Shown: one piece after another, positions 1 through 64,000 of the stretch | Position numbering within the stretch: position 1 is the stretch's first letter | Layout: every line of letters begins with the position of its first letter | Assembly (NCBI GenBank): GCA_964532925.1 | Contig: CAZHIP010000003.1 | Span: 644 to 64,643, forward strand | Length of the DNA: 64,000 bases | Source of the DNA: an uncultured Gammaproteobacteria bacterium | GTDB taxonomy: Bacteria > Patescibacteriota > Patescibacteriia > GWA2-47-26 | Direction: 5' to 3' | Translations under genes and position numbers: made by a program | The notes under the pieces: model-generated | Seen by the model: the letters and a program-made list of their open reading frames with translations, nothing else | Database searches by the model: none | Told to the model about the DNA's origin: nothing

Positions 1-1
1 T

Positions 2-355
2 TATGGTTTTTTCATTCTTTATAACGCCCTCGAGTTGCTGGCTACTATTAATAGCAGTTTAGGGATCGCCAATTTTTGGAATGTCAGCCAATTTTTATCA
101 CAAATGTTTATCACTGCGGCTTTGCTAGGACTCGTGTTCGAGTTCCCTCTTCTCTTATCTCTATGCATAACACTCGGGATACTTACCCCCCAACACCTCA
201 AAGAGTATAGGCGTGCCGCGTATTTTTTAGTCGTTTTTATGACCTCTTTACTTCCCCCAACCGATGGTATATCATTGCTAGCGATGGCACTTCCGCTTGT
301 GCTGTTGTACGAAGCGACAATATTATTTAATAAGAAAAAAGTATGTTTGGATTAG
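2..355 (+). CDS. tatC: Twin-arginine translocase subunit TatC, C-terminal part (5' end lies outside the window)
   Basis: Open frame from window edge; hydrophobic TM segments and C-terminal ...LLPPTDGISLLAMALPLVLLYEATILFNKK typical of TatC; stop overlaps the start of a tatA gene. Confidence 0.7.
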   Translation, partial: YGFFILYNALELLATINSSLGIANFWNVSQFLSQMFITAALLGLVFEFPLLLSLCITLGILTPQHLKEYRRAAYFLVVFMTSLLPPTDGISLLAMALPLVLLYEATILFNKKKVCLD

Positions 356-525
356 GCACTAGAGAGTTGGTCATCTTAGCTGCTATTCTTGTTTTGCTTT
401 TTGGAGCAAAAAAGATTCCCGAACTTGCTCGTAGTATTGGAGACGCTATCCGGCACCTCAGGGGTATCTCTTCTGCCGCAGAAGACAAAAACGACACGGT
501 AGACAAGAGCAATAAGGGTAAATAA
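343..525 (+). CDS. tatA: Twin-arginine translocase TatA/TatE family protein (copy 1)
   Basis: 60 aa; MFGLGTRELVILAAILVLLFGAKKIPELARSIGDAIR = single N-terminal TM helix + amphipathic helix, canonical TatA; ATG at 343 overlaps tatC stop. Confidence 0.85.
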   Translation: MFGLGTRELVILAAILVLLFGAKKIPELARSIGDAIRHLRGISSAAEDKNDTVDKSNKGK

Positions 526-585
526 ATCTTACGGGTGGCATAATCAATGCCCTACTCGTAATTAAAAAATTAATTAACAAAAAAT

Positions 586-745
586 ATGTTTGGCTTAGGC
601 ACTAGAGAAATAGTCATCTTGGCGGCTATCCTTGTTTTGCTTTTTGGAGCAAAAAAGATTCCCGAACTTGCTCGTGGTATCGGAGATGCTATCCGGCATA
701 TTAAGAACGGTTTTTCGGACGACAAAAAAGATAAAGCAGAGTAAT
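586..745 (+). CDS. tatA: Twin-arginine translocase TatA/TatE family protein (copy 2, 52 aa, below ORF-track size cutoff)
   Basis: ATG at 586, TAA at 743; product MFGLGTREIVILAAILVLLFGAKKIPELARGIGDAIRHIKNGFSDDKKDKAE, about 85 percent identical to copy 1 over first 40 aa. Confidence 0.75.
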
Positions 746-764
746 TATTGGTGAGATGTAACAA

Positions 765-800
765 AAATCGAGGCGCTATAAGCGCCTCGATTTTTCTCAT
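765..800. terminator. Bidirectional rho-independent terminator hairpin (atcgaggcgc-tata-agcgcctcgat + T-run)
   Basis: Perfect 11-bp inverted repeat followed by TTTTTCT, A-run on other side; sits between convergent tatA2 and lipoprotein gene. Confidence 0.55.
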
Positions 801-878
801 TGTTTTTTCTTATAAAAACAGGACCGCTTTGGGGGGCGATCCTGTGAACGGGTCTTTCTTGGTTATATTGGTGAATGT

Positions 879-1325
879 TTATGACGAAAGATTTACAGTA
901 AGGCTCGAACACACATCGAACCCATCGGTGCGCCCCTCAAGACACAGAAAATGTGCGCCCGGAACGCTTTGCAGGCTAACATCGCCCATAAAGCGATCTC
1001 CGATCTGGCCGAAAGATCCCCCGCCAGGTGCACTTTTCTCGTTGGTGCCACCGCTATTAGCACACATAACAAGACTCACGCCCGTGCGCTGATTCCGAAG
1101 AACCACCTTCACGGGAATCGTGTTGTCGTTCAGGGTTCGTACGCGGACGAGCTGCTGATCGACAAACTCGAACTGCAGCCGCACACCGCAGGGAATATTC
1201 GTAGCGTTGACGATCTGCCCCGGCCCACCAGAAACCGTACTGGCTGGCACCGGCACAGCAATCTCATGACTCTCTTTGCCGCAGGCTAACACACACACCA
1301 AAACCAAAGCTATCAAAGAACGCAT
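879..1325 (-). CDS. Hypothetical secreted lipoprotein
   Basis: 148-aa ORF with strong RBS (aaggagg 7 nt upstream of ATG at 1325); N-terminus MRSLIALVLVCVLACGK = signal peptide with lipobox-like LAC; GC-rich codon usage. Confidence 0.5.
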   Translation of the reverse strand: MRSLIALVLVCVLACGKESHEIAVPVPASTVSGGPGQIVNATNIPCGVRLQFEFVDQQLVRVRTLNDNTIPVKVVLRNQRTGVSLVMCANSGGTNEKSAPGGGSFGQIGDRFMGDVSLQSVPGAHFLCLEGRTDGFDVCSSLTVNLSS

Positions 1326-1555
1326 TTCTTCCTCCTTACGGTGATTACAAACCCGAACAAAAAAGAATAGCCTAACATCGCAGAAAAATCAAGTCTTTTG
1401 CGACTATGGACAGCACTTCCCCGTTTTGCTAGAATTGTTCGCGAAAGACTTCATAGTGCCTGGGTAGCGAAGTGGGTATATGTGCCAGTGACACATACAC
1501 GGGCCTTAAGCCCAGGAAGAGTGCAGTTCCGCCTCACATCAATCGGATCTAGAAT

Positions 1556-1628
1556 GCCTGGGTAGCTCAGTGGTAGAGCGCAGCCCTGAAGAGGCTGGCG
1601 TCGTCAGTTCAATTCTGACCCCAGGCAT
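1556..1628 (+). tRNA. tRNA-Phe (anticodon GAA)
   Basis: Cloverleaf read by eye: acceptor gcctggg/cccaggc, D-arm agctcagtggtagagc, anticodon stem cagcc/ggctg loop cTGAAga, T-arm gtcag-ttcaatt-ctgac, discriminator A. Confidence 0.85.
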
Positions 1629-1876
1629 TGTGGATCTGATTTTTTATATCCCAAAGAGGCTCATGTCGTCAGTTCCCCACCTCCGCTAAAGCTATGGTGG
1701 ACAAGAATTCTGACCCCAGGCACCATGCAGTTTTTTCTTTTTTGCAAACAAAACCCTTTACGAGTTTTCCACAGATAGAAAGTGTTTTCATTTGCGACAC
1801 CATTTTTTTCTGCTATAGTAAGCATAGAACCGTCGCCTCATCGGTTATGAGGTGCAAAAAAAGAGGAGAGATCATT

Positions 1877-3364
1877 ATGCGATCTTGGCAGCGGTTAGTT
1901 CTTTGGCAAATCATTGGCATGGTCAACGGGTGCAGCAATGTCCACTCAGAGACCACATCACCTAATTGCGACGCTGGATCAATCGTGTTTGACGGAGGAA
2001 TGAACACGATTGACGCTGGCCGCACCCCAGATGCGGGATTATCAATTCCGCGTCTGGACGGTGGTGAACAATCACTCTATCGAGCTCAGTGGGGTGTTAC
2101 CGCTCCATTGGCACAACTCGTGAGCGAAATCTACACCGTACCGAGCGGCTGGACGAATCTGACCAACCGACTCGCGACAAGAAACCAGAGCCATCTGCCA
2201 CCACTCCAAGAGCGCTACGTGACCGCATTTGACACACTGGAGTCGTTTACTGAATCCGCAGCAGCTAGTTTTTCTGTAGTCGGAAACACACTGACAACAC
2301 TGCGCCTCCCTCTGGTATGGCCACTATGGGCCAACAACGATGGGTGGGATGACCGCATGGTGACTAGTATTCAAACTCTGCAACAGCATGGGTGGGAAAT
2401 TCGCCCGGAGCTCATGCACAACGAATCTTATCCAGCGGATCTCGATACCGGAAACCCAAATAACTCTGGCTGGGCTCATACGGAGTATGTAGAAAAGTTT
2501 ACTTCATTTGTTAACGCTAGTGTGGACAAATTAAAGCATGTGCTACCTGCAGGAACAATCATGTATCTTGCCGTTGAACCTGAAGCAGTACTGTGGAACG
2601 GATACCTAAACGATGAAGGAAAGTGGCCGCCAGGAGGGACACGCTCCGGGTATGGGTTGGCGCAAGGCCTCATCAACCTACGCAATGCACTTCTTGCTGC
2701 CGTGCCCATTGTTCGACGTGCTGGCTTTCGCGCAGCGTTGGCCGTCAATGTCATGCCAATATACAGAAACACGCCCGATCCGATTGGTATGCCGCTTGCA
2801 GGATACCTGCGCAGTTGGTGGTTGGCAGACCAGTTGATTTTGGGGCCATGCATACAGGAGTCTGAAATGTTTTTATTCGCCTGCACGCGCACAGAACCAC
2901 CGGGACTTGATACTCTAGGAATCACCTTCTATGGCAACGCTGTTGCCCGTAATGAGTCAGTTTCCTTTGGAACAGCAACCATTCCGCCACAGCCGCTTGC
3001 ACTGCTCTCATACGAACTCCAACCAAATGCCACACTATTTCAGGGTATCCTCGCTGACGCCATCGATCGCTACCGCCAACATCCGGTGCGTATAGAGGTT
3101 GCTGAATTTGGATTCTCTGGTGGCGACATGGAGCTAAAGGTGTCTCACCTCATTAATTACAAACGGGCCATGGCATGCAACCAGATACAACACGCAACCA
3201 TGCATACACTCTTTCTTCGCACCGCAGAATTCAGCGCATACGAATGGAATTTTGGCATCATCCGAGATTGCGGCAATGATTATGACTGCACCATAACTCC
3301 CTGGGGCACCCAATTCATGAGAGAAATCTCGTATCCATCGCCGCCAAATCCATGCATTGAATAA
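1877..3364 (+). CDS. Secreted hypothetical protein, possibly a clan GH-A (TIM-barrel) glycoside hydrolase
   Basis: ATG at 1877 preceded by aagaggagag RBS; N-terminal signal/lipobox-like MRSWQRLVLWQIIGMVNGC; candidate acid/base motif MHNESYP (NEP-like) and nucleophile motif VAEFGFSGG (xEFG) spaced about 270 aa apart; GC-rich relative to flanks. Confidence 0.45.
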   Translation: MRSWQRLVLWQIIGMVNGCSNVHSETTSPNCDAGSIVFDGGMNTIDAGRTPDAGLSIPRLDGGEQSLYRAQWGVTAPLAQLVSEIYTVPSGWTNLTNRLATRNQSHLPPLQERYVTAFDTLESFTESAAASFSVVGNTLTTLRLPLVWPLWANNDGWDDRMVTSIQTLQQHGWEIRPELMHNESYPADLDTGNPNNSGWAHTEYVEKFTSFVNASVDKLKHVLPAGTIMYLAVEPEAVLWNGYLNDEGKWPPGGTRSGYGLAQGLINLRNALLAAVPIVRRAGFRAALAVNVMPIYRNTPDPIGMPLAGYLRSWWLADQLILGPCIQESEMFLFACTRTEPPGLDTLGITFYGNAVARNESVSFGTATIPPQPLALLSYELQPNATLFQGILADAIDRYRQHPVRIEVAEFGFSGGDMELKVSHLINYKRAMACNQIQHATMHTLFLRTAEFSAYEWNFGIIRDCGNDYDCTITPWGTQFMREISYPSPPNPCIE

Positions 3365-3493
3365 CCGCTCTTCCCGACCCCCTGCTGGCACGTTCCGCTG
3401 GGGGTCTATTCTTTTTTTTCATTATGCAGTAGTATGGGCGTATTGTTGGGTGATCGCAGATACTCAACTTGAATCCCTTTGAACTACTGGTTG

Positions 3494-3567
3494 CGGGGCG
3501 TAGCCCAGCAGCCTAAGGCGCCTGCTTTGGGAGCAGGAGATCGAGAGTGCGAATCTCTCCGCCCCGA
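3494..3567 (+). tRNA. tRNA-Pro (anticodon TGG)
   Basis: Acceptor cggggcg/cgccccg (C1-G72 as typical for tRNA-Pro), anticodon stem cctgc/gcagg loop tTTGGGa, T-arm gagag-tgcgaat-ctctc, discriminator A. Confidence 0.8.
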
Positions 3568-3584
3568 AACCAGTAATTTAAATA

Positions 3585-3614
3585 AAAAACAGCCCATTGG
3601 GGGCTGTTTTTTAT
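3585..3614 (+). terminator. Rho-independent terminator after tRNA-Pro (aacagccc-attg-ggggctgtt + T6)
   Basis: GC-rich hairpin followed by TTTTTTATT. Confidence 0.65.
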
Positions 3615-3918
3615 TACGCGTCTTCAAAGCAAAACTCTTAACAACGCTAACTATTTGCACAATCATACCTCTTATTGTATTCTCTTGGTGTGTTTTTCGA
3701 TCCGGGGATCCAAAACACCGTGTTCCTTTGGAGGGATGAACCTAGTCGAATGGGCAGACTACGCAAAGCAGCGTCACCCCAACGAACCTCTATGAGGTTG
3801 ATCCATGTAACGCTTGCTCAGGCGAACTGGTTCGTTCATTGCAAGGAGGTTAACCATGGGCGGTCACAATAGCTAAGCTGGAGCACTAGTTTTAGTGGCA
3901 GCCACCGCGACCCGGCCA

Positions 3919-4722
3919 CTATGTTGACTCTTGAGTCGACAGAGTATCCGTCGGGTCGCTCTTTTTTTTCATCTCAACCCCAAACCACGCAAACTCGTAT
4001 AAACCGCGCATAGTATCAGCAAGCTCTTGGCTTTCGATAATTACCACTACCATTTTTGACTTAAACGTAGCCAACGCCACACGTGATCCATAGACAAAGA
4101 TATCTCCCTCAAATTTAAACGGCAGCAAGTTATCGGAAATGTGTCTATTCGTAAGATGCTGGGGATCACGACGTGAATTATCCCCTCTTTTACCAGAAAA
4201 CATGCATCTTGTTTTTATATTATTCTGATCCATCCAAGCCCAGAGCGGCTGTAGCTCATCGGCCGGGACCATACTCCTAATTGCATCGTGGTCACCAAAC
4301 TCATCAAACGTTGCTGGCTTTACTTGCATTACGTCACTGACAAAAGCCTGCACACCCTCCTTCCCTTCAAAAAATTTTACCAGTGGTCGTTCACCGCGCT
4401 GCAACAACTTGAGATCGGGTAACAGCTGTTCCACTTCTTTAAATGTTGCTTCGAGCGTCTTCACGCGGCCACCAACAAAAGAAAGGAGCCGCTCTGGCGA
4501 TTCGGCTGCATAGAGCTTCTTTTTTCCTTTCTGCATGGAACTCATGAGCCCATGAGAAGAAAGCGATTCGATAACCGCATACGTGGTCACGCGCGAGACA
4601 TGTGCTTTGCGTGCCAGATTCTGTACCGAGGCTGGCCCCATCTCAAGAGACAGTAAATAAATAGCGGATTCTGATTCGGTAAATCCGAGCGATTTCAGCA
4701 GCTTGCTCCATTGTTCGACCAT
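3919..4722 (-). CDS. TrmB-family winged-helix transcriptional regulator
   Basis: N-terminus MVEQWSKLLKSLGFTESESAIYLLSLEMGPASVQNLARKAHVSRVTTYAVIESLSSHGLM matches the TrmB HTH pattern (LxxLGLSxxEAxVYLxLLxxG..TaseIAkksgvpRtkVYevLesLekKGLV); start chosen at Met 19 of the listed ORF. Confidence 0.6.
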   Translation of the reverse strand: MVEQWSKLLKSLGFTESESAIYLLSLEMGPASVQNLARKAHVSRVTTYAVIESLSSHGLMSSMQKGKKKLYAAESPERLLSFVGGRVKTLEATFKEVEQLLPDLKLLQRGERPLVKFFEGKEGVQAFVSDVMQVKPATFDEFGDHDAIRSMVPADELQPLWAWMDQNNIKTRCMFSGKRGDNSRRDPQHLTNRHISDNLLPFKFEGDIFVYGSRVALATFKSKMVVVIIESQELADTMRGLYEFAWFGVEMKKKSDPTDTLSTQEST

Positions 4723-4828
4723 ATAAAAACAGCTTAAATAAAATGAAGGGTCAGACCGTATAGCATAACTGTACACTATTACACCGTAAACTTCCAGTCT
4801 TCGCCCTCACCTGCTACACTGTGCCTCT

Positions 4829-5491
4829 ATGGAAGGCCTCTACGGTATTCACAAAGAGAAAGGGCCAACGTCGCATGACATCGTCAATACATTGCGACGA
4901 ATTACCGGTATTCGCAAGATTGGCCACGCTGGAACACTCGACCCTCTTGCCAGTGGCGTGCTCATTGTTGGTATTGGTCGCGCGTCCACGAAACAGCTCG
5001 ATCAAATTGTAAAGTTCGAGAAAGAATACGTTGCAACTATTCATCTCGGCGAATCAAGTACCACCGATGACGCCGAAGGAGAAAAAACACCCAAACCACT
5101 CAACCTACCGCCAACAAAATCGGCCGTTTTAAAAATACTCAAAACTATGGTTGGTGAGCATGCACAAATGCCTCCCAGCTATAGTGCACTCAAAATTAAA
5201 GGTAAGGCAGCCTACCGTATTGCGCGTGAAGGTAAAATCCCCGAACTAAAACCCCGCACAGTGTTTATCAAAAGCATTACCCTTAAAAAATATCACTGGC
5301 CAACAGCATCTATTCAAGTGGTATGCGGACCTGGCACCTATATCCGTGCCATTGCCCGTGATCTGGGATTACAACTTGGCACGGGAGGGTATCTCACCGA
5401 CCTCATTCGTACCCGAATTGGCTCATACAAACTAAAAAATGCACTCACTCTCGACGAATTTGCAGCCAAGGCAAAAGAACACGCCACATGA
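4829..5491 (+). CDS. truB: tRNA pseudouridine(55) synthase TruB
   Basis: GIHKEKGPTSHDIV...GHAGTLDPLASGVLIVGIGRASTK catalytic-Asp motif of TruB; length 220 aa. Confidence 0.9.
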   Translation: MEGLYGIHKEKGPTSHDIVNTLRRITGIRKIGHAGTLDPLASGVLIVGIGRASTKQLDQIVKFEKEYVATIHLGESSTTDDAEGEKTPKPLNLPPTKSAVLKILKTMVGEHAQMPPSYSALKIKGKAAYRIAREGKIPELKPRTVFIKSITLKKYHWPTASIQVVCGPGTYIRAIARDLGLQLGTGGYLTDLIRTRIGSYKLKNALTLDEFAAKAKEHAT

Positions 5492-5595
5492 GCAGACTTT
5501 AGGTAAGAACACCTACCGCGACCAAGCACTTGAAAAAATACCATTCTTCGTGTATACTGGCCGATTCAAGATTAACTCTTGACTAAGGCCCTCTT

Positions 5596-7200
5596 ATGAA
5601 GAAAAAACTCTTAATCGGAATCAGTGTTGCCGCAGTTATTGCTGTTGGCATAGTGGGTATTCGCGCTACCAACACATCAACCCCAACAGAGCTCGTTACA
5701 GTGACTCGCGGAGCCATATCAAGCACCACAAGCATTACGGGCACGGTAGAGGCTGTTTCCAAATCAGACCTCGCCTTTGAACGCTCTGGCAAAATCACCA
5801 CCGCAAACGTACGCATTGGCGATCGTGTTGCTGTGGGACAAGAGCTTGCTGCTATTGATGCGAGTGACTTGCGCGCACAACTAGCACAAACCATCGCCGC
5901 TCGCGACGGGGCCCGTGCACGTCTTTTGCAAATGCAAAAAGGAACGAGGGGCGAGGAGATTGCGATCGCAGAAACCCGCGTTGCAAATGCACGTGCTGAA
6001 CTCGCGAATGCGACCACAAAAGCATCGATTGATCTTGATAACGCCTACGACAAAACAATAGACACACTGTCAGATGCATTTACCAAATCAGAAGATGCGG
6101 TGCGCGTAAAAACATTAGGCATGTTTACGAACTCCAGCTCGACTTCTTACCATCTCAGCTATTCAAGCTGCAATAGCCAGGCACAACTTGATGCAGAAAA
6201 TCTACGATCAGCCGCCGAAACAGAACTTAACCGGTGGCAAAACGATCTGTCTGCACTTACTGTTTCTGCAACCGCAGCTGATTATGATCGCGCCATTACG
6301 AGCATCCGCGCACGCGTGGTGGTCATAAAATCATTCTTACAACGCGCAAACGATACGTTGACCATTGGATGTGCAAACACCGATTCAACAACGTCCACCT
6401 ACCGCACCAATATTGGTACGGCACTTACCAATGTAAATACTGCCGCGACCGCCCTCACCACACTGAGCCAAACCATTGCTTCACAAAAAACAACCAACCA
6501 AAGCCTCCTTACCAGTGCACAGTCCGCGCTCAATAACGCCCAAAACGAACTCACCCTCAAGCGTGCGGGCACCACATCCGAAGACATTGCTGCGCAGGCT
6601 GCTGTCGTAAAAGAATCTGAGGCAAACATATTGAATATCCAGGCACAACTCAATAAAACCATTATTCGCGCACCGTTTGCCGGCATCATTTCGCGCCAAG
6701 ATGCAAAAGTTGGCCAAATTGCCGCGCCAAATATCGTTCTGCTCTCCCTTCTCAGTGACGGGTTGTTGCAAATCACGGCAAATGTCCCAGAGATTAACGC
6801 TTCTCTGGTAGTACTCGGCAACGCCGTAACCATAACGCTTGATGCACTGCCAGGCGAAACATTCACGGGCCATGTGCAATACATTGAACCTGCAGCGACC
6901 GTTGTCGATGGGGTCGCCAACTACAAAACAACTATTACCTTTGACGGTTCTGATGCACGCATCAAGAGTGGATTTACCGCAAACCTCCTCATCGAAACAG
7001 AGCGCAAAGAAAACGCACTACTCATTCCAAACAGCGCACTCAGCGAAAATGAACGCGGTGCATTTGTACAAAAAGATGTCGCTGGGCAAACAGTCGAAAC
7101 CTCTGTCACTGTTGGTATGCGTGACACCAACGGCCGTGTTGAAATTACGAATGGCCTTACCGAAGGCGACCGCGTGGCTATCCCCGCAAAGAAAAAATAA
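5596..7200 (+). CDS. Efflux transporter periplasmic adaptor (HlyD/membrane-fusion protein family, MacA-like)
   Basis: N-terminal TM anchor, long Ala/Arg/Gln-rich coiled-coil (AQLAQTIAARDGARARLLQMQKG...), C-terminal beta-barrel motifs (IIRAPFAGIISRQDAKVGQ, VQKDVAGQTVETSVTVGMRDTNGRVEITNGLTEGDRVAIP). Confidence 0.8.
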   Translation: MKKKLLIGISVAAVIAVGIVGIRATNTSTPTELVTVTRGAISSTTSITGTVEAVSKSDLAFERSGKITTANVRIGDRVAVGQELAAIDASDLRAQLAQTIAARDGARARLLQMQKGTRGEEIAIAETRVANARAELANATTKASIDLDNAYDKTIDTLSDAFTKSEDAVRVKTLGMFTNSSSTSYHLSYSSCNSQAQLDAENLRSAAETELNRWQNDLSALTVSATAADYDRAITSIRARVVVIKSFLQRANDTLTIGCANTDSTTSTYRTNIGTALTNVNTAATALTTLSQTIASQKTTNQSLLTSAQSALNNAQNELTLKRAGTTSEDIAAQAAVVKESEANILNIQAQLNKTIIRAPFAGIISRQDAKVGQIAAPNIVLLSLLSDGLLQITANVPEINASLVVLGNAVTITLDALPGETFTGHVQYIEPAATVVDGVANYKTTITFDGSDARIKSGFTANLLIETERKENALLIPNSALSENERGAFVQKDVAGQTVETSVTVGMRDTNGRVEITNGLTEGDRVAIPAKKK

Positions 7201-7281
7201 TATTCTGCGATCTTCCAGCTTCCCGCTATTTACCTGTGAGATAATAAAAGGCTTGCGGACACCATTTTGTATATACACTAC

Positions 7282-8403
7282 ATGCAAAAAATGCGCATCA
7301 AAATAATTTTTGCCGCTCTCGCACTTGCACTCTTGCCTGCAATTGGACATGCGCAAATAAACGATGAGGCGCGCCCCCTTCCCAATGACGACTACATGGT
7401 AGGGACCGTAACCCGCGTTTTTGGCGCAACGGACCGCGACCGTCCAACAGGCTCCGCGATTGTCCAAAAAGTACGGATTAAAATTACGCGCGGCATTGAA
7501 CAAGGCCAGGAAATAACCGCCGATAATAATGTCCCTTCGAACGATCCTGCCGGATTCTCGCTCGCTGTTGGCGACCGAGTCGTGGTTGCAAAAAACTATG
7601 CCGTTGATGGTGACTTCTATTGCGTAACCGACCTGGCACGCACGCGGCAACTCTGGGTGATTGGTGCATTTTTTGTGATTTTAGCCGTCATGCTCGGCAG
7701 AAAACGTGGTGTGACTTCGCTCGTGGGACTCGCTATTAGTATTGCCGTGATTTTCCTCTTTATTATTCCGCGCATTCTTGCAGGCAATAACCCCGCAGTA
7801 ATTTCAGCTATCGGCGGTGCCATGATTCTTTTCCCATCTCTCTACTTGGCACACGGATTTCGCATTCGGACCACCATTGCCCTCATTGGCACCATGATAA
7901 CGCTAGGAATTGCGATTATTTTGGACGTCATTTTTGTCCGCTATACTAATCTTTTGGGAACCAGCGAAGAAGCGGCTTTCTTCCTCTCCCTAACACCGGA
8001 TACACCGATCGATGTCGTGAGCGTACTCATCGGAGGTATTATTATCGGAACCCTTGGCGTTCTCGACGATATTACTACGTCTCAGGCAGCCATTGTTCAC
8101 GAACTCCATGACGCCAACCCAGCACTGTCTTCTTACGAGCTCTATCGACGCGCGCTTTCGGTTGGCCGCGAACACATCGCCTCACTCATAAACACACTCG
8201 CACTGGCCTATGTGGGTGCTGCGCTTCCCGTACTTCTTCTTTTTTCGGTAAATAAAATCCAGCCGCTCTGGGTAATCATGAACAACCAAGATATAGCAGA
8301 AGAAATCGTTCGTACCGTTGTCGGATCATCTACTCTCATCCTTGCAGTACCAATCACGACTGCGCTCGCTGCGGCTTATTTTGGCAAGCGTGTAAAACAG
8401 TAA
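7282..8403 (+). CDS. YibE/F-family polytopic membrane protein with N-terminal secreted domain
   Basis: Signal peptide MRIKIIFAALALALLPAIGHA, about 110-aa soluble domain, then 6-7 TM helices with conserved GVLDDITTSQAAIV motif; alternative TTG start at 7267. Confidence 0.5.
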   Translation: MQKMRIKIIFAALALALLPAIGHAQINDEARPLPNDDYMVGTVTRVFGATDRDRPTGSAIVQKVRIKITRGIEQGQEITADNNVPSNDPAGFSLAVGDRVVVAKNYAVDGDFYCVTDLARTRQLWVIGAFFVILAVMLGRKRGVTSLVGLAISIAVIFLFIIPRILAGNNPAVISAIGGAMILFPSLYLAHGFRIRTTIALIGTMITLGIAIILDVIFVRYTNLLGTSEEAAFFLSLTPDTPIDVVSVLIGGIIIGTLGVLDDITTSQAAIVHELHDANPALSSYELYRRALSVGREHIASLINTLALAYVGAALPVLLLFSVNKIQPLWVIMNNQDIAEEIVRTVVGSSTLILAVPITTALAAAYFGKRVKQ

Positions 8404-8407
8404 CCAT

Positions 8408-9688
8408 ATGGACAACCTTGAATCGTGTATCATAGAAAAACTTGTCTTTGGCGGGCAAGGACTTGGTCGCATGAGTGGTAAGGTTGTTTTTGCATGGAAC
8501 GCACTGCCGGGCGAAACCGTACAACTCAATCCCATTACCAAAAAGAAAAAAGATTTTATTGAAGGCGTTGGCGAGATTATCGGCAACTCATCGCCACATC
8601 GCATCACTCCCAAAGAAGAACATTTTTTGTCGTGCAGTCCATGGCAAATCATGGATTGGGACACAGAGCAGGAGTGGAAAACAGCAATCGCCAAAGAAAC
8701 CTACGAACGTCTTGCTGGTATTACCCTCGATACACTGTCGATCATTGGCGAAGAAGAGCACCAATATGACTACCGCAACAAAATGGAATATGCATTGATT
8801 GAAAAACCCGATGGTACCGCGGGCATAGCTTCATTCGAACGAGCCACTCACTATATTCGTGGCATTACACCTTGCCTGCTTGCGTACCCAACTCTCAATG
8901 AGGTCGTCGAGAAAGTACTCACATGGATGGATGCAGAAAAACTTCCTGCACGTATTTTCAAAAGCATTATCATTCGCGCAAACAGAAAAGGTGAAGCAGT
9001 CGCAGTATTGTTTTCACTGGATCCTATTGCACCCAAGTCGCCTCCCCCACTCGATGCAAATCTTTTAGGTGTCCAGATCTATGTATCGAATCCGAAATCC
9101 CCTGCTTCAACTGCCGACAAATTACTTTTTACTGCAGGCGCAAACGAACTCACTGAAACTGTTTTTGAAAAAACATTTCATTACGGCGCGCTTAGTTTTT
9201 TCCAGGTAAACTTGCCCATGTACGAACGTGCACTGTTTGATATTCAAAAACATATTCCAAAAGACCAGGCACTCGTCGACTTCTACGGTGGCACTGGCTC
9301 GATCGGGTTATCCATCAACACAAACACACCGCTTACCATTGTTGATTCAAATGCTGAATCCATCGACTACGCCAAGAAAAATATTACCGCACTCAAACGA
9401 GACAATGCCGCCGCCGTCTGCGCTCCCGCCGAAAAAGTTGTAGAACACATTACCGAGAGCGCCACATTACTGCTTGATCCACCGCGCGCTGGCATGCACC
9501 CCAAAGTAGTAAAAAAAATACTCGAAGTATTACCGCACACCATTATCTACCTCTCCTGCAACATCTCAACGCAAGCCCGAGATCTCTCACTCCTCAAAGA
9601 TTTTTACACGATCACCTTTTCTCAGCTCTATAATTTTTTTCCAAGAACTCCGCACATCGAGGGACTTGTGGTCCTCAAGAAAAAATAA
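8408..9688 (+). CDS. rlmD: 23S rRNA (uracil-5)-methyltransferase RlmD/RumA family (TRAM + SAM MTase)
   Basis: N-terminal TRAM-like region (EKLVFGGQGLGRMSGKVVFAWNALPGETVQL), SAM motifs FFQVN, DFYGGTGSIGLS, LLLDPPRAGMH, and conserved C-terminal Cys (YLSCN). Confidence 0.8.
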   Translation: MDNLESCIIEKLVFGGQGLGRMSGKVVFAWNALPGETVQLNPITKKKKDFIEGVGEIIGNSSPHRITPKEEHFLSCSPWQIMDWDTEQEWKTAIAKETYERLAGITLDTLSIIGEEEHQYDYRNKMEYALIEKPDGTAGIASFERATHYIRGITPCLLAYPTLNEVVEKVLTWMDAEKLPARIFKSIIIRANRKGEAVAVLFSLDPIAPKSPPPLDANLLGVQIYVSNPKSPASTADKLLFTAGANELTETVFEKTFHYGALSFFQVNLPMYERALFDIQKHIPKDQALVDFYGGTGSIGLSINTNTPLTIVDSNAESIDYAKKNITALKRDNAAAVCAPAEKVVEHITESATLLLDPPRAGMHPKVVKKILEVLPHTIIYLSCNISTQARDLSLLKDFYTITFSQLYNFFPRTPHIEGLVVLKKK

Positions 9689-9690
9689 CT

Positions 9691-10275
9691 ATGCCGACCA
9701 CCGAACGTCTCGCAAAACTCAAACGCGCTGCATCACTACGGCAAAAAGATGTTGTCTTAGTAATCGAGGATATTCACGATCCTCACAATGCGCAAGCGAT
9801 TATGCGCACAGCAGATGCATTTGGCATTCAAAACGTACATTTTATTTTTGAAACAGAAAAACGCTACAACCCCAAGCGCGTTGGAAAATCGAGCTCTTCC
9901 TCTGCCATGAAATGGCTCGATTACACTATTTGGAACTCAACCAAAGAATGTCTCACCTCACTAAAAAAACAAAAATTCCATCTCGTTGGGACTGCACTCA
10001 CTGATACATCCGTATCACTACAACGCGTAACCTTCAAAGCACCAAAAATCGCTCTGCTCGTCGGCAACGAGCATCATGGTCTTTCAGAAGAAGCATTAAA
10101 GCGTGCCGATCAACTCATCACTATTCCCATGCGCGGCATGGTGCAAAGCCTCAACGTTTCTGTTGCGACTGCCATCGTGATTGCCGAACTAACCCGACAA
10201 CGCACCAAGATCAAAAACAAATCACTTACAAAAAAAGAACAGGACGCACTCATTGCATCCTGGGTTGATCGCTAA
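9691..10275 (+). CDS. SpoU/TrmH-family RNA 2'-O-methyltransferase
   Basis: VLVIEDIHDPHNAQAIMRTADAFGIQNV, LLVGNEHHGLSEEAL, SLNVSVATAIVIAEL = SPOUT class motifs. Confidence 0.8.
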   Translation: MPTTERLAKLKRAASLRQKDVVLVIEDIHDPHNAQAIMRTADAFGIQNVHFIFETEKRYNPKRVGKSSSSSAMKWLDYTIWNSTKECLTSLKKQKFHLVGTALTDTSVSLQRVTFKAPKIALLVGNEHHGLSEEALKRADQLITIPMRGMVQSLNVSVATAIVIAELTRQRTKIKNKSLTKKEQDALIASWVDR

Positions 10276-10285
10276 ATTCTTTGCA

Positions 10286-10909
10286 CTACTTCGTGCCAAT
10301 CACCACAACGGCATCAAATTCACTGCTGTCTGGGAGTGTTCCCACCGAAACAACTTCGTAGGTTTCGCCAACAACAGCGCGCAAGCTTTCTGCTAAGTCC
10401 TGACTCCCCGCTTTCATGCGGACAGTTGTTTTTTCTTGTAGCGGACGCTCGTTCCCAATGACTGGAACAGTGAATCCTGCTGCTTGCAGTTTTTTCTTGA
10501 GATCCGCGGCTGCACCTTTGACAGGAATTGTTGAATATACCGCTACTTTTATGGTGCTCGGCGTAGGAGCTGGGGTCACATCAAGCGTTTCTGGGTTGGC
10601 GGGAGTAATTTTATAGTGCTCCGAAGTTGCCTCGCCAGCATTTTCAACAATCGCATTTTGCGTATCGAGGATCGCTGGCGCAGGATTTGCTCGCGGTGCA
10701 CCAAATACATACCAATACCCAAGTGCGGCAACCAATACGCTTGCCATACCAAGAAACACACTGGCTGCTTCAAGTCGCATGACGCGTACATCGGTAACTG
10801 GTCGCACAACCTCCATGTCGGCGAGTTCCGGTGCAAATGATGCGAGCTTTGAAACTCGCGATCGCGGTGTTGTAGTTTTTTTTGTTGTAGTTTTTTTGCG
10901 CGGAGGCAT
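10286..10909 (-). CDS. Membrane-anchored LytR_C-domain (cell-envelope associated) protein
   Basis: Lys/Thr-rich N-terminus, single TM (ASVFLGMASVLVAALGYWYVF), C-terminal KVAVYSTIPVKGAAADLKKKLQAAGFTVPVIGN...DAVVVIG resembling LytR C-terminal domain. Confidence 0.45.
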   Translation of the reverse strand: MPPRKKTTTKKTTTPRSRVSKLASFAPELADMEVVRPVTDVRVMRLEAASVFLGMASVLVAALGYWYVFGAPRANPAPAILDTQNAIVENAGEATSEHYKITPANPETLDVTPAPTPSTIKVAVYSTIPVKGAAADLKKKLQAAGFTVPVIGNERPLQEKTTVRMKAGSQDLAESLRAVVGETYEVVSVGTLPDSSEFDAVVVIGTK

Positions 10910-11014
10910 ACATGTTTTTTACCAAATCTTTCTTGTCATAAGTATATCACATGAGTTGACCCACCCATCACACAATGCTAAGGTATATTTTAATAGAAAT
11001 AAGCAAAAACTATT

Positions 11015-11587
11015 ATGATTACGATCAATTCTACCGTTCCAGATATCGCATTCAAGGCGTTTCAAAACGACAAAGACTTTGATACAACATTGTCTAACTT
11101 TAAGAACAAATGGCTTGTCTTGTTTTTCTACCCAGCAGACTTCACGTTTGTCTGCCCCACAGAACTCCAAGATGTTGCCGCGCACTACGACGAGCTCCAA
11201 GCGCTTGGCGCAGAAGTGGTTTCGGTAAGCACCGATACTGTATTCGTCCACAAAGCATGGCACGACAGCTCACCGGCAATCAAAACGATCAACTTTCCCA
11301 TGGCAGCAGACCCGACCGGCATTCTCTCTAAAACATTCGGCACCTATATTGAAGCAGGTGGCGATGCAGGGCTCTCTCTCCGCGGCACTTTTATTATCGA
11401 CCCGGATGGCGTGCTCAAGGCATACGAAATTCACGATAACTCGATTGGACGTTCGGCTGCAGAACTCGTGCGCAAAATTCAGGCAGCAAAATTTGTCCGC
11501 GAACACGGTGGTGAAGTCTGCCCTGCCAACTGGAAACCTGGCGCAAAAACATTGAAGCCCGGCATGGATCTGGTAGGAAAAATCTAA
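11015..11587 (+). CDS. ahpC: 2-Cys peroxiredoxin (AhpC/Tsa family)
   Basis: WLVLFFYPADFTFVCPTEL peroxidatic Cys motif and resolving Cys in GEVCPANW near C-terminus. Confidence 0.9.
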   Translation: MITINSTVPDIAFKAFQNDKDFDTTLSNFKNKWLVLFFYPADFTFVCPTELQDVAAHYDELQALGAEVVSVSTDTVFVHKAWHDSSPAIKTINFPMAADPTGILSKTFGTYIEAGGDAGLSLRGTFIIDPDGVLKAYEIHDNSIGRSAAELVRKIQAAKFVREHGGEVCPANWKPGAKTLKPGMDLVGKI

Positions 11588-11592
11588 TCACT

Positions 11593-12168
11593 ATGTACGA
11601 AATACAAAATTTTGATCACCTACTCGGCACTCCTGGTTTTTCTGACCAACTGCTCAAAAACCACTTCACGCTGTATGGTGGATACGTTACCAACTTTAAC
11701 AAGCTGAACGATATTCTTGTCGCAATCGAAAAAGATGGAAAGTTCGGTACCCCAGAATACGCAGAATTGAATCGTCGATTGGGGTGGGAATGGAACGGCA
11801 TGCGCTTGCACGAGCTCTACTTTGGTAACATGACCAAAGAAAAGACAGAGGCGAGCGTAGAACTGAAGTCCGCCATTGAAAAAGAATTTGGCTCATTTGA
11901 ACTGTTCACCAAAGATTTCAATGCCATGGGTGCCATGCGTGGTATTGGTTGGGTAATTCTCTATCACGACACCACCGCAAACCACTTCTTCAATGTATGG
12001 GTGAACGAACATGACGTTGGACATTTTGCTGGCGCAACCCCACTCTTGGTCATGGATGTTTTTGAACACGCCTTTATGCTCGATTATGGCATCAAGCGCG
12101 CTGATTACCTGATGGCGTTCTGGAACGCAATTGACTGGAGTGTGGTAAGTGATCGCCTAAAAAGCTAG
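11593..12168 (+). CDS. sod: Fe/Mn superoxide dismutase family protein (divergent)
   Basis: C-terminal PLLVMDVFEHAFMLDYGIKRADYLMAFWNAIDWSVV aligns with SOD DVWEHAYYL..RPDYL..WNVINW; N-terminal YVTNFNKLN like YVNNLN; only some of the canonical His ligands obvious. Confidence 0.7.
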   Translation: MYEIQNFDHLLGTPGFSDQLLKNHFTLYGGYVTNFNKLNDILVAIEKDGKFGTPEYAELNRRLGWEWNGMRLHELYFGNMTKEKTEASVELKSAIEKEFGSFELFTKDFNAMGAMRGIGWVILYHDTTANHFFNVWVNEHDVGHFAGATPLLVMDVFEHAFMLDYGIKRADYLMAFWNAIDWSVVSDRLKS

Positions 12169-12256
12169 GCCTTTTCTTTTCCCGCAAGGTGCGTTACTAT
12201 TGTCGCGTTCGAACAATGCTAAAGTGGCGGGCCTGCCCGTCGAAGCTTTAGCATAG

Positions 12257-12328
12257 GCGGGTATCATATAACGGCTATTATTTGAGTTTTCCAAACTCAT
12301 CACGTGGGTTCGACTCCCACTACCCGCT
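12257..12328 (+). tRNA. tRNA-Gly (anticodon TCC)
   Basis: Acceptor gcgggta/tacccgc, anticodon stem tgagt/actca loop ttTCCaa, T-arm gtggg-ttcgact-cccac, discriminator T; followed by hairpin aaaggcacccc-ttta-tggggtg + T5. Confidence 0.8.
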
Positions 12329-12444
12329 AATCAAAGGCACCCCTTTATGGGGTGTTTTTGATTAGCGTGGGGGTCGAAGCCGATTCTGAAGAGTGCTTTG
12401 AATAGCACTCTGAAAAACGGCCGGCTGCGAAGGAGTCATTGGAC

Positions 12445-12522
12445 GCTTTAGCTGGCCAGTAGCGGGTGAGCAGGACTCCCACTACCCGCTCCAAAAAATC
12501 CCGGCACACCGGGCTTTTTTGT
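12445..12522 (+). pseudogene. Internally deleted tRNA-Gly-like remnant (acceptor 5' strand + 3' T-arm half + acceptor 3' strand + encoded CCA) with strong terminator
   Basis: Repeats gctttagc (12245 and 12445), gcgggt(a/g) (12257 and 12462) and the 17-nt 3' end gactcccactacccgct (12312 and 12474) of the upstream tRNA-Gly; lacks D and anticodon arms; followed by cca and cccgg-cacac-ccggg T6. Confidence 0.4.
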
Positions 12523-12577
12523 TTCTCAAACCCCTGTTACAATAGCCGCATACTTAACTCCTAGTCTTATATACTCT

Positions 12578-13669
12578 ATGCCAGACCAGTTTACCGAAAC
12601 CTCCCATCGTTCATGGGGTAAAAATATCCTGAATTCATTTGTCGGCGCACTCGTTGGCATTGCACTCTTCGTAGGTTCATTCGCCGTACTCTGGATGAAT
12701 GAAGGTCGTGCCGATGTATCTAAAATTGCCGCACGAGCGGTCCCTGCCAATGCATCAACACAAGGCCAACTTGTCTATGCGACCGATACCTTAACCGCAG
12801 CAGCACCTATTGGAGACAGCGAGTATTTAAAACCTGGTCCATATATTCGCCTGGAACGCAATGTTGAGGCGTATGCATGGGTAGAAAAGACAACCGAGAA
12901 AACCACCGAGAAATTGGGCGGCGGCACTGATGTGACCACCACCTATGACTACAAAAAAGAGTGGGTGAAAACACCCGCGGATGCAACCACGTTTAAATAT
13001 CCCGATGGACACGGTAACGCCACACTCGCTATTCAAGGCCAAACCGTATACGCCTCACCCGCAATGGTAGGCACCTATACCGTTGATGCCAAAACCATGG
13101 AGCTCCCCTCCTCTGAACCCATCACACTCAACAAAGATGCAGTGATCGTAAATAATGCAGTCCGCATGGATGGCAATTACCTCTACTCTGGCAAAGGAAG
13201 CTCGGCAACCCCAGAAATTGGTGATGTTCGCATTTCGTTTACCGCACTACGGGCTGGTGCACAGGTTACCGCGTTCGCTAAACTTGAGGGATCTAGCCTG
13301 GTTCCCTACTTCGAAAACAACAAGACAAAACTCTATCGCGCACTTACCGGCACTCGAGATGAGTCTATTGTAACTCTCGCAAGCGAGCACAAAACCATTG
13401 GTTGGCTCTTGCGTTTGGTCGGCTTCCTCATGATGTGGATCGGTCTTGCGCTCTTCTTTGGCCCCATCAATGCGCTCTTAAAAGTAGTGCCGTTCATGGG
13501 ATCTATCGGAAAAGGATTGGTTGGTATCGCCATGTTCTTTGTGGCACTCGCACTTTCGGCCGTAACCATTGTCGTTGCCATGATAGCGCACAGCGTTCTT
13601 GCGCTCGTTATTGCCTTAGTGATCGCTACAGGACTCATCATCTTCTTTGTTCGCAAGCGCAAGAAGTAA
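12578..13669 (+). CDS. Hypothetical membrane protein (N-terminal TM, about 230-aa extracytoplasmic domain, three C-terminal TM helices)
   Basis: 363-aa ORF with clear ATG; hydropathy pattern obvious from sequence (ALVGIALFVGSFAVLW ... WLLRLVGFLMMWIGLALFFG ... VGIAMFFVALALSAVTIVVAMIA ... ALVIALVIATGLIIFFV); architecture similar to TMEM43/DUF1625-type proteins. Confidence 0.45.
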   Translation: MPDQFTETSHRSWGKNILNSFVGALVGIALFVGSFAVLWMNEGRADVSKIAARAVPANASTQGQLVYATDTLTAAAPIGDSEYLKPGPYIRLERNVEAYAWVEKTTEKTTEKLGGGTDVTTTYDYKKEWVKTPADATTFKYPDGHGNATLAIQGQTVYASPAMVGTYTVDAKTMELPSSEPITLNKDAVIVNNAVRMDGNYLYSGKGSSATPEIGDVRISFTALRAGAQVTAFAKLEGSSLVPYFENNKTKLYRALTGTRDESIVTLASEHKTIGWLLRLVGFLMMWIGLALFFGPINALLKVVPFMGSIGKGLVGIAMFFVALALSAVTIVVAMIAHSVLALVIALVIATGLIIFFVRKRKK

Positions 13670-13721
13670 ACAGCGCGCAACAAAAAAACACCCCGACACA
13701 CGTCGGGGTGTTTTTGTACCT

Positions 13722-14300
13722 CTAGCGTGCAATGCCTACTTCTTTTTCTATTGTCGCAATCTTTTCTGCGTGAAACGGTTTATCATCTTCGATTAACTTA
13801 GAAATATTGCGCACCACTGCATCTGGGTCCGGCATTTGCTCAAAAGTAAATCGTCCTGTAGCGCCTGCAGTTTGCACGTGCACCGTTCCATAATCGAACA
13901 ATGTTGCAAAAATACCTTTCATTTGCGCAGTTACATCTTGCACGCGATAGAGCCGTGTCTCCGAAATAGCTCGCGCAAACAAACCTTTGAGCTGAATATC
14001 CACAATGCGTTCATTGGTTACAATCCACACATCAAGATAATAGTCGAAAAATTCCGTCAACCCAAACACAAGGATAAACAACCAATACACTCCGCGAAAT
14101 AACGTAAACGCAACAAACCCTGGTTGGTTTTCTAGTACACCTGGTGCAACTAAGCTAAAGATATATTGCAAAACAAATGGCACGACACCCAAAATTACTA
14201 GCAAGAAAACAGGACCAACAAGAGCAATGAGGTCGGCCCGCAACACGTACATTAGTTGTTCGTACTCTTTGCGTTCAGGAAACGCTTTCCAAATATTCAT
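13722..14300 (-). CDS. Bacterial PH-domain (bPH_2/YdbT-like) membrane protein
   Basis: Two N-terminal TM helices then WIVTNERIVDIQLKGLFARAISETRLYRVQDVTAQMKGIFATLFDYGTVHVQTAG typical of bPH_2; start taken at MNIWKAF so that it abuts the upstream ORF stop. Confidence 0.55.
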   Translation of the reverse strand: MNIWKAFPERKEYEQLMYVLRADLIALVGPVFLLVILGVVPFVLQYIFSLVAPGVLENQPGFVAFTLFRGVYWLFILVFGLTEFFDYYLDVWIVTNERIVDIQLKGLFARAISETRLYRVQDVTAQMKGIFATLFDYGTVHVQTAGATGRFTFEQMPDPDAVVRNISKLIEDDKPFHAEKIATIEKEVGIAR

Positions 14301-14301
14301 A

Positions 14302-14559
14302 TTATTGTCCAATAATATCACTCGCCGTACCAATGCGGGCAGTTATAAACGGTGCATTCCAATCAACACCACGCAAGGCTTCGATTGTTTGAAAAGAAAC
14401 AATGCCTGCAATCGCAAGAAATATGAGGAACACAATAATTGCTGTCGTGCCAAAAAAACCAAAACGGTGCAACTGCAATAAGTTGATACCAGCAAAAACA
14501 ACCACAATAAACACAATGATCGCGGCTGGCACCAAGAGCGCCCACAACGGAATAATCAT
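14302..14559 (-). CDS. Small hypothetical membrane protein (2 TM)
   Basis: 85-aa ORF, two hydrophobic helices, stop immediately precedes start of PH-domain gene; overlaps ruvB stop by 4 nt. Confidence 0.4.
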
Positions 14560-15581
14560 AAAAGTCTGCTAGGTACATTAATGCCTAAGTGTTCGTATCC
14601 TAACCGTGTTACCATGCGCCCTCTCGGCGTACGCTCCAAAAACCCTGCTTTAATGAGATATGGTTCGTACACATCCTCGATAGTTTCTTCGTCTTCCTGG
14701 ATAGCCGCGGCGACAGAATTGACCCCCACTGGCCCACCGCCAAACCGCTCGATAATAGTGGTAAGCAACCGCCGATCAGTGGCATCAAGACCTCGGTGAT
14801 CGACTTTGAGTGCCGTAAGTGCCTCTTCTGCAAGGCTCGTCGTTACCACCCCGCCCGTTTTTACTTCGGCATAATCACGCACGCGACGAAGCAAGCGGTT
14901 TGCAATACGTGGCGTACCGCGAGCACGATGCGCAATCACCGAAAGTGCTTCGTCTCCTGATGCCAAGTTTAGCAAATTCGCACTCCGGCGAACAATCGCT
15001 CCGATTTCTTTTGGTTCATAAAAGTTCAAGTGATGTGTCACCCCAAATCGATCGCGCAGTGGCGATGACAATAAACTCATGCGGGTCGTAGCACCAATCA
15101 GCGTAAAGCGCGGAAGATCAATGCGCAAGGTTCGCGCGGTCGGCCCTTTCCCGATAACGACATCCAGTGCGTACTCCTCCATGGCAGGATACAGTACTTC
15201 TTCTACAGACTTATTGAGACGATGAATTTCGTCGATAAACAGAATATCTCCTGCAGATAGGTTCGAAAGAATCGCCGCCAAATCCCCTACGCGTTCGAGC
15301 ACCGGGCCAGCCGCAATCTTCACATTCGCGCCCATTTCTCGACCAATAATATAAGCAAGCGTTGTTTTCCCTAATCCTGGGTTTCCATAGAGCAAAATAT
15401 GCTCAAGTGGCTCATTGCGCCCTCGTGCAGCCTGGATCATGATGCCCAAGTTGTCTTTCAGCTCCTGTTGGCCAATAAAATCATCCAGAAGTTTTGGTCG
15501 CAAAGTTTGATCGAGTGTTTGCTCAATCGCCTCTGGCGCCGCCTCACTGACAGCTTCTTCAGTAACCTCAATTTCTTCCAT
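14556..15581 (-). CDS. ruvB: Holliday junction branch migration ATPase RuvB
   Basis: [45 protein letters not shown], arginine finger and winged-helix C-terminus; 341 aa. Confidence 0.95.
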
Positions 15582-15615
15582 AAGAAAGCATTATAACCGT
15601 CTTTCTACCTTGCGG

Positions 15616-17259
15616 CTACATGAGCAACAAACGCGCCATGCGGATCTCGTCAAACGAAAAATCATCGCCCAAAATGTTCTTTACCGGCGAAAGTGGTCGC
15701 CCACCACCCTCGAGCACACCGACTTTCGTAAATGCAGCCATAATTTTCTTGAGCCGTGTGGGAGAAAAATCGTCGCGCAAACGTGAGACATCAAAATCTT
15801 TGTCGCGCTCGAGTAGTGTTTCGATGTGTCCAACAATAGTTCCCACGGTCAACTCACGGGCCTTCGCAATTTCTTTTAATGTATGGCCCAAATGAAACAA
15901 TGTTGCGGTTTCATCATAGGTGTCTTTTTTGTCTTCAGGATCAGGTCCCGCGACACGCCGTAAAAATGTCTCATGCCGAACTTTTATTTCTTCTTGAGAA
16001 AGAGAACGAACATCGGTAGCATATTCTTTTGAAAACCGTCTGAACTCATCATCTTTTTCTAATACTTCATCGTGCACCATGAGCGCATGATTATTCATGC
16101 CTTTGAGCGACAATCCCGACAGCGACCGCAATCGTGACAACGCGACGTAGCCCATACCTGGTTCAAACGACTGTGACAAATCAACTTCCGCGGCATCCAA
16201 ACTCATGCCTTGGCTTTTGTGTACGGTTATTGCCCAGGCAAGTCGCAGTGGATATTGGGTAATTTCTGCTAATTTTTTGCCATTATCATCAATGCGCCAC
16301 GAATCCTGCTGAACCTCAATCCGCTGGCCATTCGAGGTACGAACAATAATCTCATCTTGGTCGCATGCTTCAACAACCCCGAGCGTGCCGTTGGCAAACC
16401 CGAACTCAAAATTGTTTTTCACAAACATAACCCGCGCACCAACCTTGAGTCGCAACGCCTCGGGTGCCAAACAACTTTTCTTTAACGAATCCACAATCAC
16501 ATCACGTCCATTTGAAGACATGCCATAGGTGTATATTTTCCCTGGCAAGCGCACAAGTTCGCGTTCATTTTCCTCATCAACATCCGCGTTGTGAGTGTAG
16601 AGCTTGGTTGGCTCGGCATTTATTTCTGGCGGTGCTTTGTGGCGCGACCACAGTATTCCAAGAATATCTTCCGTAACTGCATTGTCACGAATTGCGTTTA
16701 ATATCCCGACATACACTGGATCATTTTGCCGATGTTGTTCTTCGAGATAACAAACAACAAACTGCGACTCGCTCCAAGCGCTCGAGTGATACGCGAACTT
16801 ACCCGGTACTTGGCCGCTTCTCGAAACGGGTGGTAATTGAAAAAAGTCTCCACACACAATAATTTGCATGCCACCAAATGGCATGTCGATGCGCCGTAAA
16901 GCCCTAAGCACACGGTCGACCAGGTCGAGACGATAATGGTGCAGCATCGAAATCTCGTCGATAATCAAAACATCCGTGCCGTCCATGCGTCGCGTGATGT
17001 ACTGCTTCTCGGTCATTGCCTCAACCTCTTCGGCGGACAACGCACTCTTGATCCCAATCCCCGACCATGCATGAATGGTCATGCCCTGCATGTGCGTTGC
17101 TGCAATGCCGGTCGATGCCGTGATCGCGACGCCAACATGATTCTTTTTTAAATACTCAATATAGGTGCGCAGGGTATGCGTTTTACCGCTTCCTGCTGCA
17201 CCAGTCAAAAAAACATTTGCTCCGGTTTTCAAAATCAAAAGCGCCTCCTGTTGAGTCAT
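15616..17259 (-). CDS. PIF1/RecD-family ATP-dependent DNA helicase
   Basis: Walker A VFLTGAAGSGKTHTL, TIHAW, LIIDEISML, QLPPV motif, C-terminal UvrD_C-like segment VHKSQGMSLD; 547 aa. Confidence 0.8.
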   Translation of the reverse strand: MTQQEALLILKTGANVFLTGAAGSGKTHTLRTYIEYLKKNHVGVAITASTGIAATHMQGMTIHAWSGIGIKSALSAEEVEAMTEKQYITRRMDGTDVLIIDEISMLHHYRLDLVDRVLRALRRIDMPFGGMQIIVCGDFFQLPPVSRSGQVPGKFAYHSSAWSESQFVVCYLEEQHRQNDPVYVGILNAIRDNAVTEDILGILWSRHKAPPEINAEPTKLYTHNADVDEENERELVRLPGKIYTYGMSSNGRDVIVDSLKKSCLAPEALRLKVGARVMFVKNNFEFGFANGTLGVVEACDQDEIIVRTSNGQRIEVQQDSWRIDDNGKKLAEITQYPLRLAWAITVHKSQGMSLDAAEVDLSQSFEPGMGYVALSRLRSLSGLSLKGMNNHALMVHDEVLEKDDEFRRFSKEYATDVRSLSQEEIKVRHETFLRRVAGPDPEDKKDTYDETATLFHLGHTLKEIAKARELTVGTIVGHIETLLERDKDFDVSRLRDDFSPTRLKKIMAAFTKVGVLEGGGRPLSPVKNILGDDFSFDEIRMARLLLM

Positions 17260-17275
17260 AGTATATTTTACAAAG

Positions 17276-17359
17276 TGCCCAGAGAGGGACTCGAACCCTC
17301 ATGCCCATAACGGGCACGACATTTTAAGTGTCGCGTGTATACCATTCCACCATCCGGGC
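17276..17359 (-). tRNA. tRNA-Leu (anticodon TAA)
   Basis: Reverse complement folds: acceptor gcccgga/tctgggc, anticodon stem cgaca/tgtcg loop ctTAAaa, long variable arm gcccgttatgggc, T-arm gaggg-ttcgagt-ccctc. Confidence 0.85.
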
Positions 17360-17459
17360 GTATATGAATGTACCAATAAACTACCCTTTTCAGGGATTTT
17401 TTTCAAGTTTTTGGCTTAAGTACCTAGAAACTTCTTCAAAAAAATTGTATCATGCACTC

Positions 17460-18758
17460 ATGAAACGAGAACCTCTTATTCGCGTTGAAAATCTTCGCGT
17501 TGTTTACAACGAAGGCAAAGATAACGAATTTGTCGGGTTGAAAGACATCAATCTTTCTATTTATCCCCAAGAATATGTTATCTTTTTCGGCCCATCCGGA
17601 AGCGGAAAATCCACGCTTCTCTATGCCATTTTAGGTTTGCAAAAACCCTCGGCAGGGAAAATTTTTATTCACGACAAAGACAGCCTCAAGTTCAACGAAA
17701 AAGAGAAAAATGAAATGACCTCGAAGGTCTTTGGCATCGTTTTCCAACAATACAACCTAGTGTTTTCACTCTCCGTACTCGACAATGTTACCTTGCCGCA
17801 AGTATTTTTGAATGTAGGCACTGCCGAGCGCACCGGACGAGCCCACGAATTGCTCAAGCGTTTTGGTATCGAAGCACGCGCCAAAGCAACACCATCTCTG
17901 CTCTCTGGTGGCCAGCAACAACGAGTCGCTATTTGTCGTGCACTCGTCAACGACCCGCAAATTCTTTTGGCTGATGAACCGGTCGGCAACCTCGACTCGG
18001 AATCCGCCGACGTCGTCATGAAAACGATTCAAGATATTAACAAGAAAGACAAGAAAACGGTTATTCTTGTCACGCACGATCACCGGTATCTTCCGTTTGC
18101 TGATCGCATTTATTATTTCAAAGATTCACAACTGGAGCGCGAAGAAGTCGTCGCCAATAAAGCTTCAGACCTTATTTCAATGGGTAAACCCGGCGAAGAA
18201 GGCGGCAGAAGTGACCTCGAAAAAATCGCGCGTGTATATCCACATTTGTCGACAACACAGCTCAAAGCATGGAGTCTGACCAACTGGCTTGTCGAAGAAC
18301 TTACTGCAGAACAGCTTGGGCGTATGGAACATGCTATGGAAGATCTTTTGGGTGGTAAATCGAGCCAGCATACATTTTTCAAAAAACTCCACACGCCATT
18401 TTCTGAGGGTGGCATTGGTCTGTATATGTCCACCGCTATCAAATATAGCGAAAAAATTGAAAATATTTTGCGCACTGCCCACAATCTCAAAAAAGAACTT
18501 CGAACACCTCACACGCACAAGCAAGCATTGGGTACGTTGCGTAAATTTATCCTCGACGAACACTTGGGCGACCTCACTCGAGAACAAGTTGATCGCGTCA
18601 TGTCTATTATTTCTACTCGATCACTTGCAACAATATCCGCAGAAGACGCCCTCACGGCGCTCAAAACTCCGTTTGATGAGGGTGGTGTTGGCCTGCGCAC
18701 CATTACAGCCGAGCGAATTTCTGATAAAATTGAAGCAACCGTAGGACAGCTCGCGTAA
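17460..18758 (+). CDS. ABC transporter ATP-binding protein (MacB/LolD-like NBD) with about 200-aa C-terminal tandem-repeat extension
   Basis: Walker [14 protein letters not shown], signature [15 protein letters not shown], Walker [13 protein letters not shown]-loop VTHD; start moved to ATG 17460 downstream of the tRNA-Leu; C-terminus has two about 75-aa repeats each with TPF(S/D)EGG(I/V)GL. Confidence 0.85.
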
Positions 18759-18786
18759 TTTTCTCGCGCAGGTCCTTGGTATTTTC

Positions 18787-19989
18787 ATGCATACACTCGA
18801 TGCGCTGCGTTTATCAACCCGCATGTTTCGCACGCGACCAATGCGAACATGGCTGACGGTATTAGGTGTCGGCGCAGGTGCCGGCGCAGTTTTGTTTTTG
18901 GTATCTCTTGGCTACGGTCTTCAAAATATTATTCTCGAAAAACTCATCTACGATCAAGCACTTCTTTCTTTACGTGTTACCCCTGCTTCAGAAAACCTCG
19001 TCATTACCAATAAAACCATCGAGGAACTCAAGGCATTTCCGGAAACAAAACAGGTGTCCCCCATGACCTCCTTCACTGGCCAGGCAACTATTGGCGAATT
19101 AAGTGGAAATGTTCAGCTGTTTGCCGCATCGGCGCCTTTCTTTGCATCTTCTGGTATCAATGCAACAGCAGGTAGCCTATACAAAGATTCTGACCCTCCG
19201 AGTGTGGTGGTATCAGAAACCACCCTCAAAATGTTTGGCATCACCGATAAAAACGCTGCGCTTAGCAAAACGATTAAGCTGGAGGTATTCGTTGCCACCA
19301 AAAACGAAGATGGCACCGACGCGGTTACCATCCTTGATCTCCCGAACTCCTACACCATCAAGGGCGTGTTCGAAAGCGGGCAAGAAAGCACTATCTTTAT
19401 CCCTATTGCGGAAATTAGCGAAAAAATTACCATTGACCATTACGATATTTTGCAAGTTACCGCCACCTCTATCTCAACAGCCACCAAACTCAAAGACACC
19501 ATTATCAACAAGGGTTTCCGTGTCTCCTCGATCTCGGAAACCATTGATCAAGCCAACAAAATCTTCTCAATTATCCAGATCATCCTCGGGGTATTCGGTG
19601 CATTTTCCCTTGTCGTCTCCTCTATTGGCACCTTTAACACGATGACTGTCACGCTTCTTGAGCGCACGGGCGAAATTGGTATCATGCGGGCGCTCGGAGG
19701 TAGTCGCGGCGACATTCAGCGTGTTTTCTTGGCAGAATCTATCATTATTGGCGGTCTTGGTGGCATGACTGGTGTAGGGCTCGGAATTCTTGGCGGTGAA
19801 GTGTTTAACTACGGTATTAACTTGTTGGCAACTCGTTTTGGCGGACCGTCAATTCAATTGTTCTATTATCCTCTGCGTTTTCTCTTAGGCATTATCGCGA
19901 TTTCCACCATCATTGGATTCCTCGCGGGTGTATTCCCTGCCCGTCGCGCCGCACAACTCGATCCATTAGAAGCATTGCGATACAAATAA
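18787..19989 (+). CDS. ABC transporter permease, FtsX/MacB-type (4 TM with large periplasmic domain)
   Basis: N-terminal TM (TWLTVLGVGAGAGAVLFLVSLGYG), about 200-aa periplasmic domain, C-terminal three TM with GEIGIMRALGGSRGDIQRVFLAESIIIG motif characteristic of FtsX-like permeases. Confidence 0.8.
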   Translation: MHTLDALRLSTRMFRTRPMRTWLTVLGVGAGAGAVLFLVSLGYGLQNIILEKLIYDQALLSLRVTPASENLVITNKTIEELKAFPETKQVSPMTSFTGQATIGELSGNVQLFAASAPFFASSGINATAGSLYKDSDPPSVVVSETTLKMFGITDKNAALSKTIKLEVFVATKNEDGTDAVTILDLPNSYTIKGVFESGQESTIFIPIAEISEKITIDHYDILQVTATSISTATKLKDTIINKGFRVSSISETIDQANKIFSIIQIILGVFGAFSLVVSSIGTFNTMTVTLLERTGEIGIMRALGGSRGDIQRVFLAESIIIGGLGGMTGVGLGILGGEVFNYGINLLATRFGGPSIQLFYYPLRFLLGIIAISTIIGFLAGVFPARRAAQLDPLEALRYK

Positions 19990-20045
19990 AAAATCAAGTT
20001 GTCCACAACTAGTACACAGGCAAACCAAAATGGTACAATTACTCC

Positions 20046-23000
20046 ATGCCTGCCATTCGTTTTCGTGTTCGCCGCGTGAAAAAACGCTCCACACTTTCAC
20101 GCTGGTATTCAAAAATAATTAAAACAACAAATCGCGCCATTAGCCGATCTGTTTTTGCTATTCGCGTGCGTCGCAGTTTCCGTGCACTCCCCTCTCATCT
20201 CCGTACAGCAGTCATTGGAGTTGTGGTAATTGCGGTCGCAATACCTGCTGTTTTCCTCTACCCAAACTCAGCGCATGGCGCGAGCTACACTTTTGCGCAA
20301 ACAGACTGGCAAGGCGGCACTGATAGTGACACTGGCGCAGAACATGCTACTAACCAGACCGGTTGGACCAAATATTCCAGTATTTCCAACATGTCCGGCA
20401 CCACCTCCGCCGGCAATGCGGTCTTAACCACTGCTAGCTACACCGCAACCGACGACGGCACCCTAACCTCAACGGGTGCCGCAACTGGTGGCGGATTTAG
20501 CAGTGGCACCATCTCGAGTACTGCGGTTTCAGGAAGTGGGGCCAGTGGCGCCATAGCTCTCGATGGCTCAGCGACAGCTATTAATAACTGGTCTACTGCT
20601 GCAGCAGGCATTCCCGGCACAGTAACATCTGGAGGCTACATGATTCGGAATGGAACCGATGACACCCTATACCTTATCGGAGGTGGCACTACTGGATTAT
20701 ACAAATATACAATCTCGAGCAATCTCTGGACCACATTAACAGCCATACCTGCAGCTGTCGGCATAGGAGCCACCATGCTTCGCGATGGCTCCAGTGATGA
20801 TATTTACATCACTCGCGGTGGCAGCACGACTGCATTTTATAAATATTCAATTTCTGGTAACTCTTGGACAACGCTCGCAACAAGTCCTGCAGGTTTTGGC
20901 GCAAGTAGCAACATGATTCGCAATGCGTCAGATAACGATATTTATGCCGCCCAAGGTGGTGGCTCAAGCGCCTTTTACCGTTACTCGATTTCCGGCAACA
21001 CATGGACCACCTTAACTGCAATGCCTGGAGCATATGGTGCTGGCGGAAAAATCCTACGCAATTCCACTGATAATGATATTTATGCCCTCCAAGGTAATGG
21101 CAGTAGTGGCTTTTGGCGGTATTCAATTTCCGGCAACACATGGACATCTCTCGCCGTGTTTTCTGCTCTGGCCTACGACGATGCCTCAATCATTCGCAAC
21201 GGGTCCGATGACCTCTTCTATGCCACCAAAGGCGCCGCAACAGGTGGCTTTTACTCCTACTCAATCGCGGGGAATGTATGGACAACACTCACCTCAGCAC
21301 CCGGCAACATCCACCTTGGCTCAAAATTGATTCGCAATGGATCATCAAATGATGTCTACCTCACGCAAGGCAATGGTACGGGCTTCTATCGCTACTCTAT
21401 TTCCGGAAACTCCTGGACAACACTAACTGTTACCCCAGGAGCTATTGGCAATGGATCCTTTTTCTCTTGGGCATCCTCAGAAAACACTATATACATTAGC
21501 CGAGGTGCTGCTACGAATGGATTTTTTGCTTATTCTGTTTCTGGAGGCACATGGACAAGCTCCTACACTAGTAGTCTCACTGCAACTCTTGGGACCGTTG
21601 GTGCGGGTGCCCAAATGCTTCGCAATGGCACTGATGATGAGGTTTATGTAACCCAAGGTGGAGCCACTGGTTTCTATCGCTACTCCATCTCCGGCAACAC
21701 GTGGACAACGCTCGCTACCGTACCTTTTGCGGTTGGTGCCGGGAGCTCTATGATCAGAAACAGTAACGACGATCACATCTATCTAATTCGCGGTGGAGCA
21801 CTTTCTGGTTTTTTTCGCTACTCTATTTCAGGCAACACATGGACCACACTGTATGGAACCCCTGGCGCGGCTGGTGCTGGAAGTACCATGATTCGCGCAG
21901 GATCATCTGATGATATTTATTTATTACGTGGCGGAAGCACTACAAGTTTTTATCGCTATACTATTGCAGGAAACACTTGGACAACGCTCGCTGTTGTACC
22001 TGCGAATACTGGTGTTGGCGCCACTATTATTAGAAACGGGACCGATGATGACATTTACGCTCTCCAAGGGAATACCGGCACTGGACTCTATCGATACTCA
22101 ATCACCGGTAACTCATGGACCACGTTAACAATAGTGCCTGGTACTACTGGTGATGGGGCAGCTATGCTACGCAATGGGGCAGACAATGATATCTACATTT
22201 TGCGCGGTGGTGGCAACAATAGTTTTTACCGCTACTCTATTTCAGGAAACTCCTATACAGCTCTCACTGTCGTACCTACTGCATCAAACACGGGTGGGAC
22301 CATGCTTCGCAATGGATCAGACAACGATATTTACATCTTCCCGGGATCTAGTGCCACCTTTTATAAATATTCCATCACGGGCAACTCCTATACAGCAATG
22401 CCCAATGTGCCAGGATCTATTAGTACTGGAGGTGGTGCCATTCGAAACAGCGCAAACGAAAACAACTTCTATATCCTTCAAGGTGCGGGTACGGCGTTTC
22501 ATAAATTCACCATCAACCAAGTTGTCTACAACGCCTCTGGAACTTTTACTTCGGCAACAATTGATACCGCGGGCGTGACTGCCTATGGAAATGCATCATG
22601 GACCATCTCACTGCCGACAGGAACCACGGCCACTGTGGCAACGCGAACAAGCTCTGATAGTAGCTCATGGTCTGCGTGGAGCGCCGAACTTTCTACCGCC
22701 GCAGGCTCTGCTATCACCTCAAACACCGACCGATATATCCAGTATCGCCTCACACTAGGAACATCTGATTCTGCCCTTACTCCCTCTATTAGCGATGTCA
22801 CGCTTGCTTATACTGCATACAACACCTCTGGCAACCTAGTTTCTTCTATCTTTAATGCGAGTGATGCCACCAACGTGATCGGAGGTCTTGCATGGACCGA
22901 AGATGCAAGCCTCCCATCGGGCACCAGTGTAACTATTTCGCTTCGTGCCGCCGCATCTTCTGGTGGTGTTTCTGGCGCCTCCTGGAGTGATTTCACAAAC

Positions 23001-26000
23001 GCGACCGCAAACTGCTCAAAGTCTACGGGTACAGTAACCTGTACGAGCGCTGCAATTCCTGTTGGATTGCTAACCAATGCACAATATTTCCAATACAAAA
23101 TTACATCAGCGTCTACTAATGGCGGCGCGTCCCCAACCATTGGGTCTGTGACTACCACCTACGTCGTCAATGCACCGCCGGAATTACAAAATGTCACGGC
23201 AACACAAGGCTCTGACGGTTTAGTTACCATTAGCTATGATGCTCGCGACCCTGATACAGCCTCGGGATCCCCCGCAAACCAAGGTCATGTTACCCCCTCT
23301 TTCGAGTACTGGAATGGCTCCAGCTACAGCGCGATAACAACACTGGCAGTAGGAGACACTTCGAATAAGGCAGTCAATGCAGATGGCACCACCTGGACCA
23401 CACACACGGCAACCTGGACAGCCACGACTGATTATTCCGGCCAATACATGAATAACACAGCAAAAATTCGTGTTACCTTAAACGATAATGAAGCTGCGAA
23501 TAACACAGCAAACTCAGAAAGCGCCACATTCACGCTTGACACCAAGGTGCCAGCCAGTGCTTCAGTGCTCGCTGACTACTCAACCGCCAACTCAGGCAAT
23601 AGCTACTTGGCAACCCTGACGCTCGCCGCAAGCGACGACACCGCACTTACCATGATGATCTCAACGACCTCAAACCATGCAAGCCCGCTCTTTTCTGGTG
23701 CCTACGCCACCTCAAAAACCGTTTCTGTCGGCAACACACCAGATTCTCCGGACACGATCTATGTTCGCTTTACTGATGCCAAGGGTAACATCACGAACGT
23801 ATCAACCACTCCGCCTGCCCGCGGCACAAACCTCATGATCCAGGATATCTCAAACATCACCACCGCCCCCGCAGAGTACCGCTTGTTCGTTGCATGGAAA
23901 GCTGTGTCCCCGACCGGTTTTGGCTCATACAAAGTCTATCGTTCAACCGATCAGTCCGTCTGGTCGCTCCTCACCACCATTGCCACCGCAGGAACCAACT
24001 ACTACACCGACTCAACCGTTTCCGCTGACACTGCATATTATTACCGCGTAACGATATTAAACAGCAACAGTGATATTTCATTCGTCTCCGCTACGGTAAA
24101 CGGTAATGCGAATGGTACTCAGGATCCAGGCGAAGGTGCCGGCGGTTCTTCGGTGGCTCCTGTTCTCTCAAGCGTCACAGTGGGCTCTATCACTCCCACG
24201 ACCGCCACGGTCACCTGGGACACGGACCAAATTTCCAACTCAGCAGTCAGCTACTCAACCACCGCCGCACTCTTTAACACCACCACGTCGGTCTCATCCA
24301 TGCTTGATACTGCCGCTGGTGTTGGCCAACACAGCGTAGTGCTTTCTGGGCTCACTCCTAATACCACCTACTACCTCCGCGCAAGCTCTACGAACACAAC
24401 CGGCTCAACTGGCACCGCATCAAATGGTGGGAACGGCTACACCTTTACCACACTTTCAGGACCTGCCATTACCGCCACCGGCACCGCTCGCACCGAAAGC
24501 ATCAGCAACACCTCTGCTACCATTGTCTGGCAGACATCCTCTGCTGCTGATTCCGAAGTTATCTACTCAACCAGCCCGACGTTCGCAAGCTCAAGCACTA
24601 CTTCATCGTTAACCATGGTTACCGACCACTCAGTCACCCTGACAAGCCTTTCCGCCGCCACCCAATACTTCTTCTATGTGCAGTCAACGGATGAAAGCAA
24701 CAATGTTGAACAAGACAAAAACGTGGTTGACGGCGTAGCCCGCTACTATTCGTTCACCACCTCAAACGATTCCACTGCTCCAACCATATCTGCAGTGAGC
24801 GCAGTCGCTCAAACCACCACCGCAGTTATTCTCTGGACCACAAATGAATCAGCCACCTCACAGGTTGAATACGGCACGACCAACTCTTACGGCACAAGCA
24901 CCACACTCGATTCAACCCTCACCACACAACACTCAGTATCACTATCCTCGCTTACCCCTGGTACCCTCTACTACTACCGCGTCAAAACAACCGACACAAA
25001 CGGTAATCTTTCCACTGGGTCTGAACAAACCTTCACCACCGGCGACTCCACCGCACCGGTGATTTCTAGTGTTGCATCAGGTAGCCTTGCGCTCACGAGC
25101 GCGACCATCACCTGGACCACCAACGAACAATCTAATAGCGTTGTCGAATACGGAACATCAACGGCGTACGGCTCTACTGCCGGCAGCGAAGTGGAAGCAG
25201 TCACCTCTCACTCGGTCACCCTCTCAAGCCTTTCCGCTAACACGCTCTACTACTACCGCGTCAGGTCTCGTGACGCATCCGGCAACCTTGCAACGAGTGA
25301 TAATAGTGGCAATGGATACACCTTTACCACCGTAGCTGACTCAACTGCGCCAACGATTTCTAATGTAACTACTGCACTCGTCTCTGATACTTCTGCCATT
25401 ATTACCTGGACAACCAATGAAGTTGCAAATGCCAAAGTTGAATATGGGCCAACGATCGCGTATGGCTCATCAACCATTGTTACCGCTTCATATACCACCA
25501 ACCAAACAGTACAAATAACCGGGCTCACCAAGAGCACCCCATACTTCTTCAAAGTTATCTCCATTGATCCTTCCACCAACTCGACCACGAGCGACAATAC
25601 TGGTGCGGGTTATACCTTTACTACAACAGCAGACCCAGTAGCCGCGAGTAGCGGTGGTGGAGGTGGTGGCGGCTTCTATCCAGGAGATGTTACTCCACCA
25701 AATATCTTGGATGTAAAAATTAATAACATCACCAGCTCAAGTGCTCGCATCGAGTGGCTTACAGATGAAGCCGCAAACACCATGGTGAGCTACAATGCTC
25801 CCAACCAACCTGCATTCCTCGAAGGAAACTCCGACGACAGCGCTCCAACTCATGCGGTCACTCTTACTGGCCTGGAACCTGCTACCACCTACTCATTCCG
25901 CCCCATCTCCTACGATGCAAAAGGAAACAAAGGCACCGGAGAGTTGAGCAAGTTCACTACACTCGGGAAAGATGGAAAAGTAATTGCCGCTCCACAAATT

Positions 26001-27143
26001 GGCACACCTCCGGCTCCAGCGACTCCTGCTACTCCCGCACCCGCAACACCTACGCCTGCAGCCACGAGCTCATCGTTATTGGATACCTTAAAAACAATTA
26101 TCAGTAATCCGTTGCTTTCCGCATTACCGGAATCAACCCTCATCGCACTCCTCAATGATCTATCCGCCAAAGCAATCTCTCCGCCAACTATTGTAAGCAA
26201 TAAGGCTGATGTAGAAGTGAAGGGCACTGTCGCCACTATCACCTGGAGTACGGATAAAAAAACCATTGGTGTGGTTGCATATGGGAAAATCGGTGAACCT
26301 TTAAACGAGAAAAATCAGTTCAGTATTGCCGGCAACATCAACACCTATAACACGGACCATAAAGTTGTACTGGACGGATTAGACCCTGCAACTACCTACA
26401 AATATGAAGTACAAGCAAAGGCTGCCTATGGTCCCGAGGCAAAGTTTGTCGCTGGTACATTCAAGACAACCACAGAGTTGCCCGTAATCTCGAATATCAA
26501 ACTCGATAGCATTAACGACAACTCCGTCACTGTGCAATGGAAAACCAATACTCCAACGAGTGCCTCTGTTGAATACACAAACCGCGATACTCAGGTCACT
26601 CTGGCACAGGGCGACACCTCTCTTTTGAGAGATCACTCAATCACCGTCAAAGACCTGCTTTCGGGTGCCCCCTACTCTCTCGTGATTAAAGCATCAGATG
26701 AATTCAAAAATGAATCCGTTTCTGGTAGTGTGCCGTTTACCACTGGCAAAGACGTGCTTGCCCCAGAAATCACCAAAGTTACCGCAGAATCCACCATCTA
26801 CCCAGGCAAAGAGTCCCGCGTGCAGACGATCGTCACTTGGACAACCAATGAACCTGGTACCTCTCAAGTCTTCTATCAAGAAGGTGTGGGTGTTGATGCT
26901 AAGGCTATCGAACTCTCGAAAGACAACACGCTCACCTTGGCTCACACAGTGGTCGTCACAAAATTTGCTCCAGCTTCGATCTACAAGTTCTGGGTCGTGT
27001 CAGTCGATGCTTCAGGAAACTCCACGCGATCAAAGGACTACACCATTCTGACACCACAACAGAAAGAAACCGTGGTGGATGTGATCCTGAAGAACTTCGA
27101 GCAAACCTTCGGGTGGACACAAAGACTCAAGGGAGGCAATTAA
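20046..27143 (+). CDS. Giant (2365 aa) membrane-anchored surface protein with about 40 Kelch-like beta-propeller repeats and about 10 FN3-like repeats
   Basis: Single uninterrupted ORF; N-terminal basic region + TM (LRTAVIGVVVIAVAIPAVFLY); residues about 190-830 are about 47-aa repeats (...IRNGxDxDIYxLxGGxxxxFYRYSISGNTWTTL...); residues about 1370-2330 are about 100-aa repeats (TAPxISxVxxxxxxxTSATITWTTNExxNSxVEYGTxxxYGSTT...HSVTLSxLxxxTxYYYRV) typical of FN3/purple-acid-phosphatase-N-like beta-sandwich domains. Confidence 0.8.
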   Translation: MPAIRFRVRRVKKRSTLSRWYSKIIKTTNRAISRSVFAIRVRRSFRALPSHLRTAVIGVVVIAVAIPAVFLYPNSAHGASYTFAQTDWQGGTDSDTGAEHATNQTGWTKYSSISNMSGTTSAGNAVLTTASYTATDDGTLTSTGAATGGGFSSGTISSTAVSGSGASGAIALDGSATAINNWSTAAAGIPGTVTSGGYMIRNGTDDTLYLIGGGTTGLYKYTISSNLWTTLTAIPAAVGIGATMLRDGSSDDIYITRGGSTTAFYKYSISGNSWTTLATSPAGFGASSNMIRNASDNDIYAAQGGGSSAFYRYSISGNTWTTLTAMPGAYGAGGKILRNSTDNDIYALQGNGSSGFWRYSISGNTWTSLAVFSALAYDDASIIRNGSDDLFYATKGAATGGFYSYSIAGNVWTTLTSAPGNIHLGSKLIRNGSSNDVYLTQGNGTGFYRYSISGNSWTTLTVTPGAIGNGSFFSWASSENTIYISRGAATNGFFAYSVSGGTWTSSYTSSLTATLGTVGAGAQMLRNGTDDEVYVTQGGATGFYRYSISGNTWTTLATVPFAVGAGSSMIRNSNDDHIYLIRGGALSGFFRYSISGNTWTTLYGTPGAAGAGSTMIRAGSSDDIYLLRGGSTTSFYRYTIAGNTWTTLAVVPANTGVGATIIRNGTDDDIYALQGNTGTGLYRYSITGNSWTTLTIVPGTTGDGAAMLRNGADNDIYILRGGGNNSFYRYSISGNSYTALTVVPTASNTGGTMLRNGSDNDIYIFPGSSATFYKYSITGNSYTAMPNVPGSISTGGGAIRNSANENNFYILQGAGTAFHKFTINQVVYNASGTFTSATIDTAGVTAYGNASWTISLPTGTTATVATRTSSDSSSWSAWSAELSTAAGSAITSNTDRYIQYRLTLGTSDSALTPSISDVTLAYTAYNTSGNLVSSIFNASDATNVIGGLAWTEDASLPSGTSVTISLRAAASSGGVSGASWSDFTNATANCSKSTGTVTCTSAAIPVGLLTNAQYFQYKITSASTNGGASPTIGSVTTTYVVNAPPELQNVTATQGSDGLVTISYDARDPDTASGSPANQGHVTPSFEYWNGSSYSAITTLAVGDTSNKAVNADGTTWTTHTATWTATTDYSGQYMNNTAKIRVTLNDNEAANNTANSESATFTLDTKVPASASVLADYSTANSGNSYLATLTLAASDDTALTMMISTTSNHASPLFSGAYATSKTVSVGNTPDSPDTIYVRFTDAKGNITNVSTTPPARGTNLMIQDISNITTAPAEYRLFVAWKAVSPTGFGSYKVYRSTDQSVWSLLTTIATAGTNYYTDSTVSADTAYYYRVTILNSNSDISFVSATVNGNANGTQDPGEGAGGSSVAPVLSSVTVGSITPTTATVTWDTDQISNSAVSYSTTAALFNTTTSVSSMLDTAAGVGQHSVVLSGLTPNTTYYLRASSTNTTGSTGTASNGGNGYTFTTLSGPAITATGTARTESISNTSATIVWQTSSAADSEVIYSTSPTFASSSTTSSLTMVTDHSVTLTSLSAATQYFFYVQSTDESNNVEQDKNVVDGVARYYSFTTSNDSTAPTISAVSAVAQTTTAVILWTTNESATSQVEYGTTNSYGTSTTLDSTLTTQHSVSLSSLTPGTLYYYRVKTTDTNGNLSTGSEQTFTTGDSTAPVISSVASGSLALTSATITWTTNEQSNSVVEYGTSTAYGSTAGSEVEAVTSHSVTLSSLSANTLYYYRVRSRDASGNLATSDNSGNGYTFTTVADSTAPTISNVTTALVSDTSAIITWTTNEVANAKVEYGPTIAYGSSTIVTASYTTNQTVQITGLTKSTPYFFKVISIDPSTNSTTSDNTGAGYTFTTTADPVAASSGGGGGGGFYPGDVTPPNILDVKINNITSSSARIEWLTDEAANTMVSYNAPNQPAFLEGNSDDSAPTHAVTLTGLEPATTYSFRPISYDAKGNKGTGELSKFTTLGKDGKVIAAPQIGTPPAPATPATPAPATPTPAATSSSLLDTLKTIISNPLLSALPESTLIALLNDLSAKAISPPTIVSNKADVEVKGTVATITWSTDKKTIGVVAYGKIGEPLNEKNQFSIAGNINTYNTDHKVVLDGLDPATTYKYEVQAKAAYGPEAKFVAGTFKTTTELPVISNIKLDSINDNSVTVQWKTNTPTSASVEYTNRDTQVTLAQGDTSLLRDHSITVKDLLSGAPYSLVIKASDEFKNESVSGSVPFTTGKDVLAPEITKVTAESTIYPGKESRVQTIVTWTTNEPGTSQVFYQEGVGVDAKAIELSKDNTLTLAHTVVVTKFAPASIYKFWVVSVDASGNSTRSKDYTILTPQQKETVVDVILKNFEQTFGWTQRLKGGN
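20600..22500 (+). repeat. Tandem about 141-bp imperfect coding repeats (Kelch-like units) inside the giant gene
   Basis: Recurrent protein motif YRYSISGN(T/S)WTTL roughly every 47 codons, at least 15 recognisable units. Confidence 0.6.
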
Positions 27144-27199
27144 TACGTGAGATGTAAGATGATAATAAAAAAACACCCGGTTTAATCCTGGTGTTTTTT

Positions 27200-27274
27200 T
27201 GGTGCGGGTAGAGAGAGTCGAACTCTCATCTCTGCCTTGGCAAGGCAGCATAATAGCCGCTATACGATACCCGC
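27200..27274 (-). tRNA. tRNA-Gly (anticodon GCC), CCA encoded
   Basis: Reverse complement: acceptor gcgggta/tacccgc, anticodon stem ctgcc/ggcag loop ttGCCaa, T-arm gagag-ttcgact-ctctc, discriminator A + cca. Confidence 0.85.
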
Positions 27275-27383
27275 CTACGCTAAAGCTTCGGCGGGCAGGC
27301 CCGCGTAAGGCACTTAGTGTTGGCGCTGCAAAATCACTACGAACGAGGAGGAGTATAACAAAAGATTAGTCATGAGGCAAGCC

Positions 27384-29879
27384 CTATTTGGGGGCTCGCC
27401 ATACCCGCAGTCGGTGTACCACTCGAACGAGACATCCTTTCATTTTCTCGAGCGAAATGGCGCCTTTTATGAGCAGACTCACAAGAATACTTCCCAGTGC
27501 CACAAAAATGGCTGGCCATGGGAACGAACGAGGTTTTTCTACAGGTATCACCATCTCAACAACCGGCTCTACTTTAGTAGGCGGTGGTGGTTTCTCTAGA
27601 GTAATTTCTGCAAGCGTTCGTGGCACAATACGCAAACCCGCATTTGATTTCCGCACCTGGCCAGTGACGACTACCTTGTCACCAATGCCAGGAACTATAT
27701 TCTCCTTGCGATAATTCACTGCGGCCAAAGAAACTCGGAAGGAATGATCTCCATCTTTAATAGTCGCTATATTCCCCTTCTTTTCACTCACCATCCCACT
27801 CGTTCGAAGAACCTTCCCCACCATCTTGTCGGTAATACGTTCGAGTGAAACCAGGGGTCTTATTGGCTGGCTTTTACTGGCGGTTGTTTTTACTGTACTA
27901 GGTTTTGGTGTTTTTGGTTTTGTAGACACCACTTCCACGACAACTTGTTTTGTGGGTGCAGTGTTTGGTGTTGGCATTTCTGCTACAACCACATCTACTT
28001 TGTTTTCGCGATCAGGGCTAGGGGTAACCCACAACCAATCACCCGAAACCATTGCGAAAGATTTACCAACTGCGGCACCCCGATACATTATCTTATCTTT
28101 TTGATGCCGTTTCTGATCATACAGCGCTACATACCCTTTTTGCTTGAGAGTGTATTCGTCGAGTGGCACAGCAAAAAACCCGTGAGGTGCAATAACAATA
28201 TTTGAAAGATTTATTTGATGTTCTTCGTCATCTTTAAGACTCCACCCACTCAACCTGATATAAGAATCTGTCGTATTTGAAAGTTCTGCAAACGGTAAAT
28301 GTTGTAGTGGGTTTATCTCGGATATAACCACTGCTCCGTCTGGAATAGTTATCATATCTGGCGGCACTCCCTTGGTATTCGTGTCGCCTTTTGTTGCATT
28401 TAGTGCGATAAAATCCTTACTATCAACTCCTGTGTCGTACCCGTCAGATCGGCGACCAATGCTTTGAGGATCCATCGCTCTTAGTGCATTATCAACGCGA
28501 TTTCCATCATCCCAACTCCCATAACTCACACGATCATGTACCTCGCCCTTGTCGTCACGCAACACAACCACATCACCAGTGTTATTGAGTACACCTGGTA
28601 CATCTTTTACCACAAAAAACTGCCCTGGGATCCATGTGCCTACCAATGTTGTTTTTGCCCCTGACCCATCTTCAATCGTCCAACCCGCAAGATCAACCGA
28701 TGTTTCTCCGGCGTTATATAGTTCAATCCATTCAGTGTCACCATCACCCGGGTCAATCATCAATTCATTGATTCGCATGACTGCACTTGGGTTTGTTTTT
28801 ATAGTGCGTGAAGATATGCCACCGGCTGCCACCTCGCGTTGCAAAATAATATTCGGAAACCCTTTCGTTGGTTCCTCGGTCATGGCAAAATCTTGTGCAT
28901 TATTCCCTGTGCTCAGCGCACTGCTTTTTCGTGCGACTGCCTGATTTGTTTTAATACTCGCCGCATTGTCACTAAGATTTCCATCGTTCCATTTTCCGTA
29001 ACTGACCGCATCAAGCTCTATGCCGCTTAAAAGAATTCGTACTCGGTCACCATCGTTATTTATTTTGGCACTCGAAAGATCAAAAGCCTTAAGACTGTTT
29101 CCCGGCATTTGCCCAGACAAAGAAAGAATCGGCCCAACTCCGTCTTCTAAGGTTACACCCGAAAGATCAATTGAATTTGCGGTGGTATTTACTAATTCCA
29201 CCCACTCACTACCACTCGATGGTGCGGGAAACACTTCGTTAATCAACAGACTCCCTGCAGAAATTGCCGGCAACGTACTCGGTTGGCTTGTTGTTGCTTC
29301 CGTGGTTTGAGGTGTAATTACAGCAGCTGTTTTTGTGCTTGTTGGATTTGGGGTTGTTTGTAAGAAAAAATCCTTACTGTTGTCTCCCGTGTCCTCACTA
29401 CCTAGTCTTCTCTCAAGGCTTTGTTTAGCCCCTGGATTGGTTTCAAAAGCATTAATGCGAACAAGTACTCCCGTGGCACTTCCCCACCCCAGAGAATCGA
29501 TTATATCGCCTGTGTTTGCATCCCCACGCCGCAATGCGATTGAATTGTTATCCGAAAGTGTTCCGCTATTGGTTTCATTGGGTATCACCCCTGGTTGTAA
29601 AAAGTTCGTATTTGCCCATAAAAAGTACTCGCCGGCTGGAATAACCACCGAAGATGTCCATGATTTTATGGTGGTATCTGTAGTACCGGTGGCCGTGCGC
29701 TTTACGAGGCGATATCCAGTAAGATCAACAGGTTGGTTTGTTGGATTATAAAGTTCGATAAAATCCTGGTCGGTGGCACCAATACCACCAGTAATCTGAA
29801 CCTCGCTAATTACCACATGATCATTTGCCGCAAAAACGCTATTGGGCAACAAAAAAATTGCGATAACAAAAACCTTCAT
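27384..29879 (-). CDS. Membrane-anchored extracellular protein with four lamin-tail domains (LTD) and an OB-fold domain
   Basis: Signal peptide MKVFVIAIFLLPNSVFA; four copies of LTD signature (VISEVQITGG..DQDFIELYNPTNQPVDLTGYRL; LLINEVFPAPSSGSEWVELVNTTANSIDLSGVTL; MRINELMIDPGDGDTEWIELYNAGETSVDLAGWTI; VVISEINPLQHLPFAELSNTTDSYIRLSGWSL); OB-fold-like KVLRTSGMVSEKKGNIATIKDGDHSFRVSLAA...KVVVTGQVRKSNAGLRIV; C-terminal TM FPWPAIFVALGSILVSLLI. Confidence 0.75.
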   Translation of the reverse strand: MKVFVIAIFLLPNSVFAANDHVVISEVQITGGIGATDQDFIELYNPTNQPVDLTGYRLVKRTATGTTDTTIKSWTSSVVIPAGEYFLWANTNFLQPGVIPNETNSGTLSDNNSIALRRGDANTGDIIDSLGWGSATGVLVRINAFETNPGAKQSLERRLGSEDTGDNSKDFFLQTTPNPTSTKTAAVITPQTTEATTSQPSTLPAISAGSLLINEVFPAPSSGSEWVELVNTTANSIDLSGVTLEDGVGPILSLSGQMPGNSLKAFDLSSAKINNDGDRVRILLSGIELDAVSYGKWNDGNLSDNAASIKTNQAVARKSSALSTGNNAQDFAMTEEPTKGFPNIILQREVAAGGISSRTIKTNPSAVMRINELMIDPGDGDTEWIELYNAGETSVDLAGWTIEDGSGAKTTLVGTWIPGQFFVVKDVPGVLNNTGDVVVLRDDKGEVHDRVSYGSWDDGNRVDNALRAMDPQSIGRRSDGYDTGVDSKDFIALNATKGDTNTKGVPPDMITIPDGAVVISEINPLQHLPFAELSNTTDSYIRLSGWSLKDDEEHQINLSNIVIAPHGFFAVPLDEYTLKQKGYVALYDQKRHQKDKIMYRGAAVGKSFAMVSGDWLWVTPSPDRENKVDVVVAEMPTPNTAPTKQVVVEVVSTKPKTPKPSTVKTTASKSQPIRPLVSLERITDKMVGKVLRTSGMVSEKKGNIATIKDGDHSFRVSLAAVNYRKENIVPGIGDKVVVTGQVRKSNAGLRIVPRTLAEITLEKPPPPTKVEPVVEMVIPVEKPRSFPWPAIFVALGSILVSLLIKGAISLEKMKGCLVRVVHRLRVWRAPK

Positions 29880-29995
29880 TACGTGAGTCCTCCGCTCCCA
29901 CATAGTATATCCCCCTTAAAAATGTGTTTCAATTATATCAAACACTTTTATTGCCGTCTTGTGGAAAAGATAAAATTCGCTTATTCTACTGGCAT

Positions 29996-30076
29996 GCCGG
30001 AGTGGCGAAATGGCAGACGCACCAGCCTTAGGAGCTGGCGAGGCAACTCATGAGGGTTCAAGTCCCTCCTCCGGCA
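29996..30076 (+). tRNA. tRNA-Leu (anticodon TAG)
   Basis: Acceptor gccggag/ctccggc, anticodon stem ccagc/gctgg loop ctTAGga, long variable arm, T-arm gaggg-ttcaagt-ccctc, discriminator A. Confidence 0.85.
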
Positions 30077-30080
30077 TATT

Positions 30081-30115
30081 AAAAAAGACCAATGGAAATC
30101 ATTGGTCTTTTTTAA
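30081..30115. terminator. Bidirectional rho-independent terminator (aagaccaatg-gaaat-cattggtctt flanked by A6/T6)
   Basis: Perfect 10-bp stem with A-run upstream and T-run downstream between convergent tRNA-Leu and cls-like gene. Confidence 0.7.
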
Positions 30116-30123
30116 TACGGTAA

Positions 30124-31308
30124 TTACGTCTTATGTTCTTTTTGAGTAAGCACGTTAATGAGAATAAATTGCGAAAAACGGATAAGCTGATACGCAAGGA
30201 ACGATATGAATGTTTCGTAAAAACGACGTTTTTTGAGATGATCTTTCGTCAAAGGACGACATTTTTCTCTCATCACAGTATTTAGATACTCACTAAAATT
30301 TGAACTGAAGCTTTTGTCAAAAATATCAATATTGGTTTCAACTAAACCGTAGGTGCTTAAGAAGTTCAAATCGTGGGAACCGATAGTTGCCCACATCCCA
30401 TCAGCTACAGCCGCTTTACCGTGCAAAATAGAAGGTTCGTATTCGTAGATTTTTACATTGTATTTTAACAACCAGCCATACAAATAATTCATTGCCAGGC
30501 GAAACACTGGTTCATCGGACGATTTCGACAAAATAACGTTCACCTGAACCCCTCGCGCCGTTGCTTCACGAATAGATTTCCTTAATGTATACCCCGGCAT
30601 AAAATATGCCCCAACAATAGTGATGTATTGTTCTGCACTACGAAATGCATGCCGATAACTTCTAAAGATTTGACTCTTCTTTCTGATCCCGTCATTCATA
30701 AGAACCCGCGCCAGCGTCTTCCCTTCTCGGATTGATTTTTCACCGGCTGGATTTAGATTTTTAACAGAGGGCCTCCTTGTAAATCGCTTCCGCCAAATAC
30801 TTTCGCATATGTAGGCAATATCCCGACAAATATCTCCTTTGACCAAAACCGCGAAATCAAACCACGCCAGCTCTTTTTTGCTGCCTAAATAGTTATTGGC
30901 AATATTTACTCCCCCCACCAATGCTTTTTTACTATCAGCTACCGCAACTTTATGATGAAGCCTCCGACCAAAATGAAAACCCCTTACAGATACAAAGGGT
31001 GAAAAAAAACGAAATTGGATACCAGCTTTCCTTAGTTCTTCTTTGAATTTTGTGGAAAGCCCAAATGAGCCGTATGTGTCGGCAACTAAAAATACCTGCA
31101 CCCCTCGCAAAACCGCTTTTTTAAGAGCCTCCGCAATCCGTTGACCTGCCTCATCTTCATCAAAAATATATACTTGCAAGTGAACAGTTTCCTTGGCTTC
31201 ATGTAGTAATGTTTCTAATACATGAAAATACTCTTCACCCCCTGACACGAGTGTAAGATCAGCGTCTACGTGAAAAGCTTTAAAAAAATTCTTATTTAAA
31301 ACTTTCAT
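30124..31308 (-). CDS. Phospholipase D-family protein, cardiolipin synthase-like (two HKD motifs)
   Basis: HxKxxxxD motifs RRLHHKVAVADSKKALVGGVNI and SILHGKAAVADGMWATIGSHDLN; 394 aa. Confidence 0.8.
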   Translation of the reverse strand: MKVLNKNFFKAFHVDADLTLVSGGEEYFHVLETLLHEAKETVHLQVYIFDEDEAGQRIAEALKKAVLRGVQVFLVADTYGSFGLSTKFKEELRKAGIQFRFFSPFVSVRGFHFGRRLHHKVAVADSKKALVGGVNIANNYLGSKKELAWFDFAVLVKGDICRDIAYICESIWRKRFTRRPSVKNLNPAGEKSIREGKTLARVLMNDGIRKKSQIFRSYRHAFRSAEQYITIVGAYFMPGYTLRKSIREATARGVQVNVILSKSSDEPVFRLAMNYLYGWLLKYNVKIYEYEPSILHGKAAVADGMWATIGSHDLNFLSTYGLVETNIDIFDKSFSSNFSEYLNTVMREKCRPLTKDHLKKRRFYETFISFLAYQLIRFSQFILINVLTQKEHKT

Positions 31309-31340
31309 TCTATTAGTATACTATCGCTGCAACAACTCCA

Positions 31341-32465
31341 CTAATCTTGCTTAATCGGCATGATGATATAAAGATGTCGCGCGTTACCCTTGGGAGCCAA
31401 AATACACGGATTAGCGCCGTCAACGATCCTGAATTCAATATCAGTAGATACAAGACTGTTTACTCCCTCGAGAAGATAGCGATAGTTAAAGGTGATTTTT
31501 GTTTCTTCCCCTTTTATTTCTGCAGGCACCGATGTTGCATAATTACCAAACTGCGTATTGCCTGAATCAATCTTCACAATATTGTTTTCTGGATCAATCG
31601 AAAGATGCACATCGTTCACGCCGGTTTTTGAAAACAAGCTTGCCGCTTTAATTGCCTGCACAAAGTCTTTTTTCACCACCACGACCGATGTCTTTGTCTC
31701 TTTAGGAATAATTTGTGTATAGTCTGGGTATTGTCCGTCGACCAAGCGTGAAATAAGCTCTACCCCGCTTCCCTGGAAGGTTACTTGGTTGGGTGAAATA
31801 ACCAATGTTGCTGTGGTATCAGCGCCTTTTTTCTGGTTAAAGATACGAACAAACTCATGGAGTGTTTTTACCGGCACAATCATTGAAGCAACTGCACCCT
31901 CCGAAGTAACCGTACATGGCACCTGTACTTCTGCGAGGCGATAACTGTCAGTGCCGACGAGTTTCATTACTTTTGATTCAGCGTCATACGTAAATAAGAC
32001 ACCAGAAATTTCTGGACGCACTTCACCGGGCGAAACTGTAAACAAAATACTTCCTACTGCTTCGAGCAATAACGGTAAATCGAATTGGACCACCAGCGAA
32101 CCTTCAACATCTGGAAGTAGTGGAAATTCTGATGACGGCATCCCTTTGATTTTTGTCGCACTTTTTCCACAAGCGATTTCGGCACCATCCCCCGTAACCA
32201 CAATATCTATTTTTTCATCTGGCAATACAGACACATAGTCCGCTAATAATTTTGCCGGCAATGTATATTCACCATGCTCTTCTATTTTTGCACGCACTTT
32301 TGCACGAGCACCAAGTTCGAGATTTGTCGCACACAAGACCAACCCATCTTCATCGGTCTTTAAGAGAATATTACTCAGGATGGGAAGATTCCCTCCTCGG
32401 GTTGCAATATTACTCACTACATTGATTCCTCCAACGAGATTATCTTTTGTACAACTTATCCTCAT
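31341..32465 (-). CDS. dnaN: DNA polymerase III beta sliding clamp
   Basis: 374 aa, three-domain clamp pattern, located immediately downstream of dnaA; N-terminus MRISCTKDNLVGGINVVSNIATRGGNLPILSNILL. Confidence 0.9.
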   Translation of the reverse strand: MRISCTKDNLVGGINVVSNIATRGGNLPILSNILLKTDEDGLVLCATNLELGARAKVRAKIEEHGEYTLPAKLLADYVSVLPDEKIDIVVTGDGAEIACGKSATKIKGMPSSEFPLLPDVEGSLVVQFDLPLLLEAVGSILFTVSPGEVRPEISGVLFTYDAESKVMKLVGTDSYRLAEVQVPCTVTSEGAVASMIVPVKTLHEFVRIFNQKKGADTTATLVISPNQVTFQGSGVELISRLVDGQYPDYTQIIPKETKTSVVVVKKDFVQAIKAASLFSKTGVNDVHLSIDPENNIVKIDSGNTQFGNYATSVPAEIKGEETKITFNYRYLLEGVNSLVSTDIEFRIVDGANPCILAPKGNARHLYIIMPIKQD

Positions 32466-32618
32466 AGTCGTGTGTTTGAATCTATTCTTTTAATATATAT
32501 GTAACCAGTAATAGTTCTAGTATAGGAGTGGAAAGCGTGGATAACTGGTTTCTGGTTGATATGTTAAGGCTTTTGCTTGTGGATAGTATGGGAGAGATGC
32601 TCTGCGCGCTTTGTATAA
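32466..32618. promoter_or_regulatory. dnaA-dnaN intergenic region with DnaA-box-like sites and AT-rich tract (candidate oriC segment)
   Basis: gtggataac at 32537-32545 and tgtggatag at 32578-32586 (each 1 mismatch to TGTGGATAA), AT-rich ttcttttaatatatatgtaacc at 32486-32507. Confidence 0.45.
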
Positions 32619-33986
32619 CTACTGGGTAACATATAAACGTTGTTTAATGTGTTCCATATCTTGCTTCAGTTTTTGATCATTTTCCAATCCTCTCCCAATC
32701 TTTGCACAGGCATGGATGGCAGTTGTGTGATCCCTTCCTCCAAGCTCTTGTCCAATCGCGGGATATGAATATTTTAATTCTTCGCGCAACAGATACATAA
32801 TAATTTGGCGAGGGAATGCTAAACGTTGCTCTCTGCTTTTTCCAGCAATTTCGTCGAGATCTACGTCAAAAAATGTCGCAACTGTCTGAATAACATGTTT
32901 TGGGGTGATCGATCGTTTTAAGCTGTTGCTCGCCGGTGTGAGAATTGTTTTTACAAAATCAAGAGTAAGCGGAGTGTTTTTGAGTTGATGAAAGGCAATC
33001 AGTTTATTGAGTGCTCCTTCGAGTTCGCGAACATTGTGGTGAATAACTCCCGCCACATATTGGATTACTTCACTATCAAGTGCATATTGTCGTTCAAAAC
33101 ATTTCTTTTCTAGGATTGCTACGCGGGTTTCAAAGTCTGGTGGGTTAATATCAGCAACCATCCCCCACTCAAAACGAGAGAGGAGGCGCTTTTCCATAGC
33201 ATTGATTTCTTTTGGTGGGCGGTCAGAGGACAGTAAGACTTGTTTGTTTGATTGGTGGAGTGCGTTGAAGGTGTGAAAAAAAGCCTCCTGTGTTTCGTTT
33301 TTACCCGACATAAATTGCACATCATCAACCATCAAGAGATCAACACCACGATAGCGGTCTTGAAATGTTTTTGCTTGGCCAGTTCTCACTGCATTAATAA
33401 AATCCGAGGTAAATGTCTCGGAGGTTACATAGAGAATTTTGGCACTAGGGTTTTGACGCACAATCTCGTTCCCTACTGCTTGGAGTAAGTGGGTTTTACC
33501 AAGTCCGACACCACCATAAATAAAGAGTGGGTTGTAGGCCTCACCAGGTCGTGCTGCAACGGCGCGGGCCGCAGCTGACGCAAGCTCGTTTCCTTTGCCA
33601 ATAATGTAGCTGTCGAACGTGTAGCGGGAGTTTAACCCCCAACGGCTTAATGATTCGCGGTTTGGGGTTGATTCTCGCAGAGGAGCAGATGCGTCGCTTG
33701 GGCGCACGAGACTTATGTTTGTTGGTTGAGGTGGAACAATTGACCCAACATGAAAGGAGAGTTTCTTTACAGTACGATCGGTAAGCTGTTGCAGGCGGCT
33801 TAAAATAGGTGCATGGTATTTCTTCTCAAGCCAAGCTTTGGTAAAATTGTTGGGTACAGAAATAGCGACAATCCCATTCTCCATACTTACGATTGCTGTA
33901 TTTTTGAACCAAGTAGTGAAATTAGCCTTGGAAAGCTGGAGTTCGAGTTCGCTTAACGTGGCTTGCCAAAGTTGTTCAGGGCTCAT
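32619..33986 (-). CDS. dnaA: Chromosomal replication initiator protein DnaA
   Basis: N-terminal MSPEQLWQATLSELELQL, AAA+ Walker A GGVGLGKTHLLQAVGNE, DnaA signature and C-terminal HTH (HTTAIHACAKI); 455 aa. Confidence 0.95.
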   Translation of the reverse strand: MSPEQLWQATLSELELQLSKANFTTWFKNTAIVSMENGIVAISVPNNFTKAWLEKKYHAPILSRLQQLTDRTVKKLSFHVGSIVPPQPTNISLVRPSDASAPLRESTPNRESLSRWGLNSRYTFDSYIIGKGNELASAAARAVAARPGEAYNPLFIYGGVGLGKTHLLQAVGNEIVRQNPSAKILYVTSETFTSDFINAVRTGQAKTFQDRYRGVDLLMVDDVQFMSGKNETQEAFFHTFNALHQSNKQVLLSSDRPPKEINAMEKRLLSRFEWGMVADINPPDFETRVAILEKKCFERQYALDSEVIQYVAGVIHHNVRELEGALNKLIAFHQLKNTPLTLDFVKTILTPASNSLKRSITPKHVIQTVATFFDVDLDEIAGKSREQRLAFPRQIIMYLLREELKYSYPAIGQELGGRDHTTAIHACAKIGRGLENDQKLKQDMEHIKQRLYVTQ

Positions 33987-34119
33987 AGAGTAAGGGTCAG
34001 GGTTTTTCAGAGGTTTTCAGTATAACAGGGTCAAGTTGTCCCCAGGAGTTGATAAAATGTGCACTTCCTGTGTATACTGTGTGCACCATGCATTATAAGA
34101 AGCACTAACTAAAAAAGCA

Positions 34120-34278
34120 ATGCCAAAGCGAACATACCAACCCAAGAAGCGCAAGCATGCCAAAGTACACGGTTTTCGCTCAAGAATGAGCACAAAAACC
34201 GGCCGTACCGTATTGGCCCGCCGCCGCGCAAAGGGTCGAAAAAAGCTCACGGTTTCCAAGCGTACGGTAAAGGTCTAA
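34120..34278 (+). CDS. rpmH: 50S ribosomal protein L34 (below ORF-track size cutoff)
   Basis: ATG at 34120, TAA at 34276; product [52 protein letters not shown] matches the L34 consensus (..[21 protein letters not shown]); classic position upstream of rnpA. Confidence 0.85.
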
Positions 34279-34350
34279 CGAGTGAATATGTGTTGATGAT
34301 AGGCGGATGCGGCACAACGGCTGCGTCCGCCTATTTGTTACCCTCTTTCT

Positions 34351-34692
34351 ATGCTTTCTAAGGAGAATCGTCTTCGTGACGATAAAACTATTGTAAAAAC
34401 GCTCCGCCTTGGTCGCCGTGTAAATCACGATGCGCTTTCTTTGGTTATCAATAAATCAGTCACCTCAAAAACAAAGATCGCGGTGGTCGTCGGGACAAAG
34501 ATTCACAAGCGCGCCGTTATCCGCAATCGGCTCAAGCGTCGCACGCGCGAAGCTTTGCGATTACTCACTCCCCGCTTGCAACCAGGATTTGATGTAGTGG
34601 TGTTTCCGCGCATGCTTGTCGATGAGATTTCTTTTGTTGAATTGCAAAAAATTATTGAAGGTCTTTTTCTAAAAGCACGATTGCTTGTATGA
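34351..34692 (+). CDS. rnpA: Ribonuclease P protein component
   Basis: 113 aa, basic; RNR motif region VIRNRLKRRTREALRL; follows rpmH. Confidence 0.85.
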   Translation: MLSKENRLRDDKTIVKTLRLGRRVNHDALSLVINKSVTSKTKIAVVVGTKIHKRAVIRNRLKRRTREALRLLTPRLQPGFDVVVFPRMLVDEISFVELQKIIEGLFLKARLLV

Positions 34693-34934
34693 GCGACTGG
34701 TTGAAAATTCCAGTGCTTATGGCCATCCGGGTTTATCAAAAAACCCTTTCGCCTGACCATGGATTGTTAAAGATCTTTTACCCGCGCGGGTTTTGCCGGT
34801 TTAATCCATCATGTTCTCAGTATGGTTGCGATGCCATAGAAAAATACGGCGTAATCAAAGGCGGCTTCAAGGCTATTCACCGCATCCTCCGCTGCCAGCC
34901 GTGGAGTAAGGGCGGCAACGACCCCCTTCTCTGA
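34689..34934 (+). CDS. yidD: Membrane protein insertion efficiency factor YidD
   Basis: 81 aa with conserved Cys pattern FYPRGFCRFNPSCSQYGCDAIEKYG; overlaps rnpA stop by 4 nt. Confidence 0.85.
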   Translation: MSDWLKIPVLMAIRVYQKTLSPDHGLLKIFYPRGFCRFNPSCSQYGCDAIEKYGVIKGGFKAIHRILRCQPWSKGGNDPLL

Positions 34935-34940
34935 AACTAA

Positions 34941-34974
34941 AAACACCCCGACGAGTATCGGGGTGTTTTTTTAT
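34941..34974. terminator. Rho-independent terminator (acaccccg-acgagta-tcggggtgt + T8)
   Basis: Hairpin plus T-run directly after yidD; convergent with tig. Confidence 0.65.
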
Positions 34975-34984
34975 TTGCAACTAC

Positions 34985-36259
34985 TTATTTTACCTGATCA
35001 GTGATCCAAGCAATTGCTTTGCGGTTTACGGCAATGGTGTGCGCGTATTCACGAAGCTCCTTTTTACGATCGTCTGACCAATCGCGGCCAGCGAGTGCGC
35101 CAGGAGCGACGACTTCACATTGCACGAGAACATCATCTTCACTTGCGGTGATGGATTCTTTCTTTACAATAGCGCGAAGCAGGAGACCAATTTTTACGCG
35201 CTCAATAGCTTGTGGGGTAATCTCGAGCATGAGTGCTTCGCGGGTCTTTTTCATGTGCGAGAGATACTCGTCGAATGATCCGCCTTCTTCAACAATGCGA
35301 GCCTCAAACTCGCGCATCATGCGGCGAACCTCCTCGTTTACTAAGTTGTCGGGGATGTCGCTGTAGTGAGTGAGCTTCATTGCGGCTTCGAGTATTGCAA
35401 GCTCGTACGCCTGGTCGTCTTTTTTGGTAGCATCATCCGACAAGTTCTTGTGGATGAGCGTCTTGAGATCTTCGACGGATTTCTGTCCAAGCTTTGATGC
35501 AAACTCATCGTTTACTTCTGGGTGATCAACCGCGTACACATCTTTAATGTTCACCGAGAAGTCGATTTTTTTACCCGCGATATTTTTGTTGTAGTGCTCT
35601 TTAGGGAACGGGAGCGTGAAGGTTTTTGTCTCTCCTGCTTTTGCCCCTTTGATCTGGTCTTTTAGGCCCGGAATATAATATTCCTCGTTCATATAAATAG
35701 CGTGAGATTTTGTCTCGCCGCCTTCAATCAAAACGTTGTCGAGGGTCATCTGCATATCAACGACAACTTTGGACATGTCGCCAACAGGCTCGGTCGTCAT
35801 GACTTCTTTCGATTGCATTTTCTGTAAATCTTTTACAACCTTACCCACGTCAGCATCTTTGATTTCTGTGTGTGTGCGTTTTACTTTGAGTTTTGAGAAG
35901 TCACCAACAGTAACCGATGGCACAAGTGCCACTGCAGCCCGAAACTTAAACGGATTACCGGGAGCGAGAGTCAACACTTCGATATGCGGCTGACCAACTG
36001 TTTCCAGGTTCTTTTCTTTGATCGCCTTGGTAAAGAAGTGTGGAACTGCGTGCTCTGCTGCTTCCTCCATTACAATCTGTGCACCAACCGAACGCTCCAC
36101 CATTTCGACAGGGGCAGCACCTGGACGAAACCCAGGGACAGCACGTGCTTTCGAAATAGTTGCAGCTGCTTTGGTGCGATAGGGGTCCATTTCTTCTACA
36201 CTCACTTCAATGGTGAATGTGGCAATACCTTTAGCTGTCTTCTCATCAAGAATCTGCAT
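34985..36259 (-). CDS. tig: Trigger factor
   Basis: 424 aa; N-terminal ribosome-binding motif region (AVPGFRPGAAPVEMVERS), central PPIase-like domain, C-terminal arm. Confidence 0.9.
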   Translation of the reverse strand: MQILDEKTAKGIATFTIEVSVEEMDPYRTKAAATISKARAVPGFRPGAAPVEMVERSVGAQIVMEEAAEHAVPHFFTKAIKEKNLETVGQPHIEVLTLAPGNPFKFRAAVALVPSVTVGDFSKLKVKRTHTEIKDADVGKVVKDLQKMQSKEVMTTEPVGDMSKVVVDMQMTLDNVLIEGGETKSHAIYMNEEYYIPGLKDQIKGAKAGETKTFTLPFPKEHYNKNIAGKKIDFSVNIKDVYAVDHPEVNDEFASKLGQKSVEDLKTLIHKNLSDDATKKDDQAYELAILEAAMKLTHYSDIPDNLVNEEVRRMMREFEARIVEEGGSFDEYLSHMKKTREALMLEITPQAIERVKIGLLLRAIVKKESITASEDDVLVQCEVVAPGALAGRDWSDDRKKELREYAHTIAVNRKAIAWITDQVK

Positions 36260-36271
36260 GGATGTGTGAAA

Positions 36272-38284
36272 TTATCGACCAACCAAGAAACCAACAATCA
36301 AGAGTGCGACAATGTTGATGACTTTGATCATTGGGTTAATAGCAGGGCCGGCGGTGTCTTTGTACGGGTCGCCAACAGTGTCGCCAGTGACTGCAGCTTT
36401 GTGTGCGTCAGAGCCTTTGCCGCCATGGTGACCAGCTTCAATATACTTTTTGGCGTTATCCCACGCAGCGCCTCCGGTGGTCATCGAGATACCGACAAAC
36501 AAACCAGTGAGAATACAACCAACGAGTAAACCTGCGAGTGCTTCTGGGCCAAGAATAAAGCCCACCAAGATTGGAGCAACAATAGGGAGGAGTGCGGGGA
36601 GAATCATTTTCTTAATAGCAGCTTTGGTGACGATATCAACGGCGCGAGCGTAGTCTGGTTTTCCAGTACCGTCCATAATGCCCTTGATTTCGCGGAACTG
36701 ACGGCGAACTTCTTCGACCACATATCCTGCAGCTTCACCCACAGCTTCCATGGCCATAGCCGCGAACAAGTATGGGAGAAGACCACCAATCATAAGTCCA
36801 ACAAGCACTTTATGGTCGGATAGAGATACGATTAAATTTTCACCACGATTAATAAATTCCTGGGTATACGCAGCAAAGAGAACCATGGCAGCAAGACCAG
36901 CGGATGCAATAGCATATGCCTTGGTTACTGCTTTGGTGGTGTTTCCTACTGCATCGAGTGGGTCGGTAATGGCGCGGACGGAGTCTGGAAGACCGGCCAT
37001 TTCTGCGATACCGCCGGCATTGTCGGTGATTGGGCCATAGGCATCAATCGTGACGATAATACCAGCGAGAGACAACATCGACATTGCCGCAATGGCAACA
37101 CCATAGAGACCTGACAACTGATACGAGACCAAGATACTACCTGCAATGGCGGCAATCGGAAGACCTGTTGAGCGGAGTGAGATAGCGAGGCCTTGGATAA
37201 TGTTCGTGCCGTGTCCGGTTGTTGAAGCGCGGGCAATGGCTTTGACTGGCCCCCAGTTGGTGCCGGTGTAGTACTCGGTAATAATTACCATGAGTAATGT
37301 GAGGACAATACCAACGAGTGAAGTACCAAACAAGCGAAGTGGCGAGGTGACAGTACCCGTAAAGCTTGCGGTAAAAGCACGAGTAACAAAGAAGAATGCT
37401 ACGGCGCAGAGCACGCTTGCAGTGATCAAGCCTTTGTACAAAGCACCCATAATGTTTTGGGTCTTACCCAGGCGAATCGCAAACAAGCTGATAATCGAGA
37501 TAACAATTGAAACCGCACCCAAGACGAGTGGGTATAAGATAGCAGCTGTAGATCCAGGGAAGACGAGTGAACCGAGGAGCATGGCGGCAACGGCAGTAAC
37601 GGCGTACGTTTCGAACACGTCAGCAGCCATACCTGCGCAGTCGCCAGCATTGTCCCCTACTTGGTCAGCAATAACGGCAGGGTTACGCGGATCATCTTCG
37701 GGAATTCCTGCTTCTACTTTACCAACGAGGTCAGCACCAACGTCTGCAGCTTTGGTAAAAATACCACCACCAAGACGGGCGAAAATCGACACGAGCGATC
37801 CACCGAACCCTAACCCAATAAGTGAAGTGAGGTCGCGAGTGATCCAGTAATAGACCGTAACGCCCAGAAGACCAAGACCAGCCACCAAAAGACCAGTAAC
37901 AGCTCCGCCGCGGACAGCGACTTTGAGCGCTTGGGCCAAGCCTGACTTCGCAGCTTCAGTGGTGCGAACGTTTGCTTTCACTGCAATGTTCATACCAATA
38001 AAACCAGCGATAGAAGAAAGAATTGCGCCGAAGGCAAATCCGCCAGCCATTTTCCAGCCAAGAACAAAACCGATGAGCAAAAATAAGATAGTTCCAATAA
38101 AAGCAATGGTGCGATATTGTCGGCTCATGTACGCACGAGCACCTTCTTCGATGGCCATGGCAATACCAACCATCTTTCCTTCACCTTTTGGCATTTTTAA
38201 AATTGAGCGAACAAGAACAATGCCTGCGATAATTGCTAAAAGCGCACTTCCGGTAATAAGGAACAGTGTCGAATTGTCTTGCAT
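36272..38284 (-). CDS. hppA: Membrane-bound proton- or sodium-translocating pyrophosphatase
   Basis: 670 aa, about 16 TM; motifs [56 protein letters not shown]. Confidence 0.9.
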
Positions 38285-38408
38285 ACAAACTACTGGATAA
38301 AAGGGTTAAAAAGAGTGTATTTGGGTACAAGGAGGGCTTCGTAAAAACACATTCCTTGTGGGCCAATTACGTTTATGACGGCCAAATTGTAGCATGGTAG
38401 AGGGTTAA

Positions 38409-39767
38409 TTGACAAGATTACCCCCCAAATGGCATCATGAAGACTACATGAAGGTCCGGCTATTGCATCTACTGGTGCGCGCCGCACTATCCGTCGAACG
38501 GCTTTTTGCCTTTACTGGCGGCCTTTTAGGACGGCGCACCCGACAATTAGGCACATGGTTAGGCACGAGCCTCGGTTCCATCTTACCGAGCGTTTTTTTG
38601 TTACTATATCGCGTGGGAAAACGAGCCACCCGCTTGCTTTCAGGGGTGCTTGATCCAGCGGAAAAGCGTTTTTTTGCTATCACAGCACATCGCTACACGA
38701 TTCACGCTATTGCTATCCTTATTGTGTTGTTTACCGCCTGGTCGTCTTTGGTTTCGGCGACAGAACAAGATGTGTTCGCCCCCAATGATACGCCGCTTGT
38801 GGCAATCACCGGCAATGAAGATGAGGCGTATATTGATAGCGGATTTGGAGAACAGTTGTCTGAAGGCACTCCTCAACCATTCGAGCTCGACGTACCACAA
38901 AGTGTTATCGAGGAGGATTTATTTTTGGCGCTTGATGGCGCCGCGGTATGGGCAACACCCTCTGCACCACAAGGTGGTGTCACGCGCACTGGCATCGAAG
39001 AGTATATTGTTCGTGAAGGTGATACGGTTTCGAATATCGCCGAGCGTTTTGGGGTGAGCCCGGGAACAATTTTGTGGGAGAACAAGCTGGGTCCATATGA
39101 TCTTATTCGTGCGGGGCGCAAACTCGTTGTGCTTCCAGTATCAGGGGTGAGTTACAAGGTGGGTAAAGGTGAAACACTCGAACAGATTGCGAAAAAGTTT
39201 AATGTTGAAGCAGAACGCATTGCGGAATATAACGAGGCTGCAGCTCTTGGTAAAAAATTGGCGATCGGCGCAAACCTGGTTATTCCGGGCGGTCGACCAT
39301 ATGTCGCTCCACGACCAGCGGTTCCAGCATCTGCCCCGACACGTCTGACTACGCGTCTCAGCACACCAAAATCAATCTCTGCGTTACCCCCTGCTCCCGA
39401 GGCGGGCACACGACTCTTGTGGCCAACGGTATCACACCACATCAACCAATACTTTAGTCTTCGCCATACAGGTCTTGATATAAAAGGTGATCTTTCGTCT
39501 CCGCTCTATGCTGCGGATGATGGTGTAGCGGTGACAGTTGAATATAAGAAAACAGGATATGGTTTGTCGGTGGTGCTTGATCATGGCAATGGTATTCGTA
39601 CGCGATATGGCCATGCGAGCCAGATTTTCGTTACCCAAGGCGAGACCGTAAAACGAGGCCAGATTATTGCCATGATGGGTTCAACAGGGCGTTCAACAGG
39701 CCCACACCTTCACTTTGAAGTTCTTGTCGCCGGCCGCCGCGTGAACCCATTCGGGTATACGCGATAA
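38409..39767 (+). CDS. M23-family metallopeptidase with two LysM domains and N-terminal membrane anchor
   Basis: LysM: YIVREGDTVSNIAERFGVSPGTI and YKVGKGETLEQIAKKFNVEAERIAEYN; M23 catalytic HxxxD ... GLDIKGD, GYGLSVVLDHGNGIRTRYGHASQI, GSTGRSTGPHLHFEV. Confidence 0.8.
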   Translation: MTRLPPKWHHEDYMKVRLLHLLVRAALSVERLFAFTGGLLGRRTRQLGTWLGTSLGSILPSVFLLLYRVGKRATRLLSGVLDPAEKRFFAITAHRYTIHAIAILIVLFTAWSSLVSATEQDVFAPNDTPLVAITGNEDEAYIDSGFGEQLSEGTPQPFELDVPQSVIEEDLFLALDGAAVWATPSAPQGGVTRTGIEEYIVREGDTVSNIAERFGVSPGTILWENKLGPYDLIRAGRKLVVLPVSGVSYKVGKGETLEQIAKKFNVEAERIAEYNEAAALGKKLAIGANLVIPGGRPYVAPRPAVPASAPTRLTTRLSTPKSISALPPAPEAGTRLLWPTVSHHINQYFSLRHTGLDIKGDLSSPLYAADDGVAVTVEYKKTGYGLSVVLDHGNGIRTRYGHASQIFVTQGETVKRGQIIAMMGSTGRSTGPHLHFEVLVAGRRVNPFGYTR

Positions 39768-39793
39768 GGTTGACAATTTACTAAGGTAACGCT

Positions 39794-40309
39794 ATGCTCA
39801 AGCGTCACTTACTGACGCCTGCGGCAGGCCATGCCGAGCACTTTACATGGGAGCTAAACGTGATTGACTCGCAGAAGAAGGAAAGTTTACTGAAACATGT
39901 TCGCGAGCTCGAGAAAAAGTGGGAATTCTTGAAGTCGCAGAGCGCACTCGATGTTTCCAGGAAAGAATCCGAATTATGGGATGCGCGGATGGCGATTGGC
40001 CATGAATTGGCCACGAGCTATATTGCCATAGGCCCGCTGCAGTTGAGGTCTCACTTCCAGCAGGTGATTGGAATCTGTGAAGATATTCCGATTCGAGTAC
40101 GAGGAATCGTGATTCAGGTCGCATCCCGGTCTAAGGTCATGGTGACTCGACAGATCAGGGAGGGAGACGACTTCACGGTAATTATTCCGCATCACAATGG
40201 GTGCATGGAGCTTTTGTACATCGACCACAAGGAGCATAATCGCCTCCTGCTCGTTACCGCCTACACCGCCAATGAGGCAAAAGCATTTTTTGACTCCTAT
40301 CAGAGATAG
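39794..40309 (+). CDS. Hypothetical protein (171 aa)
   Basis: ORF with ATG preceded by purine-rich spacer; no recognisable motif. Confidence 0.4.
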   Translation: MLKRHLLTPAAGHAEHFTWELNVIDSQKKESLLKHVRELEKKWEFLKSQSALDVSRKESELWDARMAIGHELATSYIAIGPLQLRSHFQQVIGICEDIPIRVRGIVIQVASRSKVMVTRQIREGDDFTVIIPHHNGCMELLYIDHKEHNRLLLVTAYTANEAKAFFDSYQR

Positions 40310-40392
40310 TACAGCGCATCTGCGCAACAAAGAGCCACCTCTTCGCTGCCCTCCAGGTGCGCTCTTTGTTTTTTGTGGGTGTCGAGTGTTTC

Positions 40393-40415
40393 CTCCTCTT
40401 AAGGTAAGAGGAGGT
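40393..40415. repeat. 23-nt palindrome cctcctctta-agg-taagaggagg (copy A flanking DUF559 gene)
   Basis: 10-bp perfect stem, 3-nt loop, immediately after DUF559 stop. Confidence 0.55.
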
Positions 40416-40792
40416 TAGGAGGAGTTACTTTGTAATTTGGTTGCAATTTCCCCTAGTGTGCACCATACGCCACCTCTGTTTGCGAGGACTTCATTATTCC
40501 AAAATCTCAAGACATGGATACCTTGGGCTACAAGGAAGGTGGTACGGATAAGATCGTATTCCTGGTGATCTTTTTTATTATGCTGTCCTCCATCGAGCTC
40601 AATTACCAGCTTTAATTCTGGGCAATAAAAATCAAGAATATATGGGCCATTTCCATATTGCCGAAAAAATTTAAATCCTTGAAGCTGTCGACTGCGTATC
40701 ATGTTCCAGAAAACAGTTTCCGCGTCTGTTTGATGTCGCCGCAGATCCCTTCTTCTAGGTTTGAATTTCGGGTTATTGATGTTGAATGTCAT
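40415..40792 (-). CDS. DUF559 (Vsr-like endonuclease fold) domain protein
   Basis: 125 aa; ETVFWNMIRSRQLQGFKFFRQYGNGPYILDFYCPELKLVIELDGGQHNKKDHQEYDLIRTTFLVAQGIHVLRFWNNEVL is the canonical DUF559 pattern. Confidence 0.75.
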   Translation of the reverse strand: MTFNINNPKFKPRRRDLRRHQTDAETVFWNMIRSRQLQGFKFFRQYGNGPYILDFYCPELKLVIELDGGQHNKKDHQEYDLIRTTFLVAQGIHVLRFWNNEVLANRGGVWCTLGEIATKLQSNSS

Positions 40793-40802
40793 AACTCACC
40801 CT

Positions 40803-40825
40803 AACCCTCTCTTAGCTTAAGAGAG
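40803..40825. repeat. 23-nt palindrome ccctctctta-gct-taagagaggg (copy B flanking DUF559 gene)
   Basis: 10-bp perfect stem, 3-nt loop, between DUF559 start and comM stop; stem sequence related to copy A (cc[ct]c[ct]tctta). Confidence 0.55.
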
Positions 40826-40836
40826 GGAAAAACTCA

Positions 40837-42369
40837 TTACATCAGATCCAGTTTTGGTCTATATTGTAGGGCCTCCGCAATGTGGGGTGCGGTGATGATG
40901 TCGGTGTTTTCCATGTCGGCAATCGTGCGGGCGAGTTTGAGTGTTCGGTGGTACGCGCGAGCAGACAAATGCATTTGATTTACGGCGTTTTTGATGAGTC
41001 GTTCTGCTGTCTCGTCTATTGCGCAAAACTTTTTTATTTCATGGACGCCAAGTTCTGCATTACTTTTTCCTTTACCACTTTTCTTTGTCCGTTCGTACTG
41101 TCGCTCTCGCGCTGCAATTACCCGCTCGCGCACTTGAGCCGATTGTTCTGCTACAACGGTGGTGGTCAGTGTCTCGTAATCAAGTCGTGGCACTTCGATA
41201 ACCAGATCAAAACGATCTAAGAGTGGGCCGGAGAGTTTTTTGCTATAGCGCTGGACCTGAAACGACGAACAACTACAGCGATGTTTGGGGTCGCCAAAAT
41301 AGCCGCATGGGCACGGGTTCCGCGCAGCGACCAAAATAAAGTTGGCAGGAAAGTGTAGTGTCCCTTGTACGCGCGAAATCGTGATCATGCGGCTCTCGAG
41401 CGGCTCACGTAAACTCTCCAAGACATCACAGTGGAACTCAACAATCTCATCAAGAAATAAGGTGCCGTGGTGCGCTAAGGAAATTTCTCCTGGCCGCGGG
41501 TTTGATCCACCTCCAACAATCGCGGCGGACGATGCACTGTGGTGGGGTGCACGAAACGGATGCTCGGTCATGAGCGATTCTTTTGGAGGTAAGAGCCCGG
41601 CAACAGAATAAATCTTGGTTACCTCGAGCACCTCGTCAAAGTTCATTGGGGGTAAAATGCCCGGAAGCGCTTTGGCAAGCAATGTTTTACCAGAACCCGG
41701 CGGGCCTTGGAACAAAATGTTGTGTTTTCCTGCTGCGGCTACTTCAAGTGCGCGCTTGGCATGCTCTTGTCCTGCGACAAAACCTAATTCAATGGCTGGC
41801 ACATCCCGTGGTTGCCATTTGGTTTCTATTTGGGGTGATAGAGTCTGCATATTCTGAAGATGCAAAACCGCCGCGCGCAAATTTTTAGCAGGAGTAATAG
41901 TAATACCAGAAATAAGAGCTGCTTCAACGGCGTTGTCTTCTGGCAGAATAATTTCGGTAATGCCTGCAGCCTTTAAGGCAAGTGTCATGGGCAGCACGCC
42001 GTTTACTCCACGAATAGAGCCGTCCAAGGCGAGCTCTCCAATAAAGGCAATAGTATTGAGAGGTTTTGTTTTTTGGGTAATAGAGATTATTTCGGCGGCA
42101 AAAAGAACCGCTATGGCAACCGGCAGATCGTACAGTGTCCCCTCTTTTTTTAAATCAGCCGGCGCAAGGTTTACGACGATTTTTGTGTGCGGAAAATCAA
42201 AGCCGCTATTTTTGACAGCGGCGCGTACTCGTTCGCGCGCTTCTTGTACAGCGGTATCAGGAAGCCCAACAATAGTAAAAGCTGGTAGTCCATTGGCTAC
42301 ATCAGCTTCAACATATACAGGTGCGGCCTCCAAGCCGACGAGTGCGGCAGATAAAACACGAGATGGCAT
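40837..42369 (-). CDS. comM: YifB/ComM-family Mg-chelatase-like AAA+ ATPase
   Basis: N-terminal Lon-like domain MPSRVLSAALVGLEAAPVYVEADVANGLPAFTIVGLPD, Walker A LFQGPPGSGKTLLA, sensor motifs, C-terminal ChlI-like domain; 510 aa. Confidence 0.9.
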   Translation of the reverse strand: MPSRVLSAALVGLEAAPVYVEADVANGLPAFTIVGLPDTAVQEARERVRAAVKNSGFDFPHTKIVVNLAPADLKKEGTLYDLPVAIAVLFAAEIISITQKTKPLNTIAFIGELALDGSIRGVNGVLPMTLALKAAGITEIILPEDNAVEAALISGITITPAKNLRAAVLHLQNMQTLSPQIETKWQPRDVPAIELGFVAGQEHAKRALEVAAAGKHNILFQGPPGSGKTLLAKALPGILPPMNFDEVLEVTKIYSVAGLLPPKESLMTEHPFRAPHHSASSAAIVGGGSNPRPGEISLAHHGTLFLDEIVEFHCDVLESLREPLESRMITISRVQGTLHFPANFILVAARNPCPCGYFGDPKHRCSCSSFQVQRYSKKLSGPLLDRFDLVIEVPRLDYETLTTTVVAEQSAQVRERVIAARERQYERTKKSGKGKSNAELGVHEIKKFCAIDETAERLIKNAVNQMHLSARAYHRTLKLARTIADMENTDIITAPHIAEALQYRPKLDLM

Positions 42370-42417
42370 ACTTCCTCCTAAGTATGAGATGACTACAGTA
42401 TACCCTACTTTATATGT

Positions 42418-42873
42418 TTATGCTCGAGGGTGTCGAGTTAGGCTTACTAATAAGAGCACTGATCCGGCAATAATAAAAATATCAGCAAGGTTAAACCATG
42501 ATATCCAGATATGGAATGTGTCGAGTACGCCGCCAAAATGTAGGCGGTCGTATGTATTGCTTGTGGCTCCACCCACAATAAGCGCCGCAGGAATGGCGGT
42601 TGCAAACGTTCGATACACCTTGAGCTTGAAGCACACGAGCAAGAGACCGATAGATGCCAATGTAAGCAAGATTGCAATAAGGCCAGGCGGTGCAGCGATG
42701 CTAAAACTAAGACCACGATTTATGGAAATTGAATTTGGTGCAAAAGACTGATACAGCAGTTTGATAAGCCGGTCGAGAATAAAAAAACCAAGAGCAAAAA
42801 TAAATAAAAACAACGGCCCAGAAGAGGTGCCGTTGTTCTTTATGTCGATCAATTTCGTGAAATTAAATTTCAT
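42418..42873 (-). CDS. lspA: Lipoprotein signal peptidase (signal peptidase II)
   Basis: Four TM helices and conserved GGATSNTYDRL and FNLAD motifs; start placed at MKFNF (Met 34 of listed ORF) giving a typical 152-aa LspA. Confidence 0.75.
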   Translation of the reverse strand: MKFNFTKLIDIKNNGTSSGPLFLFIFALGFFILDRLIKLLYQSFAPNSISINRGLSFSIAAPPGLIAILLTLASIGLLLVCFKLKVYRTFATAIPAALIVGGATSNTYDRLHFGGVLDTFHIWISWFNLADIFIIAGSVLLLVSLTRHPRA

Positions 42874-43237
42874 TGAGCATCTTTTTTTTGCACTCGATGC
42901 AAGAACTCGAGGTTGGTCGTGCTTGGAGGCGGCGCTCATCAATTGGCTTTTTGCAGTATTTGCAAACGCCATACGTGCCGTCCTGGATTGACTTCAAGGC
43001 GCTGTTTACATCACGGAGAGCTGTTTCGAGGGTATGTTCAAGAGTGAGATTGTCGCTATAGGTTGCTACTTCCGATGCGCTATCTTCTTCTTTATCGCCG
43101 TATTCAGGAAAGTTTGTAGCAAACCCTTCTTTTGATCCTTTGTCGCGTGTAGCAAAACTACCAAGCTCGGACTCGAGTTTGGTCTTTTGGGCCAAGAGAC
43201 CCTCTTCTACTTCTTTCAAAAACGTCTTTGTGGGCAT
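42863..43237 (-). CDS. DksA/TraR-family C4-type zinc-finger protein
   Basis: Coiled-coil N-terminus and C-terminal CKYCKKPIDERRLQARPTSSSCIEC four-Cys finger. Confidence 0.7.
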   Translation of the reverse strand: MPTKTFLKEVEEGLLAQKTKLESELGSFATRDKGSKEGFATNFPEYGDKEEDSASEVATYSDNLTLEHTLETALRDVNSALKSIQDGTYGVCKYCKKPIDERRLQARPTSSSCIECKKKMLNEI

Positions 43238-43407
43238 ACCAGAAATCAGGAGTTATGTTGACTACTACTATAGGGTGTCAAAGGCCTTTTTGTCAATGTA
43301 AAGATCGGAACAGGAGAAACAAATCACTGCAAACAGTGGATCTTGGGGAAAACCGGGCATGTGTCTCAAAACCTCTATTTTCTGCTAAAAATAGAGCAGA
43401 GACGAGG

Positions 43408-43455
43408 CTTGTTAGAAAAGAAAATGTGGATAACTTTGCCAGTTATCCACATTTT
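43408..43455 (-). terminator. pnp rho-independent terminator (palindrome aaatgtggataact-ttgcc-agttatccacattt, T-rich tail on minus strand)
   Basis: 14-bp perfect inverted repeat 20 nt downstream of pnp stop, followed on the minus strand by ttcttttct. Confidence 0.55.
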
Positions 43456-43474
43456 ATACAGGTATTCGTGTGTG

Positions 43475-45694
43475 CTATCTGCGGAAGGATTTGCCTCCTT
43501 GTGGGCGATCGCCACCACGTCCAGACCTAGACGCCTCCGGATTATACCCTGCTGGTGGCTGCTCGGCATCCTTATCAATGCGTGCCTTACGTGAAAGATT
43601 GATGCGGCCCATCTCATCAATTTTGATGACTTTGACTGGCACCATGTCTCCGATTTTGACGACATCTTCAACTTTGCCGACACGCCAATGTGCGAGTTCG
43701 GAAATATGAATCATGCCGTCTTGGCCAGGAAGAATCTCAACGAAAGCTCCGAAATCCATAATGCGGACCACTTTTCCTTCAAACTCTTCCCCTACTTCTA
43801 CCTCGCGGGTGAGGTTTCGAATCCACTCCTGTGCTTTTGCCATACCGGTAGCGCTGGTTGAAGTGATAAAGACCAGACCATCGTCTTCGATATCAATAGC
43901 CACACCCGTTTGCGCAATAATTTCATTGATGACTTTGCCGCCAGAACCAATAACATCGCGGATTTTTTCTGGATTGATGCGCATGGTGACAATGCGTGGT
44001 GCATATTGCGACAACTCTGGTCGTACCTCGGCAATCGCCTGCTTCATCACATCCAAAATGCGCATGCGAGCTGTCTTTGCGCGTTCAAATGTTTCTTTGA
44101 TGATATCGGCGGTAATACCTTTGGTTTTGGTGTCCATCTGAATCGCAGTGATACCAAGTTCAGAACCAGCGATTTTGAAATCCATACCACCTTCACCATC
44201 TTCAAGATCTTGTAAGTCGGTAATTACGCGCCACTCGCCTGCTTCGTTTGAAGCAAGACCCATGGCAATACCGGCAACTGGTCGCTTGATTGGCACACCG
44301 GCGTCCATGAGTGAAAGTGTTGAACCGCACGTTGAACCCATTGAGGACGAACCATTGGATGAGAGCACTTCGGATACGACGCGAATGGTGTATGGGAAGG
44401 TTTCTTTGTCGGGAAGCATTGGTTCAAGTGCGCGTTCTGCGAGTGCACCGTGGCCAATTTCTCGACGACCTGGACCGCGCATTGGTTTGATTTCACCAAC
44501 GGAATATGGCGCGAAGTTGTAGTGGTGGAAGTAGCGCTTTTGCCCAACAAACTCCATACCTTCAATCGTTTGGACAACGGATGGTGCGCCTAAGGTGACT
44601 GTCGAGAGCACTTGGGTTTCGCCGCGAGAGAAGAGTGCGGAGCCGTGGGTGCGTGGAATCAGGCCAACTTCGGCAGTGAGCATGCGGATGTCGTCGATAC
44701 CGCGACCATCAACGCGCTTGCCTTCCTTGATAATCATTTCGCTGACAAGCTGTTCAATAAAGTCACCGACGAGAAGAGATGCAGCCTTGCGAGCATCTTT
44801 CCCATGTTCGAGTGTTTCCAGGTGAGTGTCGAGCATGGTTGCCAACTCCCCTTTCATGTTGCGGCGTTCAACTTTTGACGCGCGCACATTGCCATAGAGA
44901 AAATCTTTTTGTGTTGCGAGGAATTCTTGTGCAGCGGCAAGAGCTTTTTCGAATTCTTCCGACACTGCTTCGGCAGGCTTTGCGGCAAACCGTTTTGTTT
45001 TACCAATCTTTGCTTGGACTTCGCTAATAAGCGCAATGGGTTTTGCAAGATGCTTTTGTGCAAAGGCAATAGCTTCAATTGCATCTACCTCGGAGACTTC
45101 TTTGGCACCAGCTTCGACCATCACTACTTTGTCGCGCGTGCCGGCAACAATAAGATCGAGGTCAGATTTTGATTGTGCTTCGAAGGTTGGATTGATGATG
45201 AGTTCGCCGCCAACGCGTCCAATGCGGATACCTGCCAATGGGCCTTCCCATGGAATATCGGAAATGGCGAGCGCACATGATGCGGCAAGCATGGCGACAA
45301 TGTCAGATTCGTTTTCTTGATCAACAGACAAAACGGTCGTGACTACTTGGGTGTCATTTGAAAAATAGGATGGAAACAGTGGTCGAATAGAGCGGTCAAT
45401 GAGGCGACCCGTGAGAATAGCTTCGTCTGATGGTCGACCTTCGCGCTTCATAAAGCGTGAAGACTTGATGCGACCAGCGGCATAGAGGCGTTCTTCGAAT
45501 TCCACCATGAGCGGGAAAAAATCAACATCGCGCTTGGTGTCTGCAGCCACGGCGGTGCCGAGTACCACGGTGTCGCCGTAGGACACAACGCAACTTCCAC
45601 TCGCCTGTTGTGCGAGCTTGCCTGTTTCGATAACCAATTTTTTACCTCCCCATTCTGTTTCAAATCGTTCCATATAATTATGAATTGTGATCAT
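43475..45694 (-). CDS. pnp: Polyribonucleotide nucleotidyltransferase (PNPase)
   Basis: 739 aa; two RNase PH domains, KH (GKVINEIIAQTG) and S1 (GKVVRIMDFGAFVEILPGQDGMIHISEL) domains, Arg/Gly-rich tail. Confidence 0.95.
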   Translation of the reverse strand: MITIHNYMERFETEWGGKKLVIETGKLAQQASGSCVVSYGDTVVLGTAVAADTKRDVDFFPLMVEFEERLYAAGRIKSSRFMKREGRPSDEAILTGRLIDRSIRPLFPSYFSNDTQVVTTVLSVDQENESDIVAMLAASCALAISDIPWEGPLAGIRIGRVGGELIINPTFEAQSKSDLDLIVAGTRDKVVMVEAGAKEVSEVDAIEAIAFAQKHLAKPIALISEVQAKIGKTKRFAAKPAEAVSEEFEKALAAAQEFLATQKDFLYGNVRASKVERRNMKGELATMLDTHLETLEHGKDARKAASLLVGDFIEQLVSEMIIKEGKRVDGRGIDDIRMLTAEVGLIPRTHGSALFSRGETQVLSTVTLGAPSVVQTIEGMEFVGQKRYFHHYNFAPYSVGEIKPMRGPGRREIGHGALAERALEPMLPDKETFPYTIRVVSEVLSSNGSSSMGSTCGSTLSLMDAGVPIKRPVAGIAMGLASNEAGEWRVITDLQDLEDGEGGMDFKIAGSELGITAIQMDTKTKGITADIIKETFERAKTARMRILDVMKQAIAEVRPELSQYAPRIVTMRINPEKIRDVIGSGGKVINEIIAQTGVAIDIEDDGLVFITSTSATGMAKAQEWIRNLTREVEVGEEFEGKVVRIMDFGAFVEILPGQDGMIHISELAHWRVGKVEDVVKIGDMVPVKVIKIDEMGRINLSRKARIDKDAEQPPAGYNPEASRSGRGGDRPQGGKSFRR

Positions 45695-46421
45695 TATGTG
45701 TGTCTTCGGGAAATGTTACATCGGAATCTTCGCCATTGTGCAGGATCGTCCAGTGAGTGCTTGGAGTGGTATCAAGAGCGTCATCTTCGGTCTTGTCTTC
45801 GGGTGCTGTGTCGATGGTTTCTTCTGCTGCGTTGGTGCCAATGTCTTTGCGGCGACGACCGGCTGTGCCAGGGCGTTGTGGACGAGCGTCGGAGTGTTCA
45901 GCGCCAGTGCGTTCCATGGGGCCAATGAGGTAACGGCGGCTGTTTTCGGAAAGGTTGGTGTAGCCATCAACGATTTCGAGGAGTTTCGAAGACATGGTCT
46001 CCTTAAAACTCATAACCTCAACCAAGCAACCTTTGGTAACTTTTAAATATTCGAGGAGTGGATGGAAATCGCCGTCGCCAGAAATCAACACAACTGCATC
46101 GACTTTATCTGCAAGTTTGATGGCGTCAATACAAATACCAGTGTCCCAGTCTGCTTTTTTGGCACCACCAATAAAGGTTTGTAAATCTTTTTCTTTTGTC
46201 TCGATCCCGGCCTTGCCGAGCGCATCAAAAAATGGACGCTCTTCGCCAGTTTTGGTGCGGACTACATACGCAATCGCGCGTACGAGTCGGCGGCCACCAA
46301 CGGCATCTTCGACGATGTTTTTGAAGTTAACGCGTGCGTTGAAAAGGTTGCGCGCTGAGTAGTACATGTTTTGCGTGTCAATGAAAACAGCAACACGCTG
46401 ATCGGGGTGTCGAACCATCAT
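45678..46421 (-). CDS. NYN-domain (LabA-like) protein with acidic C-terminal tail
   Basis: RVAVFIDTQNMYYSARNLF, AIAYV, DWDTGICIDAIKLADKVDAVVLISGDGDFHPLLEYLK = NYN/LabA PIN-like fold motifs; start uncertain (Met 26/27 of listed ORF). Confidence 0.65.
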   Translation of the reverse strand: MMVRHPDQRVAVFIDTQNMYYSARNLFNARVNFKNIVEDAVGGRRLVRAIAYVVRTKTGEERPFFDALGKAGIETKEKDLQTFIGGAKKADWDTGICIDAIKLADKVDAVVLISGDGDFHPLLEYLKVTKGCLVEVMSFKETMSSKLLEIVDGYTNLSENSRRYLIGPMERTGAEHSDARPQRPGTAGRRRKDIGTNAAEETIDTAPEDKTEDDALDTTPSTHWTILHNGEDSDVTFPEDTHNDHNS

Positions 46422-46496
46422 AATAAAAAAGTAAGTAGTTAAAAACGACGAACCAGCTTTTTTGAAAAGAAGGCCCCCAAACGAGGGCCTGCTCAC

Positions 46497-46760
46497 TTAT
46501 TTCAAACCGAGTTTTTTGACCAACGCATCGTAACGTTCGGCGCTTTCGTGCTTCAAGTAGCGAAGCAAGCGGCGGCGTTCAGAAACCATGCGGAGGAGTC
46601 CACGGCGGGACGAGTGGTCCTTGCGGTGGGTTGCCAAATGGTCGGACAACTCCTTCATTTCGTGAGACAAAATGGCCACTTGAACCTCCGGAGAACCGGT
46701 ATCGGTTGCGTGGATTTTGAACTTTTCGATAACCTTATCTTTGAGCTTCTTGTCTAACAT
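46497..46760 (-). CDS. rpsO: 30S ribosomal protein S15
   Basis: [70 protein letters not shown]; classic rpsO-pnp arrangement. Confidence 0.9.
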
Positions 46761-46921
46761 AGGTTTTACTTCGTTTAGAACGGCACAGCCATGGCCAGAC
46801 CGCCTTGTATTCAAATTACATTAAGAATGCCACTCTATCATAAAACGGTAAACTACGCAAGATCGGCGCATGCTGACAATTTGGGTGGATTCACGTAGAA
46901 TACACGTTATACGACGCATAT

Positions 46922-47857
46922 ATGGACATCTTGGGGTATAAGCGCCAATTCCTCGAACACCTAGAGATTGAGAAGAACCGTTCACCCAAGACGGTTCAGA
47001 ATTATGATTTTTACCTCGAGCGCTTTCTCAAGTGGGCAAAATACCCGTCCCCTGCCAACCTGACCGCAGAAGTTGTCCGACAGTTCCGCCTGTGGCTGCA
47101 CCGCCAGGTTGATCGCAATGGTGAACCACTCAAATCAAACACACAGAACTATCACCTGATTGCACTCCGCTCGTTTCTCAAGTTTTTGGCACGACGTGAT
47201 GTAGAAACATTGTCTGCCGAAAAGATTGATCTTGCTAAAGGCGAACAGCGTATTGTGGAGTTTTTGGAAGGTTCTGACTTGGAGCGGTTTCTCAATGGTC
47301 CACTGCAAGGAGACAAAGGACGCACGATTATTGGCAAACGTGATGCGGCAATTCTAGCGCTTCTCTTTTCAACGGGTCTTCGTGTATCAGAGCTAGCACG
47401 ACTCAAGCGCGACGATATTAACCTGAAGCGCGAAGAATTTACGGTGCGCGGGAAAGGGCGGAAGCCGCGCTTGGTATTTGTCTCCCCTGCGGCGCGCATG
47501 ACCTTGCTCGCCTATCTCGAAGCACGCCGTGACGAAGCGGAGTCGTTGTTTGTCCGCCATGATCGAGCAAAACCAAAAGGCGGAGATATTGAACCAGAGC
47601 CAATAACCTCTCGTTCGATTGAACGGCTTGTTGCCCAATATGCCAAGGCTGCAGGGATTACCAAGCGTATTACGCCGCATGTCCTGCGTCACTCGTTTGC
47701 TACTGATTTATTAAGAAACGGGGCGGATATTAAGGCGGTCCAATCGCTTTTGGGGCATGCTTCTATCACGACGACCCAAATTTACACCCACGTAACCGAC
47801 AAGCACTTGCGAGAGACACATAAGAAGTTTCACGGTAAAAAGGGTGGTGGGTCTTGA
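46922..47857 (+). CDS. xerC: Tyrosine site-specific recombinase XerC/XerD family
   Basis: N-terminal SAM-like domain (SPKTVQNYDFYLERFLKW), catalytic box HVLRHSFATDLLRNGADIKAVQSLLGHASITTTQIYTHV with active-site Tyr; 311 aa. Confidence 0.85.
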   Translation: MDILGYKRQFLEHLEIEKNRSPKTVQNYDFYLERFLKWAKYPSPANLTAEVVRQFRLWLHRQVDRNGEPLKSNTQNYHLIALRSFLKFLARRDVETLSAEKIDLAKGEQRIVEFLEGSDLERFLNGPLQGDKGRTIIGKRDAAILALLFSTGLRVSELARLKRDDINLKREEFTVRGKGRKPRLVFVSPAARMTLLAYLEARRDEAESLFVRHDRAKPKGGDIEPEPITSRSIERLVAQYAKAAGITKRITPHVLRHSFATDLLRNGADIKAVQSLLGHASITTTQIYTHVTDKHLRETHKKFHGKKGGGS

Positions 47858-47906
47858 TTTTGGATTAAAAATCTGATATCCTTTGGCCTGTTCAGTCCCC
47901 GCTTAG

Positions 47907-47978
47907 GCCCCTGTAGTTCAATGGATAGAACTCCGGACTTCTAAGCCGGATATGAAGGTTCGATTCCTTCCGGGGGCA
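47907..47978 (+). tRNA. tRNA-Arg (anticodon TCT)
   Basis: Acceptor gcccctg/cgggggc (one G-U), anticodon loop cTTCTAa identical to argU-type loop, T-arm gaagg-ttcgatt-ccttc, discriminator A. Confidence 0.75.
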
Positions 47979-47988
47979 TAGAACATAT

Positions 47989-48264
47989 ATGAAAGAATCT
48001 GGACCACTATTTTTTGCAGCCGAACTCAGTACTCCGCCGACGCTTGATTTGCATGAACGTCGTAGTCAGGATGATCATGAGTTGGGGCACGCCATTGATC
48101 AATTTTTACATGATCACCGGGGTGAAGTCATAAAGATAGTGACGGGTGTAGGCTCTGGGAAGATGTTTGCGCGGGTGCTAAAGATTTTGGAGGCTCATGC
48201 ACTAACCGAGAATGTGCAGCCAGCACAAAATAAAGGAGATATATTGGTTCATGTTGCTGAGTAG
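47989..48264 (+). CDS. Smr-domain protein
   Basis: LDLHERRSQDDHELGHAIDQFLHDHRGEVIKIVTGVGSGKMFARVLKILEAHAL resembles Smr (LDLHG...ALxxFL....gxxxvxIIhGKGtG.Lr..V..wL); 91 aa. Confidence 0.5.
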   Translation: MKESGPLFFAAELSTPPTLDLHERRSQDDHELGHAIDQFLHDHRGEVIKIVTGVGSGKMFARVLKILEAHALTENVQPAQNKGDILVHVAE

Positions 48265-48272
48265 AAAAGTAT

Positions 48273-48347
48273 GGCGACTATAGCTCAATGGCAGAGCACT
48301 GGTCTGTGGCACCAGCTACACGGGTTCGATCCCCGTTAGTCGCCCCA
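48273..48347 (+). tRNA. tRNA-His (anticodon GTG) with encoded G-1 and CCA
   Basis: G-1 (48273) pairs with discriminator C; acceptor gcgacta/tagtcgc, anticodon stem ctggt/accag loop ctGTGgc, T-arm acggg-ttcgatc-cccgt, cca at 48345-48347. Confidence 0.85.
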
Positions 48348-48349
48348 AA

Positions 48350-48385
48350 AGAAAAGCACCTGTTTCGGCAGGTGTTTTTCTTTTG
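48350..48385 (+). terminator. Rho-independent terminator after tRNA-His (aagcacctg-tttcggc-aggtgttt + T-run)
   Basis: Hairpin and TTTTTCTTTT. Confidence 0.6.
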
Positions 48386-48449
48386 GAAACAGTTGACAAT
48401 AGAGCGATTTTGTGGTAGGTTTTGGGGTCCACAACCAAGGAGGACTAGC

Positions 48450-48839
48450 ATGAGTGAGGGTTTCCCGTTTTGTAAGCGGGATCGTAACAACCCGATCGAG
48501 AATGCCTTAATTGGCTATTGCGAGGGGTTGTTTCGCGGGATGAAAGATTCGCGGTGTGTTAGACCCGAGTGCGCGCAAGGAGTGAGTCGTCCTTTGAACG
48601 CACGCCTGCTACGCTTTGAGCAGACCTACGGCAAAGAGGCTGTGGACAAGGTCCGTCTCTATGCTATGCTCAAAGGGAGGAGTACCACGTTCTGCGTTGG
48701 GTGTCAGTTTTTGGACACCGCTGATCGCAGCACGCCTCTGTTCCTTGAACAACTTGCTCGGGAGACTCTTCAACCCGAGTATTACAACAGGCTTCTGGCG
48801 AATTACCAGGAGCTTGTAAGAAAGTTTGGTGGCAGATGA
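48450..48839 (+). CDS. Hypothetical Cys-rich protein, cassette gene A1 (129 aa)
   Basis: ATG at 48450 with aaggagga RBS 7 nt upstream; Cys pairs CKRD...C, CVRPEC, CVGCQ; GC-rich; paralogous to product of 49232-49615. Confidence 0.55.
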   Translation: MSEGFPFCKRDRNNPIENALIGYCEGLFRGMKDSRCVRPECAQGVSRPLNARLLRFEQTYGKEAVDKVRLYAMLKGRSTTFCVGCQFLDTADRSTPLFLEQLARETLQPEYYNRLLANYQELVRKFGGR

Positions 48840-49081
48840 AAACGCAAAAGAGGACGACGACCATAGTCAAGGATCCGTTTCAGGAGATTCTCCTCGAGGA
48901 GGCTGCATCTCTGAAGCGCGACCACCCAGAGGTTTTCGCTGATGCGCAAGCGCTCTCTGCGGAGACGCTCCACGAAGTCGCTCATGCGTGGGCTTTCTCG
49001 CGCGACGATGACCTTAAGTACACGAACCTCGCGTCGCGCACCGCCGACGAGCTCCACACGCTCCTCTTCCCTGAAGAGTAG
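48836..49081 (+). CDS. Hypothetical protein, cassette gene B1 (81 aa)
   Basis: ATGA overlap with upstream gene; paralogous to the short ORF at 49612-49755 (FQ...SLKRDHPEVFA vs FQ...SFRRSYPKVAA). Confidence 0.45.
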   Translation: MKTQKRTTTIVKDPFQEILLEEAASLKRDHPEVFADAQALSAETLHEVAHAWAFSRDDDLKYTNLASRTADELHTLLFPEE

Positions 49082-49105
49082 CGCCACATGCACCGTCCCT
49101 CGCCC

Positions 49106-49147
49106 CGAAGCCCGACCAGTGAAAACTGCTCGGGCTTCTTTCTTTTT
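49106..49147 (+). terminator. Rho-independent terminator, repeat copy 1 (gaagcccga-ccagtgaaaactgc-tcgggcttc + tttcttttt)
   Basis: 9-bp stem, T-run; near-identical to copy at 49853-49898. Confidence 0.6.
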
Positions 49148-49231
49148 ATGCAAGATCTTGACTTTTTGGAGAAAATGTGAGATGGTTTCCTGTTCCCGTC
49201 AACAAAAAACGAACAAGGAACGGAGGTATGT

Positions 49232-49615
49232 GTGCCCCCAACGAATTTAATTCCTCGGAATCACGAGGATGAATTCCAGAATGCATCCAGGGAATGGGTG
49301 CGGGATGTCATAGAATGGCTTCCCGCGGCACCAATCTCGGATGGGGTCTTCGAGGAGATCCTTCTGGAGATTTCCGATTACGTCAGGGAGCTCGAGAGCG
49401 AGCTCGGGCAGGAGACTGTCTGGCGTTGCCATATGTACGCTTCTTTGCGAGGTAGTGGCAACTACCTTAAAGAGGTGTACACTACATTTGACCGAGAAGG
49501 TTCCCCGACACTGCTCTTCCTTGAGAGTCTTCTCAAGGAAAAGATCCCGGAGGAGTTTAAGGAGTTTCAGAGGGAGATGGAACGACCATCTATCCTCACA
49601 GGAGGTAGTAAGTGA
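49232..49615 (+). CDS. Hypothetical protein, cassette gene A2 (127 aa, GTG start)
   Basis: GTG at 49232 after ggagg; shares HMYASLRGSG / SPTLLFLESLLKE / EFKEFQREMER blocks with gene A1 (RLYAMLKGRS / STPLFLEQLARE / EYYNRLLANYQE). Confidence 0.5.
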   Translation: MPPTNLIPRNHEDEFQNASREWVRDVIEWLPAAPISDGVFEEILLEISDYVRELESELGQETVWRCHMYASLRGSGNYLKEVYTTFDREGSPTLLFLESLLKEKIPEEFKEFQREMERPSILTGGSK

Positions 49616-49755
49616 AGAAGGAAGCGTTCCAGCACGCGACTCCACTGGCCCAAGAAGTTGAGTCGTTTCGCCGCAGCTACCCGAAGGTGGCAGCTAAGGT
49701 TTGCAAGGGGGGTCTTCGACATGGAGACTCTTCGAAACCTCTTGCTGATTCCTAA
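49612..49755 (+). pseudogene. Truncated/frameshifted paralogue of cassette gene B (47 aa in frame)
   Basis: GTG start overlapping upstream stop; homology to gene B1 stops at an in-frame TAA while a +1 frame continues about 24 more codons. Confidence 0.35.
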
Positions 49756-49852
49756 GGGGTTCAGCCTTCTTGCGGCCCTGGGTGAGAGTGAGCTGGATCG
49801 CGCACTGCGATCTTAGGCCTCACTTCTCGCTCCCCGCACTGTTACATCCGCC

Positions 49853-49898
49853 GCGAAGCCCGACCAGTATCAATGACTCGTCGGGCTTCTTTCTTTTT
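49853..49898 (+). terminator. Rho-independent terminator, repeat copy 2 (cgaagcccgac-cagtatcaatgactc-gtcgggcttc + tttctttttt)
   Basis: Same stem sequence as copy 1 with different loop. Confidence 0.6.
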
Positions 49899-49930
49899 TA
49901 TCTGCCTGTTTTGGTATACACTCAATATCT

Positions 49931-50548
49931 ATGGCAGGAGAAGCAACGCATATTATTTTAGCGGATCGCATACTCGCTGATCGCGGTACGCAGTATAATC
50001 GGCGGGATTTTATTGTGGGAACGGTTTTTCCCGACATTCGGTATTTGGGAGACCTCGATCGAGATGTGACCCATCTGCGCGAAATTTCGATGGAGCATGT
50101 GCTCAGCGAAACAGATTCATTTATTGCGGGAGCGAAGTTTCATAGCTTGGTCGATAAAGTACGGAATGATTTTATTAAAACAGCAGGCATGTATGATCTG
50201 TGTCCTCCGTTTTTGTATGATCAACAGTCGTTGAAATTTTTGGAAGATGAATTATTTTATCCGGAATACGGGTTGTGGGCGGATGCCTTGAAATATTTTG
50301 AGCAAGTTCGCGAAGTGCCGGTAGCCTACCCAGTTTCCGAAGAGATTGTGGCTCAGTGGTATGCAATTATACGTGGGTATGTGGCAGTACCGCCCAATGA
50401 AGTTTCGCGTTTGCATTTACTTGTTGCAGAGGGGTACACCAGAGAGGCAGTAATTTTGATTAATGCGTACATCGAAGAGCTGCGCAAAAACAAAGCAGTG
50501 ACAGATCTCATGAAAGATTTCTATACACAGTTCCCTACTCTCATTTAA
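49931..50548 (+). CDS. Hypothetical protein (205 aa)
   Basis: ATG at 49931; His/Asp-rich N-terminus MAGEATHIILADRILADRG...FIVGTVFPDIRYLGDLDRDVTHL suggests a metal-dependent hydrolase-like fold but no firm motif; followed by hairpin terminator at 50549-50585. Confidence 0.45.
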   Translation: MAGEATHIILADRILADRGTQYNRRDFIVGTVFPDIRYLGDLDRDVTHLREISMEHVLSETDSFIAGAKFHSLVDKVRNDFIKTAGMYDLCPPFLYDQQSLKFLEDELFYPEYGLWADALKYFEQVREVPVAYPVSEEIVAQWYAIIRGYVAVPPNEVSRLHLLVAEGYTREAVILINAYIEELRKNKAVTDLMKDFYTQFPTLI

Positions 50549-50599
50549 AAAACAGCCCGAGGTTATCGGACTGTTTTTTGTTTCGAGTAAACGTGTTTG

Positions 50600-51166
50600 T
50601 TACCAGCTCCCAATACGGTTGCGACACGCCTTCCAGTCGGCAAGGAGTTTTTGTTGTGTCGCGTCGCCGCTCATTGTGTTACTGGTTGGGTTGGTAAAAC
50701 CAGTGCGGCCAGAAGAGTTCTGGAAATTCGCCCACTCTTGGCAGCAAGCGCCAGCGGAACCAGAGCAGGTTGTCACAGCATCGAGCATGTTTTCTTCCAT
50801 GGTATTGATGAGTCGGAATTGCAAGAATCGCGCAATGCCTAATGATGAAAACAAGAAGACGGCACCAATAGATGATTGGATCAGAATCTTTTGTGCTTTC
50901 TTGATTGGCTCCGGTGATCCTTGGGCGTTGAACCACAGCACCCCCGCGTAGACAATACGAATAATAAAGATAAGACCAACCACGCTTAACGCACCGGCAA
51001 TAATGCGTGCGGCAACAATACGCGGGTCGAGTGCGGTGCCGGTCGCCACCAAGCTTGCAAATTGAGCAGCTTGCGATGCGCCACCAATAATCTCGTTCGC
51101 GAGTCCTTGATCGATTGGACCAGCGGCAAGTGCTTGGGGGAAGAGTAATGTGAAGAGGTGAAACAT
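50600..51166 (-). CDS. TrbC/VirB2-pilin-like small secreted membrane protein, paralogue 1 (C-terminal Cys-rich tail)
   Basis: Conserved core RIIAGALSVVGLIFIIRIVYAGVLWFNAQGSPEPIKKAQKILIQSSIGAVFLF (TM - YAGxxW - G - KKAx - TM) shared with nine upstream paralogues. Confidence 0.5.
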   Translation of the reverse strand: MFHLFTLLFPQALAAGPIDQGLANEIIGGASQAAQFASLVATGTALDPRIVAARIIAGALSVVGLIFIIRIVYAGVLWFNAQGSPEPIKKAQKILIQSSIGAVFLFSSLGIARFLQFRLINTMEENMLDAVTTCSGSAGACCQEWANFQNSSGRTGFTNPTSNTMSGDATQQKLLADWKACRNRIGSW

Positions 51167-51169
51167 ATT

Positions 51170-51769
51170 TTAGGGGGTGATCCGACCGCTTACTCCTTCG
51201 AAAGGCGCTGCACCTGGTGGTGCGGTGTATTGGAAATTACCACCCGAGCTTTGTGCGCCAAAGAGAAGGCCGCGCAATACAAAGTTGGCGAGAAGATATG
51301 ACATCAAGAGAATCAGAAGTCCGATAGATGCGCGCACAATACGTTGTCGAGATTTTTTGACTTGATCGCTATCGCCGGCGGCAGTCATCCAGCGAATACC
51401 TGAGTAAATAACCATACCCAAGAAGATGGTTCCGGATATGGCAAAAATAATATAAATGACACGACCAACGCGCGCAGGGAGGTTGGCGGATGCGGAATCT
51501 ACTTTGTATCCCCCGCTCGTGAACAGCGACTTCGTGGTTGCTTTGAGGGTTGCATTGGTGCCATTTGCCTTTTCTATAGCTTTATCTAAAGCTGCTTGGT
51601 CAGCAGCGTCGGCGGCGGAAGTTGCAGCGGCACCCGCTGCTCCAAAGGCATCTTGATTCAGGGAGTCAATTTCACTAGTATCTTGTGCATGACTTGTGTT
51701 GAGTGCTACCAAAGATAGCGTTGCAACAAAGAACGGTATCGCAAGAAATTTTATAAAGGGTTTGTTCAT
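51170..51769 (-). CDS. TrbC/VirB2-pilin-like small secreted membrane protein, paralogue 2
   Basis: Signal peptide MNKPFIKFLAIPFFVATLSLVALNTSHA; Ala-rich variable region; core VIYSGIRWMTAAGDSDQVKKSRQRIVRASIGLLILLMSYLL. Confidence 0.55.
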   Translation of the reverse strand: MNKPFIKFLAIPFFVATLSLVALNTSHAQDTSEIDSLNQDAFGAAGAAATSAADAADQAALDKAIEKANGTNATLKATTKSLFTSGGYKVDSASANLPARVGRVIYIIFAISGTIFLGMVIYSGIRWMTAAGDSDQVKKSRQRIVRASIGLLILLMSYLLANFVLRGLLFGAQSSGGNFQYTAPPGAAPFEGVSGRITP

Positions 51770-51773
51770 ATGG

Positions 51774-52289
51774 TTATGGCGTAACGCTTTTTTGCAGGAA
51801 CGAAGTGATAAAAGTGGTAATCGCCCACGCCGCAAGAATTATGGATAATCCGATAACTGCTTTGGAGGCAATGCCTTGGGCTTTTTTTACGGATTCATCA
51901 TTGCCACCCGCGGTTGTCCAGAGATATCCTGCATAAAATAGAAGTGCGAAGAAGAGAAAGCCGATGACTGTGAGGACGAATTTAATAATGGCAACAACGT
52001 AGGCGCGGACGTCGTTACTTGGCACACAGGTTTCAACTCCTTGCGCATTGGTCGAGCAGGTCATGTCGCTCGTGGGCGCAGTATACCCGGCGCCTTTTAG
52101 GAATGCGCGGGTAACCGAAGAGTTTGGGGTTTGGTCACGTTGGGCGGCGGGTACACTGAAATCTCCGTTAGCATTCCGCACAGCCTGCTCGCCATCAATT
52201 ACTTGCATCGGTTCGTCTCCTGGAAATTGTTGCGCATATACTGGTAGCGCACACACAAGTCCTATGAATAAAAACAATAGGACTTTCAT
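51774..52289 (-). CDS. TrbC/VirB2-pilin-like small secreted membrane protein, paralogue 3
   Basis: Signal peptide MKVLLFLFIGLVCALPVYA; core LFYAGYLWTTAGGNDESVKKAQGIASKAVIGLSIILAAWAI. Confidence 0.55.
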   Translation of the reverse strand: MKVLLFLFIGLVCALPVYAQQFPGDEPMQVIDGEQAVRNANGDFSVPAAQRDQTPNSSVTRAFLKGAGYTAPTSDMTCSTNAQGVETCVPSNDVRAYVVAIIKFVLTVIGFLFFALLFYAGYLWTTAGGNDESVKKAQGIASKAVIGLSIILAAWAITTFITSFLQKSVTP

Positions 52290-52293
52290 TGTA

Positions 52294-52683
52294 TTATTGT
52301 TGCGCATAGAAGAGGATGAATTGAGTAATTGCACCTGCAAGAATGGTGATGATGAGACCGATAGAAGCACGGGTGAGGATTTTGGTTGCCTTTTTGATGT
52401 CTTCATCATCGCCTCCGGCGGTCATCCAAACGTATCCGGCGTAGGCAATAAGTGCGAAAAAGAGAAAGCCAGTTGCAACGAGTGCGATACGGACAATGGA
52501 ACCAATGAGCGTAGCGAGTGCCACCGAGCTATCCCCGCTTGCGCGAGTATACCCCGCACCTACTTCTGCAATATTTTTTAGTCTAAAGCGCAAGGAGTTC
52601 GTGGTCGTCATTTGATCGGTAGCAGCAAGTACTCGCATGGGGGCGAGTATCGCAGCTACCGTAAGTATGGAGCGTCGCAGCAT
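52294..52683 (-). CDS. TrbC/VirB2-pilin-like small secreted membrane protein, paralogue 4
   Basis: Signal peptide MLRRSILTVAAILAPMRVLA; core IAYAGYVWMTAGGDDEDIKKATKILTRASIGLIITILAGAI. Confidence 0.55.
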   Translation of the reverse strand: MLRRSILTVAAILAPMRVLAATDQMTTTNSLRFRLKNIAEVGAGYTRASGDSSVALATLIGSIVRIALVATGFLFFALIAYAGYVWMTAGGDDEDIKKATKILTRASIGLIITILAGAITQFILFYAQQ

Positions 52684-52686
52684 AGA

Positions 52687-53169
52687 TTATGAGTCGGTAG
52701 CAGGAGTCTCAGTAATTACTGGTGGTGTTGTGGTTGATGATTGGAATGCCGAGTTGATAACGCGATCAACCACAAAGGTGGTGATGGCATAGGCAGCGAC
52801 CACAATCACGAGACCAATCGTCGCACTTTCAAGAATATTTTTTGACTTTTTAATTTGGTCTTCGGTGCCCCGCGCAGTCATCCACAAGAATCCGGCGTAG
52901 ACCATCAAAACACCAAAGATGACACCCATAAGCACAATGAGTGACTTGATCAGCTGACCAATAATAACTTCGGGCGGTACAGCTCCTTCCGGAAATCCAG
53001 CTTGCTTGGCTACTGGTGTAAACATGTTCAAAGATCCTTTGAGTCCTGTTTTTGTGGTAGTAATCTCATCTTGCAGGGTTGGAGAGGTGCTGGGTGCAGC
53101 ATGAACGGTCGCCACCGGTGTTGCGAAGAATGTGAGACCCAGGATTGCAGCAAAGAGAGCCTTTTTCAT
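52687..53169 (-). CDS. TrbC/VirB2-pilin-like small secreted membrane protein, paralogue 5
   Basis: Signal peptide MKKALFAAILGLTFFATPVATVHA; core MVYAGFLWMTARGTEDQIKKSKNILESATIGLVIVVAAYAI; Thr/Pro-rich C-terminal tail. Confidence 0.55.
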   Translation of the reverse strand: MKKALFAAILGLTFFATPVATVHAAPSTSPTLQDEITTTKTGLKGSLNMFTPVAKQAGFPEGAVPPEVIIGQLIKSLIVLMGVIFGVLMVYAGFLWMTARGTEDQIKKSKNILESATIGLVIVVAAYAITTFVVDRVINSAFQSSTTTPPVITETPATDS

Positions 53170-53176
53170 AGGAGGA

Positions 53177-53587
53177 CTAAGAACCCACGCTTGAAAGCAG
53201 TGTCTTTAAGACAAAGTTCGTGACGACATAGGACATGAAGACAATAACCATACCAAGGGCTGCTTGTTCGATCATGTCTTTTGCTTTTTTGACTTGTTCG
53301 TTGCCGCCACGTGCAGTCATCCACAAGAATCCGGCGTAGACCATGATGCCAAAGAAGATTACGCCGACAAATGCGAGGACATAGCCAATAATAGTACCAA
53401 TAAGTGTTGCGGGGCCGATTTTGGTGTTCCCTGCCCCAGGAATACCGGCTGATTTAGCAGTTTGATCAAGGCCAAACGTGTTGGGGGGTTCTGTTGCAGC
53501 AAACGCGTGCGTTGAAGCTAGTAGCGCTGCTCCGAGAATGATGAGTGAGAAGGCAAACGCAAAGATTTTTTTGTAGTGTTTCTGCAT
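53177..53587 (-). CDS. TrbC/VirB2-pilin-like small secreted membrane protein, paralogue 6
   Basis: Signal peptide MQKHYKKIFAFAFSLIILGAALLASTHAFA; core MVYAGFLWMTARGGNEQVKKAKDMIEQAALGMVIVFMSYVV. Confidence 0.55.
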   Translation of the reverse strand: MQKHYKKIFAFAFSLIILGAALLASTHAFAATEPPNTFGLDQTAKSAGIPGAGNTKIGPATLIGTIIGYVLAFVGVIFFGIMVYAGFLWMTARGGNEQVKKAKDMIEQAALGMVIVFMSYVVTNFVLKTLLSSVGS

Positions 53588-53591
53588 AAGG

Positions 53592-53975
53592 TTAGGTGGC
53601 GATGCCGGTAGTTGCCGACAACAGTGATTGAAGTACAAAGCGTGCAATGACGTATGCAGAAAGCACAATGGCGAGACCAATGATTGCAGAGGTGATGGTG
53701 CTCAGAGCTTTTTTATTCGTGTCGGCATTACCGGCTGAGGTGAGGTAGCGGAAGCCTGCAACAACAAGGAGTACCACAAAGAAGACGCCGAGTAGTCCAA
53801 GTACGATGTTGATGATATCAGCCGCAATGATCCGAACATCTCGGCTCCCAAGGCCAGTGTATTCGCCGTATTGTAGGCCAAGGTCTGGTTGCGCGTGGGC
53901 GATGCGCGAAACAAACACCACTCCCGCTGCCGCTAGATAAGAAAGTCGTCGTGTGTACTGTTTGAGTAGTGGCAT
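53592..53975 (-). CDS. TrbC/VirB2-pilin-like small secreted membrane protein, paralogue 7
   Basis: Signal peptide ...LSYLAAAGVVFVSRIAHA; core LVVAGFRYLTSAGNADTNKKALSTITSAIIGLAIVLSAYVI. Confidence 0.55.
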   Translation of the reverse strand: MPLLKQYTRRLSYLAAAGVVFVSRIAHAQPDLGLQYGEYTGLGSRDVRIIAADIINIVLGLLGVFFVVLLVVAGFRYLTSAGNADTNKKALSTITSAIIGLAIVLSAYVIARFVLQSLLSATTGIAT

Positions 53976-54035
53976 AAAAATAGTATTTCTCTCGCCTCCC
54001 CTTCCAAAAAATTGGAAAGAGAAGCCAAAGTGCGA

Positions 54036-54419
54036 TTAGACGTTAACCGCTTCGGTGAGTTTTGAGATAACGAATGTTGCGATAGCATAGGCCGACAAAA
54101 TAATTGCCAAACCAATGACACCGGACTTGATAAGACCTTGCGCCTTTTTCACTTTTTCATCAGAACCTGCTGCGGTCATCCACATAAAACCACCTGCGAG
54201 GATGATTACCACGGCAACGATACCCAAGATCGAGAGTGCCGAGTTGATGAGTGAGGCAACAGTGACTGGAAGCGATTTAGTTCCCAAAAGAGTTTTGGTT
54301 TGAAATTCACTTCCGTCTCCAACTCCGAGCTGGCCTGCAGTTATAGCATGAGCAAACATCGGCATGGCAAGAATTGCTACCATGGCCACCATCAAAATAC
54401 CTTTTTGCATTTTTTTCAT
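54036..54419 (-). CDS. TrbC/VirB2-pilin-like small secreted membrane protein, paralogue 8
   Basis: Signal peptide MKKMQKGILMVAMVAILAMPMFAHA; core ILAGGFMWMTAAGSDEKVKKAQGLIKSGVIGLAIILSAYAI. Confidence 0.55.
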   Translation of the reverse strand: MKKMQKGILMVAMVAILAMPMFAHAITAGQLGVGDGSEFQTKTLLGTKSLPVTVASLINSALSILGIVAVVIILAGGFMWMTAAGSDEKVKKAQGLIKSGVIGLAIILSAYAIATFVISKLTEAVNV

Positions 54420-54605
54420 ATTCTCACCCCCTTTCAGTGTTAAGTCTTTGCACTATATTGCCTGAGCACAGGTTGTTGTAACAACCGGAGTCGAAGGCCT
54501 ACCGATGGTACCCTTCGACTAGCTCAGGGAATATAGCGGAAGACAGTTATTCATAGGACACGAGCCAGGCACCTTATGGATGCGCGGTTCGCGTCCTACA
54601 AAAGA

Positions 54606-55328
54606 TTATGGAGTAAATGTACCCTGCAGTGCACCCAAGACGTAGCGCAAAATGATGTAGGCAGTAAAGATGAGGAGAATTCCTGCAACAGACCACTTGA
54701 TAATCTCCTGGCCTTTCTTTACGCCTTCGGAGCTACCGCCAGCGGTCAGCCATAGTATACCGCCATAGATGAACATGAGTAAGGCCAAAGAACCCACAAT
54801 AGAAAGTAGGGCCTTAATAACGCGACCAATGAGTTCTTCTGGGCTGGTGGTGCCGAGTGGATTTGGGAGAGTTACTCGACCAGAGAGTTGGGCGGGGGTG
54901 GCGGTGGCTGCGGGGGTTGGAGAGGCGGCGGTGGTTGTGGCGGGCACCATTGTTACAGTACACGTCTGCCCAGATGGAATACAGGATGTGCACTGTCCTC
55001 CTGCGGCTGTGCAGAGTGCAAGGGTAGCGTACTGAGAAGTTGCTAATTCATTTCTGCAGCAGACATAAGAAGTGTCGGGAGCTGCAACAGGGGCTGCACA
55101 AGTCGCAGCAGCTTCTGTACCTTCTTTGCAGGTTCCTGTAAGACCGGTGGTGCCGCTTGGAGAGCATTGTGGATTGCTGTTGGTGCATAGACTGAGCGAG
55201 TCGTAGGTCCGCAGAGCTCCACCCTCAGCCGAGCAGCACCAAGCTTTAGCAAAAGAAATTTTTGGAGTGAGTATGCTAAAAAATAAAACAGAGACTATTA
55301 TTGCAGTGCGCCAAAATGAGTGCCTCAT
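54606..55328 (-). CDS. TrbC/VirB2-pilin-like secreted membrane protein, paralogue 9, with internally duplicated Cys-rich N-terminal domain
   Basis: Signal peptide; two repeats of WCC/VCC...L(S/A)LCT...QC...; Thr/Pro/Ala linker; core FIYGGILWLTAGGSSEGVKKGQEIIKWSVAGILLIFTAYII. Confidence 0.55.
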   Translation of the reverse strand: MRHSFWRTAIIVSVLFFSILTPKISFAKAWCCSAEGGALRTYDSLSLCTNSNPQCSPSGTTGLTGTCKEGTEAAATCAAPVAAPDTSYVCCRNELATSQYATLALCTAAGGQCTSCIPSGQTCTVTMVPATTTAASPTPAATATPAQLSGRVTLPNPLGTTSPEELIGRVIKALLSIVGSLALLMFIYGGILWLTAGGSSEGVKKGQEIIKWSVAGILLIFTAYIILRYVLGALQGTFTP

Positions 55329-55333
55329 ATCTT

Positions 55334-56239
55334 CTATAGTTTACAGCATTGCACGTTCGCAGCGCCAGGGCATAACCCGGTTTTGCAGGTGCTTTGTTGG
55401 ACGGGAGTCAGTGTAGTTTTGTCGGTGCATTGATAGGTGCCCTTGTCGTCATTTATTAGTGATGCATCTGGTGGCAGAGAATTGTAGCGGCAAATATCAA
55501 CACAGACGCCTTGTATAGGTGCGCGACCACCTATTGCAACGTCTGGCCCGTAATAACAGACCATGTTTGTTTCTTCGTTGTCGTTACAGTCTTGGCCTTG
55601 AATCCCATTGACTGGGCAATCCGGTGTTGCATCAGGGTCGACGACGATTTGACCAACACTATTCGTTCCTGTGCCAATGTCGGCACCGATTGATTTGGTG
55701 ACAAACGTGACAATAGCGCCAGCGCCAAAGGTAATCATGATGGCAATAATCGAATTGACCATGAGGCTTTTGCCTTGCTTTATCTTGCCGCTCTCCCCCG
55801 CCGAGAGAATAAAGTAATACAGCGCACCCCCAATAAATACCGCAAGGGCGACGCCGCCCGTAATACCAAAGATTAACCGCACGATATTAAGAACGGTGAC
55901 AAAAATATCGTCGACCGAGTAGTTGCACGGGATATCGGTTTTGATCCCGCCTTTTGTGATTGCTGCATCTGCTTTTGTGCAGGAGGTGTCAAAAGTGCCG
56001 TCTGCTTTTGGTCCACATCGATTGCACATGCCTTGAATGCACTGCATGTCGACTTTGTCGAGGGTATATTTGGGGGTTTCTCCGGTTGGAGTATTTTTGT
56101 GAGCAGTAGCGGTGAGGTATTGCGGGCATGTGCCTGTTGGCTCAGAAAGAATCGCTGCGTGGGCGCGGTGACCCGCGAACGTTGATGCAAAAAGCAATAC
56201 CGCAAAGATACCAGTTTGAATATGTCGACGAGAGATCAT
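55334..56239 (-). CDS. TrbC/VirB2-pilin-like membrane protein, paralogue 10, with Cys-rich extracellular N- and C-terminal domains
   Basis: ATG at 56239 overlaps SBP stop (ATGA); signal peptide MISRRHIQTGIFAVLLFASTFAGHRAHA; core FIGGALYYFILSAGESGKIKQGKSLMVNSIIAIMITF; 14 Cys in the C-terminal 110 aa. Confidence 0.5.
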   Translation of the reverse strand: MISRRHIQTGIFAVLLFASTFAGHRAHAAILSEPTGTCPQYLTATAHKNTPTGETPKYTLDKVDMQCIQGMCNRCGPKADGTFDTSCTKADAAITKGGIKTDIPCNYSVDDIFVTVLNIVRLIFGITGGVALAVFIGGALYYFILSAGESGKIKQGKSLMVNSIIAIMITFGAGAIVTFVTKSIGADIGTGTNSVGQIVVDPDATPDCPVNGIQGQDCNDNEETNMVCYYGPDVAIGGRAPIQGVCVDICRYNSLPPDASLINDDKGTYQCTDKTTLTPVQQSTCKTGLCPGAANVQCCKL

Positions 56240-57651
56240 CGTAGTGTCTGGGTTACTTTTGCAGCACCGAGGCGGAGAATGTCGCGGAGTTCGTGCTCCC
56301 CTTTTAATGCCTCGTCGATCATACTGGTCATGGCAGCTTCGGCGGCAGCGACGTTGGCACCGCGGTACCAACTTTTGGCAGTGAGAATTTCTGAAACAAA
56401 GACACCAACATCAGGATCTTCTGATCGCGGAGCAATGAGTGCGCGCAGTGCTGGTGGCTTGCGGGTGGCATCGAGATACAAGCTTGCCTGTTTAGGTGCT
56501 GCGGCGAAGTTCACAAAGTCCCAAGCGACATCAGGGTTTTTGCTTTTCTTTGAGACGGACTCAACAAAGTAGTTGGCAAAGTTTACCGCCGGATTTCCTT
56601 CAATTTGTGGCACCTTGGCGATCTCGAGGTTGAGTTTTGGTGCGCGGGCTTTGATGAGTGGTACGTGGTACGAGTAGCCAAGGAAAAACGCGGTTTTGTT
56701 GTTGGCAAATGCGTCGAGTGAGCCTGGCATGTCAGCGTTCCAGCTATAGCTTTCTTTGGCAGGGTTTGCAAAGTCGGTGTAGAACGTGAGTGCTTCTTCG
56801 CCAGGTGGAACATTGCGACGTGTGAGCGTTGAAGGTGTTTGGTCAAACAGTGCGCGCGAGTTGGTGCCATCAAGCATTTCAGCTCCATTTTGCATCATGA
56901 GAAGACCTAAGATGTCTGCAGCACGTTCGATGTTTTTGCTGGTACCAAGTGCGGCACCTGATTGCAGAATGGTGGTGCCAGCTCCTAGGCGGGTAATCTT
57001 TTTTGCGGCTTCACGGAATTCCGACCAGGTGCGGGGTACCTCGGGTACGCCAGAAAGATTTAAGAGGTCGCGGTTTACAAACAGTGCGAGTGTATCGATA
57101 CCAAGCGGCAGGCCGTAGACACCTTCGGCGGAGGTTGGATTGGTTGGGTCTTGGGGAGCAATCACATCTGCGGCAACGATGTCGGCAAACGTGTTTTTGA
57201 TATCACGAACGGTGGGTAGAGATGTGGTTTTGAGCACCGTAATAACCTCCTTTTTCAGTGTTCCTTGAGTGATTTGGTATGGCAACGTGACCTGTCGCGG
57301 CATGGGCAACAGCTTGGACTGAAAGCGACGGATTTCTGTGTTGTGGAGGGAGACGATGTCGGGCCCGCGGTCTTCGGCAAGTGCGTTTAAGAGCGCTGGT
57401 TCGTATTCTTCGTAGCGGAATTTGCGGTAGACAACAGTGACGTTGGGGTGCAGTGCGTTGTAGGCTTCGATGATGGGTCGTACAGTGTCTTCGCCATCAA
57501 ATACGCGCCACCAAGTTAGAGTGATTGGCTTTGATGCCCTTGTGACTTCAGCTGATTGTCCTTGGCAGCCAAAGCCAGTGCCAGCGAATACGAGGATTCC
57601 AATAGTAGTTATTGCGGCGATCCGGGAGGCGATGGCACGAAGGCGTAGCAT
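56236..57651 (-). CDS. ABC transporter extracellular solute-binding protein (family 1, sugar-type) lipoprotein
   Basis: Signal peptide with Cys (ILVFAGTGFGCQG), ITLTWWRVFDGEDTVRPIIEAYNALHPNVTVVY typical of SBP_bac_1 N-terminus; no cognate permease or ATPase genes adjacent. Confidence 0.7.
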   Translation of the reverse strand: MLRLRAIASRIAAITTIGILVFAGTGFGCQGQSAEVTRASKPITLTWWRVFDGEDTVRPIIEAYNALHPNVTVVYRKFRYEEYEPALLNALAEDRGPDIVSLHNTEIRRFQSKLLPMPRQVTLPYQITQGTLKKEVITVLKTTSLPTVRDIKNTFADIVAADVIAPQDPTNPTSAEGVYGLPLGIDTLALFVNRDLLNLSGVPEVPRTWSEFREAAKKITRLGAGTTILQSGAALGTSKNIERAADILGLLMMQNGAEMLDGTNSRALFDQTPSTLTRRNVPPGEEALTFYTDFANPAKESYSWNADMPGSLDAFANNKTAFFLGYSYHVPLIKARAPKLNLEIAKVPQIEGNPAVNFANYFVESVSKKSKNPDVAWDFVNFAAAPKQASLYLDATRKPPALRALIAPRSEDPDVGVFVSEILTAKSWYRGANVAAAEAAMTSMIDEALKGEHELRDILRLGAAKVTQTLR

Positions 57652-57656
57652 AGGGT

Positions 57657-58520
57657 TTATGGGAGACTGTGCAAGAATTTACTAAAGGGTTTTTTGAGTT
57701 CTTTGTGTTCAAGTGCCAAGGAAACATTTGCCTCGAGCCAGCCGAGTTTTGATCCAACGTCGAAGTATTGTCCTTCGAATCGGCGTGCGTAGACAGCGCG
57801 CTGTTTGCACAGAGTGGCAATGGCATCAGTAAGCCAGAGCTCTCCACCTTTCCCGAGTTTGGTATCTTTCAATATCCCGAAAATATCTGGGGTGAGAAGA
57901 TATCCACTGACAGAAGCTAAAAGTGACGGCGCTCGTTCGGGCCCTGGTTTTTCGACAATAGTAGAGACCTTGAATGTGTTGTGAGAAATCTCGGCGGCAT
58001 CGAGAATGCCATAGCGAGATGTCCCCTCTTTGTCGGTATCAATCGCGGTAAGAACTGGGTCACTGTACTTATTATACACCTCAATGAGCTGTGCGAGGTG
58101 TGGTTTCTTTTTTCCAAGGAATAAATCATCACCAAAAGCGACGATAAAAGGTTCGTTGCCAATAATTTTTTCGGCACACAACACCGGAGTACCGTTTCCG
58201 TATGGGCCTTTTTGGCGAACATAGATGAAGTTTGCCATGTCGGCGATACGCTTCATTTCTTCGCGCATTTCTTCTTTGCCTTGTTTGGTAAGCCAGCTTT
58301 CGAGTTCGTAGTTGTAGTCAAAGTGATCTTCGACCGCACGTTTTGCGGCGCCGGTGACGAGGATAATATCCTCAATCCCCGCTTTGACTGCTTCTTCGAC
58401 AATATATTGCACGACGGGTTTGTCGACCACGGTGAGCATTTCTTTTGGTTGGGCTTTGGTGGCAGGCAGGAACCGGGTGCCATAGCCAGCCACGGGAATC
58501 ACGAGTTTGCGAACCTTCAT
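57657..58520 (-). CDS. galU: UTP--glucose-1-phosphate uridylyltransferase
   Basis: KLVIPVAGYGTRFLPATKAQPKEMLTVVDKPVVQYIVEEAVKAGIEDIILVTG canonical GalU N-terminus; 287 aa. Confidence 0.9.
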   Translation of the reverse strand: MKVRKLVIPVAGYGTRFLPATKAQPKEMLTVVDKPVVQYIVEEAVKAGIEDIILVTGAAKRAVEDHFDYNYELESWLTKQGKEEMREEMKRIADMANFIYVRQKGPYGNGTPVLCAEKIIGNEPFIVAFGDDLFLGKKKPHLAQLIEVYNKYSDPVLTAIDTDKEGTSRYGILDAAEISHNTFKVSTIVEKPGPERAPSLLASVSGYLLTPDIFGILKDTKLGKGGELWLTDAIATLCKQRAVYARRFEGQYFDVGSKLGWLEANVSLALEHKELKKPFSKFLHSLP

Positions 58521-58593
58521 ATCAGAATAAGGTAGCCCTTCGACCAGCTCAGGGAATATTTATATTGTCTGAGCTGGTCGAAGATGTTCAATA

Positions 58594-59550
58594 TTAGTAC
58601 TTCGGTGTTGGTGTAGGGAGGTTTTGCTTGTAGATGTCGGGGTCGATAGTTCGGGTGAAGCACTGGCGGCCAATGGCATGTTCCCAATTATCGCCATATG
58701 GTGCGTAGGCAGGATACGGGCGTGTAGAACCATCGAGATTTGAGTTGCCGCTTTTTGAAGCAGTGGCGAACGTACCACACATTTCGAACGATAGCGGACT
58801 CTTGATTGAGTATTCGTACGCGGTACCCGTTTCTGGATCAATAGGTGCAGTAAATCCAGTGATATCGTCATGCAGTGCTTTGAGGTCGGCGGGCAGTTTG
58901 CTCTTTTGTGACCAGTAGCCAATGACCTGGCCTTGAATTGATGAAAGGTCGTTGACGCGGCGGTCGTCAAAACGAATAGCGCGTTGTTCTGACGGTGAAC
59001 CTGCAATAAAGACACCAGAAACAAGGCTTATGAGAAGCACGATGCCAGTGGCTATCGCCCAGATTCTCGGACTCATACTTGGTTTTCCTGAACGGTTGAG
59101 ATCCCAAAGGTAATAGCCAAAAACCGCACCAGCGACGAGGAGGACTGTGAGAACCTTGAGGCCGAATTGTGTTGAAAGATCGCCGCTGTAGAATGTGTAC
59201 ACCAGGCGTGCTAGTTCAACAATGATGGTAACCGCTGCAGCAAACAAGGTGAAATACATGAGCCATTTGCGAATGCGGAGGTCGTGGCGACTCGGAGTTT
59301 TGTTGAGGTCACGTTCGAGCATCCATGAAAGACCAAGGAATACCGGGAAGACAACAATCAGCGTCGAGGATGTCCAGCGTACGCCATCGAGTGGGCCCAT
59401 AATGCCATAGGAAAGCGCGTCGGGCAGTAAGATGTTTATGTATTGAAAGATAAGCGTGATAAAACTCACAATCGACATATAGAGCGTCGACATCATGAGC
59501 AGGTGCACAAAGACTTCTCGGGGGGTGGCGTATTCGTTTTTGTTTTCCAT
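58594..59550 (-). CDS. DUF5671-like polytopic membrane protein with C-terminal soluble domain
   Basis: Five N-terminal TM helices (MENKNEYATPREVFVHLLMMSTLYMSIVSFITLIF...) followed by about 130-aa domain; pattern matches DUF5671 family as I recall it. Confidence 0.45.
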   Translation of the reverse strand: MENKNEYATPREVFVHLLMMSTLYMSIVSFITLIFQYINILLPDALSYGIMGPLDGVRWTSSTLIVVFPVFLGLSWMLERDLNKTPSRHDLRIRKWLMYFTLFAAAVTIIVELARLVYTFYSGDLSTQFGLKVLTVLLVAGAVFGYYLWDLNRSGKPSMSPRIWAIATGIVLLISLVSGVFIAGSPSEQRAIRFDDRRVNDLSSIQGQVIGYWSQKSKLPADLKALHDDITGFTAPIDPETGTAYEYSIKSPLSFEMCGTFATASKSGNSNLDGSTRPYPAYAPYGDNWEHAIGRQCFTRTIDPDIYKQNLPTPTPKY

Positions 59551-59631
59551 AGAAGGAGGATTAAGAGGATTCGTTAGATACGGCCTATTACTCTTTAAAT
59601 TACCGTATTTTTGCTATCGGGGCAAGGTACG

Positions 59632-61047
59632 TTACCAGATGATTTTAGTGAGCTCGCGGGGGTAGCGAATAAGATGAATGCCGAATTGCGCCTTAAATTG
59701 AGAAAACCCTTTCCAGGCATGCGGATCTTTGGGTGCCCAGAAGGTGCCAAAGTTGAGGAAGCGGATGCCGCGGCGGATTTCGTGCTGAAACCACGCATCG
59801 ATAAGGCCAGTGCCGACCGATGTGTTTCGCGCGCGTTTGGCAATAAATGAAATGGTGTGGTTTGAGATATTCGCATCGGGTAAGTCGAGTACCGCGAGCC
59901 CGGCAATGAGTGAACCACTGGTATCGCGGGCACCAATCATGACAAATCTATCGCCGTGGTGTTTGGTGTTGTAGCGTAATATGCCAATGAAAGGATATTT
60001 TGTGATCCATAAATGACTTTCTTTGCGGTATGCAGCCATAAACTCATCGGGACTAACGGGTCCAATGGTGTAGGTTGATTCGCGTAATGATTTGCGGCGG
60101 TGTCGTTTTGCGTGTTCTGTCCAATCTTCCCAATAGGCGGCGGGATTTTTAATTTCCGCAAAACCGGTTTGCTTGATATACGGTTTTTGTTTTTTGCTCC
60201 AGCCTTTGGGGGTGTCGGTGCGCGCGAGCCGGTGCCAACTGACAAAACCAATCCCCTTTTGTTTTGTGGGTGTTGGCTCGATGTCGGTTGTGTAGGATTC
60301 AAAGTAAAATGGACCGCGGCGAACACGAGTGCCGAGTGCGCCGGGTGTGCCAATAATTTCTCCACTGGAGTTATGCTCAAGGTAGAGTCGTGATTGTTTT
60401 GGATGGAGGTATTCTTTTGGTAGTGGATCTCCGGCGGCGCCGCGACCATGGTGTTGGTAGAGCGCAAGATGGTTATAGCGATACCGCCAATAGTCATGGC
60501 GGCCAAGCACGCGATCAAACATGGCAAGCATTTCGGGTGAGTGAAATATGTTTACGAGCATTGAGCCTTCGGGAGCGAGAAGGCGCTGGATTGCATTCGC
60601 AAAAGCAGCATCAGTAAGTGCAGGCGCTACGTGTTCTCCGGTAAAGAGATCAACGATAATGAGGTCGTATGTGCCCGTAAGATTTGGTACCAGCTCTGTT
60701 GCATCGCCAATAGTAATGGTGAGTTTTTCATTGAACACAAAAAGTGTACAGCGTTTGGCAACCTCAAGCATTGCTTCATCCCACTCAATCGCATCGATCG
60801 TTGCGTCACGGAAATATTCTTGTAATAGCCCAACTACCCCGCCAGCACCAAGACCAAGCAGCAGTATCTTTTTGGCACGGAAGTTTTTAGGTAACCGTAA
60901 GAGTGCGCGTTGCCACATGGTGTTGGTGTAGGGAGTTGTTTCATCCCAGAGGTTCACGTGGACAGACCACTTGCCCCATGAGCGGGTTGCGGAAATGCTA
61001 GCGTTTTTTTCTGATGACACACTGAAGTGCTCGTACAACCAGCTCAT
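59632..61047 (-). CDS. Fusion protein: spermidine-synthase-like class I methyltransferase domain + FemAB/GNAT-fold acyltransferase-like domain
   Basis: N-half: ILLLGLGAGGVVGLL, DAIEWDEAMLEVAK, DLIIVDLF (PABS-like SAM fold); C-half: FVMIGARDTSGSLIAGLAVL...IRFLNFGTFWAPKDPHAWKGFSQFKAQFG resembling FemABX / lysyl-PG-synthase C-terminal acyl-transfer fold. Confidence 0.4.
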   Translation of the reverse strand: MSWLYEHFSVSSEKNASISATRSWGKWSVHVNLWDETTPYTNTMWQRALLRLPKNFRAKKILLLGLGAGGVVGLLQEYFRDATIDAIEWDEAMLEVAKRCTLFVFNEKLTITIGDATELVPNLTGTYDLIIVDLFTGEHVAPALTDAAFANAIQRLLAPEGSMLVNIFHSPEMLAMFDRVLGRHDYWRYRYNHLALYQHHGRGAAGDPLPKEYLHPKQSRLYLEHNSSGEIIGTPGALGTRVRRGPFYFESYTTDIEPTPTKQKGIGFVSWHRLARTDTPKGWSKKQKPYIKQTGFAEIKNPAAYWEDWTEHAKRHRRKSLRESTYTIGPVSPDEFMAAYRKESHLWITKYPFIGILRYNTKHHGDRFVMIGARDTSGSLIAGLAVLDLPDANISNHTISFIAKRARNTSVGTGLIDAWFQHEIRRGIRFLNFGTFWAPKDPHAWKGFSQFKAQFGIHLIRYPRELTKIIW

Positions 61048-61071
61048 ATGATGCCTTAGTATAACGTGCGA

Positions 61072-61644
61072 CTAGACTTTAGGGTAGCGGAAGCACGAGG
61101 TAAGGTGATCGTTCACCATGCCCGTTGCTTGCATGTGCGCATAGATGACAGTGGGGCCGAGAAATTTGAATCCGCGTTTTTTGAGATCTTTTGCCCAGGC
61201 TAGGGCTTCGTCGATGTATGGCTTGTAGTCGGTTTTTGCCTCGATGCGGTTTTTGATTGGCTTGTCCCCCACCCACGACCACATGTATTTGGAAAACGTA
61301 CCAAACTCTTTGCGTATCTCGATAAATCGTTTTGCGTTATTGATCGCGGCTAGGATCTTGAGTTTATTTCTGATAATCCCTGCATCGTTCATGAGCCGCG
61401 TAATGTCTTTGTCAGTGTATTGGGCAATTTTTGTATAGTCGAAGTGGTGAAATGCTTGTGCGAAATTTTTGCGGCGATGGAGAATGGTGCGCCACGAGAG
61501 TCCGGCCTGGAATGACTCAAGCACCAGGAATTCGTATATTTTTTTGTCGCTACGCACCGGAACACCCCATTCTTTGTCGTGATACCGCTCATATAACGTG
61601 TCCCCGGGCGTAACCCAGGGACAGCGGAGGAGGTCTGAAGGCAT
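61072..61644 (-). CDS. tag: DNA-3-methyladenine glycosylase I
   Basis: CPWVTPGDTLYERYHDKEWGVP, FEFLVLESFQAGLSWRTIL, C-terminal zinc-site HM....D..TSCFRY; 190 aa. Confidence 0.85.
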   Translation of the reverse strand: MPSDLLRCPWVTPGDTLYERYHDKEWGVPVRSDKKIYEFLVLESFQAGLSWRTILHRRKNFAQAFHHFDYTKIAQYTDKDITRLMNDAGIIRNKLKILAAINNAKRFIEIRKEFGTFSKYMWSWVGDKPIKNRIEAKTDYKPYIDEALAWAKDLKKRGFKFLGPTVIYAHMQATGMVNDHLTSCFRYPKV

Positions 61645-61649
61645 ATGTT

Positions 61650-62030
61650 TTAGCCGAGCTTTTTCTTGATCTCGCGCAATTCTTTGTGCACCGCTTTGAG
61701 TTCTTTGCGAAGATCTGAGAGAGAGGAAACTTCGAGCATTACTTCGTCTTCGGTTTTTTCGATAAGCTTTTTCTCGCGGCGGATACCTGCAAGAATGATG
61801 TTATCGCCGATAAAGAAGGAGACGAATAAACCACTCGAGAGCATAATCACAATACTTGCAACTAAACTCCAAGTGTTGGAGAGGTTGATTTCATCAGCAA
61901 GACCCCAGATACCTCGCCAAAAGATCACAATTGCAGTGCCTGCAATGAGGGCATAGAAAACAGGATAGTGGCTCAATGTACCACGGATCTTGTCTTCTAG
62001 TTTGTCGAACAAGCTAAAGATTTGGTTCAT
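61650..62030 (-). CDS. Hypothetical membrane protein (2 TM + C-terminal coiled-coil)
   Basis: 126-aa ORF; hydrophobic helices PVFYALIAGTAIVIFWRGIWGL and LVASIVIMLSSGLFVSFFIG. Confidence 0.45.
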   Translation of the reverse strand: MNQIFSLFDKLEDKIRGTLSHYPVFYALIAGTAIVIFWRGIWGLADEINLSNTWSLVASIVIMLSSGLFVSFFIGDNIILAGIRREKKLIEKTEDEVMLEVSSLSDLRKELKAVHKELREIKKKLG

Positions 62031-62031
62031 T

Positions 62032-62433
62032 CTATTTATCGATATTGATTTGTAGTGGATGGGTCATGGGGGTTGTGACGCGAATCGATGCAATAACCTG
62101 ATCCCAGTACTGCCAGGCGCTCCCCTCCCAGCGACGGAAATTGATCTGTTCGCCATCCGTTGAGATATGCATGTCGGGCGTTGGGCTTGGGTTCTGAGCA
62201 TCGATCTTTACTACGTAGCGTTGTCCTGCTCCTGCGTCCATGCGATATCCTGGCGGTAACTTGAATGCTACGCCGGCTTCTTCGAATGTTTGCCAGGTAC
62301 TTGGAATGGCAGGCTGGGTAATAATTGGTGCGATAGTTTGTACAGCGAGCGGCGTGCGCACGCGATCTATGGCGTACACCACGCCAGTGATAGCAAGAAT
62401 GACGGCGACGATAATCAGGATATTCTTTTTCAT
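62032..62433 (-). CDS. Hypothetical secreted/membrane-anchored protein
   Basis: Start at MKKNILIIVAVILAITGVVYA signal/anchor; 133 aa. Confidence 0.45.
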   Translation of the reverse strand: MKKNILIIVAVILAITGVVYAIDRVRTPLAVQTIAPIITQPAIPSTWQTFEEAGVAFKLPPGYRMDAGAGQRYVVKIDAQNPSPTPDMHISTDGEQINFRRWEGSAWQYWDQVIASIRVTTPMTHPLQINIDK

Positions 62434-62514
62434 AGAACAGAGTAAACGAGAATTAATCTCAACCGCTGTATGTATTATCACTCAAAAAAAACGCGCTGGC
62501 AATGAGCGCGTCTT

Positions 62515-62859
62515 CTAGTTGTTGTGTTGAAAACATTCACAGGGCTTATCGCGGAGCAGTTCTTTTTGCTGTGCGATGGTATCTATGAACGCGTCTTGCG
62601 TCATGCTCCCGGTCGCTAACGAGGGGTCGAGTGGTGAGTTATGTTGGTAGTCACGGCTTAGCATTTCTTCGACCAGTGCCTCGTGTCTTGCGTATAAGGC
62701 GCCGAGTTTCCCAACCCACCGCTTAGTCTCGGGATGGTTTGCATACCCACCTACTCCCCCGTGTTTGGTGAGGATATTCCAAAGGCCATGGAGTTCTCTG
62801 TGTTCGCCCAGCAAATGCTTGCGACACAAATGCTTGGGGTGAATGTCCCAGACGCGCAT
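62515..62859 (-). CDS. Pyrimidine-dimer DNA glycosylase (T4 endonuclease V / DenV-like)
   Basis: MRVWDIHPKHLCRKHLLGEHRELHGLWNIL parallels T4 endoV N-terminus ([29 protein letters not shown]) including the catalytic N-terminal region and the EYREL-type Glu. Confidence 0.65.
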   Translation of the reverse strand: MRVWDIHPKHLCRKHLLGEHRELHGLWNILTKHGGVGGYANHPETKRWVGKLGALYARHEALVEEMLSRDYQHNSPLDPSLATGSMTQDAFIDTIAQQKELLRDKPCECFQHNN

Positions 62860-62861
62860 GG

Positions 62862-63500
62862 TTATGAAAGCGTTTTTGTTGTTTCTTCTGCTTCCGGCGG
62901 ATGCCACTTGTGAAGCGGTTTGAAATCACCACCGACAATACCGGCATCAAGCATGGCGGTGAGCACCGCGCGCATGCATTGGTAGTCGGTGCGGAAATCG
63001 TGCGTACCAGCCATCCATGGAGTACTGCCATCTTCGGGGTCAGCATCGAGTGCCGACAAGATCTCTTCGGCGGCAAACCACTTAATCCCTTGGATTTCTT
63101 CTTTTTGTGGGGTCAGGTCTTCGAGTGCACCGTCATACACGGTAACAAAATCTCGAACCCAAATGCGTGGCTTTTCTTTTTTGCTGGTGCGCCACGGAAT
63201 GAGTTGGAATGGCTTCACGAGCAAGCCAATCTCCTCTTCAACCTCTTTGAGTGCGGAGATTTTGAATGACTCCCCTTGCCCAACGTGGCCGCCAAAATGG
63301 GTTGACCAGGCACCAGGGAAATGTTCTTTATCAAGGGATCGCTGGTGGCACAAAATTTGGCCGTGAGAATTCAAGACGTAGATATTGGTTGTGCGGCACC
63401 AGAGTTTTTTTGCGTATACTTCTGCGCGCGACAAATGCTCACCGGTTGGTTCGCCGGTAGCGGGATCGATGATTTGGAGTAGTTCTTGATGGGGTGACAT
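62862..63500 (-). CDS. NUDIX hydrolase
   Basis: NUDIX box GGHVGQGESFKISALKEVEEEIGL (GX5EX7REUXEEXGU pattern); 212 aa. Confidence 0.75.
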   Translation of the reverse strand: MSPHQELLQIIDPATGEPTGEHLSRAEVYAKKLWCRTTNIYVLNSHGQILCHQRSLDKEHFPGAWSTHFGGHVGQGESFKISALKEVEEEIGLLVKPFQLIPWRTSKKEKPRIWVRDFVTVYDGALEDLTPQKEEIQGIKWFAAEEILSALDADPEDGSTPWMAGTHDFRTDYQCMRAVLTAMLDAGIVGGDFKPLHKWHPPEAEETTKTLS

Positions 63501-63586
63501 AGTCGCAAAAGACTACCTGATTTTGGGCAAATTGTCAATGTTATTTGGGACCGAAGACCGCCTCCAGTTCTATTGCTGGGGTGTGG

Positions 63587-63919
63587 TTATGCGAGCTTTT
63601 TATATCCAAATCGACGCAATTCCAGTTCAATATCTTGATAGGATTTACCACACAGCAGTCCGCCAGCGATAAAGTCTTCTTCGGTGACATCTACCAGACA
63701 AAAGTCTGGCGGAGTAAATGATTCCATATCGCCTACCGATTCAAATTCGAAATCCACCAACACTAATCCAGCGAGATCTTCTTGGAATACATCGACTTCC
63801 GCTGTTTTGTTCTGGTGCGGATACAGGTATCTGGTTTTGTGGATGCGCTTCCCTTCTACTGTTGACGACAGCGCCTTGAATTCCTCTGCGCTCAAATGAA
63901 TAGTTTCTTCGTTATGCAT
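63587..63919 (-). CDS. CYTH-like (triphosphate tunnel) domain protein, possibly N-terminally truncated or frameshifted
   Basis: HKTRYLY...EVDVF...GLVLVDFEFE pattern typical of CYTH C-terminal strands; the N-terminal ExExK strand is missing and an ATG in another frame lies just upstream (63930-63990). Confidence 0.3.
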   Translation of the reverse strand: MHNEETIHLSAEEFKALSSTVEGKRIHKTRYLYPHQNKTAEVDVFQEDLAGLVLVDFEFESVGDMESFTPPDFCLVDVTEEDFIAGGLLCGKSYQDIELELRRFGYKKLA

Positions 63920-64000
63920 TGATCCGCTATGGTCCCCAGCAGGTGTCTTTTTTGTGATTTCAAAGCGGTCTCCATTTTGACGTAGGCGTAGCTGAGGGTG

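Follow-up and report, generated by a model that had tools for sequence, protein, structure and literature searches.

The window, a stretch of 64,000 nucleotides from a Parcubacteria-type CPR bacterium, encodes a giant surface protein that ends in a conserved 32-aa tail, and this tail was found to be linked near-obligately, through gene neighbourhood and whatever the type of head on the protein, to an adjacent pair of ABC transporter genes (Table 1). Our reading, in which we place slightly less than even confidence, is that the protein would be a Sec-exported surface fibril and that a type VII ABC mechanotransducer would hold or handle its C-terminal tail. Large surface proteins are thought to mediate the episymbiotic life of the ultra-small CPR/Patescibacteria.

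The single 7.1-kb ORF described in the earlier note was recovered with the same length of 2365 aa and an ATG start, and a protein identical to its product (P0001, from an NCBI source) is present in a public collection. The attribution to a CPR bacterium also held, the best named relatives of the DnaA protein being those of Uhrbacteria, Magasanikbacteria, and Parcubacteria. As had been described, the giant gene converges on the gene of an LTD/OB protein across a tRNA-Gly. This LTD/OB gene was considered as part of the unit and discarded, as it was absent from all the homologue loci examined. A promoter and terminator scan of positions 17000 to 27500 returned counts equal to the shuffled expectation. 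The strong repetition of the amino-acid sequence speaks for an assembly artefact from collapsed or expanded repeats, a case that the earlier note had itself raised. However, Tandem Repeats Finder detected no DNA tandem array in the ORF, the Kelch blade units showed a mean nucleotide identity of 52% (maximum 66%) with a longest common exact word of 20 nt, and the full protein is colinear with homologues of the same length class from many independent assemblies. According to the repeat search and the unit identities, the DNA-level repeats are diverged coding repeats only; the ORF is taken as real, such an artefact being very unlikely, to the point of a negligible probability. More than 100 homologues presented a common overall build. 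Searches with the whole giant protein returned no NCBIfam family at E <= 1 and, among PDB sequences, a single weak FN3 match (6x3a, E 6e-4).

Table 1. Coordinates of the giant gene, its domains, and the neighbouring genes (positions in the window; aa, residues of the giant protein).
Feature	Position	Strand	Details
ABC ATPase	17328..18758	+	LolD/DevA/MacB/FtsE clade; upstream of giant ORF
MacB_PCD + FtsX permease (type VII ABC)	18787..19989	+	400 aa; ends 56 nt before giant ORF
Giant ORF	20046..27143	+	2365 aa; ATG start; stop codon 27141-27143
Predicted Sec signal peptide	20046..20279	+	aa 1-78; basic n-region, h-region aa 54-72, c-region PNSAHG, predicted cleavage AHG↓AS
Conserved mature N-terminus and low-complexity S/T/G/A-rich segment	20280..20630	+	aa 79-195; A-S-YTFAQTDWQGG
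Kelch beta-propeller 1	20631..21575	+	blades 1-7, aa ~196-510; AF2: 28 strands = 7 x 4, pLDDT ~90
Kelch beta-propeller 2	21576..22535	+	blades 8-14, aa ~511-830; after strand-free linker of ~26 residues
Two all-beta sandwich domains	22527..23171	+	aa 828-925 and 926-1042; motifs RYIQYRLTL, QYFQYKITS
Ig-like/beta region	23172..23840	+	aa 1043-1265; colinear in ~50 homologues
FN3 array, first 7 domains	23841..25955	+	classical FN3 aa ~1266-1367, then six PAP-N-type: aa 1368-1461, 1469-1561, 1572-1662, 1664-1755, 1762-1853, 1879-1970
Helical hairpin	26064..26183	+	aa ~2007-2046; after Pro/Thr-rich linker
Last three FN3/PAP-N domains	26184..27044	+	aa ~2047-2137, 2140-2230, 2233-2333
Conserved 32-aa C-terminal tail	27045..27140	+	ILTPQQKETVVDVILKNFEQTFGWTQRLKGGN; tail HMM E 3e-19
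tRNA-Gly(gcc)	27200-27274	-	
LTD x4/OB protein gene	27384-29903	-	convergent to giant ORF

A basic N-terminal segment followed by one TM helix had been reported and interpreted as a signal anchor. Both elements are present, as a basic stretch (aa 1-53) and a hydrophobic helix (aa 54-72, Kyte-Doolittle mean 2.55) that is the only TM-grade segment of the giant protein, with a maximum 19-aa hydropathy of 1.45 outside it. The anchor itself was not favoured by the homologues, in which position -1 of the predicted cleavage site was occupied by A, G, or S in 77 out of 79 and position -3 by a small or aliphatic residue in about 76 out of 79. We favour a cleaved Sec signal peptide over a signal anchor, with cleavage predicted from the -3/-1 rule, because this conserved AxA-type site directly precedes an invariant ATYTFxQxxWxGG motif in the homologues. 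Counted from the ATG, the n-region is of unusual length, but translation may in fact begin at an internal GTG (codon 41). No lipobox was found in the giant protein, and the extracytoplasmic location implied by the term surface protein was supported. The segment after the predicted cleavage site (aa 79-195) was conserved by BLAST in 58 of 119 homologues, appeared in the AF2 model as one short strand followed by disorder (model residues 8-71), and gave no significant Pfam family when searched alone.

Kelch repeats were defined as units of 44-56 aa with a Gly-Gly doublet, conserved Tyr/Trp, and profile scores above threshold. Fourteen such units, each 45-50 aa long and carrying the (Q/R)GG, FYRYS, and W motifs, were found between aa ~198 and ~830, and Pfam matches above cut-off were obtained for Kelch_4 (63.8 bits, cut-off 21.6), Kelch_6 (46.2, cut-off 25.3), Kelch_1 (31.9, cut-off 20.1), and Kelch_3 (25.0, cut-off 22). 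The motifs FYRYSISGNxWTTL and IRNGxDxDIY..(Q/R)GG that had been pointed out do recur with this period along the region, but the number of repeats, previously put at about 40, has to be corrected to 14, a figure that agrees with the span then given for them (640 aa/46 aa). In addition to the profile scores, the suggestion of beta-propellers was backed by the AF2 model of aa 79-1045 (mean pLDDT 80.7, blades ~90), which contains 28 strands (7 x 4), a linker, and then about 25 strands, in line with four-stranded blades that are putatively closed into propellers. The best Foldseek PDB matches of the head were also tandem double propellers (Utp21 4nsx, BT4663 4a2l, GH74 6p2l/2cn2, and LRP6, E ~1e-17), and the 14 blades are modelled as two 7-bladed propellers. 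Homologues appear to have one or two propellers, as the lengths of their N-terminal halves cluster at about 650 or 965 aa, differing by about seven blades.

Behind the head, the two beta-sandwich domains were predicted by AF2 as strands with pLDDT of 60-80, and they were conserved in 118 (aa 828-925) and 66 (aa 926-1042) homologues; searched alone, they gave no significant Pfam family. The Ig-like region showed sub-threshold Pfam hints only (TIG, GldM_2nd, GH85_C). FN3/PAP-N domains were called on beta-sandwich repeats of ~90-100 aa above the fn3 or Pur_ac_phosph_N thresholds, and the approximately ten FN3-like repeats of ~100 aa announced for this region were recovered between aa ~1266 and 2333 as nine PAP-N/FN3 envelopes of a local profile plus one classical FN3, with Pfam scores of 165.9 bits for Pur_ac_phosph_N (cut-off 30, E 3e-49, 9 stretches) and 108 bits for fn3 (cut-off 25, E 3e-31, 9 stretches). 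PAP-N domains five and six are separated by a Gly7 linker. The AF2 model of aa 1995-2365 (m4a9ac1f5ebed) presented a helical hairpin (helices H14-25 and H35-50 of the model), three FN3 beta-sandwiches, and a terminal helix, the hairpin and the tail being the only helical elements of an otherwise all-beta protein. The hairpin was conserved in about 19 Parcubacteria-type homologues at an equal distance to the C-terminus and, searched alone, matched no Pfam family significantly.

The tail corresponds to an amphipathic helix (aa ~2343-2359; muH 0.50, mean H 0.06) with a basic end, which AF2 predicted with low pLDDT and unpacked. No TM-grade hydrophobic segment was found in it, neither Pfam nor NCBIfam contains a model for it (the last 60 aa gave only DUF3240 at E 0.13 in Pfam), and the tail HMM had a single match in the window. 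The same tail was present at the extreme C-terminus of approximately 110 of the 120 top homologues, across Parcubacteria and Microgenomates, as well as in 78 of another 143 cluster representatives, proteins of 780 to 6321 aa with no Kelch repeats. Tail-bearing giants differ in their heads (Kelch, RCC1, WD-like/FN3, or LamG/CBM), and these variable heads are N-terminal, whereas the constant module is C-terminal. Among the Kelch-head relatives without the tail, several end in PG_binding_1 (P0029, P0036, L006, and probably L010) and others, Chloroflexi-labelled, in a TM helix plus a basic tail (L028, L041, L051, and L066), which implies that the C-terminus is the cell-proximal, anchoring end. Signatures of known anchoring and secretion routes were searched along the giant protein: no LP.[TSA]G motif of the LPXTG type was found anywhere in it, so it does not resemble a sortase substrate in spite of its basic end; no curated C-terminal sorting domain (PEP-CTERM, GlyGly-CTERM, T9SS CTD, and similar) was matched in NCBIfam; no PG-binding or SLH motif was matched in Pfam or NCBIfam; and it contains no RTX GGxGxD motif, which, together with the N-terminal leader, the MacB-type ABC, and the lack of HlyD, sets it apart from T1SS RTX proteins.

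The two genes immediately upstream encode the ABC pair. The permease showed MacB_PCD at aa 21-237 (56.9 bits versus 27) and FtsX at aa 269-393 (61.4 versus 25.5), as expected for a type VII ABC system, and the best NCBIfam matches of the ATPase were LolD, DevA, MacB, and FtsE. The closest solved sequences in the PDB to permease and ATPase were YtrF 9o9x, MacB 5lil, 5xu1, and LolC/E/F. At the equivalog level all NCBIfam scores stayed far below the cut-offs (lolCE 69 versus 362, FtsX_Gpos 35.7 versus 225, LolD 188.7 versus 307.75). The real start of the ATPase is probably the ATG at 17364 or a later one, because the longest ORF overlaps a tRNA-Leu. This ATPase carries a module-specific, internally duplicated C-terminal extension of about 180 aa that is conserved in 18 loci and gave nothing significant in Pfam when isolated. 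No HlyD/MacA gene was detected in the neighbourhood within the window or in the homologue loci, and no LolA-like acceptor or adaptor gene was conserved in the module across the latter. An acidic protein of ~160 aa encoded downstream of the permease was considered as a core component and rejected, as it is restricted to one clade (9 loci) and absent from the window. The tail and the upstream MacB-type ABC pair are informative features that did not appear in the earlier note.

Gene neighbourhoods were compared in homologue loci collected with a Kelch-blade alignment, and a locus was taken as evaluable when it contained the end of the giant ORF and 3 kb or more of downstream sequence. A permease gene was adjacent and on the same strand in 30 of the 32 evaluable tail-bearing loci versus none of the 23 tail-less ones (Fisher p = 1.6e-13, not corrected for phylogeny and confounded by it, since the tail-less controls are mostly not CPR and only about six of them are CPR-labelled). 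The specialised ABC ATPase accompanied the permease in 30 of the 32 tail-bearing loci. The permease was always encoded on the strand of the giant gene, downstream of it in 29 loci and upstream in 3, and the two genes often overlapped or abutted. The two exceptions (L035 and L076) bear the tail and have about 5 kb on the downstream side with no adjacent ABC pair. Tail-bearing giants with RCC1, WD-like/FN3, or CBM/LamG heads were also accompanied by an equivalent ABC pair, and in one locus (L013) a single pair serves as neighbour to two tandem giants. In Microgenomates-type modules the permease is of a different format (705-855 aa) and the ATPase lacks the extension, and more than one mechanism may therefore be in use. 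As tail and FN3 stalk always co-occur in these data, the link with the ABC pair could also concern the stalk or the hairpin instead of the tail.

These observations suggest the following model. Signal peptidase I would probably remove the basic and hydrophobic leader between AHG and AS, giving a mature protein of about 2290 aa. Its tandem 7-bladed Kelch propellers, at the N-terminal end, would be cell-distal and bind ligands, an adhesive or host-recognition role being a reasonable but generic inference, at the tip of a stalk formed by the two beta-sandwiches, the Ig-like region, and about ten FN3 domains, for which a rough estimate would be tens of nanometres. The C-terminus, with the helical hairpin, three FN3 domains, and the 32-aa amphipathic tail, would be cell-proximal, and the type VII (MacB/FtsX-like) ABC complex, whose genes at 17328-19989 would be co-transcribed with the giant gene, would recognise the tail there. 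On the model of FtsEX-EnvC/PcsB and YbbAP-TesA, the fibril would be held at its base on the membrane by this complex, which could also transmit ATP-driven conformational changes to it. The available parts of the corresponding papers describe type VII ABC systems as working with a dedicated extracytoplasmic partner (PMC7668044, PMC6355983, PMC12646458). More tentatively, the tail and the MacB/FtsX-type ABC pair may constitute an undescribed Patescibacteria system for sorting, anchoring, or actuating, which would mount, and possibly power or release, interchangeable giant FN3-stalked fibrils; it is on an equally tentative footing that this system could be considered the counterpart of sortase/LPXTG or exosortase/PEP-CTERM.

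Two other arrangements of the same parts have to be weighed. The ABC complex could act like LolCDE, using ATP to pull the amphipathic tail, or an uncleaved N-terminal helix, from the outer leaflet after Sec export, which we regard as unlikely; that the fibril would then be released to the cell wall or S-layer, the medium, or the host cell, with a transient ABC instead of a permanent anchor, receives the same low credit. The permease and the ATPase are about as near to LolC/E and LolD as to MacB, DevA, and FtsX, the hydrophobic moment of the tail is that of a surface-seeking helix with a basic end, its unpacked, low-confidence prediction fits as well, and the two giants per ABC pair of locus L013 suit an enzyme-like role; the accessible part of one paper also describes YbbAP as extracting hydrophobic compounds out of the membrane (PMC12646458). 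However, nothing evident (LPXTG, PG-binding, SLH, or lipobox) would keep the protein on the cell once released, the choice-of-anchor pattern of the relatives suggests a stable C-terminal anchor, and the module conserves no LolA-like acceptor or adaptor. Similarly doubtful is the topology initially suggested, with an uncleaved N-terminal signal anchor in the membrane, to which a distal tail would be added, for instance as an oligomerisation or partner-binding helix, and we give no greater weight to the accompanying idea that the ABC pair is linked in another way, such as export of lipid, glycan, or peptide for the same surface structure. A single strong 19-aa hydrophobic helix after a long basic segment does resemble type II anchors, long basic N-terminal regions recur among the homologues, and the conserved cytoplasmic extension of the ATPase could touch a cytoplasmic N-tail. 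Nevertheless, cleavage by signal peptidase I would suit both the small-x-small site, which is conserved, and the c-region, which breaks the helix directly before the invariant motif. Moreover, relatives that share this N-terminus are truly anchored at the C-terminus (by PG_binding_1, or by a TM helix and a basic tail) and would be tethered at both ends if uncleaved. The N-terminal position of the variable heads and the C-terminal one of the constant module also speak against this topology; the constant part of such proteins usually faces the cell's own machinery.

Kelch propellers include enzymes too. The giant protein could be mainly an extracellular enzyme or sensor instead of an adhesin, with the stalk as a mere spacer from the cell and a double propeller that is catalytic (as in GH74 xyloglucanases, galactose oxidase, or NanM mutarotase) or ligand-sensing (as in BT4663). 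GH74 enzymes and the BT4663 sensor domain are indeed among the Foldseek matches, and for some homologues the automatic names given in the source records are "N-acetylneuraminic acid mutarotase" or "Chitinase A1 precursor". In contrast, identity to those structures was 9-15% with TM-scores of 0.3-0.5, hence with the fold alone in common, no glycoside-hydrolase or oxidase family was matched in Pfam or NCBIfam, and RCC1, LamG, or CBM modules can take the place of the head on the same stalk, an exchange typical of modules that bind, so that a mainly enzymatic or sensory protein seems quite improbable.

Large FN3/Ig-domain surface proteins of Patescibacteria have been reported with an inferred role in host interaction, their domains being only listed in the available parts of the papers (PMC13059738, PMC11809585, PMC10633639), and neither the tail, nor the hairpin, nor a genetic link with a MacB-type ABC pair was found described in the accessible portions of the literature on such proteins. 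If the link between tail and ABC pair is functional, signal and machine would form a pair recognisable by sequence that marks a whole class of such giants throughout the radiation and shows which end of them faces the cell. It would also extend type VII ABC mechanotransducers from the control of cell-wall hydrolases, lipoprotein extraction, and efflux to giant fibrils, and provide a new annotation profile (tail, hairpin, and ATPase extension) as well as a small testable target. If the link is merely operonic, the giant protein would be an ordinary member of a widespread CPR family.

Regarding known systems, the giant protein is similar to LPXTG MSCRAMM-type adhesins and to PEP-CTERM/exosortase substrates in its predicted N-terminal Sec signal, putatively distal N-terminal head, and Ig/FN3-like stalk, and in the proposed pairing of a short, conserved, basic-ended C-terminal signal with a dedicated membrane machine. 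In contrast to them, it lacks LPXTG, a TM-grade tail segment, and any NCBIfam sorting model, and the machine is an ABC system instead of a transpeptidase. Very large size, repetitive adhesin-like character, and ABC-linked genes are shared with T1SS RTX adhesins (LapA, MpIBP), although these have a C-terminal secretion signal, RTX repeats, and an HlyB-type ABC with HlyD and TolC, whereas an N-terminal Sec signal and a MacB-type ABC, with no RTX, are found here. LolCDE and MacAB-TolC belong to the same transporter superfamily (MacB 5lil and LolC/E/F being among the closest) and have in common with the proposed system the idea that an extracytoplasmic, membrane-associated substrate is handled and not pumped across the bilayer. 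Unlike them, the locus described here encodes neither a lipoprotein substrate with a lipobox nor a MacA/HlyD adaptor or a LolA-like protein, and the candidate "substrate" is a C-terminal amphipathic helix. Neither an outer membrane nor TolC is expected in a CPR bacterium.

The closest parallel in organization is that of FtsEX, with its partners EnvC (E. coli), PcsB (S. pneumoniae), CwlO (B. subtilis), and RipC (M. tuberculosis), and of YbbAP-TesA, as in all of them a type VII ABC pair, made of an FtsE/LolD-clade ATPase and an FtsX-fold permease with an extracytoplasmic domain, is encoded with an exported partner and presumed to act through it. The partner differs, being here an all-beta fibril of ~2300 aa without hydrolase domain, and the candidate docking helices would be the hairpin and the terminal helix in place of the coiled coils found there, the interaction being in our case a putative one, suggested by gene linkage and by the presence of these helical elements. 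In addition, the permease matches MacB_PCD (Porter plus Sabre type) and not the FtsX equivalog models, for which NCBIfam scores were far below cut-off, and the ATPase is distinguished from that of FtsEX by its unique duplicated C-terminal extension.

A basic stretch (aa 1-53) and a lone, strongly hydrophobic 19-aa helix (aa 54-72) open the giant protein, as an earlier note had described for this single 7.1-kb ORF, and a hydropathy scan found no further segment of TM grade in it. The motifs quoted in that note (YRYSISGNxWTTL and DIY..(Q/R)GG) were found in repeats of 45-50 aa, but these number 14, from aa ~198 to ~830, instead of the about 40 proposed. The FN3-like repeats of the C-terminal half were borne out as about ten FN3-type domains (aa ~1266 to 2333), nine of them PAP-N/FN3 envelopes and one a classical FN3. 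Both regions matched known Pfam profiles above curated cut-offs, with Kelch_4/6/1/3 on the N-terminal repeats and, over the C-terminal half, Pur_ac_phosph_N and fn3 in nine stretches apiece. The neighbouring tRNA-Gly and the convergent LTD/OB gene are likewise as stated there.

Features of the window around the giant gene
Feature	Position	Strand	Remark
TMEM43-family protein	12578-13669	+	Pfam E 4e-53; family named for a eukaryotic transmembrane protein
tRNA-Leu(taa)	17275-17359	-	opposite strand to the ATPase ORF
ABC ATPase	17328-18758	+	same strand as the giant gene
ATPase C-terminal extension	~18190-18755	+	aa ~290-476
MacB_PCD + FtsX permease	18787-19989	+	56 nt before the giant gene
Giant ORF	20046-27143	+	uninterrupted, 2365 aa; ORF call in the window
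tRNA-Gly(gcc)	27200-27274	-	
LTD x4/OB gene	27384-29903	-	convergent with the giant gene; four lamin-tail domains and an OB fold
dnaN + dnaA	31341-33986	-	

An AF2 model of aa 79-1045, from a 13-sequence alignment (mean pLDDT 80.7, about 90 over the blades), presented 28 strands (7 x 4), a linker of ~26 residues without strands, ~25 more strands and two beta-sandwiches, in this order. Its best PDB matches (Utp21, BT4663, GH74 enzymes and LRP6) were all tandem double propellers, and the N-terminal halves of the homologues fell at ~650 or ~965 aa, a gap of about seven blades. We read the 14 blades as two putative 7-bladed propellers. The beta-sandwiches (aa 828-1042) and an Ig-like region (aa 1043-1265) are kept among homologues, and neither matched a Pfam family. 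A second model, of aa 1995-2365 (mean pLDDT 80.6), showed a two-helix hairpin (aa ~2007-2046), three FN3 domains and a low-confidence terminal helix (aa ~2343-2359). About 19 Parcubacteria-type homologues have the hairpin conserved in the same place. Profile and predicted fold both identify the protein as a genuine Kelch propeller plus FN3 array; as a giant CPR surface protein, it is an ordinary member of an already-known kind.

Among 8000 scored candidates, 260 homologues were found at E <= 1e-10, mostly of 1900-2600 aa, with which the giant protein is colinear over almost its full length. Since the named ones come from CPR lineages (Taylorbacteria, Magasanikbacteria, Paceibacterota, Woesebacteria, WWE3 and Microgenomates), it belongs, judging by homology, to a widespread CPR family. 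The best named relatives of the window's DnaA belong to Uhrbacteria, Magasanikbacteria and Parcubacteria (57-64% identity). The labels of many MAGs in the genome collection look doubtful; many contigs carrying this CPR-type module (for example, loci L017, L020, L025, L026, L031, L038 and L054) bear the titles 'uncultured Gammaproteobacteria', 'Weeksellaceae' or 'Udaeobacter', which probably reflect placeholder naming or misbinning and are no guide to the true range of the family.

Regarding other genes of the window, dnaA and dnaN lie 4-7 kb downstream of the giant gene, where the GC skew switches sign. Given their strand and the cumulative skew minimum near 32 kb, the replication origin is probably located just beyond dnaA, with the giant gene within ~6 kb. 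The N-terminus of the LTD/OB protein gave a weak match to the extracellular exonuclease ExeM model (E 4e-12, far under the cut-off). The protein may bind nucleic acid at the surface or outside the cell, and its gene does not accompany the giant gene in other loci.

The last ~32 residues of the giant protein (ILTPQQKETVVDVILKNFEQTFGWTQRLKGGN) form a tail with the consensus [YF]T[IV]LTPxxxE[ST][VI][IV]D[VL]Ixx NFxxxF[GS][WF]x[KR][KR]. About 110 of the 120 best homologues, from Parcubacteria-type and Microgenomates-type lineages alike, end in this tail. It matched no Pfam or NCBIfam model, is amphipathic (muH 0.50, mean hydrophobicity 0.06) and is not a TM segment. Of the best 143 new proteins from a search of 1.84 billion cluster representatives with a profile covering the last FN3 and the tail, 78 ended in the tail and none contained Kelch FYRYSI repeats; lengths spanned 780 to 6321 aa. 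FN3 stalk and tail thus make up a constant module beneath many different heads.

The tail is also linked to the ABC pair, which in homologue loci is usually directly downstream of the giant gene, often overlapping or abutting it. For 77 loci from species-representative genomes, retrieved with a Kelch-blade alignment, we scored the tail at the ORF C-terminus and a homologue of the window's permease, counting only loci with the Kelch ORF ending inside the locus and at least 3 kb downstream. The permease was present in 30 tail-bearing loci and absent in two (L035, L076), versus none of the 23 tail-less loci (Fisher p = 1.6e-13, without phylogeny correction and with phylogenetically uneven controls). 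The pair also accompanies tail-bearing giants with RCC1, WD-like/FN3 or CBM/LamG heads, and a close Kelch homologue ending in PG_binding_1 is without it. One clade carries the module in the str/S10 ribosomal-protein gene cluster, with fusA and tuf on either side (L001 8001-17026; L002 8001-16771), an unusual position for a 10-kb surface-protein module that may imply strong constitutive expression. An acidic ~160-aa protein ending in EEDEEKFYLEPVE, confined to one clade and absent from the window, is encoded just downstream of the permease (L001 17764-18258, L002 16891-17382 and seven further loci). In locus L013 (221-16171), a single ATPase and permease pair precedes two tail-bearing giant genes in tandem (ORFs of 2067 and 2331 aa); several fibrils may thus share one ABC complex. 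The giant gene of L073 (701-6366) seems to be broken into P0094 (1556 aa, no tail) and a 499-aa ORF with the tail, followed by the pair, probably through a frameshift or assembly error in the contig.

The nearest profiles were LolD, DevA, MacB and FtsE for the ATPase, and MacB, ADOP, LolC/E and FtsX for the permease, with B. subtilis YtrF (9o9x), MacB (5lil), 5xu1 and LolC/E/F as nearest solved sequences. As all scores stay far below every NCBIfam equivalog cut-off, the pair is best classed, from sequence, as a separate subfamily within the type VII ABC systems, a class described as mechanotransducers working on extracytoplasmic partners or membrane-embedded substrates (PMC5985334, PMC7668044, PMC6355983, PMC12646458). 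Two formats were found: the Parcubacteria type, that of the window (ATPase ~411-476 aa, permease ~400 aa), and the Microgenomates type (ATPase ~266-320 aa, permease typically ~705-855 aa). The former ATPase carries an extra, internally duplicated C-terminal ~180 aa, kept in 18 loci and without a Pfam match; in the window, it contains TPFxEGG[IV]GL twice (half against half, BLAST E 1e-8). Because the longest ATPase ORF, from a GTG, overlaps tRNA-Leu(taa), the true start is probably the ATG at 17364 (MNVPINY...) or a later Met.

In 79 homologues with the motif YxFxQxxW, the residue three before the motif Tyr is A/G/S in 77, that five before it is small or aliphatic in about 76, and the predicted cleavage point falls ~eight residues past the hydrophobic region. 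This corresponds to a signal peptidase I -3/-1 pattern (AxA|A-T-Y-T-F; predicted AHG|ASYTF in the window), which favours a cleaved signal peptide, still predicted, over the signal anchor of the earlier note; a motif scan found no lipobox in the giant protein. Tail-less Kelch relatives end in PG_binding_1 in some CPR and, in Chloroflexi-labelled contigs (L028, L041, L051, L066), in a hydrophobic helix with a tail rich in Arg and Lys (e.g., ...ILPWLTIFGFIVLVGGGIGCKLIIVKRNRR), which suggests that this head type can also bear another kind of C-terminal anchor or sorting signal. From these C-terminal anchors, the constant C-terminal module with variable N-terminus and the conserved signal-peptide site, we argue that the C-terminus would be the cell-proximal end, and the tail the signal by which the ABC complex anchors or handles the protein.

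By analogy with FtsEX partners, the giant protein would dock stably on that complex, with ATP-driven actuation possible, a reading that we prefer tentatively, at a little short of an even chance. Its main rival, LolCDE-like extraction and release, is unlikely, and so, to an equal degree, is the next reading, the N-terminal anchor of the earlier note combined with an indirectly linked ABC pair. The modular binding-domain heads and general CPR biology as treated in published work (PMC13059738, PMC11809585, PMC10633639) make a putative adhesive, host-recognition role of the double propeller plausible, and we give an enzymatic head, GH74 enzymes being among the structural matches, only a slight chance. 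Assembly collapse or expansion is very unlikely, as the repeats are old and diverged in DNA (blade units 52% identical on average, longest common exact word 20 nt) and no DNA tandem array was found in the giant gene; an artefact has a negligible probability.

Compared with known systems, the giant protein falls outside the LPXTG substrates, the curated C-terminal sorting domains and the RTX/T1SS adhesins. The tail, the hairpin, the ATPase extension and their near-obligate linkage were found described neither in curated profile libraries nor in the open-access text of the literature. We place the finding among the type VII ABC systems, with the giant protein as the proposed dedicated extracytoplasmic partner.

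Follow-up and report, generated by a model that had tools for sequence, protein, structure and literature searches.

Recombinase-associated arrays of small genes have been described in Bacteroidales, where orphan-immunity arrays (rAID-1; Ross et al., bioRxiv 10.1101/471110) combine a XerD-like recombinase with skewed GC content and repetitive intergenic sequences. The locus considered here, in a window of 64,000 nucleotides (the whole stretch of DNA that was analysed) from a genome of the Patescibacteria (candidate phyla radiation), resembles them in that small, rapidly diversified genes lie downstream of an Xer-family recombinase, gene content varies between genomes, GC departs from that of the adjoining DNA and the intergenic sequences are conserved and repetitive. 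Our best explanation, to which we give about even credence, is an array of swappable two-gene operons, A followed by B, possibly with a role in conflict of the toxin-antitoxin or toxin-immunity type.

Bases 48393-49899 form two promoter-to-terminator units, a two-slot array just 3′ of a tRNA-His gene, and both units run in the same order: a TTGACA-type promoter, a Shine-Dalgarno site, gene A, a 4-nt overlap, gene B and an intrinsic terminator that hardly differs between the two. The array and its surroundings read as follows.

46922-47857, forward strand: xerC, with Pfam Phage_integrase (E=6e-41) and SAM-like N domains; context, outside the cassette array
47907-47978, forward strand: tRNA-Arg (tct), from ARAGORN; Rfam tRNA 67.9 bits
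47989-48264, forward strand: Smr-like ORF of 91 aa between the two tRNAs, with a weak Pfam Smr match
48274-48347, forward strand: tRNA-His (gtg), from ARAGORN; conserved left border of the variable locus
48345-48386, no strand assigned: predicted bidirectional terminator after tRNA-His, a hairpin with a perfect stem of 18-19 bp, flanked on either side by A/T runs
48393-48421, forward strand: module 1 promoter, read from the sequence; -35 box TTGACA at 48393-48398, 17-nt spacer, TGG-TAGGTT (extended -10)
48450-48839, forward strand: A1, a family-A protein of 129 aa, pI 9.2, homologous to A2-A6
48836-49081, forward strand: B1, 81 aa, pI 4.95, with an ATGA overlap with A1
49090-49147, forward strand: conserved 3′ element 1, a predicted intrinsic terminator; C-rich leader, hairpin at 49107-49138, T run
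49158-49186, forward strand: module 2 promoter, read from the sequence; -35 box TTGACT at 49158-49163, 17 nt, GATGGT
49232-49615, forward strand: A2, a family-A protein of 127 aa, GTG start, pI 4.6
49612-49816, forward strand: B2, frameshifted here; intact form 67 aa, pI 9.8
49838-49899, forward strand: conserved 3′ element 2; hairpin at 49855-49889 and T run
49931-50548, forward strand: gene of 205 aa, conserved right border; weak Zn_dep_PLPC match at best

The original prediction of a module in two copies, each with a gene A of about 128 aa and a short overlapping gene B, is borne out in all its described features, A being 129 and 127 aa long and B coupled to it in translation through the 4-nt overlap (ATGA for A1 and B1). 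Shine-Dalgarno sites precede both A1 (AAGGAGG, 7 nt upstream) and A2 (GGAGG, 5 nt upstream). The terminator stem that the modules were said to share is indeed near-identical, and its 14-nt arm, GAAGCCCGACCAGT, is found within the 64 kb only at the two module terminators (4 matches against 0.28 expected by chance; 0/100 shuffles reach 4). The hairpins of 3′ elements 1 and 2 fold at -22.7 kcal/mol (z = -4.9) and -21.4 kcal/mol (z = -3.7), and that following tRNA-His at -28.8 kcal/mol (z = -7.6). With M1 and M2 denoting the module types of the window and M3 to M6 those of its relatives, the 5′ region of module 1, whose promoter region occurs once in the window, also lies upstream of M1 (in relative L001), M4 and M5, and the block AAGATCTTGACTTTTTGGnGAAAATGTGAGA at the module 2 promoter is found again in L008, ahead of the unrelated module M6.

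The relatedness of A1 and A2 holds under formal comparison (BLASTP E=1e-5; Smith-Waterman score 63, where shuffles give 26 +/- 4.4 and 0/2000 reach it). The claimed likeness of B1 and B2 is real but weak (40 against 22.7 +/- 4.3, with 8/2000 shuffles as high), and homology among the B proteins is not formally demonstrable, leave-one-out profiles recovering 1/11. Within family A pairwise E-values run from 1e-5 to 1e-11, and when 1.84 billion cluster representatives were searched with its profile, only 13 clusters were returned, of 98-197 aa and with the motif G..V..C.LYHvLiGS...FDFxGxDSI..FLE.LA in common. The description of gene A as Cys-rich has to be dropped, as Cys content is not conserved across orthologs and paralogs: A1 has six, an ortholog 83% identical to it lacks two of these, and A2 has one. 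Neither A nor B gave a significant toxin, antitoxin, immunity or defence match in Pfam, NCBIfam, PADLOC, PHROGs, PDB sequences or Foldseek, and no DNA-binding domain like those typical of type II antitoxins was detected in either. Family A as such matches nothing in Pfam, NCBIfam, PADLOC or PHROG. The predicted structure of family A is confident (AF2 model of A2: pLDDT 85, pTM 0.79) and has no Foldseek neighbour, and the single-sequence AF2 model of B1 is helical (pLDDT 70). Both families appear to be undescribed and restricted to Patescibacteria. B2, which had been suspected of a frameshift, contains a run of six Gs at 49707-49712 where relative L007 has five and an intact 67-aa gene; deleting one G gives a protein the same as that of L007 but for one residue. 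The six Gs are also found in three other assemblies spanning the stretch (L002, L004 and L005), and this +1 frameshift inactivates B2, leaving A2 an orphan.

The suggestion of a cassette-like accessory locus agrees with what relatives carry at the same site: the locus is not syntenically uniform but holds different versions at the same spot, and is therefore a variable cassette array. The variant arrays of L001, L003/L007 and L008 all begin on the left at the 3′ end of tRNA-His, and the 205-aa gene (88% protein identity and dN/dS 0.07 for the L008 ortholog) lies to the right in the window, L001 and L008. Following tRNA-His, L001 has a 149-aa gene, M3, M1 and the 205-aa gene; L003/L007 has M4 and M2; and L008 has the 149-aa gene, M5, M6 and the 205-aa gene. 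The optional 149-aa gene encodes a membrane protein. Within a genus-level lineage, the A-B modules at this locus belong to at least six types that diverged long ago and occur in differing combinations and slots, M1 occupying slot 1 in the window and slot 2 in L001, and M2 being partnered by M1 or M4. Similarity of the variant arrays to M1 of the window has sharp limits, starting at the -35 box (48393) and stopping where the T run ends (49146), and at the M4/M2 junction it begins at 49090, directly past the stop of the upstream B. The module bounds are conserved, with a 5′ promoter and leader of ~55 nt (75-83% identity among M1, M4 and M5) and, at the 3′ end, a C-rich terminator hairpin of ~60 nt (77-89% among M1-M4), whereas coding regions across module types are at background level and cannot be aligned as DNA. 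The compared genomes have diverged at dS 0.3-1.0, which places module turnover on a between-species timescale. The array lies in a hot spot of the chromosome, bounded by tRNA-His and the 205-aa gene, at which whole promoter-to-terminator units would be gained, lost and swapped; the simplest probable route of exchange is homologous recombination within the conserved ends and flanks.

Within each module type, A and B are both under purifying selection. For orthologous modules dN/dS is 0.17 for A1, 0.11-0.12 for B1, 0.17 for A2 and 0.10 for B2, with ortholog identities of 83% for A1, 84% for B1 and 89% for A2 (L003/L007). For A1 the sense frame is the sole one with purifying selection and no internal stops. 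Across the modules, one other frame has a low dN/dS, the antisense frame sharing third codon positions, but it is interrupted by 3-8 stops, and the remaining frames lie at ~0.9 or above. Paralog birth and death could account for turnover without active cassette exchange. We regard it as unlikely, if worth serious thought, that chromosomal paralogs have been born and lost here in a non-conflict role, with A and B as a small regulatory, adaptor or chaperone pair; lineages would then retain different subsets of an ancient tandem duplication, and the conserved ends would reflect shared regulation, not mobility. Purifying selection on every module fits this history, as do the age of the paralogs (20-34% protein identity across types), the divergence already present between the genomes, and single A-B pairs or a lone A in distant genomes amid housekeeping genes, near ClpB/SIMPL (L009), a ribosomal-protein region (L011) and RNase HII (L099); nor was any phage, plasmid or viral-contig association or defence-family match found. 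Against it, the changes of slot by M1 and of partner by M2 mean that differential loss alone would require an ancestral array of at least six modules, the non-coding ends are far better conserved than the coding regions, fresh inactivation of B2 would be unusual in a needed housekeeping pair, and family A has no members at the syntenic loci of 80 other Patescibacteria species.

The tyrosine recombinase had been counted as evidence for an acquired element, a role that it loses on closer inspection. With NCBIfam models it scores 244 bits as XerC and 225 bits as XerA_Arch (above the cut-off of 220), against 130 bits for the integron-integrase model (cut-off 265). In 55 of the 80 other Patescibacteria species a XerC homolog is found no more than 6 kb from S15-NYN(-PNPase), directly adjoining it in 40, and the order XerC-tRNA-Arg-tRNA-His is common to the closest relatives among these loci. 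Scores and synteny indicate a phylum-wide housekeeping Xer in a conserved XerC|S15-NYN-PNPase arrangement; it would be an ordinary chromosome-dimer resolvase, and swapping of modules would need no dedicated integrase. The supposed Smr-domain gene stands only in part: Pfam Smr matches at E=2.9e-4, but at 21.3 bits, under the cut-off of 25.7. Since 2-112 nt separate tRNA-Arg from tRNA-His in the relatives L022, L050 and L054, this ORF is an insertion in the lineage of the window.

We think it very improbable that the sole adjacent Xer drives an integron-like platform, in which it would insert, excise and reorder promoter-bearing cassettes using the 3′ hairpins (14-nt inverted arms, short spacer) as recombination sites. 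It does lie 0.5 kb upstream on the same strand, the M1-M4 cassettes all end in the same imperfect inverted repeat, cassette slots differ between genomes, and the architecture recalls the Bacteroidales rAID-1 arrays (bioRxiv 10.1101/471110). However, beyond the recombinase being a core Xer that falls under the integron-integrase cut-off, two tRNAs and one more gene separate it from the array, and the hairpins are GC-rich stems directly before T runs, and therefore canonical intrinsic terminators. Their loops of 4, 6 or 7 nt differ in sequence, a misfit to a fixed crossover spacer, M5 and M6 terminate in different hairpins, attC-type core sites are absent, as is an attI-like site beside xerC, and a metagenome scan with the hairpin gave only 3 unrelated palindromes.

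The islet had also been described as GC-richer, and the shift is modest but real: GC is 0.533 against 0.481 +/- 0.024, in the top 0.5% of equal-sized windows, and GC3 is 0.577 in A1, 0.720 in B1 and 0.586 in A2 against 0.481 +/- 0.059 in 61 other ORFs. We considered high GC3 as a sign of recent import and rejected it; A and B genes are raised in every genome examined, a distant one included, so that it characterises the gene family as a whole and is no mark of recent import. Morons carry their own promoters and terminators, and the least probable explanation, to which we attach very little weight, is that of a prophage or integrative-element remnant at tRNA-His with A-B as moron-like or superinfection-exclusion cargo. 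The site directly 3′ of a tRNA gene, the raised GC and the promoter and terminator of each unit all suit such an origin, but a search for att-like sequences found neither tRNA 3′ end directly repeated, the interval from tRNA-His to the 205-aa gene is free of phage and mobile-element genes, the PHROG search was negative, A-B relatives were absent from IMG/VR, INPHARED and PLSDB, and the family-wide GC3 rise is retained in orthologs at dS ~0.8.

For the swappable array of A-B operons, the pairing of the two genes is informative. A gene of 64-88 aa follows A in 11 of the 12 module types with context examined, distant genomes included, the exception being the distant A homolog P0017 (L011-L013), which has no accompanying B gene. 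The net charge of A falls as that of B rises (Pearson r = -0.83, p = 0.003; Spearman rho = -0.61, p = 0.06; n = 10), driven largely by M1 and M2. From translational coupling, conserved adjacency and anticorrelated charge we infer that the two proteins function together as a heteromer, our best guess being an interacting pair that is toxin-antitoxin-like or immunity-like. The most likely role is that of a small conflict module, given that the locus is variable and multi-allelic, that each unit is self-contained in its expression and that one partner, B2, has decayed.

Compared with rAID-1, whose recombinases are context-specific, the XerC here is the core Xer of its phylum; an rAID-1 array can contain as many as 31 single immunity genes that are homologous to known immunity families, here there are two two-gene units without such homology, and GC is skewed downward there and upward here. 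Integron cassette arrays share the tandem units with terminal imperfect inverted repeats, the shuffled order and a nearby tyrosine recombinase, but the present locus has no IntI-type integrase, attI or attC core sites, and each unit has its own promoter and inverted repeats that are terminators with T tails. Clusters of polymorphic toxins and orphan immunity genes likewise consist of tandem paralogs with multiple alleles at a single locus, and share with it conserved junctions at which recombination could take place; unlike them, the array has no large secreted toxin gene and no detected toxin or immunity domain, and A and B lack signal peptides and secretion-associated domains. Type II toxin-antitoxin operons differ in that A and B match no known toxin or antitoxin family in sequence or fold and have no recognisable HTH, RHH or AbrB domain, and in that one distant A homolog is partnerless. 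They are alike in having two small genes with a 4-nt overlap and their own promoter and terminator, and several diverged paralogous copies in a variable locus, one partner decayed by frameshift, with the complementary charges of the partners here suggesting a complex.

All of the features described in the original prediction are present at the locus. Between a tRNA-His gene on the left and a gene for a 205-aa protein on the right (49931-50548, plus strand) lie two modules, M1 and M2, each made up of a gene A and a translationally coupled gene B, with one promoter and one terminator per A-B pair:

Features of the two modules (window positions)
48393, -35 box of module 1, TTGACA, followed by a 17-nt spacer and an extended -10 box, TGG-TAGGTT
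Upstream of A1, Shine-Dalgarno sequence of module 1, AAGGAGG
48450-48839, A1, 129 aa
48836-49081, B1, 81 aa, with an ATGA overlap with A1
49107-49138, hairpin at the 3' end of module 1, with a C-rich stretch and a T run
49158, -35 box of module 2, TTGACT
Upstream of A2, Shine-Dalgarno sequence of module 2, GGAGG
49232-49615, A2, 127 aa, with a GTG start
49612, start of B2
49855-49889, hairpin at the 3' end of module 2, with a T run

Read from the sequence, every module, here and in related genomes, has a TTGACA or TTGACT -35 box and a 17-nt spacer, and most have an extended -10 box of the TGn type. The ATGA overlap of A and B is found in M1, M2 and M4, and also in two more distant relatives (contigs L009 and L099). 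Both module hairpins have fold energies of -21 to -23 kcal/mol (z = -3.7 to -4.9), and their arm, GAAGCCCGACCAGT, is confined to the two module terminators across the 64 kb. Public gene calls make A1 a protein of 183 aa that starts within the tRNA-His gene (48288-48839); the supported start is the ATG at 48450 behind AAGGAGG, which gives 129 aa.

The A and B genes are real. When compared to orthologs in related contigs, dN/dS is 0.17 for A1, 0.12 for B1, 0.17 for A2 and 0.10 for B2, and that of the flanking 205-aa gene is 0.07. Elsewhere among the six frames a low dN/dS is seen only in the antisense frame with common third codon positions, which is broken by 3-8 stops. Antisense ORFs across B1 and A2 were considered as genes and rejected (omega 1.5-2.1), and the minus-strand antisense frame at 48803-49153 (116 aa) is non-coding, with an omega of 1.5; long antisense frames stay open here because GC3 is high in the A and B genes. 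The proposed homology of A1 and A2 is borne out both by BLASTP (E = 1e-5) and by a Smith-Waterman score of 63, compared to 26 ± 4.4 for shuffled sequences, none of 2000 shuffles scoring as high. That of B1 and B2, with the frameshift in B2 repaired, also holds but is weak (score 40; shuffles 22.7 ± 4.3; 8 of 2000 as high). The frameshift itself, suspected from the outset, is genuine: the window has six Gs at 49707-49712 where the related contig L007 has five and an intact 67-aa gene, and removing one G from the window B2 gives the L007 protein but for one residue. Three other assemblies spanning this run have the same six-G allele. A frameshifted B2 would leave A2 an orphan. The description of gene A as Cys-rich did not survive as a trait; the Cys residues of A1 are not kept in its ortholog, and we rejected A1 as a Cys/Zn protein on this ground.

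Related contigs were retrieved through exact-protein look-ups, the genes in common being 82-92% identical at the DNA level with dS of 0.3-1.0. Each of the retrieved contigs begins at the 3' end of tRNA-His, stops within or shortly before the 205-aa gene, or does both, and among them are four different arrays drawn from six module types (M1-M6):

Arrays, read from tRNA-His to the 205-aa gene
Window, and the same in contigs L002, L004, L005 and L006: M1, M2
L001: 149-aa membrane-protein gene, M3, M1
L003/L007: M4, M2
L008: 149-aa gene, M5, M6

M1 occupies slot 1 in the window and slot 2 in L001, and M2 lies behind M1 in the window and behind M4 in L007. The DNA match to the M1 ortholog begins exactly at the -35 box and stops exactly where the T run stops (48393-49146), and the match at the M4/M2 junction starts at 49090, right behind the stop codon of the B gene before it. 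Identity is 77-89% among the 3' ends of M1-M4 and 75-83% among the 5' ends of M1, M4 and M5, with coding regions that are unalignable at the DNA level; a slot-2 promoter block is common to M2 and M6. Module content differs among the relatives, and no A gene is found in 80 syntenic Patescibacteria species loci, fetched via the gene for an NYN-domain protein. We are fairly confident that the locus is an array of autonomous A-B operons with two slots, in a hot spot next to tRNA-His, with module content varying among relatives, conserved non-coding ends and purifying selection within module types. Whole modules may be exchanged by homologous recombination through their conserved ends and flanks. 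The main rival is a tandem paralog family of long standing, serving in regulation or as an adaptor and shaped by differential loss. We consider this rival rather unlikely.

The 149-aa gene encodes a protein with an N-terminal membrane anchor and lies directly after tRNA-His (L001 106-555; L008 143-592); the two copies have 66% DNA identity and a dN/dS of 0.09, and the gene is missing from the window and L003/L007. A scan of genome contigs with the 205-aa neighbour gave no matches; when metagenomes were scanned for the pattern of the 3' hairpin, three unrelated perfect palindromes from one sample came up, without A genes. The conserved 5' and 3' non-coding ends have no match in Rfam.

The host is a Patescibacteria (CPR) genome; its NYN-domain protein shares 57-72% identity with the counterparts in Uhrbacteria-like and further Patescibacteria metagenome-assembled genomes. 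The surroundings of the array are as follows:

Features outside the array (window positions)
31341-32465, minus strand, dnaN
32619-33986, minus strand, dnaA
46922-47857, xerC
47907-47978, tRNA-Arg(tct)
47989-48264, 91-aa ORF with a sub-threshold Smr match
48274-48347, tRNA-His(gtg)
48345-48386, perfect bidirectional terminator hairpin

The xerC product matches the XerC, XerD and XerA models of NCBIfam at 225-245 bits. Against the TIGR02249 integron integrase model it reaches 130 bits, in two separate stretches, where the cut-off is 265, and it is not classed as an IntI, a type that has its own specific insertion. Genes for S15 and the NYN-domain protein are adjacent in 79 of the 80 loci; a XerC homolog lies within 6 kb in 55, and in 40 it is directly adjacent and divergent, as in the window. 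In the closest relatives tRNA-Arg(tct) and tRNA-His(gtg) come after XerC. A search of the window for direct repeats of the tRNA-His or tRNA-Arg 3' end, which the original prediction had proposed as a check, found no second copy with up to 3 mismatches. The recombinase is a syntenic core Xer and not an island integrase, and the equation of integrase plus tRNA with an island fails on the Xer-type scores, the conserved XerC synteny and the lack of a repeated tRNA 3' end. A prophage remnant is highly improbable: of the marks of a tRNA-targeted island or prophage, neither an att repeat of the tRNA 3' end nor an island-specific integrase was found, and no relatives turned up in the viral contigs of IMG/VR (three queries), among INPHARED phages or among PLSDB plasmids.

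Site-specific shuffling of the Xer or integron type would also move units between slots, with xerC close at hand, but the hairpins, whose loops vary, are canonical terminators and the recombinase belongs to the core; we regard such shuffling as very unlikely. Integrons carry attC sites with conserved R and L cores and mostly promoterless cassettes, whereas here every unit brings a TTGACA promoter with it and has as its 3' element a GC-rich hairpin with a T run and a variable loop, and no RYYYAAC/GTTRRRY cores are visible in the alignment of these elements.

The gap separating tRNA-Arg from tRNA-His, which in the window contains the Smr-like 91-aa gene (47989-48264), measures 2-112 nt in three relatives (L022, L050 and L054) and holds 0.8-2.6 kb of other genes in further ones; it is a second small insertion hot spot. 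On the other side, directly 3' of the 205-aa gene, lie 4-5 tandem, diverged T4SS_pilin (PF18895) paralogs (50600-53169, minus strand). The replication origin is probably in the dnaN/dnaA region (31341-34984), about 15 kb from the array; cumulative GC skew is lowest near 32.5 kb, and the 1 kb beside dnaA (33987-34984) has no ORF of 150 aa or more. An Rfam match to AsdA ('antisense RNA of dnaA mRNA') at 33438-33518 (plus strand), inside the dnaA coding region, scores 52 bits, exactly the gathering score, and may mirror only conserved dnaA coding sequence instead of a genuine antisense RNA.

The GC-richness first seen by eye was confirmed by windows and by GC3. The islet has a GC content of 0.533 compared to 0.481 ± 0.024, a level equalled at only one other place in the window, and its genes have a GC3 of 0.58-0.72 compared to 0.481 ± 0.059 for the 61 other ORFs, with B1 above all 61. 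Across all modules in the window and in L001, L003, L007, L008 and the distant L009, GC3 is 0.53-0.66 for A and 0.65-0.79 for B, and 0.37-0.49 for flanking genes. As the bias is still present in orthologs at a dS of about 0.8, it is intrinsic to the A-B family and gives no sign of recent import. The proposal of acquired cassettes stands as far as accessory modules varying across related genomes are concerned, and falls as regards an integrase-borne island (the XerC is core) and recent import (the GC3 bias is family-wide).

Proteins A1-A6 are mutually related (E from 1e-5 to 1e-11). Searching 1.84 billion cluster representatives exhaustively with a HMMER profile, we found only 13 family-A clusters at E<=1e-3, all of 98-197 aa. 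The C-terminal core of the family reads G..V..C.LYHvLiGS(8-11)FDFxGxDSI..FLE.LA..P, with two copies in one member. A1 as sole query against 5.8 billion proteins returned itself and one ortholog, a 4-sequence A profile returned its own members, and a concatenated A+B profile aimed at B relatives returned only A proteins. Genomic context was taken for 6 of 10 distant A clusters. In five (P0010, P0013, P0014, P0016 and P0019) a gene of 64-88 aa follows A at -4 to +27 nt; the sixth, P0017 (contig L011, 5001-5354), has A alone, without B, in a ribosomal-protein region split by several unrelated genes including a T4SS_pilin gene. Together, a small partner follows A in 11 of 12 module types (M1-M6 and the six distant ones). 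Ordinary genes surround the distant A-B pairs, and every pair has a promoter and a terminator to itself.

The B proteins have in common only a loose C-terminal motif, seen by eye, h-x-N-L-A-[ST]-x-E-G-h-x-x-L. Leave-one-out HMMs recover only 1 of 11; common ancestry is no more than plausible. Over 10 pairs the net charge of B falls as that of A rises (Pearson r = -0.83, p = 0.003; Spearman rho = -0.61, p = 0.06), most of the correlation being carried by the extremes, A1 +5.5/B1 -7.1 and A2 -13.3/B2 +4.6. This fits a physical complex, which A and B may form.

None of the A or B proteins has a significant match in Pfam, NCBIfam, PADLOC or PHROGs, and a profile search of PDB with A gave nothing below E = 0.05. 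An AF2 model of A2 from a 14-sequence alignment (pLDDT 85, pTM 0.79) has six helices and a two-stranded sheet, and Foldseek finds no neighbour for it, the best E being 3.2 in PDB and 0.9 in BFVD. For the model of B1 (pLDDT 70), which is helical, nothing in PDB falls below E = 0.5. Family A is a candidate new fold or family because its confidently predicted structure has no detectable neighbour in PDB or BFVD.

One resemblance was suggestive by eye. Residues 4-67 of Aquifex RNase III can be aligned to the A profile, 64 residues with no gap (E about 0.5), and the invariant FD-x-G-D of the A core (A2 residues 54-108, 49391-49555) coincides with the LEFLGD signature. The RNase III catalytic domain has an ExLEFLGD signature and a second acidic pair, D107/E110 in the Aquifex enzyme, which lies in the C-terminal half; family A lacks anything equivalent to that half. 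Membership of the RNase III class was rejected (hhalign probability 1.8%, P = 0.027). The sole RNase III entry in the Foldseek list for A2 is a Dicer chain (E = 5.2, TM 0.20); the model and RNase III cannot be superposed.

The genomes of Patescibacteria are tiny, and few mobile elements, toxin-antitoxin modules or defence systems have been recognised in them. A locus where units of an undescribed two-protein family, running from promoter to terminator, would be swapped between relatives is an entry point to the diversification of accessory functions in these episymbionts. The likeliest role for A and B is that of a conflict pair of the toxin-antitoxin or immunity kind, though we put this forward tentatively; the array and the conflict role taken together are evenly poised. 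It is a long shot that A and B are an undescribed, Patescibacteria-restricted conflict system of new fold, in a multi-allelic array with conserved 60-nt hairpin ends serving as recombination handles, possibly for the cell's single Xer; this would amount to a cassette platform of integron-like kind in ultra-small CPR bacteria. If the pair turns out to work in toxin-antitoxin or immunity fashion, a CPR-specific family would be gained, and with it an example of cassette shuffling without a dedicated integrase; if it is merely a paralogous regulatory pair, interest would be local. The locus would offer, for testing, a clean CPR-specific family of gene pairs that behave as cassettes and possibly have a new fold.

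In architecture the locus comes closest to type II toxin-antitoxin operons and to the Bacteroidales rAID-1 arrays; membership of either is not established. Like type II systems, the A-B pairs are adjacent, co-transcribed, often overlapping small genes. One product of a type II pair belongs to a recognised toxin fold or family or is demonstrably toxic; A and B match none of these families (Pfam, NCBIfam, PADLOC, PHROG, Foldseek against PDB or BFVD). Type II antitoxins have a DNA-binding domain (HTH, RHH, AbrB, Phd/YefM) for autoregulation, and none was detected in any A or B. On the tight complex typical of type II pairs, the A-B pairs offer indirect signs only, in their translational coupling and anticorrelated net charge. 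The rAID-1 arrays feature repetitive intergenic sequences, skewed GC and a XerD-like recombinase (bioRxiv 10.1101/471110). The A-B locus has small genes in one direction, a skewed GC content and intergenic elements that repeat, but its xerC is not specific to this context, as a rAID-1 recombinase at the 5' end of its array would be, and no gene matches an immunity family. Since the locus shows neither a toxin or antitoxin domain nor the kind of recombinase that marks rAID-1 arrays or integrons, we describe it as a variable array of small two-gene modules encoding undescribed protein families.

Follow-up and report, generated by a model that had tools for sequence, protein, structure and literature searches.

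The window, i.e. the whole 64-kb stretch of DNA that was analysed, comes from an ultrasmall bacterium (Patescibacteria/CPR) and carries on its minus strand ten adjoining genes (50600-56239), each of which encodes a protein with its own signal peptide, an ectodomain that varies from gene to gene and a two-helix hairpin that is conserved. What such an array produces, and why it stands behind galU and the gene of a solute-binding lipoprotein (SBP), is the question raised by this locus. The reading favoured here is that the array encodes the subunits of a T4SS-type surface filament and that the lipoprotein is their dedicated glycan-binding partner; a probability of about 0.6 was assigned to it.

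The galU gene, the SBP gene and the ten VirB2/TrbC-like pilin paralogues form a chromosomal, operon-like block. The first gene, galU (57657-58520, 287 aa), encodes a UTP-glucose-1-phosphate uridylyltransferase, an identity borne out by its score against TIGR01099 galU (332.2 bits, cut-off 326.8) and by a match to PF00483. The SBP gene (56236-57651, 471 aa) follows after 5 nt, and its stop codon overlaps the start codon of the first pilin gene, G1, as ATGA; both junctions were read directly and are as the first-pass annotation had described them. G1 is translationally coupled to the SBP. The ORF calls agreed with the ten consecutive minus-strand genes described before, and beyond the last of them, G10, the next gene lies on the opposite strand. 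The spacing had been given as mostly 3-8 nt. Most gaps are indeed of 3-7 nt, but two longer ones had been glossed over, of 186 nt 5' of G3 (54420-54605) and of 60 nt 5' of G4. The former ends in a strong Shine-Dalgarno sequence, GGGGGTGAG, unmatched elsewhere in the array, and may contain an internal promoter. A consensus scan for promoters and terminators gave results no better than chance, with none convincing in the 186-nt gap.

Family membership was evaluated by Pfam search. All ten proteins matched PF18895 (T4SS_pilin), eight of them above the gathering score (GA, 26.6 bits): G1 (55334-56239, 301 aa, 27.1 bits), G2 (54606-55328, 240 aa, 42.6 bits), G3 (54036-54419, 127 aa, 35.2 bits), G4 (53592-53975, 127 aa, 42.8 bits), G6 (52687-53169, 160 aa, 29.1 bits), G7 (52294-52683, 129 aa, 30.6 bits), G9 (51170-51769, 199 aa, 29.3 bits) and G10 (50600-51166, 188 aa, 27.9 bits). 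G8 (51774-52289, 171 aa, 25.7 bits, E 1.3e-5) scored slightly below GA; G5 (53177-53587, 136 aa, 20.9 bits, E 3.7e-4), also below it, is backed by a core HMM and by alignment. The alignment confirmed in all ten proteins the shared core noticed at first reading, with the motif (W/Y)(M/L)T(A/S)xG...(V/I)KK(A/S) between two hydrophobic helices; the first Lys of the loop pair KK is invariant. Pairwise core identity within the array was 13-48% and mean column identity was 23%. The core HMM matched these ten ORFs and no other in the 64-kb window, a circular test, for which the Pfam search is the independent one.

When a set of 66 sequences (G3 orthologues plus G3-G7) was searched, all matched PF18895 and 25 matched the classical TrbC/VirB2 family PF04956 at E<=1e-3, one of them (P0092) with 29.1 bits (GA 27.9). 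All 66 also matched NF045849, a "pilin-like conjugal transfer protein" of mycoplasma ICE, with E<=1e-3 throughout and 2e-12 at best, short of the curated cut-off; G3 itself reached 30.9 of the 40 bits set as cut-off. Among the 645 homologues of G3, some are named "pilin" by NCBI, and neither VirB2 nor TraA was among the PDB matches of the profile searches. The original call of a TrbC/VirB2-type pilin family was right, although PF04956, the family it had pointed to, was not reached by the window proteins at E<=1. The block is a member of a class that has been described before, the T4SS-pilin arrays of Patescibacteria.

The AlphaFold2 model of G3 consists of a signal-peptide helix, a linker and the hairpin helices 50-82 and 87-126, with a pLDDT of ~90 in the hairpin. 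In all ten proteins an N-terminal signal peptide ends in an AxA-type site, and the ectodomains have no kinship to one another. In G1 the hairpin core (residues 111-187) has Cys-rich ectodomains on both its N- and C-terminal sides (16 Cys in total). The N-terminal ectodomain of G2 is a duplicated 6-Cys module (12 Cys) followed by a Thr/Pro/Ala linker; the duplication could be confirmed, though over no more than 34 aligned residues. G6 has a Thr/Pro-rich C-terminal tail, G8 an N-terminal ectodomain of ~70 aa with 2 Cys, G9 an N-terminal ectodomain rich in Ala plus a short tail at the C-terminus, and G10 a C-terminal ectodomain of 65 aa with 4 Cys. The minimal members G3, G4, G5 and G7 have nearly no ectodomain. 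Topology and Cys counts are in agreement with the first description, which had given each gene its own signal peptide, a mutually unrelated Ala-rich, Thr/Pro-rich or Cys-rich ectodomain, and an internal duplication in one case. Clustering placed G3 and G4 in one type (type B) and G5 and G6 in another (type A), the latter two sharing a 160-nt DNA repeat of 71% identity.

In the filament reading, the pre-pilins would be exported via Sec and cleaved at the AxA-type site. The mature pilin would be a helical hairpin in the membrane with its termini outward, and its short KK loop would face the cytoplasm, the side that would become the filament lumen. A VirB4-type T4SS, presumably encoded elsewhere in the genome, would extract the hairpins and polymerise them to a filament or conduit on the surface, for host-cell contact. 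The shaft would be made of the short, best-conserved subunits, i.e. G3/G4 and probably also the G5/G6 type; G3, which alone has a strong ribosome-binding site, is the candidate major subunit. G1, G2 and G8-G10 would be accessory subunits, their fast-evolving domains, several probably disulfide-bonded, being shown outside or at the tip.

In agreement with the first-pass annotation, the Pfam-scanned ORFs of the window included no VirB4, VirB6 or VirD4. The three were also absent from the 10 kb past the right end of the window and from ~10 kb around the array at ~90 related loci. Since they are absent nearby, the case for the proposed dependence on a T4SS is made by homology and by published work. 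The lack of a T4SS ATPase in the window and in ~10 kb around the relatives' arrays appears to be a new point. To our knowledge, the filament of any Patescibacterial T4SS has so far not been seen.

This absence of a T4SS ATPase within 10 kb could also be attributed to a hairpin that is a mere membrane anchor, the ten membrane-bound proteins showing their variable ectodomains as adhesins or receptors, with neither filament nor T4SS. A Foldseek search with the hairpin model returned generic helical hairpins only, all non-significant, and several ectodomains measure 70-160 aa and could pack poorly into a VirB2-type helical filament, as such a reading would have it. However, the similarity to TrbC/VirB2 and ICE pilin-like sequences is consistent family-wide, G3, G4, G5 and G7 have almost nothing to display, and the invariant-Lys loop motif is conserved far beyond the needs of a simple anchor. 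Moreover, a homologous Saccharimonadia array is essential and lies inside a T4SS cluster (PMC10633639). A simple anchor was therefore considered rather unlikely.

Comparison with relatives, labelled Falkowbacteria, Uhrbacteria, Buchananbacteria and Kerfeldbacteria (which we take to be GTDB class ABY1), showed a conserved array rather than scattered genes, with replacement of ectodomains. Judged from best-relative positions and clustering, the paralogue types keep their order across species: the best relative of G1 was the first gene in 21 of 27 related arrays, and that of G2 was at position 2 in 18 of 27. L164, a close relative with 80% SBP identity, has one-to-one orthologues for all ten genes. 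Its hairpins are conserved whereas its ectodomains are rewritten, that of G2 being replaced and the tail of G6 swapped for a Cys-rich one. Array ectodomains found almost no matches in >130 related loci, and distal copies vary in number from 1 to 15. The ectodomains vary, as had been claimed, but the array is no free-form hypervariable set. The orthologues in L164 and the conserved order of types suggest distinct subunit roles, not interchangeable copies. This conserved order, together with the same ten genes in a close relative, appears to be new.

Alternatively, the array could be a variation system of alternative major pilins, one or few of them expressed at once, which would allow host-range change or evasion of phage or host defence. 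Such a system has been proposed for the VirB2 paralogues of Bartonella and Anaplasma. The low core identity within the array (mean 32%), the rewriting of ectodomains between close relatives and the differences in distal copy number are compatible with it, and PMC12102498 suggests it. Against it stand the conserved order of paralogue types, the orthologue of each gene in L164, the 3-7 nt packing with internal promoters not detected, and an array in which near-identical repeats, invertible segments and silent cassettes were not found. It was regarded as improbable.

The link of galU and the SBP to the array, put forward on first reading, proved strongly conserved. In 48 of 52 related genome loci the SBP gene has a pilin gene 3' of it in the same orientation, and in 31 of these 48 the two overlap or are <=19 nt apart. 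In an independent sample of long metagenome loci, chosen by the pilin alone, the SBP was present in 32 of 36 and the order galU-SBP-array in 30. A galU homologue lies directly 5' of the SBP gene in 27 related genome loci and in 30 of the 36 long metagenome loci. The adjacency of SBP and pilin survives a drop of SBP identity to ~38-50%, in dozens of species, and in some relatives pilin genes flank the SBP gene on either side. This conserved SBP-to-pilin link also appears to be a new point. Two glycosyltransferase-like genes that recur near the relatives' arrays, one for a GT2 and one for a polytopic protein of 548 aa, are absent from the window.

The SBP matched PF01547 and PF13416. Its AlphaFold2 model (pLDDT 93.7) has a MalE-like oligosaccharide-binding fold, the top Foldseek matches being oligosaccharide SBPs (GacH, MalE and a sophoro-oligosaccharide binder; E 1e-23 to 1e-19). 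The single Cys after the signal peptide, a lipobox, is kept in nearly all 86 orthologues. No ABC permease for it was detected anywhere in the window, nor within 10 kb in relatives (~50 flanks). Fold, Cys and missing permease bear out the sugar-type lipoprotein first described; the one ABC ATPase of the window (17328-18758) is ~38 kb from the SBP.

Co-translated with the first pilin, the SBP would be a dedicated oligosaccharide-binding partner of the filament and not part of an importer. Its ligand could be a glycan of the host or of the envelope; alternatively, it could handle pilins that carry sugars. GalU would supply UDP-glucose for glycosylation of the Thr/Ser/Pro-rich segments or for an associated surface glycan. 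Sugar sensing and an adhesin-tip function, both raised at first reading, are like glycosylation a matter of inference. In another reading, the SBP gene and galU merely adjoin the pilins and have ordinary tasks in sugar uptake and sugar activation, the SBP serving an ABC importer encoded elsewhere. The canonical MalE-like fold of the SBP, its lipoprotein anchor of the kind seen in monoderm importers, the general envelope-synthesis roles of galU and the frequency of orphan SBP genes in reduced genomes would suit this reading, but it is improbable in view of an adjacency that outlasts SBP divergence, the overlap or close spacing with the pilin gene, the pilin genes on either side and the ~50 permease-free flanks.

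Among known systems, the closest are the VirB2-like arrays of Patescibacteria, including the six-pilin array in the T4SS cluster of Ca. Southlakia epibionticum ML1, the TM7x "Sec-secreted array" and those surveyed in PMC12102498, which belong to the same Pfam family, PF18895. That survey reported arrays of 2-11 divergent pilins in 383 assemblies (n = 441 arrays), enriched in Microgenomatia and Saccharimonadia; those near virB4 are given in ring 5 of its Fig. S9. The array described here is likewise tandem and divergent (paralogue identity about 25% in the survey), encodes proteins with a Sec signal peptide ahead of a helical hairpin, and is chromosomal and fairly near dnaA. Ten genes in a row, at first called extreme, are within the published range, which is exceeded in relatives with 13-15 genes. 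The pilin array of Ca. Southlakia epibionticum, a cultured Saccharibacterium, is essential (PMC10633639; PMC12857230), and in other Patescibacteria T4SS pilins rank among the genes of unknown function with the highest expression (PMC10936435). In contrast to the Saccharimonadia arrays, which lie inside a T4SS cluster, T4SS genes, virB4 and virB6 included, are missing for tens of kb around the present one, and galU and a conserved lipoprotein SBP gene stand at its head. PMC12102498 mentions neither for the published arrays; the words "solute" and "galU" do not occur in it.

Classical TrbC/VirB2 pilins (PF04956; T-pilus, RP4, F-like) share the long signal peptide, the two hydrophobic helices, the short basic loop and an HMM similarity that is weak but recurs among the orthologues. 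They are single pilins, whereas here many paralogues with ectodomains are found in a monoderm host without VirB5, VirB7, VirB9 or VirB10. The mycoplasma ICE protein of NF045849 (Mbov_0395 family) is a hairpin protein of ~80 aa from a monoderm conjugation system, but it is single-copy, inside an ICE, and has no ectodomain, SBP or galU. In the T4SS loci of Bartonella and Anaplasma, also host-associated, the pilin gene is tandemly amplified and diverged; in these diderm pathogens, however, the copies are fewer, adjoin T4SS genes and have no SBP/galU partner. Finally, the SBP has the two-lobe fold (Foldseek E ~1e-23) and monoderm-type lipoprotein anchor of the family-1 (MalE-like) SBPs of ABC importers. 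It differs from them in having no adjoining permease or ATPase in ~50 genomes, in having a pilin gene as its usual next neighbour, and in an extra conserved beta-hairpin (residues 120-144).

Six-frame ORF listing combined with start-codon inspection resolved positions 50600-56239 of the minus strand into ten successive genes, numbered G1 to G10 from the upstream end. The intergenic gaps were 3-7 nt, apart from longer ones ahead of G3 (186 nt) and G4 (60 nt). Upstream of G1 lies the gene for a solute-binding protein (SBP; 56236-57651, minus strand, 471 aa), preceded by the nucleotidyltransferase gene galU (57657-58520, minus strand, 287 aa). When the junctions were read directly, the SBP stop and the G1 start were found to share an ATGA overlap, and the distance from the end of galU to the SBP start was 5 nt. 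These calls and junctions bear out the first-pass annotation, made from the sequence alone, in its observation of a ten-gene minus-strand block behind galU and the SBP. G3 was the sole gene of the array with a strong Shine-Dalgarno sequence. A promoter and terminator scan of 49.5-59.7 kb gave counts no better than those of shuffled sequence, and was therefore uninformative on operon structure. The Rfam scan returned only tRNAs and one borderline match, and the 186-nt gap before G3 was empty.

All ten proteins matched the Pfam family PF18895 (T4SS_pilin). Eight exceeded the gathering score of 26.6 bits (27.1-42.8 bits); G5 and G8, with 20.9 and 25.7 bits, fell under it, yet with E ≤ 4e-4. No window protein matched the Pfam HMM PF04956 (TrbC/VirB2) at E ≤ 1. 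A set of 66 sequences, labelled G3 orthologues plus G3-G7 (60 homologues from the database, sharing 45-80% identity with G3, together with G3-G7), was matched by PF18895 throughout. PF04956 was matched at E ≤ 1e-3 by 25 of the 66, and a single member (P0092, a G3-family homologue) scored above its gathering score, with 29.1 against 27.9 bits. The profile NF045849, a mycoplasma ICE 'pilin-like conjugal transfer protein', was matched by 66/66 at E ≤ 1e-3 (best E 2e-12). Its curated cut-off of 40 bits was not reached (G3 30.9, G6 22.6, G1 16), and these profile matches indicate homology rather than membership. According to a 2025 survey, monoderm MPF-FATA systems are devoid of VirB2 homologues (PMC12102498); the NF045849 similarity may therefore be relevant to the origin of the Patescibacterial pilins. 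Some orthologues already carry the NCBI name 'pilin'. The pilin-family call of the first-pass annotation was thus correct, on the strength of PF18895 in all ten proteins and of the PF04956 and NF045849 matches in the G3-family set.

The alignment of the ten proteins revealed a common block of about 75 residues, consisting of a hydrophobic helix, a W-M-T-A-x-G...(V/I)-K-K-A loop and a second hydrophobic helix. One Lys, located in the loop, and two Gly were invariant. The pairwise identity of the cores was 13-48% (mean 32%) and the full-length mean column identity was 23%; the ten genes are thus a tandem array of strongly divergent paralogues, as is characteristic of Patescibacterial VirB2-like pilins. 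The expected topology, a Sec signal peptide and, after it, a pair of hydrophobic helices with a short basic loop between them, was found by hydropathy and motif scan and in the AlphaFold2 model of G3. The signal peptide is present at the N-terminus of all ten, with an AxA-type site at its end. In the G3 model, the signal-peptide helix was connected by a linker of low confidence to a confidently predicted helical hairpin (residues 50-82 and 87-126). Outside the core, the ten proteins showed no alignment. G1 contains 16 Cys, G2 contains 12, arranged as two repeats of a 6-Cys module, and G10 contains 4; G9 is Ala-rich, and Thr/Pro-rich segments form the tail of G6 and the linker of G2.

A type IV or Flp pilin identity was rejected, since none of the ten carries a class III leader (G|F-T-L-x-E) or a Flp leader motif. 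A lone 'G....EY' match, in G4, falls past the signal peptide.

A Foldseek search of the G3 hairpin model against the PDB gave nothing at E ≤ 1e-3, the best matches being generic helical hairpins. The hairpin is too simple a fold to discriminate, and therefore the fold cannot decide pilin membership. Neither the ten-paralogue alignment nor the G3-family alignment retrieved a pilin structure when used for profile searches of the PDB. A hairpin that is a mere membrane anchor for surface display would look much like these generic matches; set beside the pilin-family matches of all ten proteins, this reading is considered unlikely.

Best-hit mapping and score-based clustering across relatives showed that the array is ordered by paralogue type. 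The SBP-adjacent gene is a distinct, often long type (the best match of G1 was at position 1 in 21/27 arrays), and a second type comes next (the best match of G2 was at position 2 in 18/27). They are followed by a short 'type B' (G3, G4), then by one or more 'type A' genes (G5, G6), with divergent copies at the far end, which in the window are G7-G10. In the close relative L164, whose SBP and GalU are 80% and 82% identical to those of the window, the same ten genes occur in the same order with the same flanks. The hairpin cores of both loci were 64-79% identical, with one gap column across all ten, and the ectodomains were 13-59% identical with many indels. Outright replacement was observed for the Cys-rich domain of G2 and the tail of G6, and in more than 130 related loci ectodomain matches were almost nil. 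Such rapid change could suggest a variation system of alternative pilins, but the conserved order and the one-to-one orthology weaken this explanation, which is thought very improbable. Recombination-based variation cassettes were rejected: the DNA repeats of the array are conserved-loop coding sequence alone (61-78% identity), and no invertible or near-identical segments were found within it.

Just upstream of galU, in the window and in L164 alike, are a DUF5671 membrane protein (58594-59550, minus strand) and a 471-aa spermine-synthase-like methyltransferase fusion (59632-61047, minus strand). They are diverging as fast as the pilins (58% and 55% identity), in contrast to the SBP and GalU with their 80-82%. 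On the other side, about 1.5 kb (~48350-49900, plus strand) separate tRNA-His from a 205-aa gene after the array, where L164 has 66 nt. This extra stretch contains small ORFs without a Pfam match, two of which share weak similarity (30% over 57 aa). It is adjoined by a Xer-type integrase gene (46922-47857) with tRNA-Arg, adjacent in both loci.

In order to evaluate the conservation of the locus, two samples of relatives were used. The first was chosen by SBP orthologues of 38-53% identity in 53 species-representative genomes, labelled Falkowbacteria, Uhrbacteria, Buchananbacteria, Kerfeldbacteria or 'Patescibacteria group', and gave 52 usable loci. At least one same-strand pilin gene followed the SBP in 48 of them, the two genes overlapping or being at most 19 nt apart in 31 of the 48; galU was directly upstream of the SBP in 27 loci. 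Many Falkowbacteria-labelled loci have a single pilin after the SBP, and others have 6-15. The second, independent sample comprised metagenome contigs picked only by similarity to G3-type pilins. Among its 36 loci of 8 kb or more, the complete galU-SBP-array arrangement was found in 30 and an SBP in 32. The arrays reached 15 genes, and sometimes 1-3 pilins were placed between galU and the SBP. The first-pass remark that ten paralogues in a row are extreme was therefore wrong, since published arrays hold 2-11 genes (PMC12102498) and those of the relatives up to 15.

Further genes recur around the arrays of the relatives. In many, a polytopic membrane protein of about 550 aa (548 aa in locus L012, 14361-16004, plus strand) is encoded directly after the array; its homologues were found in 17 genome loci and several metagenome loci. 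It had no Pfam, NCBIfam or PDB sequence match, and may be a GT-C glycosyltransferase. GT2 glycosyltransferase and Wzy_C-type genes also recur nearby. The window contains neither these nor the 548-aa protein. In at least 11 metagenome loci (L089, L094, L107, L116, L118, L120, L135, L138, L146 and others), the galU-SBP-pilin genes are immediately preceded by two or three others, whose products (about 200, 430 and 590 aa) bear class III signal peptides of the type IV pilin kind, such as G|FSLIEV and G|YTLIET. Two types of pilus genes are therefore neighbours in that sub-lineage.

GalU was identified with 332.2 bits against the TIGR01099 equivalog HMM (cut-off 326.8). The SBP is a family-1 sugar-type binder, with a PF01547 score of 105 bits and a two-lobe fold in the AlphaFold2 model (pLDDT 93.7). 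Its nearest solved structures by Foldseek were oligosaccharide binders, namely GacH, MalE and sophoro-, cello- and cyclodextrin-binding proteins (E 1e-23 to 1e-19). A GFGC lipobox with Cys at residue 29 follows the signal peptide. A single Cys directly after the signal peptide was kept in nearly all of 86 SBP orthologues, the strict lipobox pattern in 62, and because of this conserved Cys the SBP is a lipoprotein; lspA (42418-42972) is present in the window. In the model, a long conserved beta-hairpin is inserted in one lobe at residues ~120-144, which explains much of the surplus in length over the sugar-binding proteins of solved structure and is a candidate contact surface for a partner. 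No cognate permease and ATPase accompany the SBP as they do in ABC importers: using the neighbours of SBPs in Bacillus and Mesorhizobium loci as queries, no ABC permease was found near it in the 53 CPR loci or in the window. A coincidental link of the array to an ordinary sugar importer is weakened by the breadth and tightness of the linkage and is given little credence.

The window is chromosomal. The genes dnaA (32619-33986) and dnaN (31341-32465) lie ~17-24 kb from the array, the GC skew flips sign at them, and the region 31341-33986 is likely the replication origin. Inside dnaA, an Rfam match to AsdA ('antisense RNA of dnaA mRNA'; 33438-33518, plus strand) of 52 bits, exactly the gathering score, probably reflects the conserved coding sequence of dnaA. 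Beside the origin lie the genes of two putative surface proteins of very large size, one of 2365 aa (20046-27143, plus strand) with Kelch, fibronectin-III and purple-acid-phosphatase-N repeats, the other of 839 aa (27384-29903, minus strand) with four lamin-tail domains. A 556-aa ORF without a Pfam family is found at 1694-3364 (plus strand); an exact-protein look-up in the public collection returned no gene encoding it.

In 47 Pfam-scanned window ORFs, which include nearly all of the large ones, no VirB4, VirD4, VirB6, relaxase or ABC permease was detected. The 10 kb past the right end of the window contain polysaccharide genes (Wzx-like and Wzy-like) and no T4SS genes. Similarly, the arrays of the relatives had no recognisable VirB4- or VirD4-like ATPase in their surroundings of about 10 kb; the few large ORFs with a Walker A motif there encode SMC-, UvrA-, FtsH-, ComM- or ABC-type proteins. 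Co-encoding with T4SS machinery (VirB4, VirB6, VirB3, VirD4) was thus seen neither in the window and its right-hand 10 kb nor in the ~10-kb flanks of the relatives. A further reading is that the SBP and the VirB2-like hairpins form a self-contained envelope device that needs no T4SS ATPase. The hairpins might, for instance, assemble as oligomers into a conduit in the membrane or at the surface, at which the oligosaccharide-binding SBP docks, replacing the classical ABC permease. If so, host-derived glycans would be captured or sensed through pilin-built structures; this would be an SBP-dependent system of a new type, in which the VirB2 fold serves a new purpose. This is regarded as a long shot.

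The reading preferred here, with a probability of about 0.6, is that G1-G10 are differentiated subunits of a T4SS-type surface filament, served by an oligosaccharide-binding lipoprotein of its own and by a source of UDP-glucose. The short, conserved members would polymerise into the shaft, G3 being distinguished by its ribosome-binding site, and the accessory members would present the fast-evolving, partly disulfide-rich domains. Such a filament would presumably depend on a T4SS encoded elsewhere, and the lipoprotein would act as its partner. The fast-changing ectodomains are candidates for setting host specificity. The roles in adhesion and in glycosylation put forward in the first-pass annotation are still hypotheses, to which the conserved synteny now lends support.

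Patescibacteria represent a substantial portion of bacterial diversity, and the majority appear to lead a life attached to other cells. Pilin arrays as such have been described before: the 2025 survey counted 441 of them in 383 Patescibacteria assemblies, each with 2-11 VirB2-like pilins; the mean identity was 25%, Microgenomatia and Saccharimonadia were enriched in arrays, and those near virB4 are marked in its Fig. S9 (PMC12102498). The words 'solute' and 'galU' are absent from its text (PMC12102498), and no description of a link of an SBP or galU to a pilin array was found in the literature searched. The galU/SBP-headed, virB4-detached form with ordered subunit types appears to be new. The window locus and its ~80 relatives define a second genomic form of the array, detached from secretion ATPases, with ordered subunit types, a sugar-binding lipoprotein and usually UDP-glucose synthesis. 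In other Patescibacteria, T4SS pilin genes rank near the top in expression among the genes whose function is unknown (PMC10936435). The T4SS and pilin array are essential in the sole species tested, Ca. Southlakia epibionticum (PMC10633639; PMC12857230), yet the role of the T4SS in Patescibacteria has been termed completely unknown (PMC11665869). In that species the pilin genes are located inside the T4SS cluster, whereas the array of the window stands without T4SS genes nearby, behind galU and the SBP.
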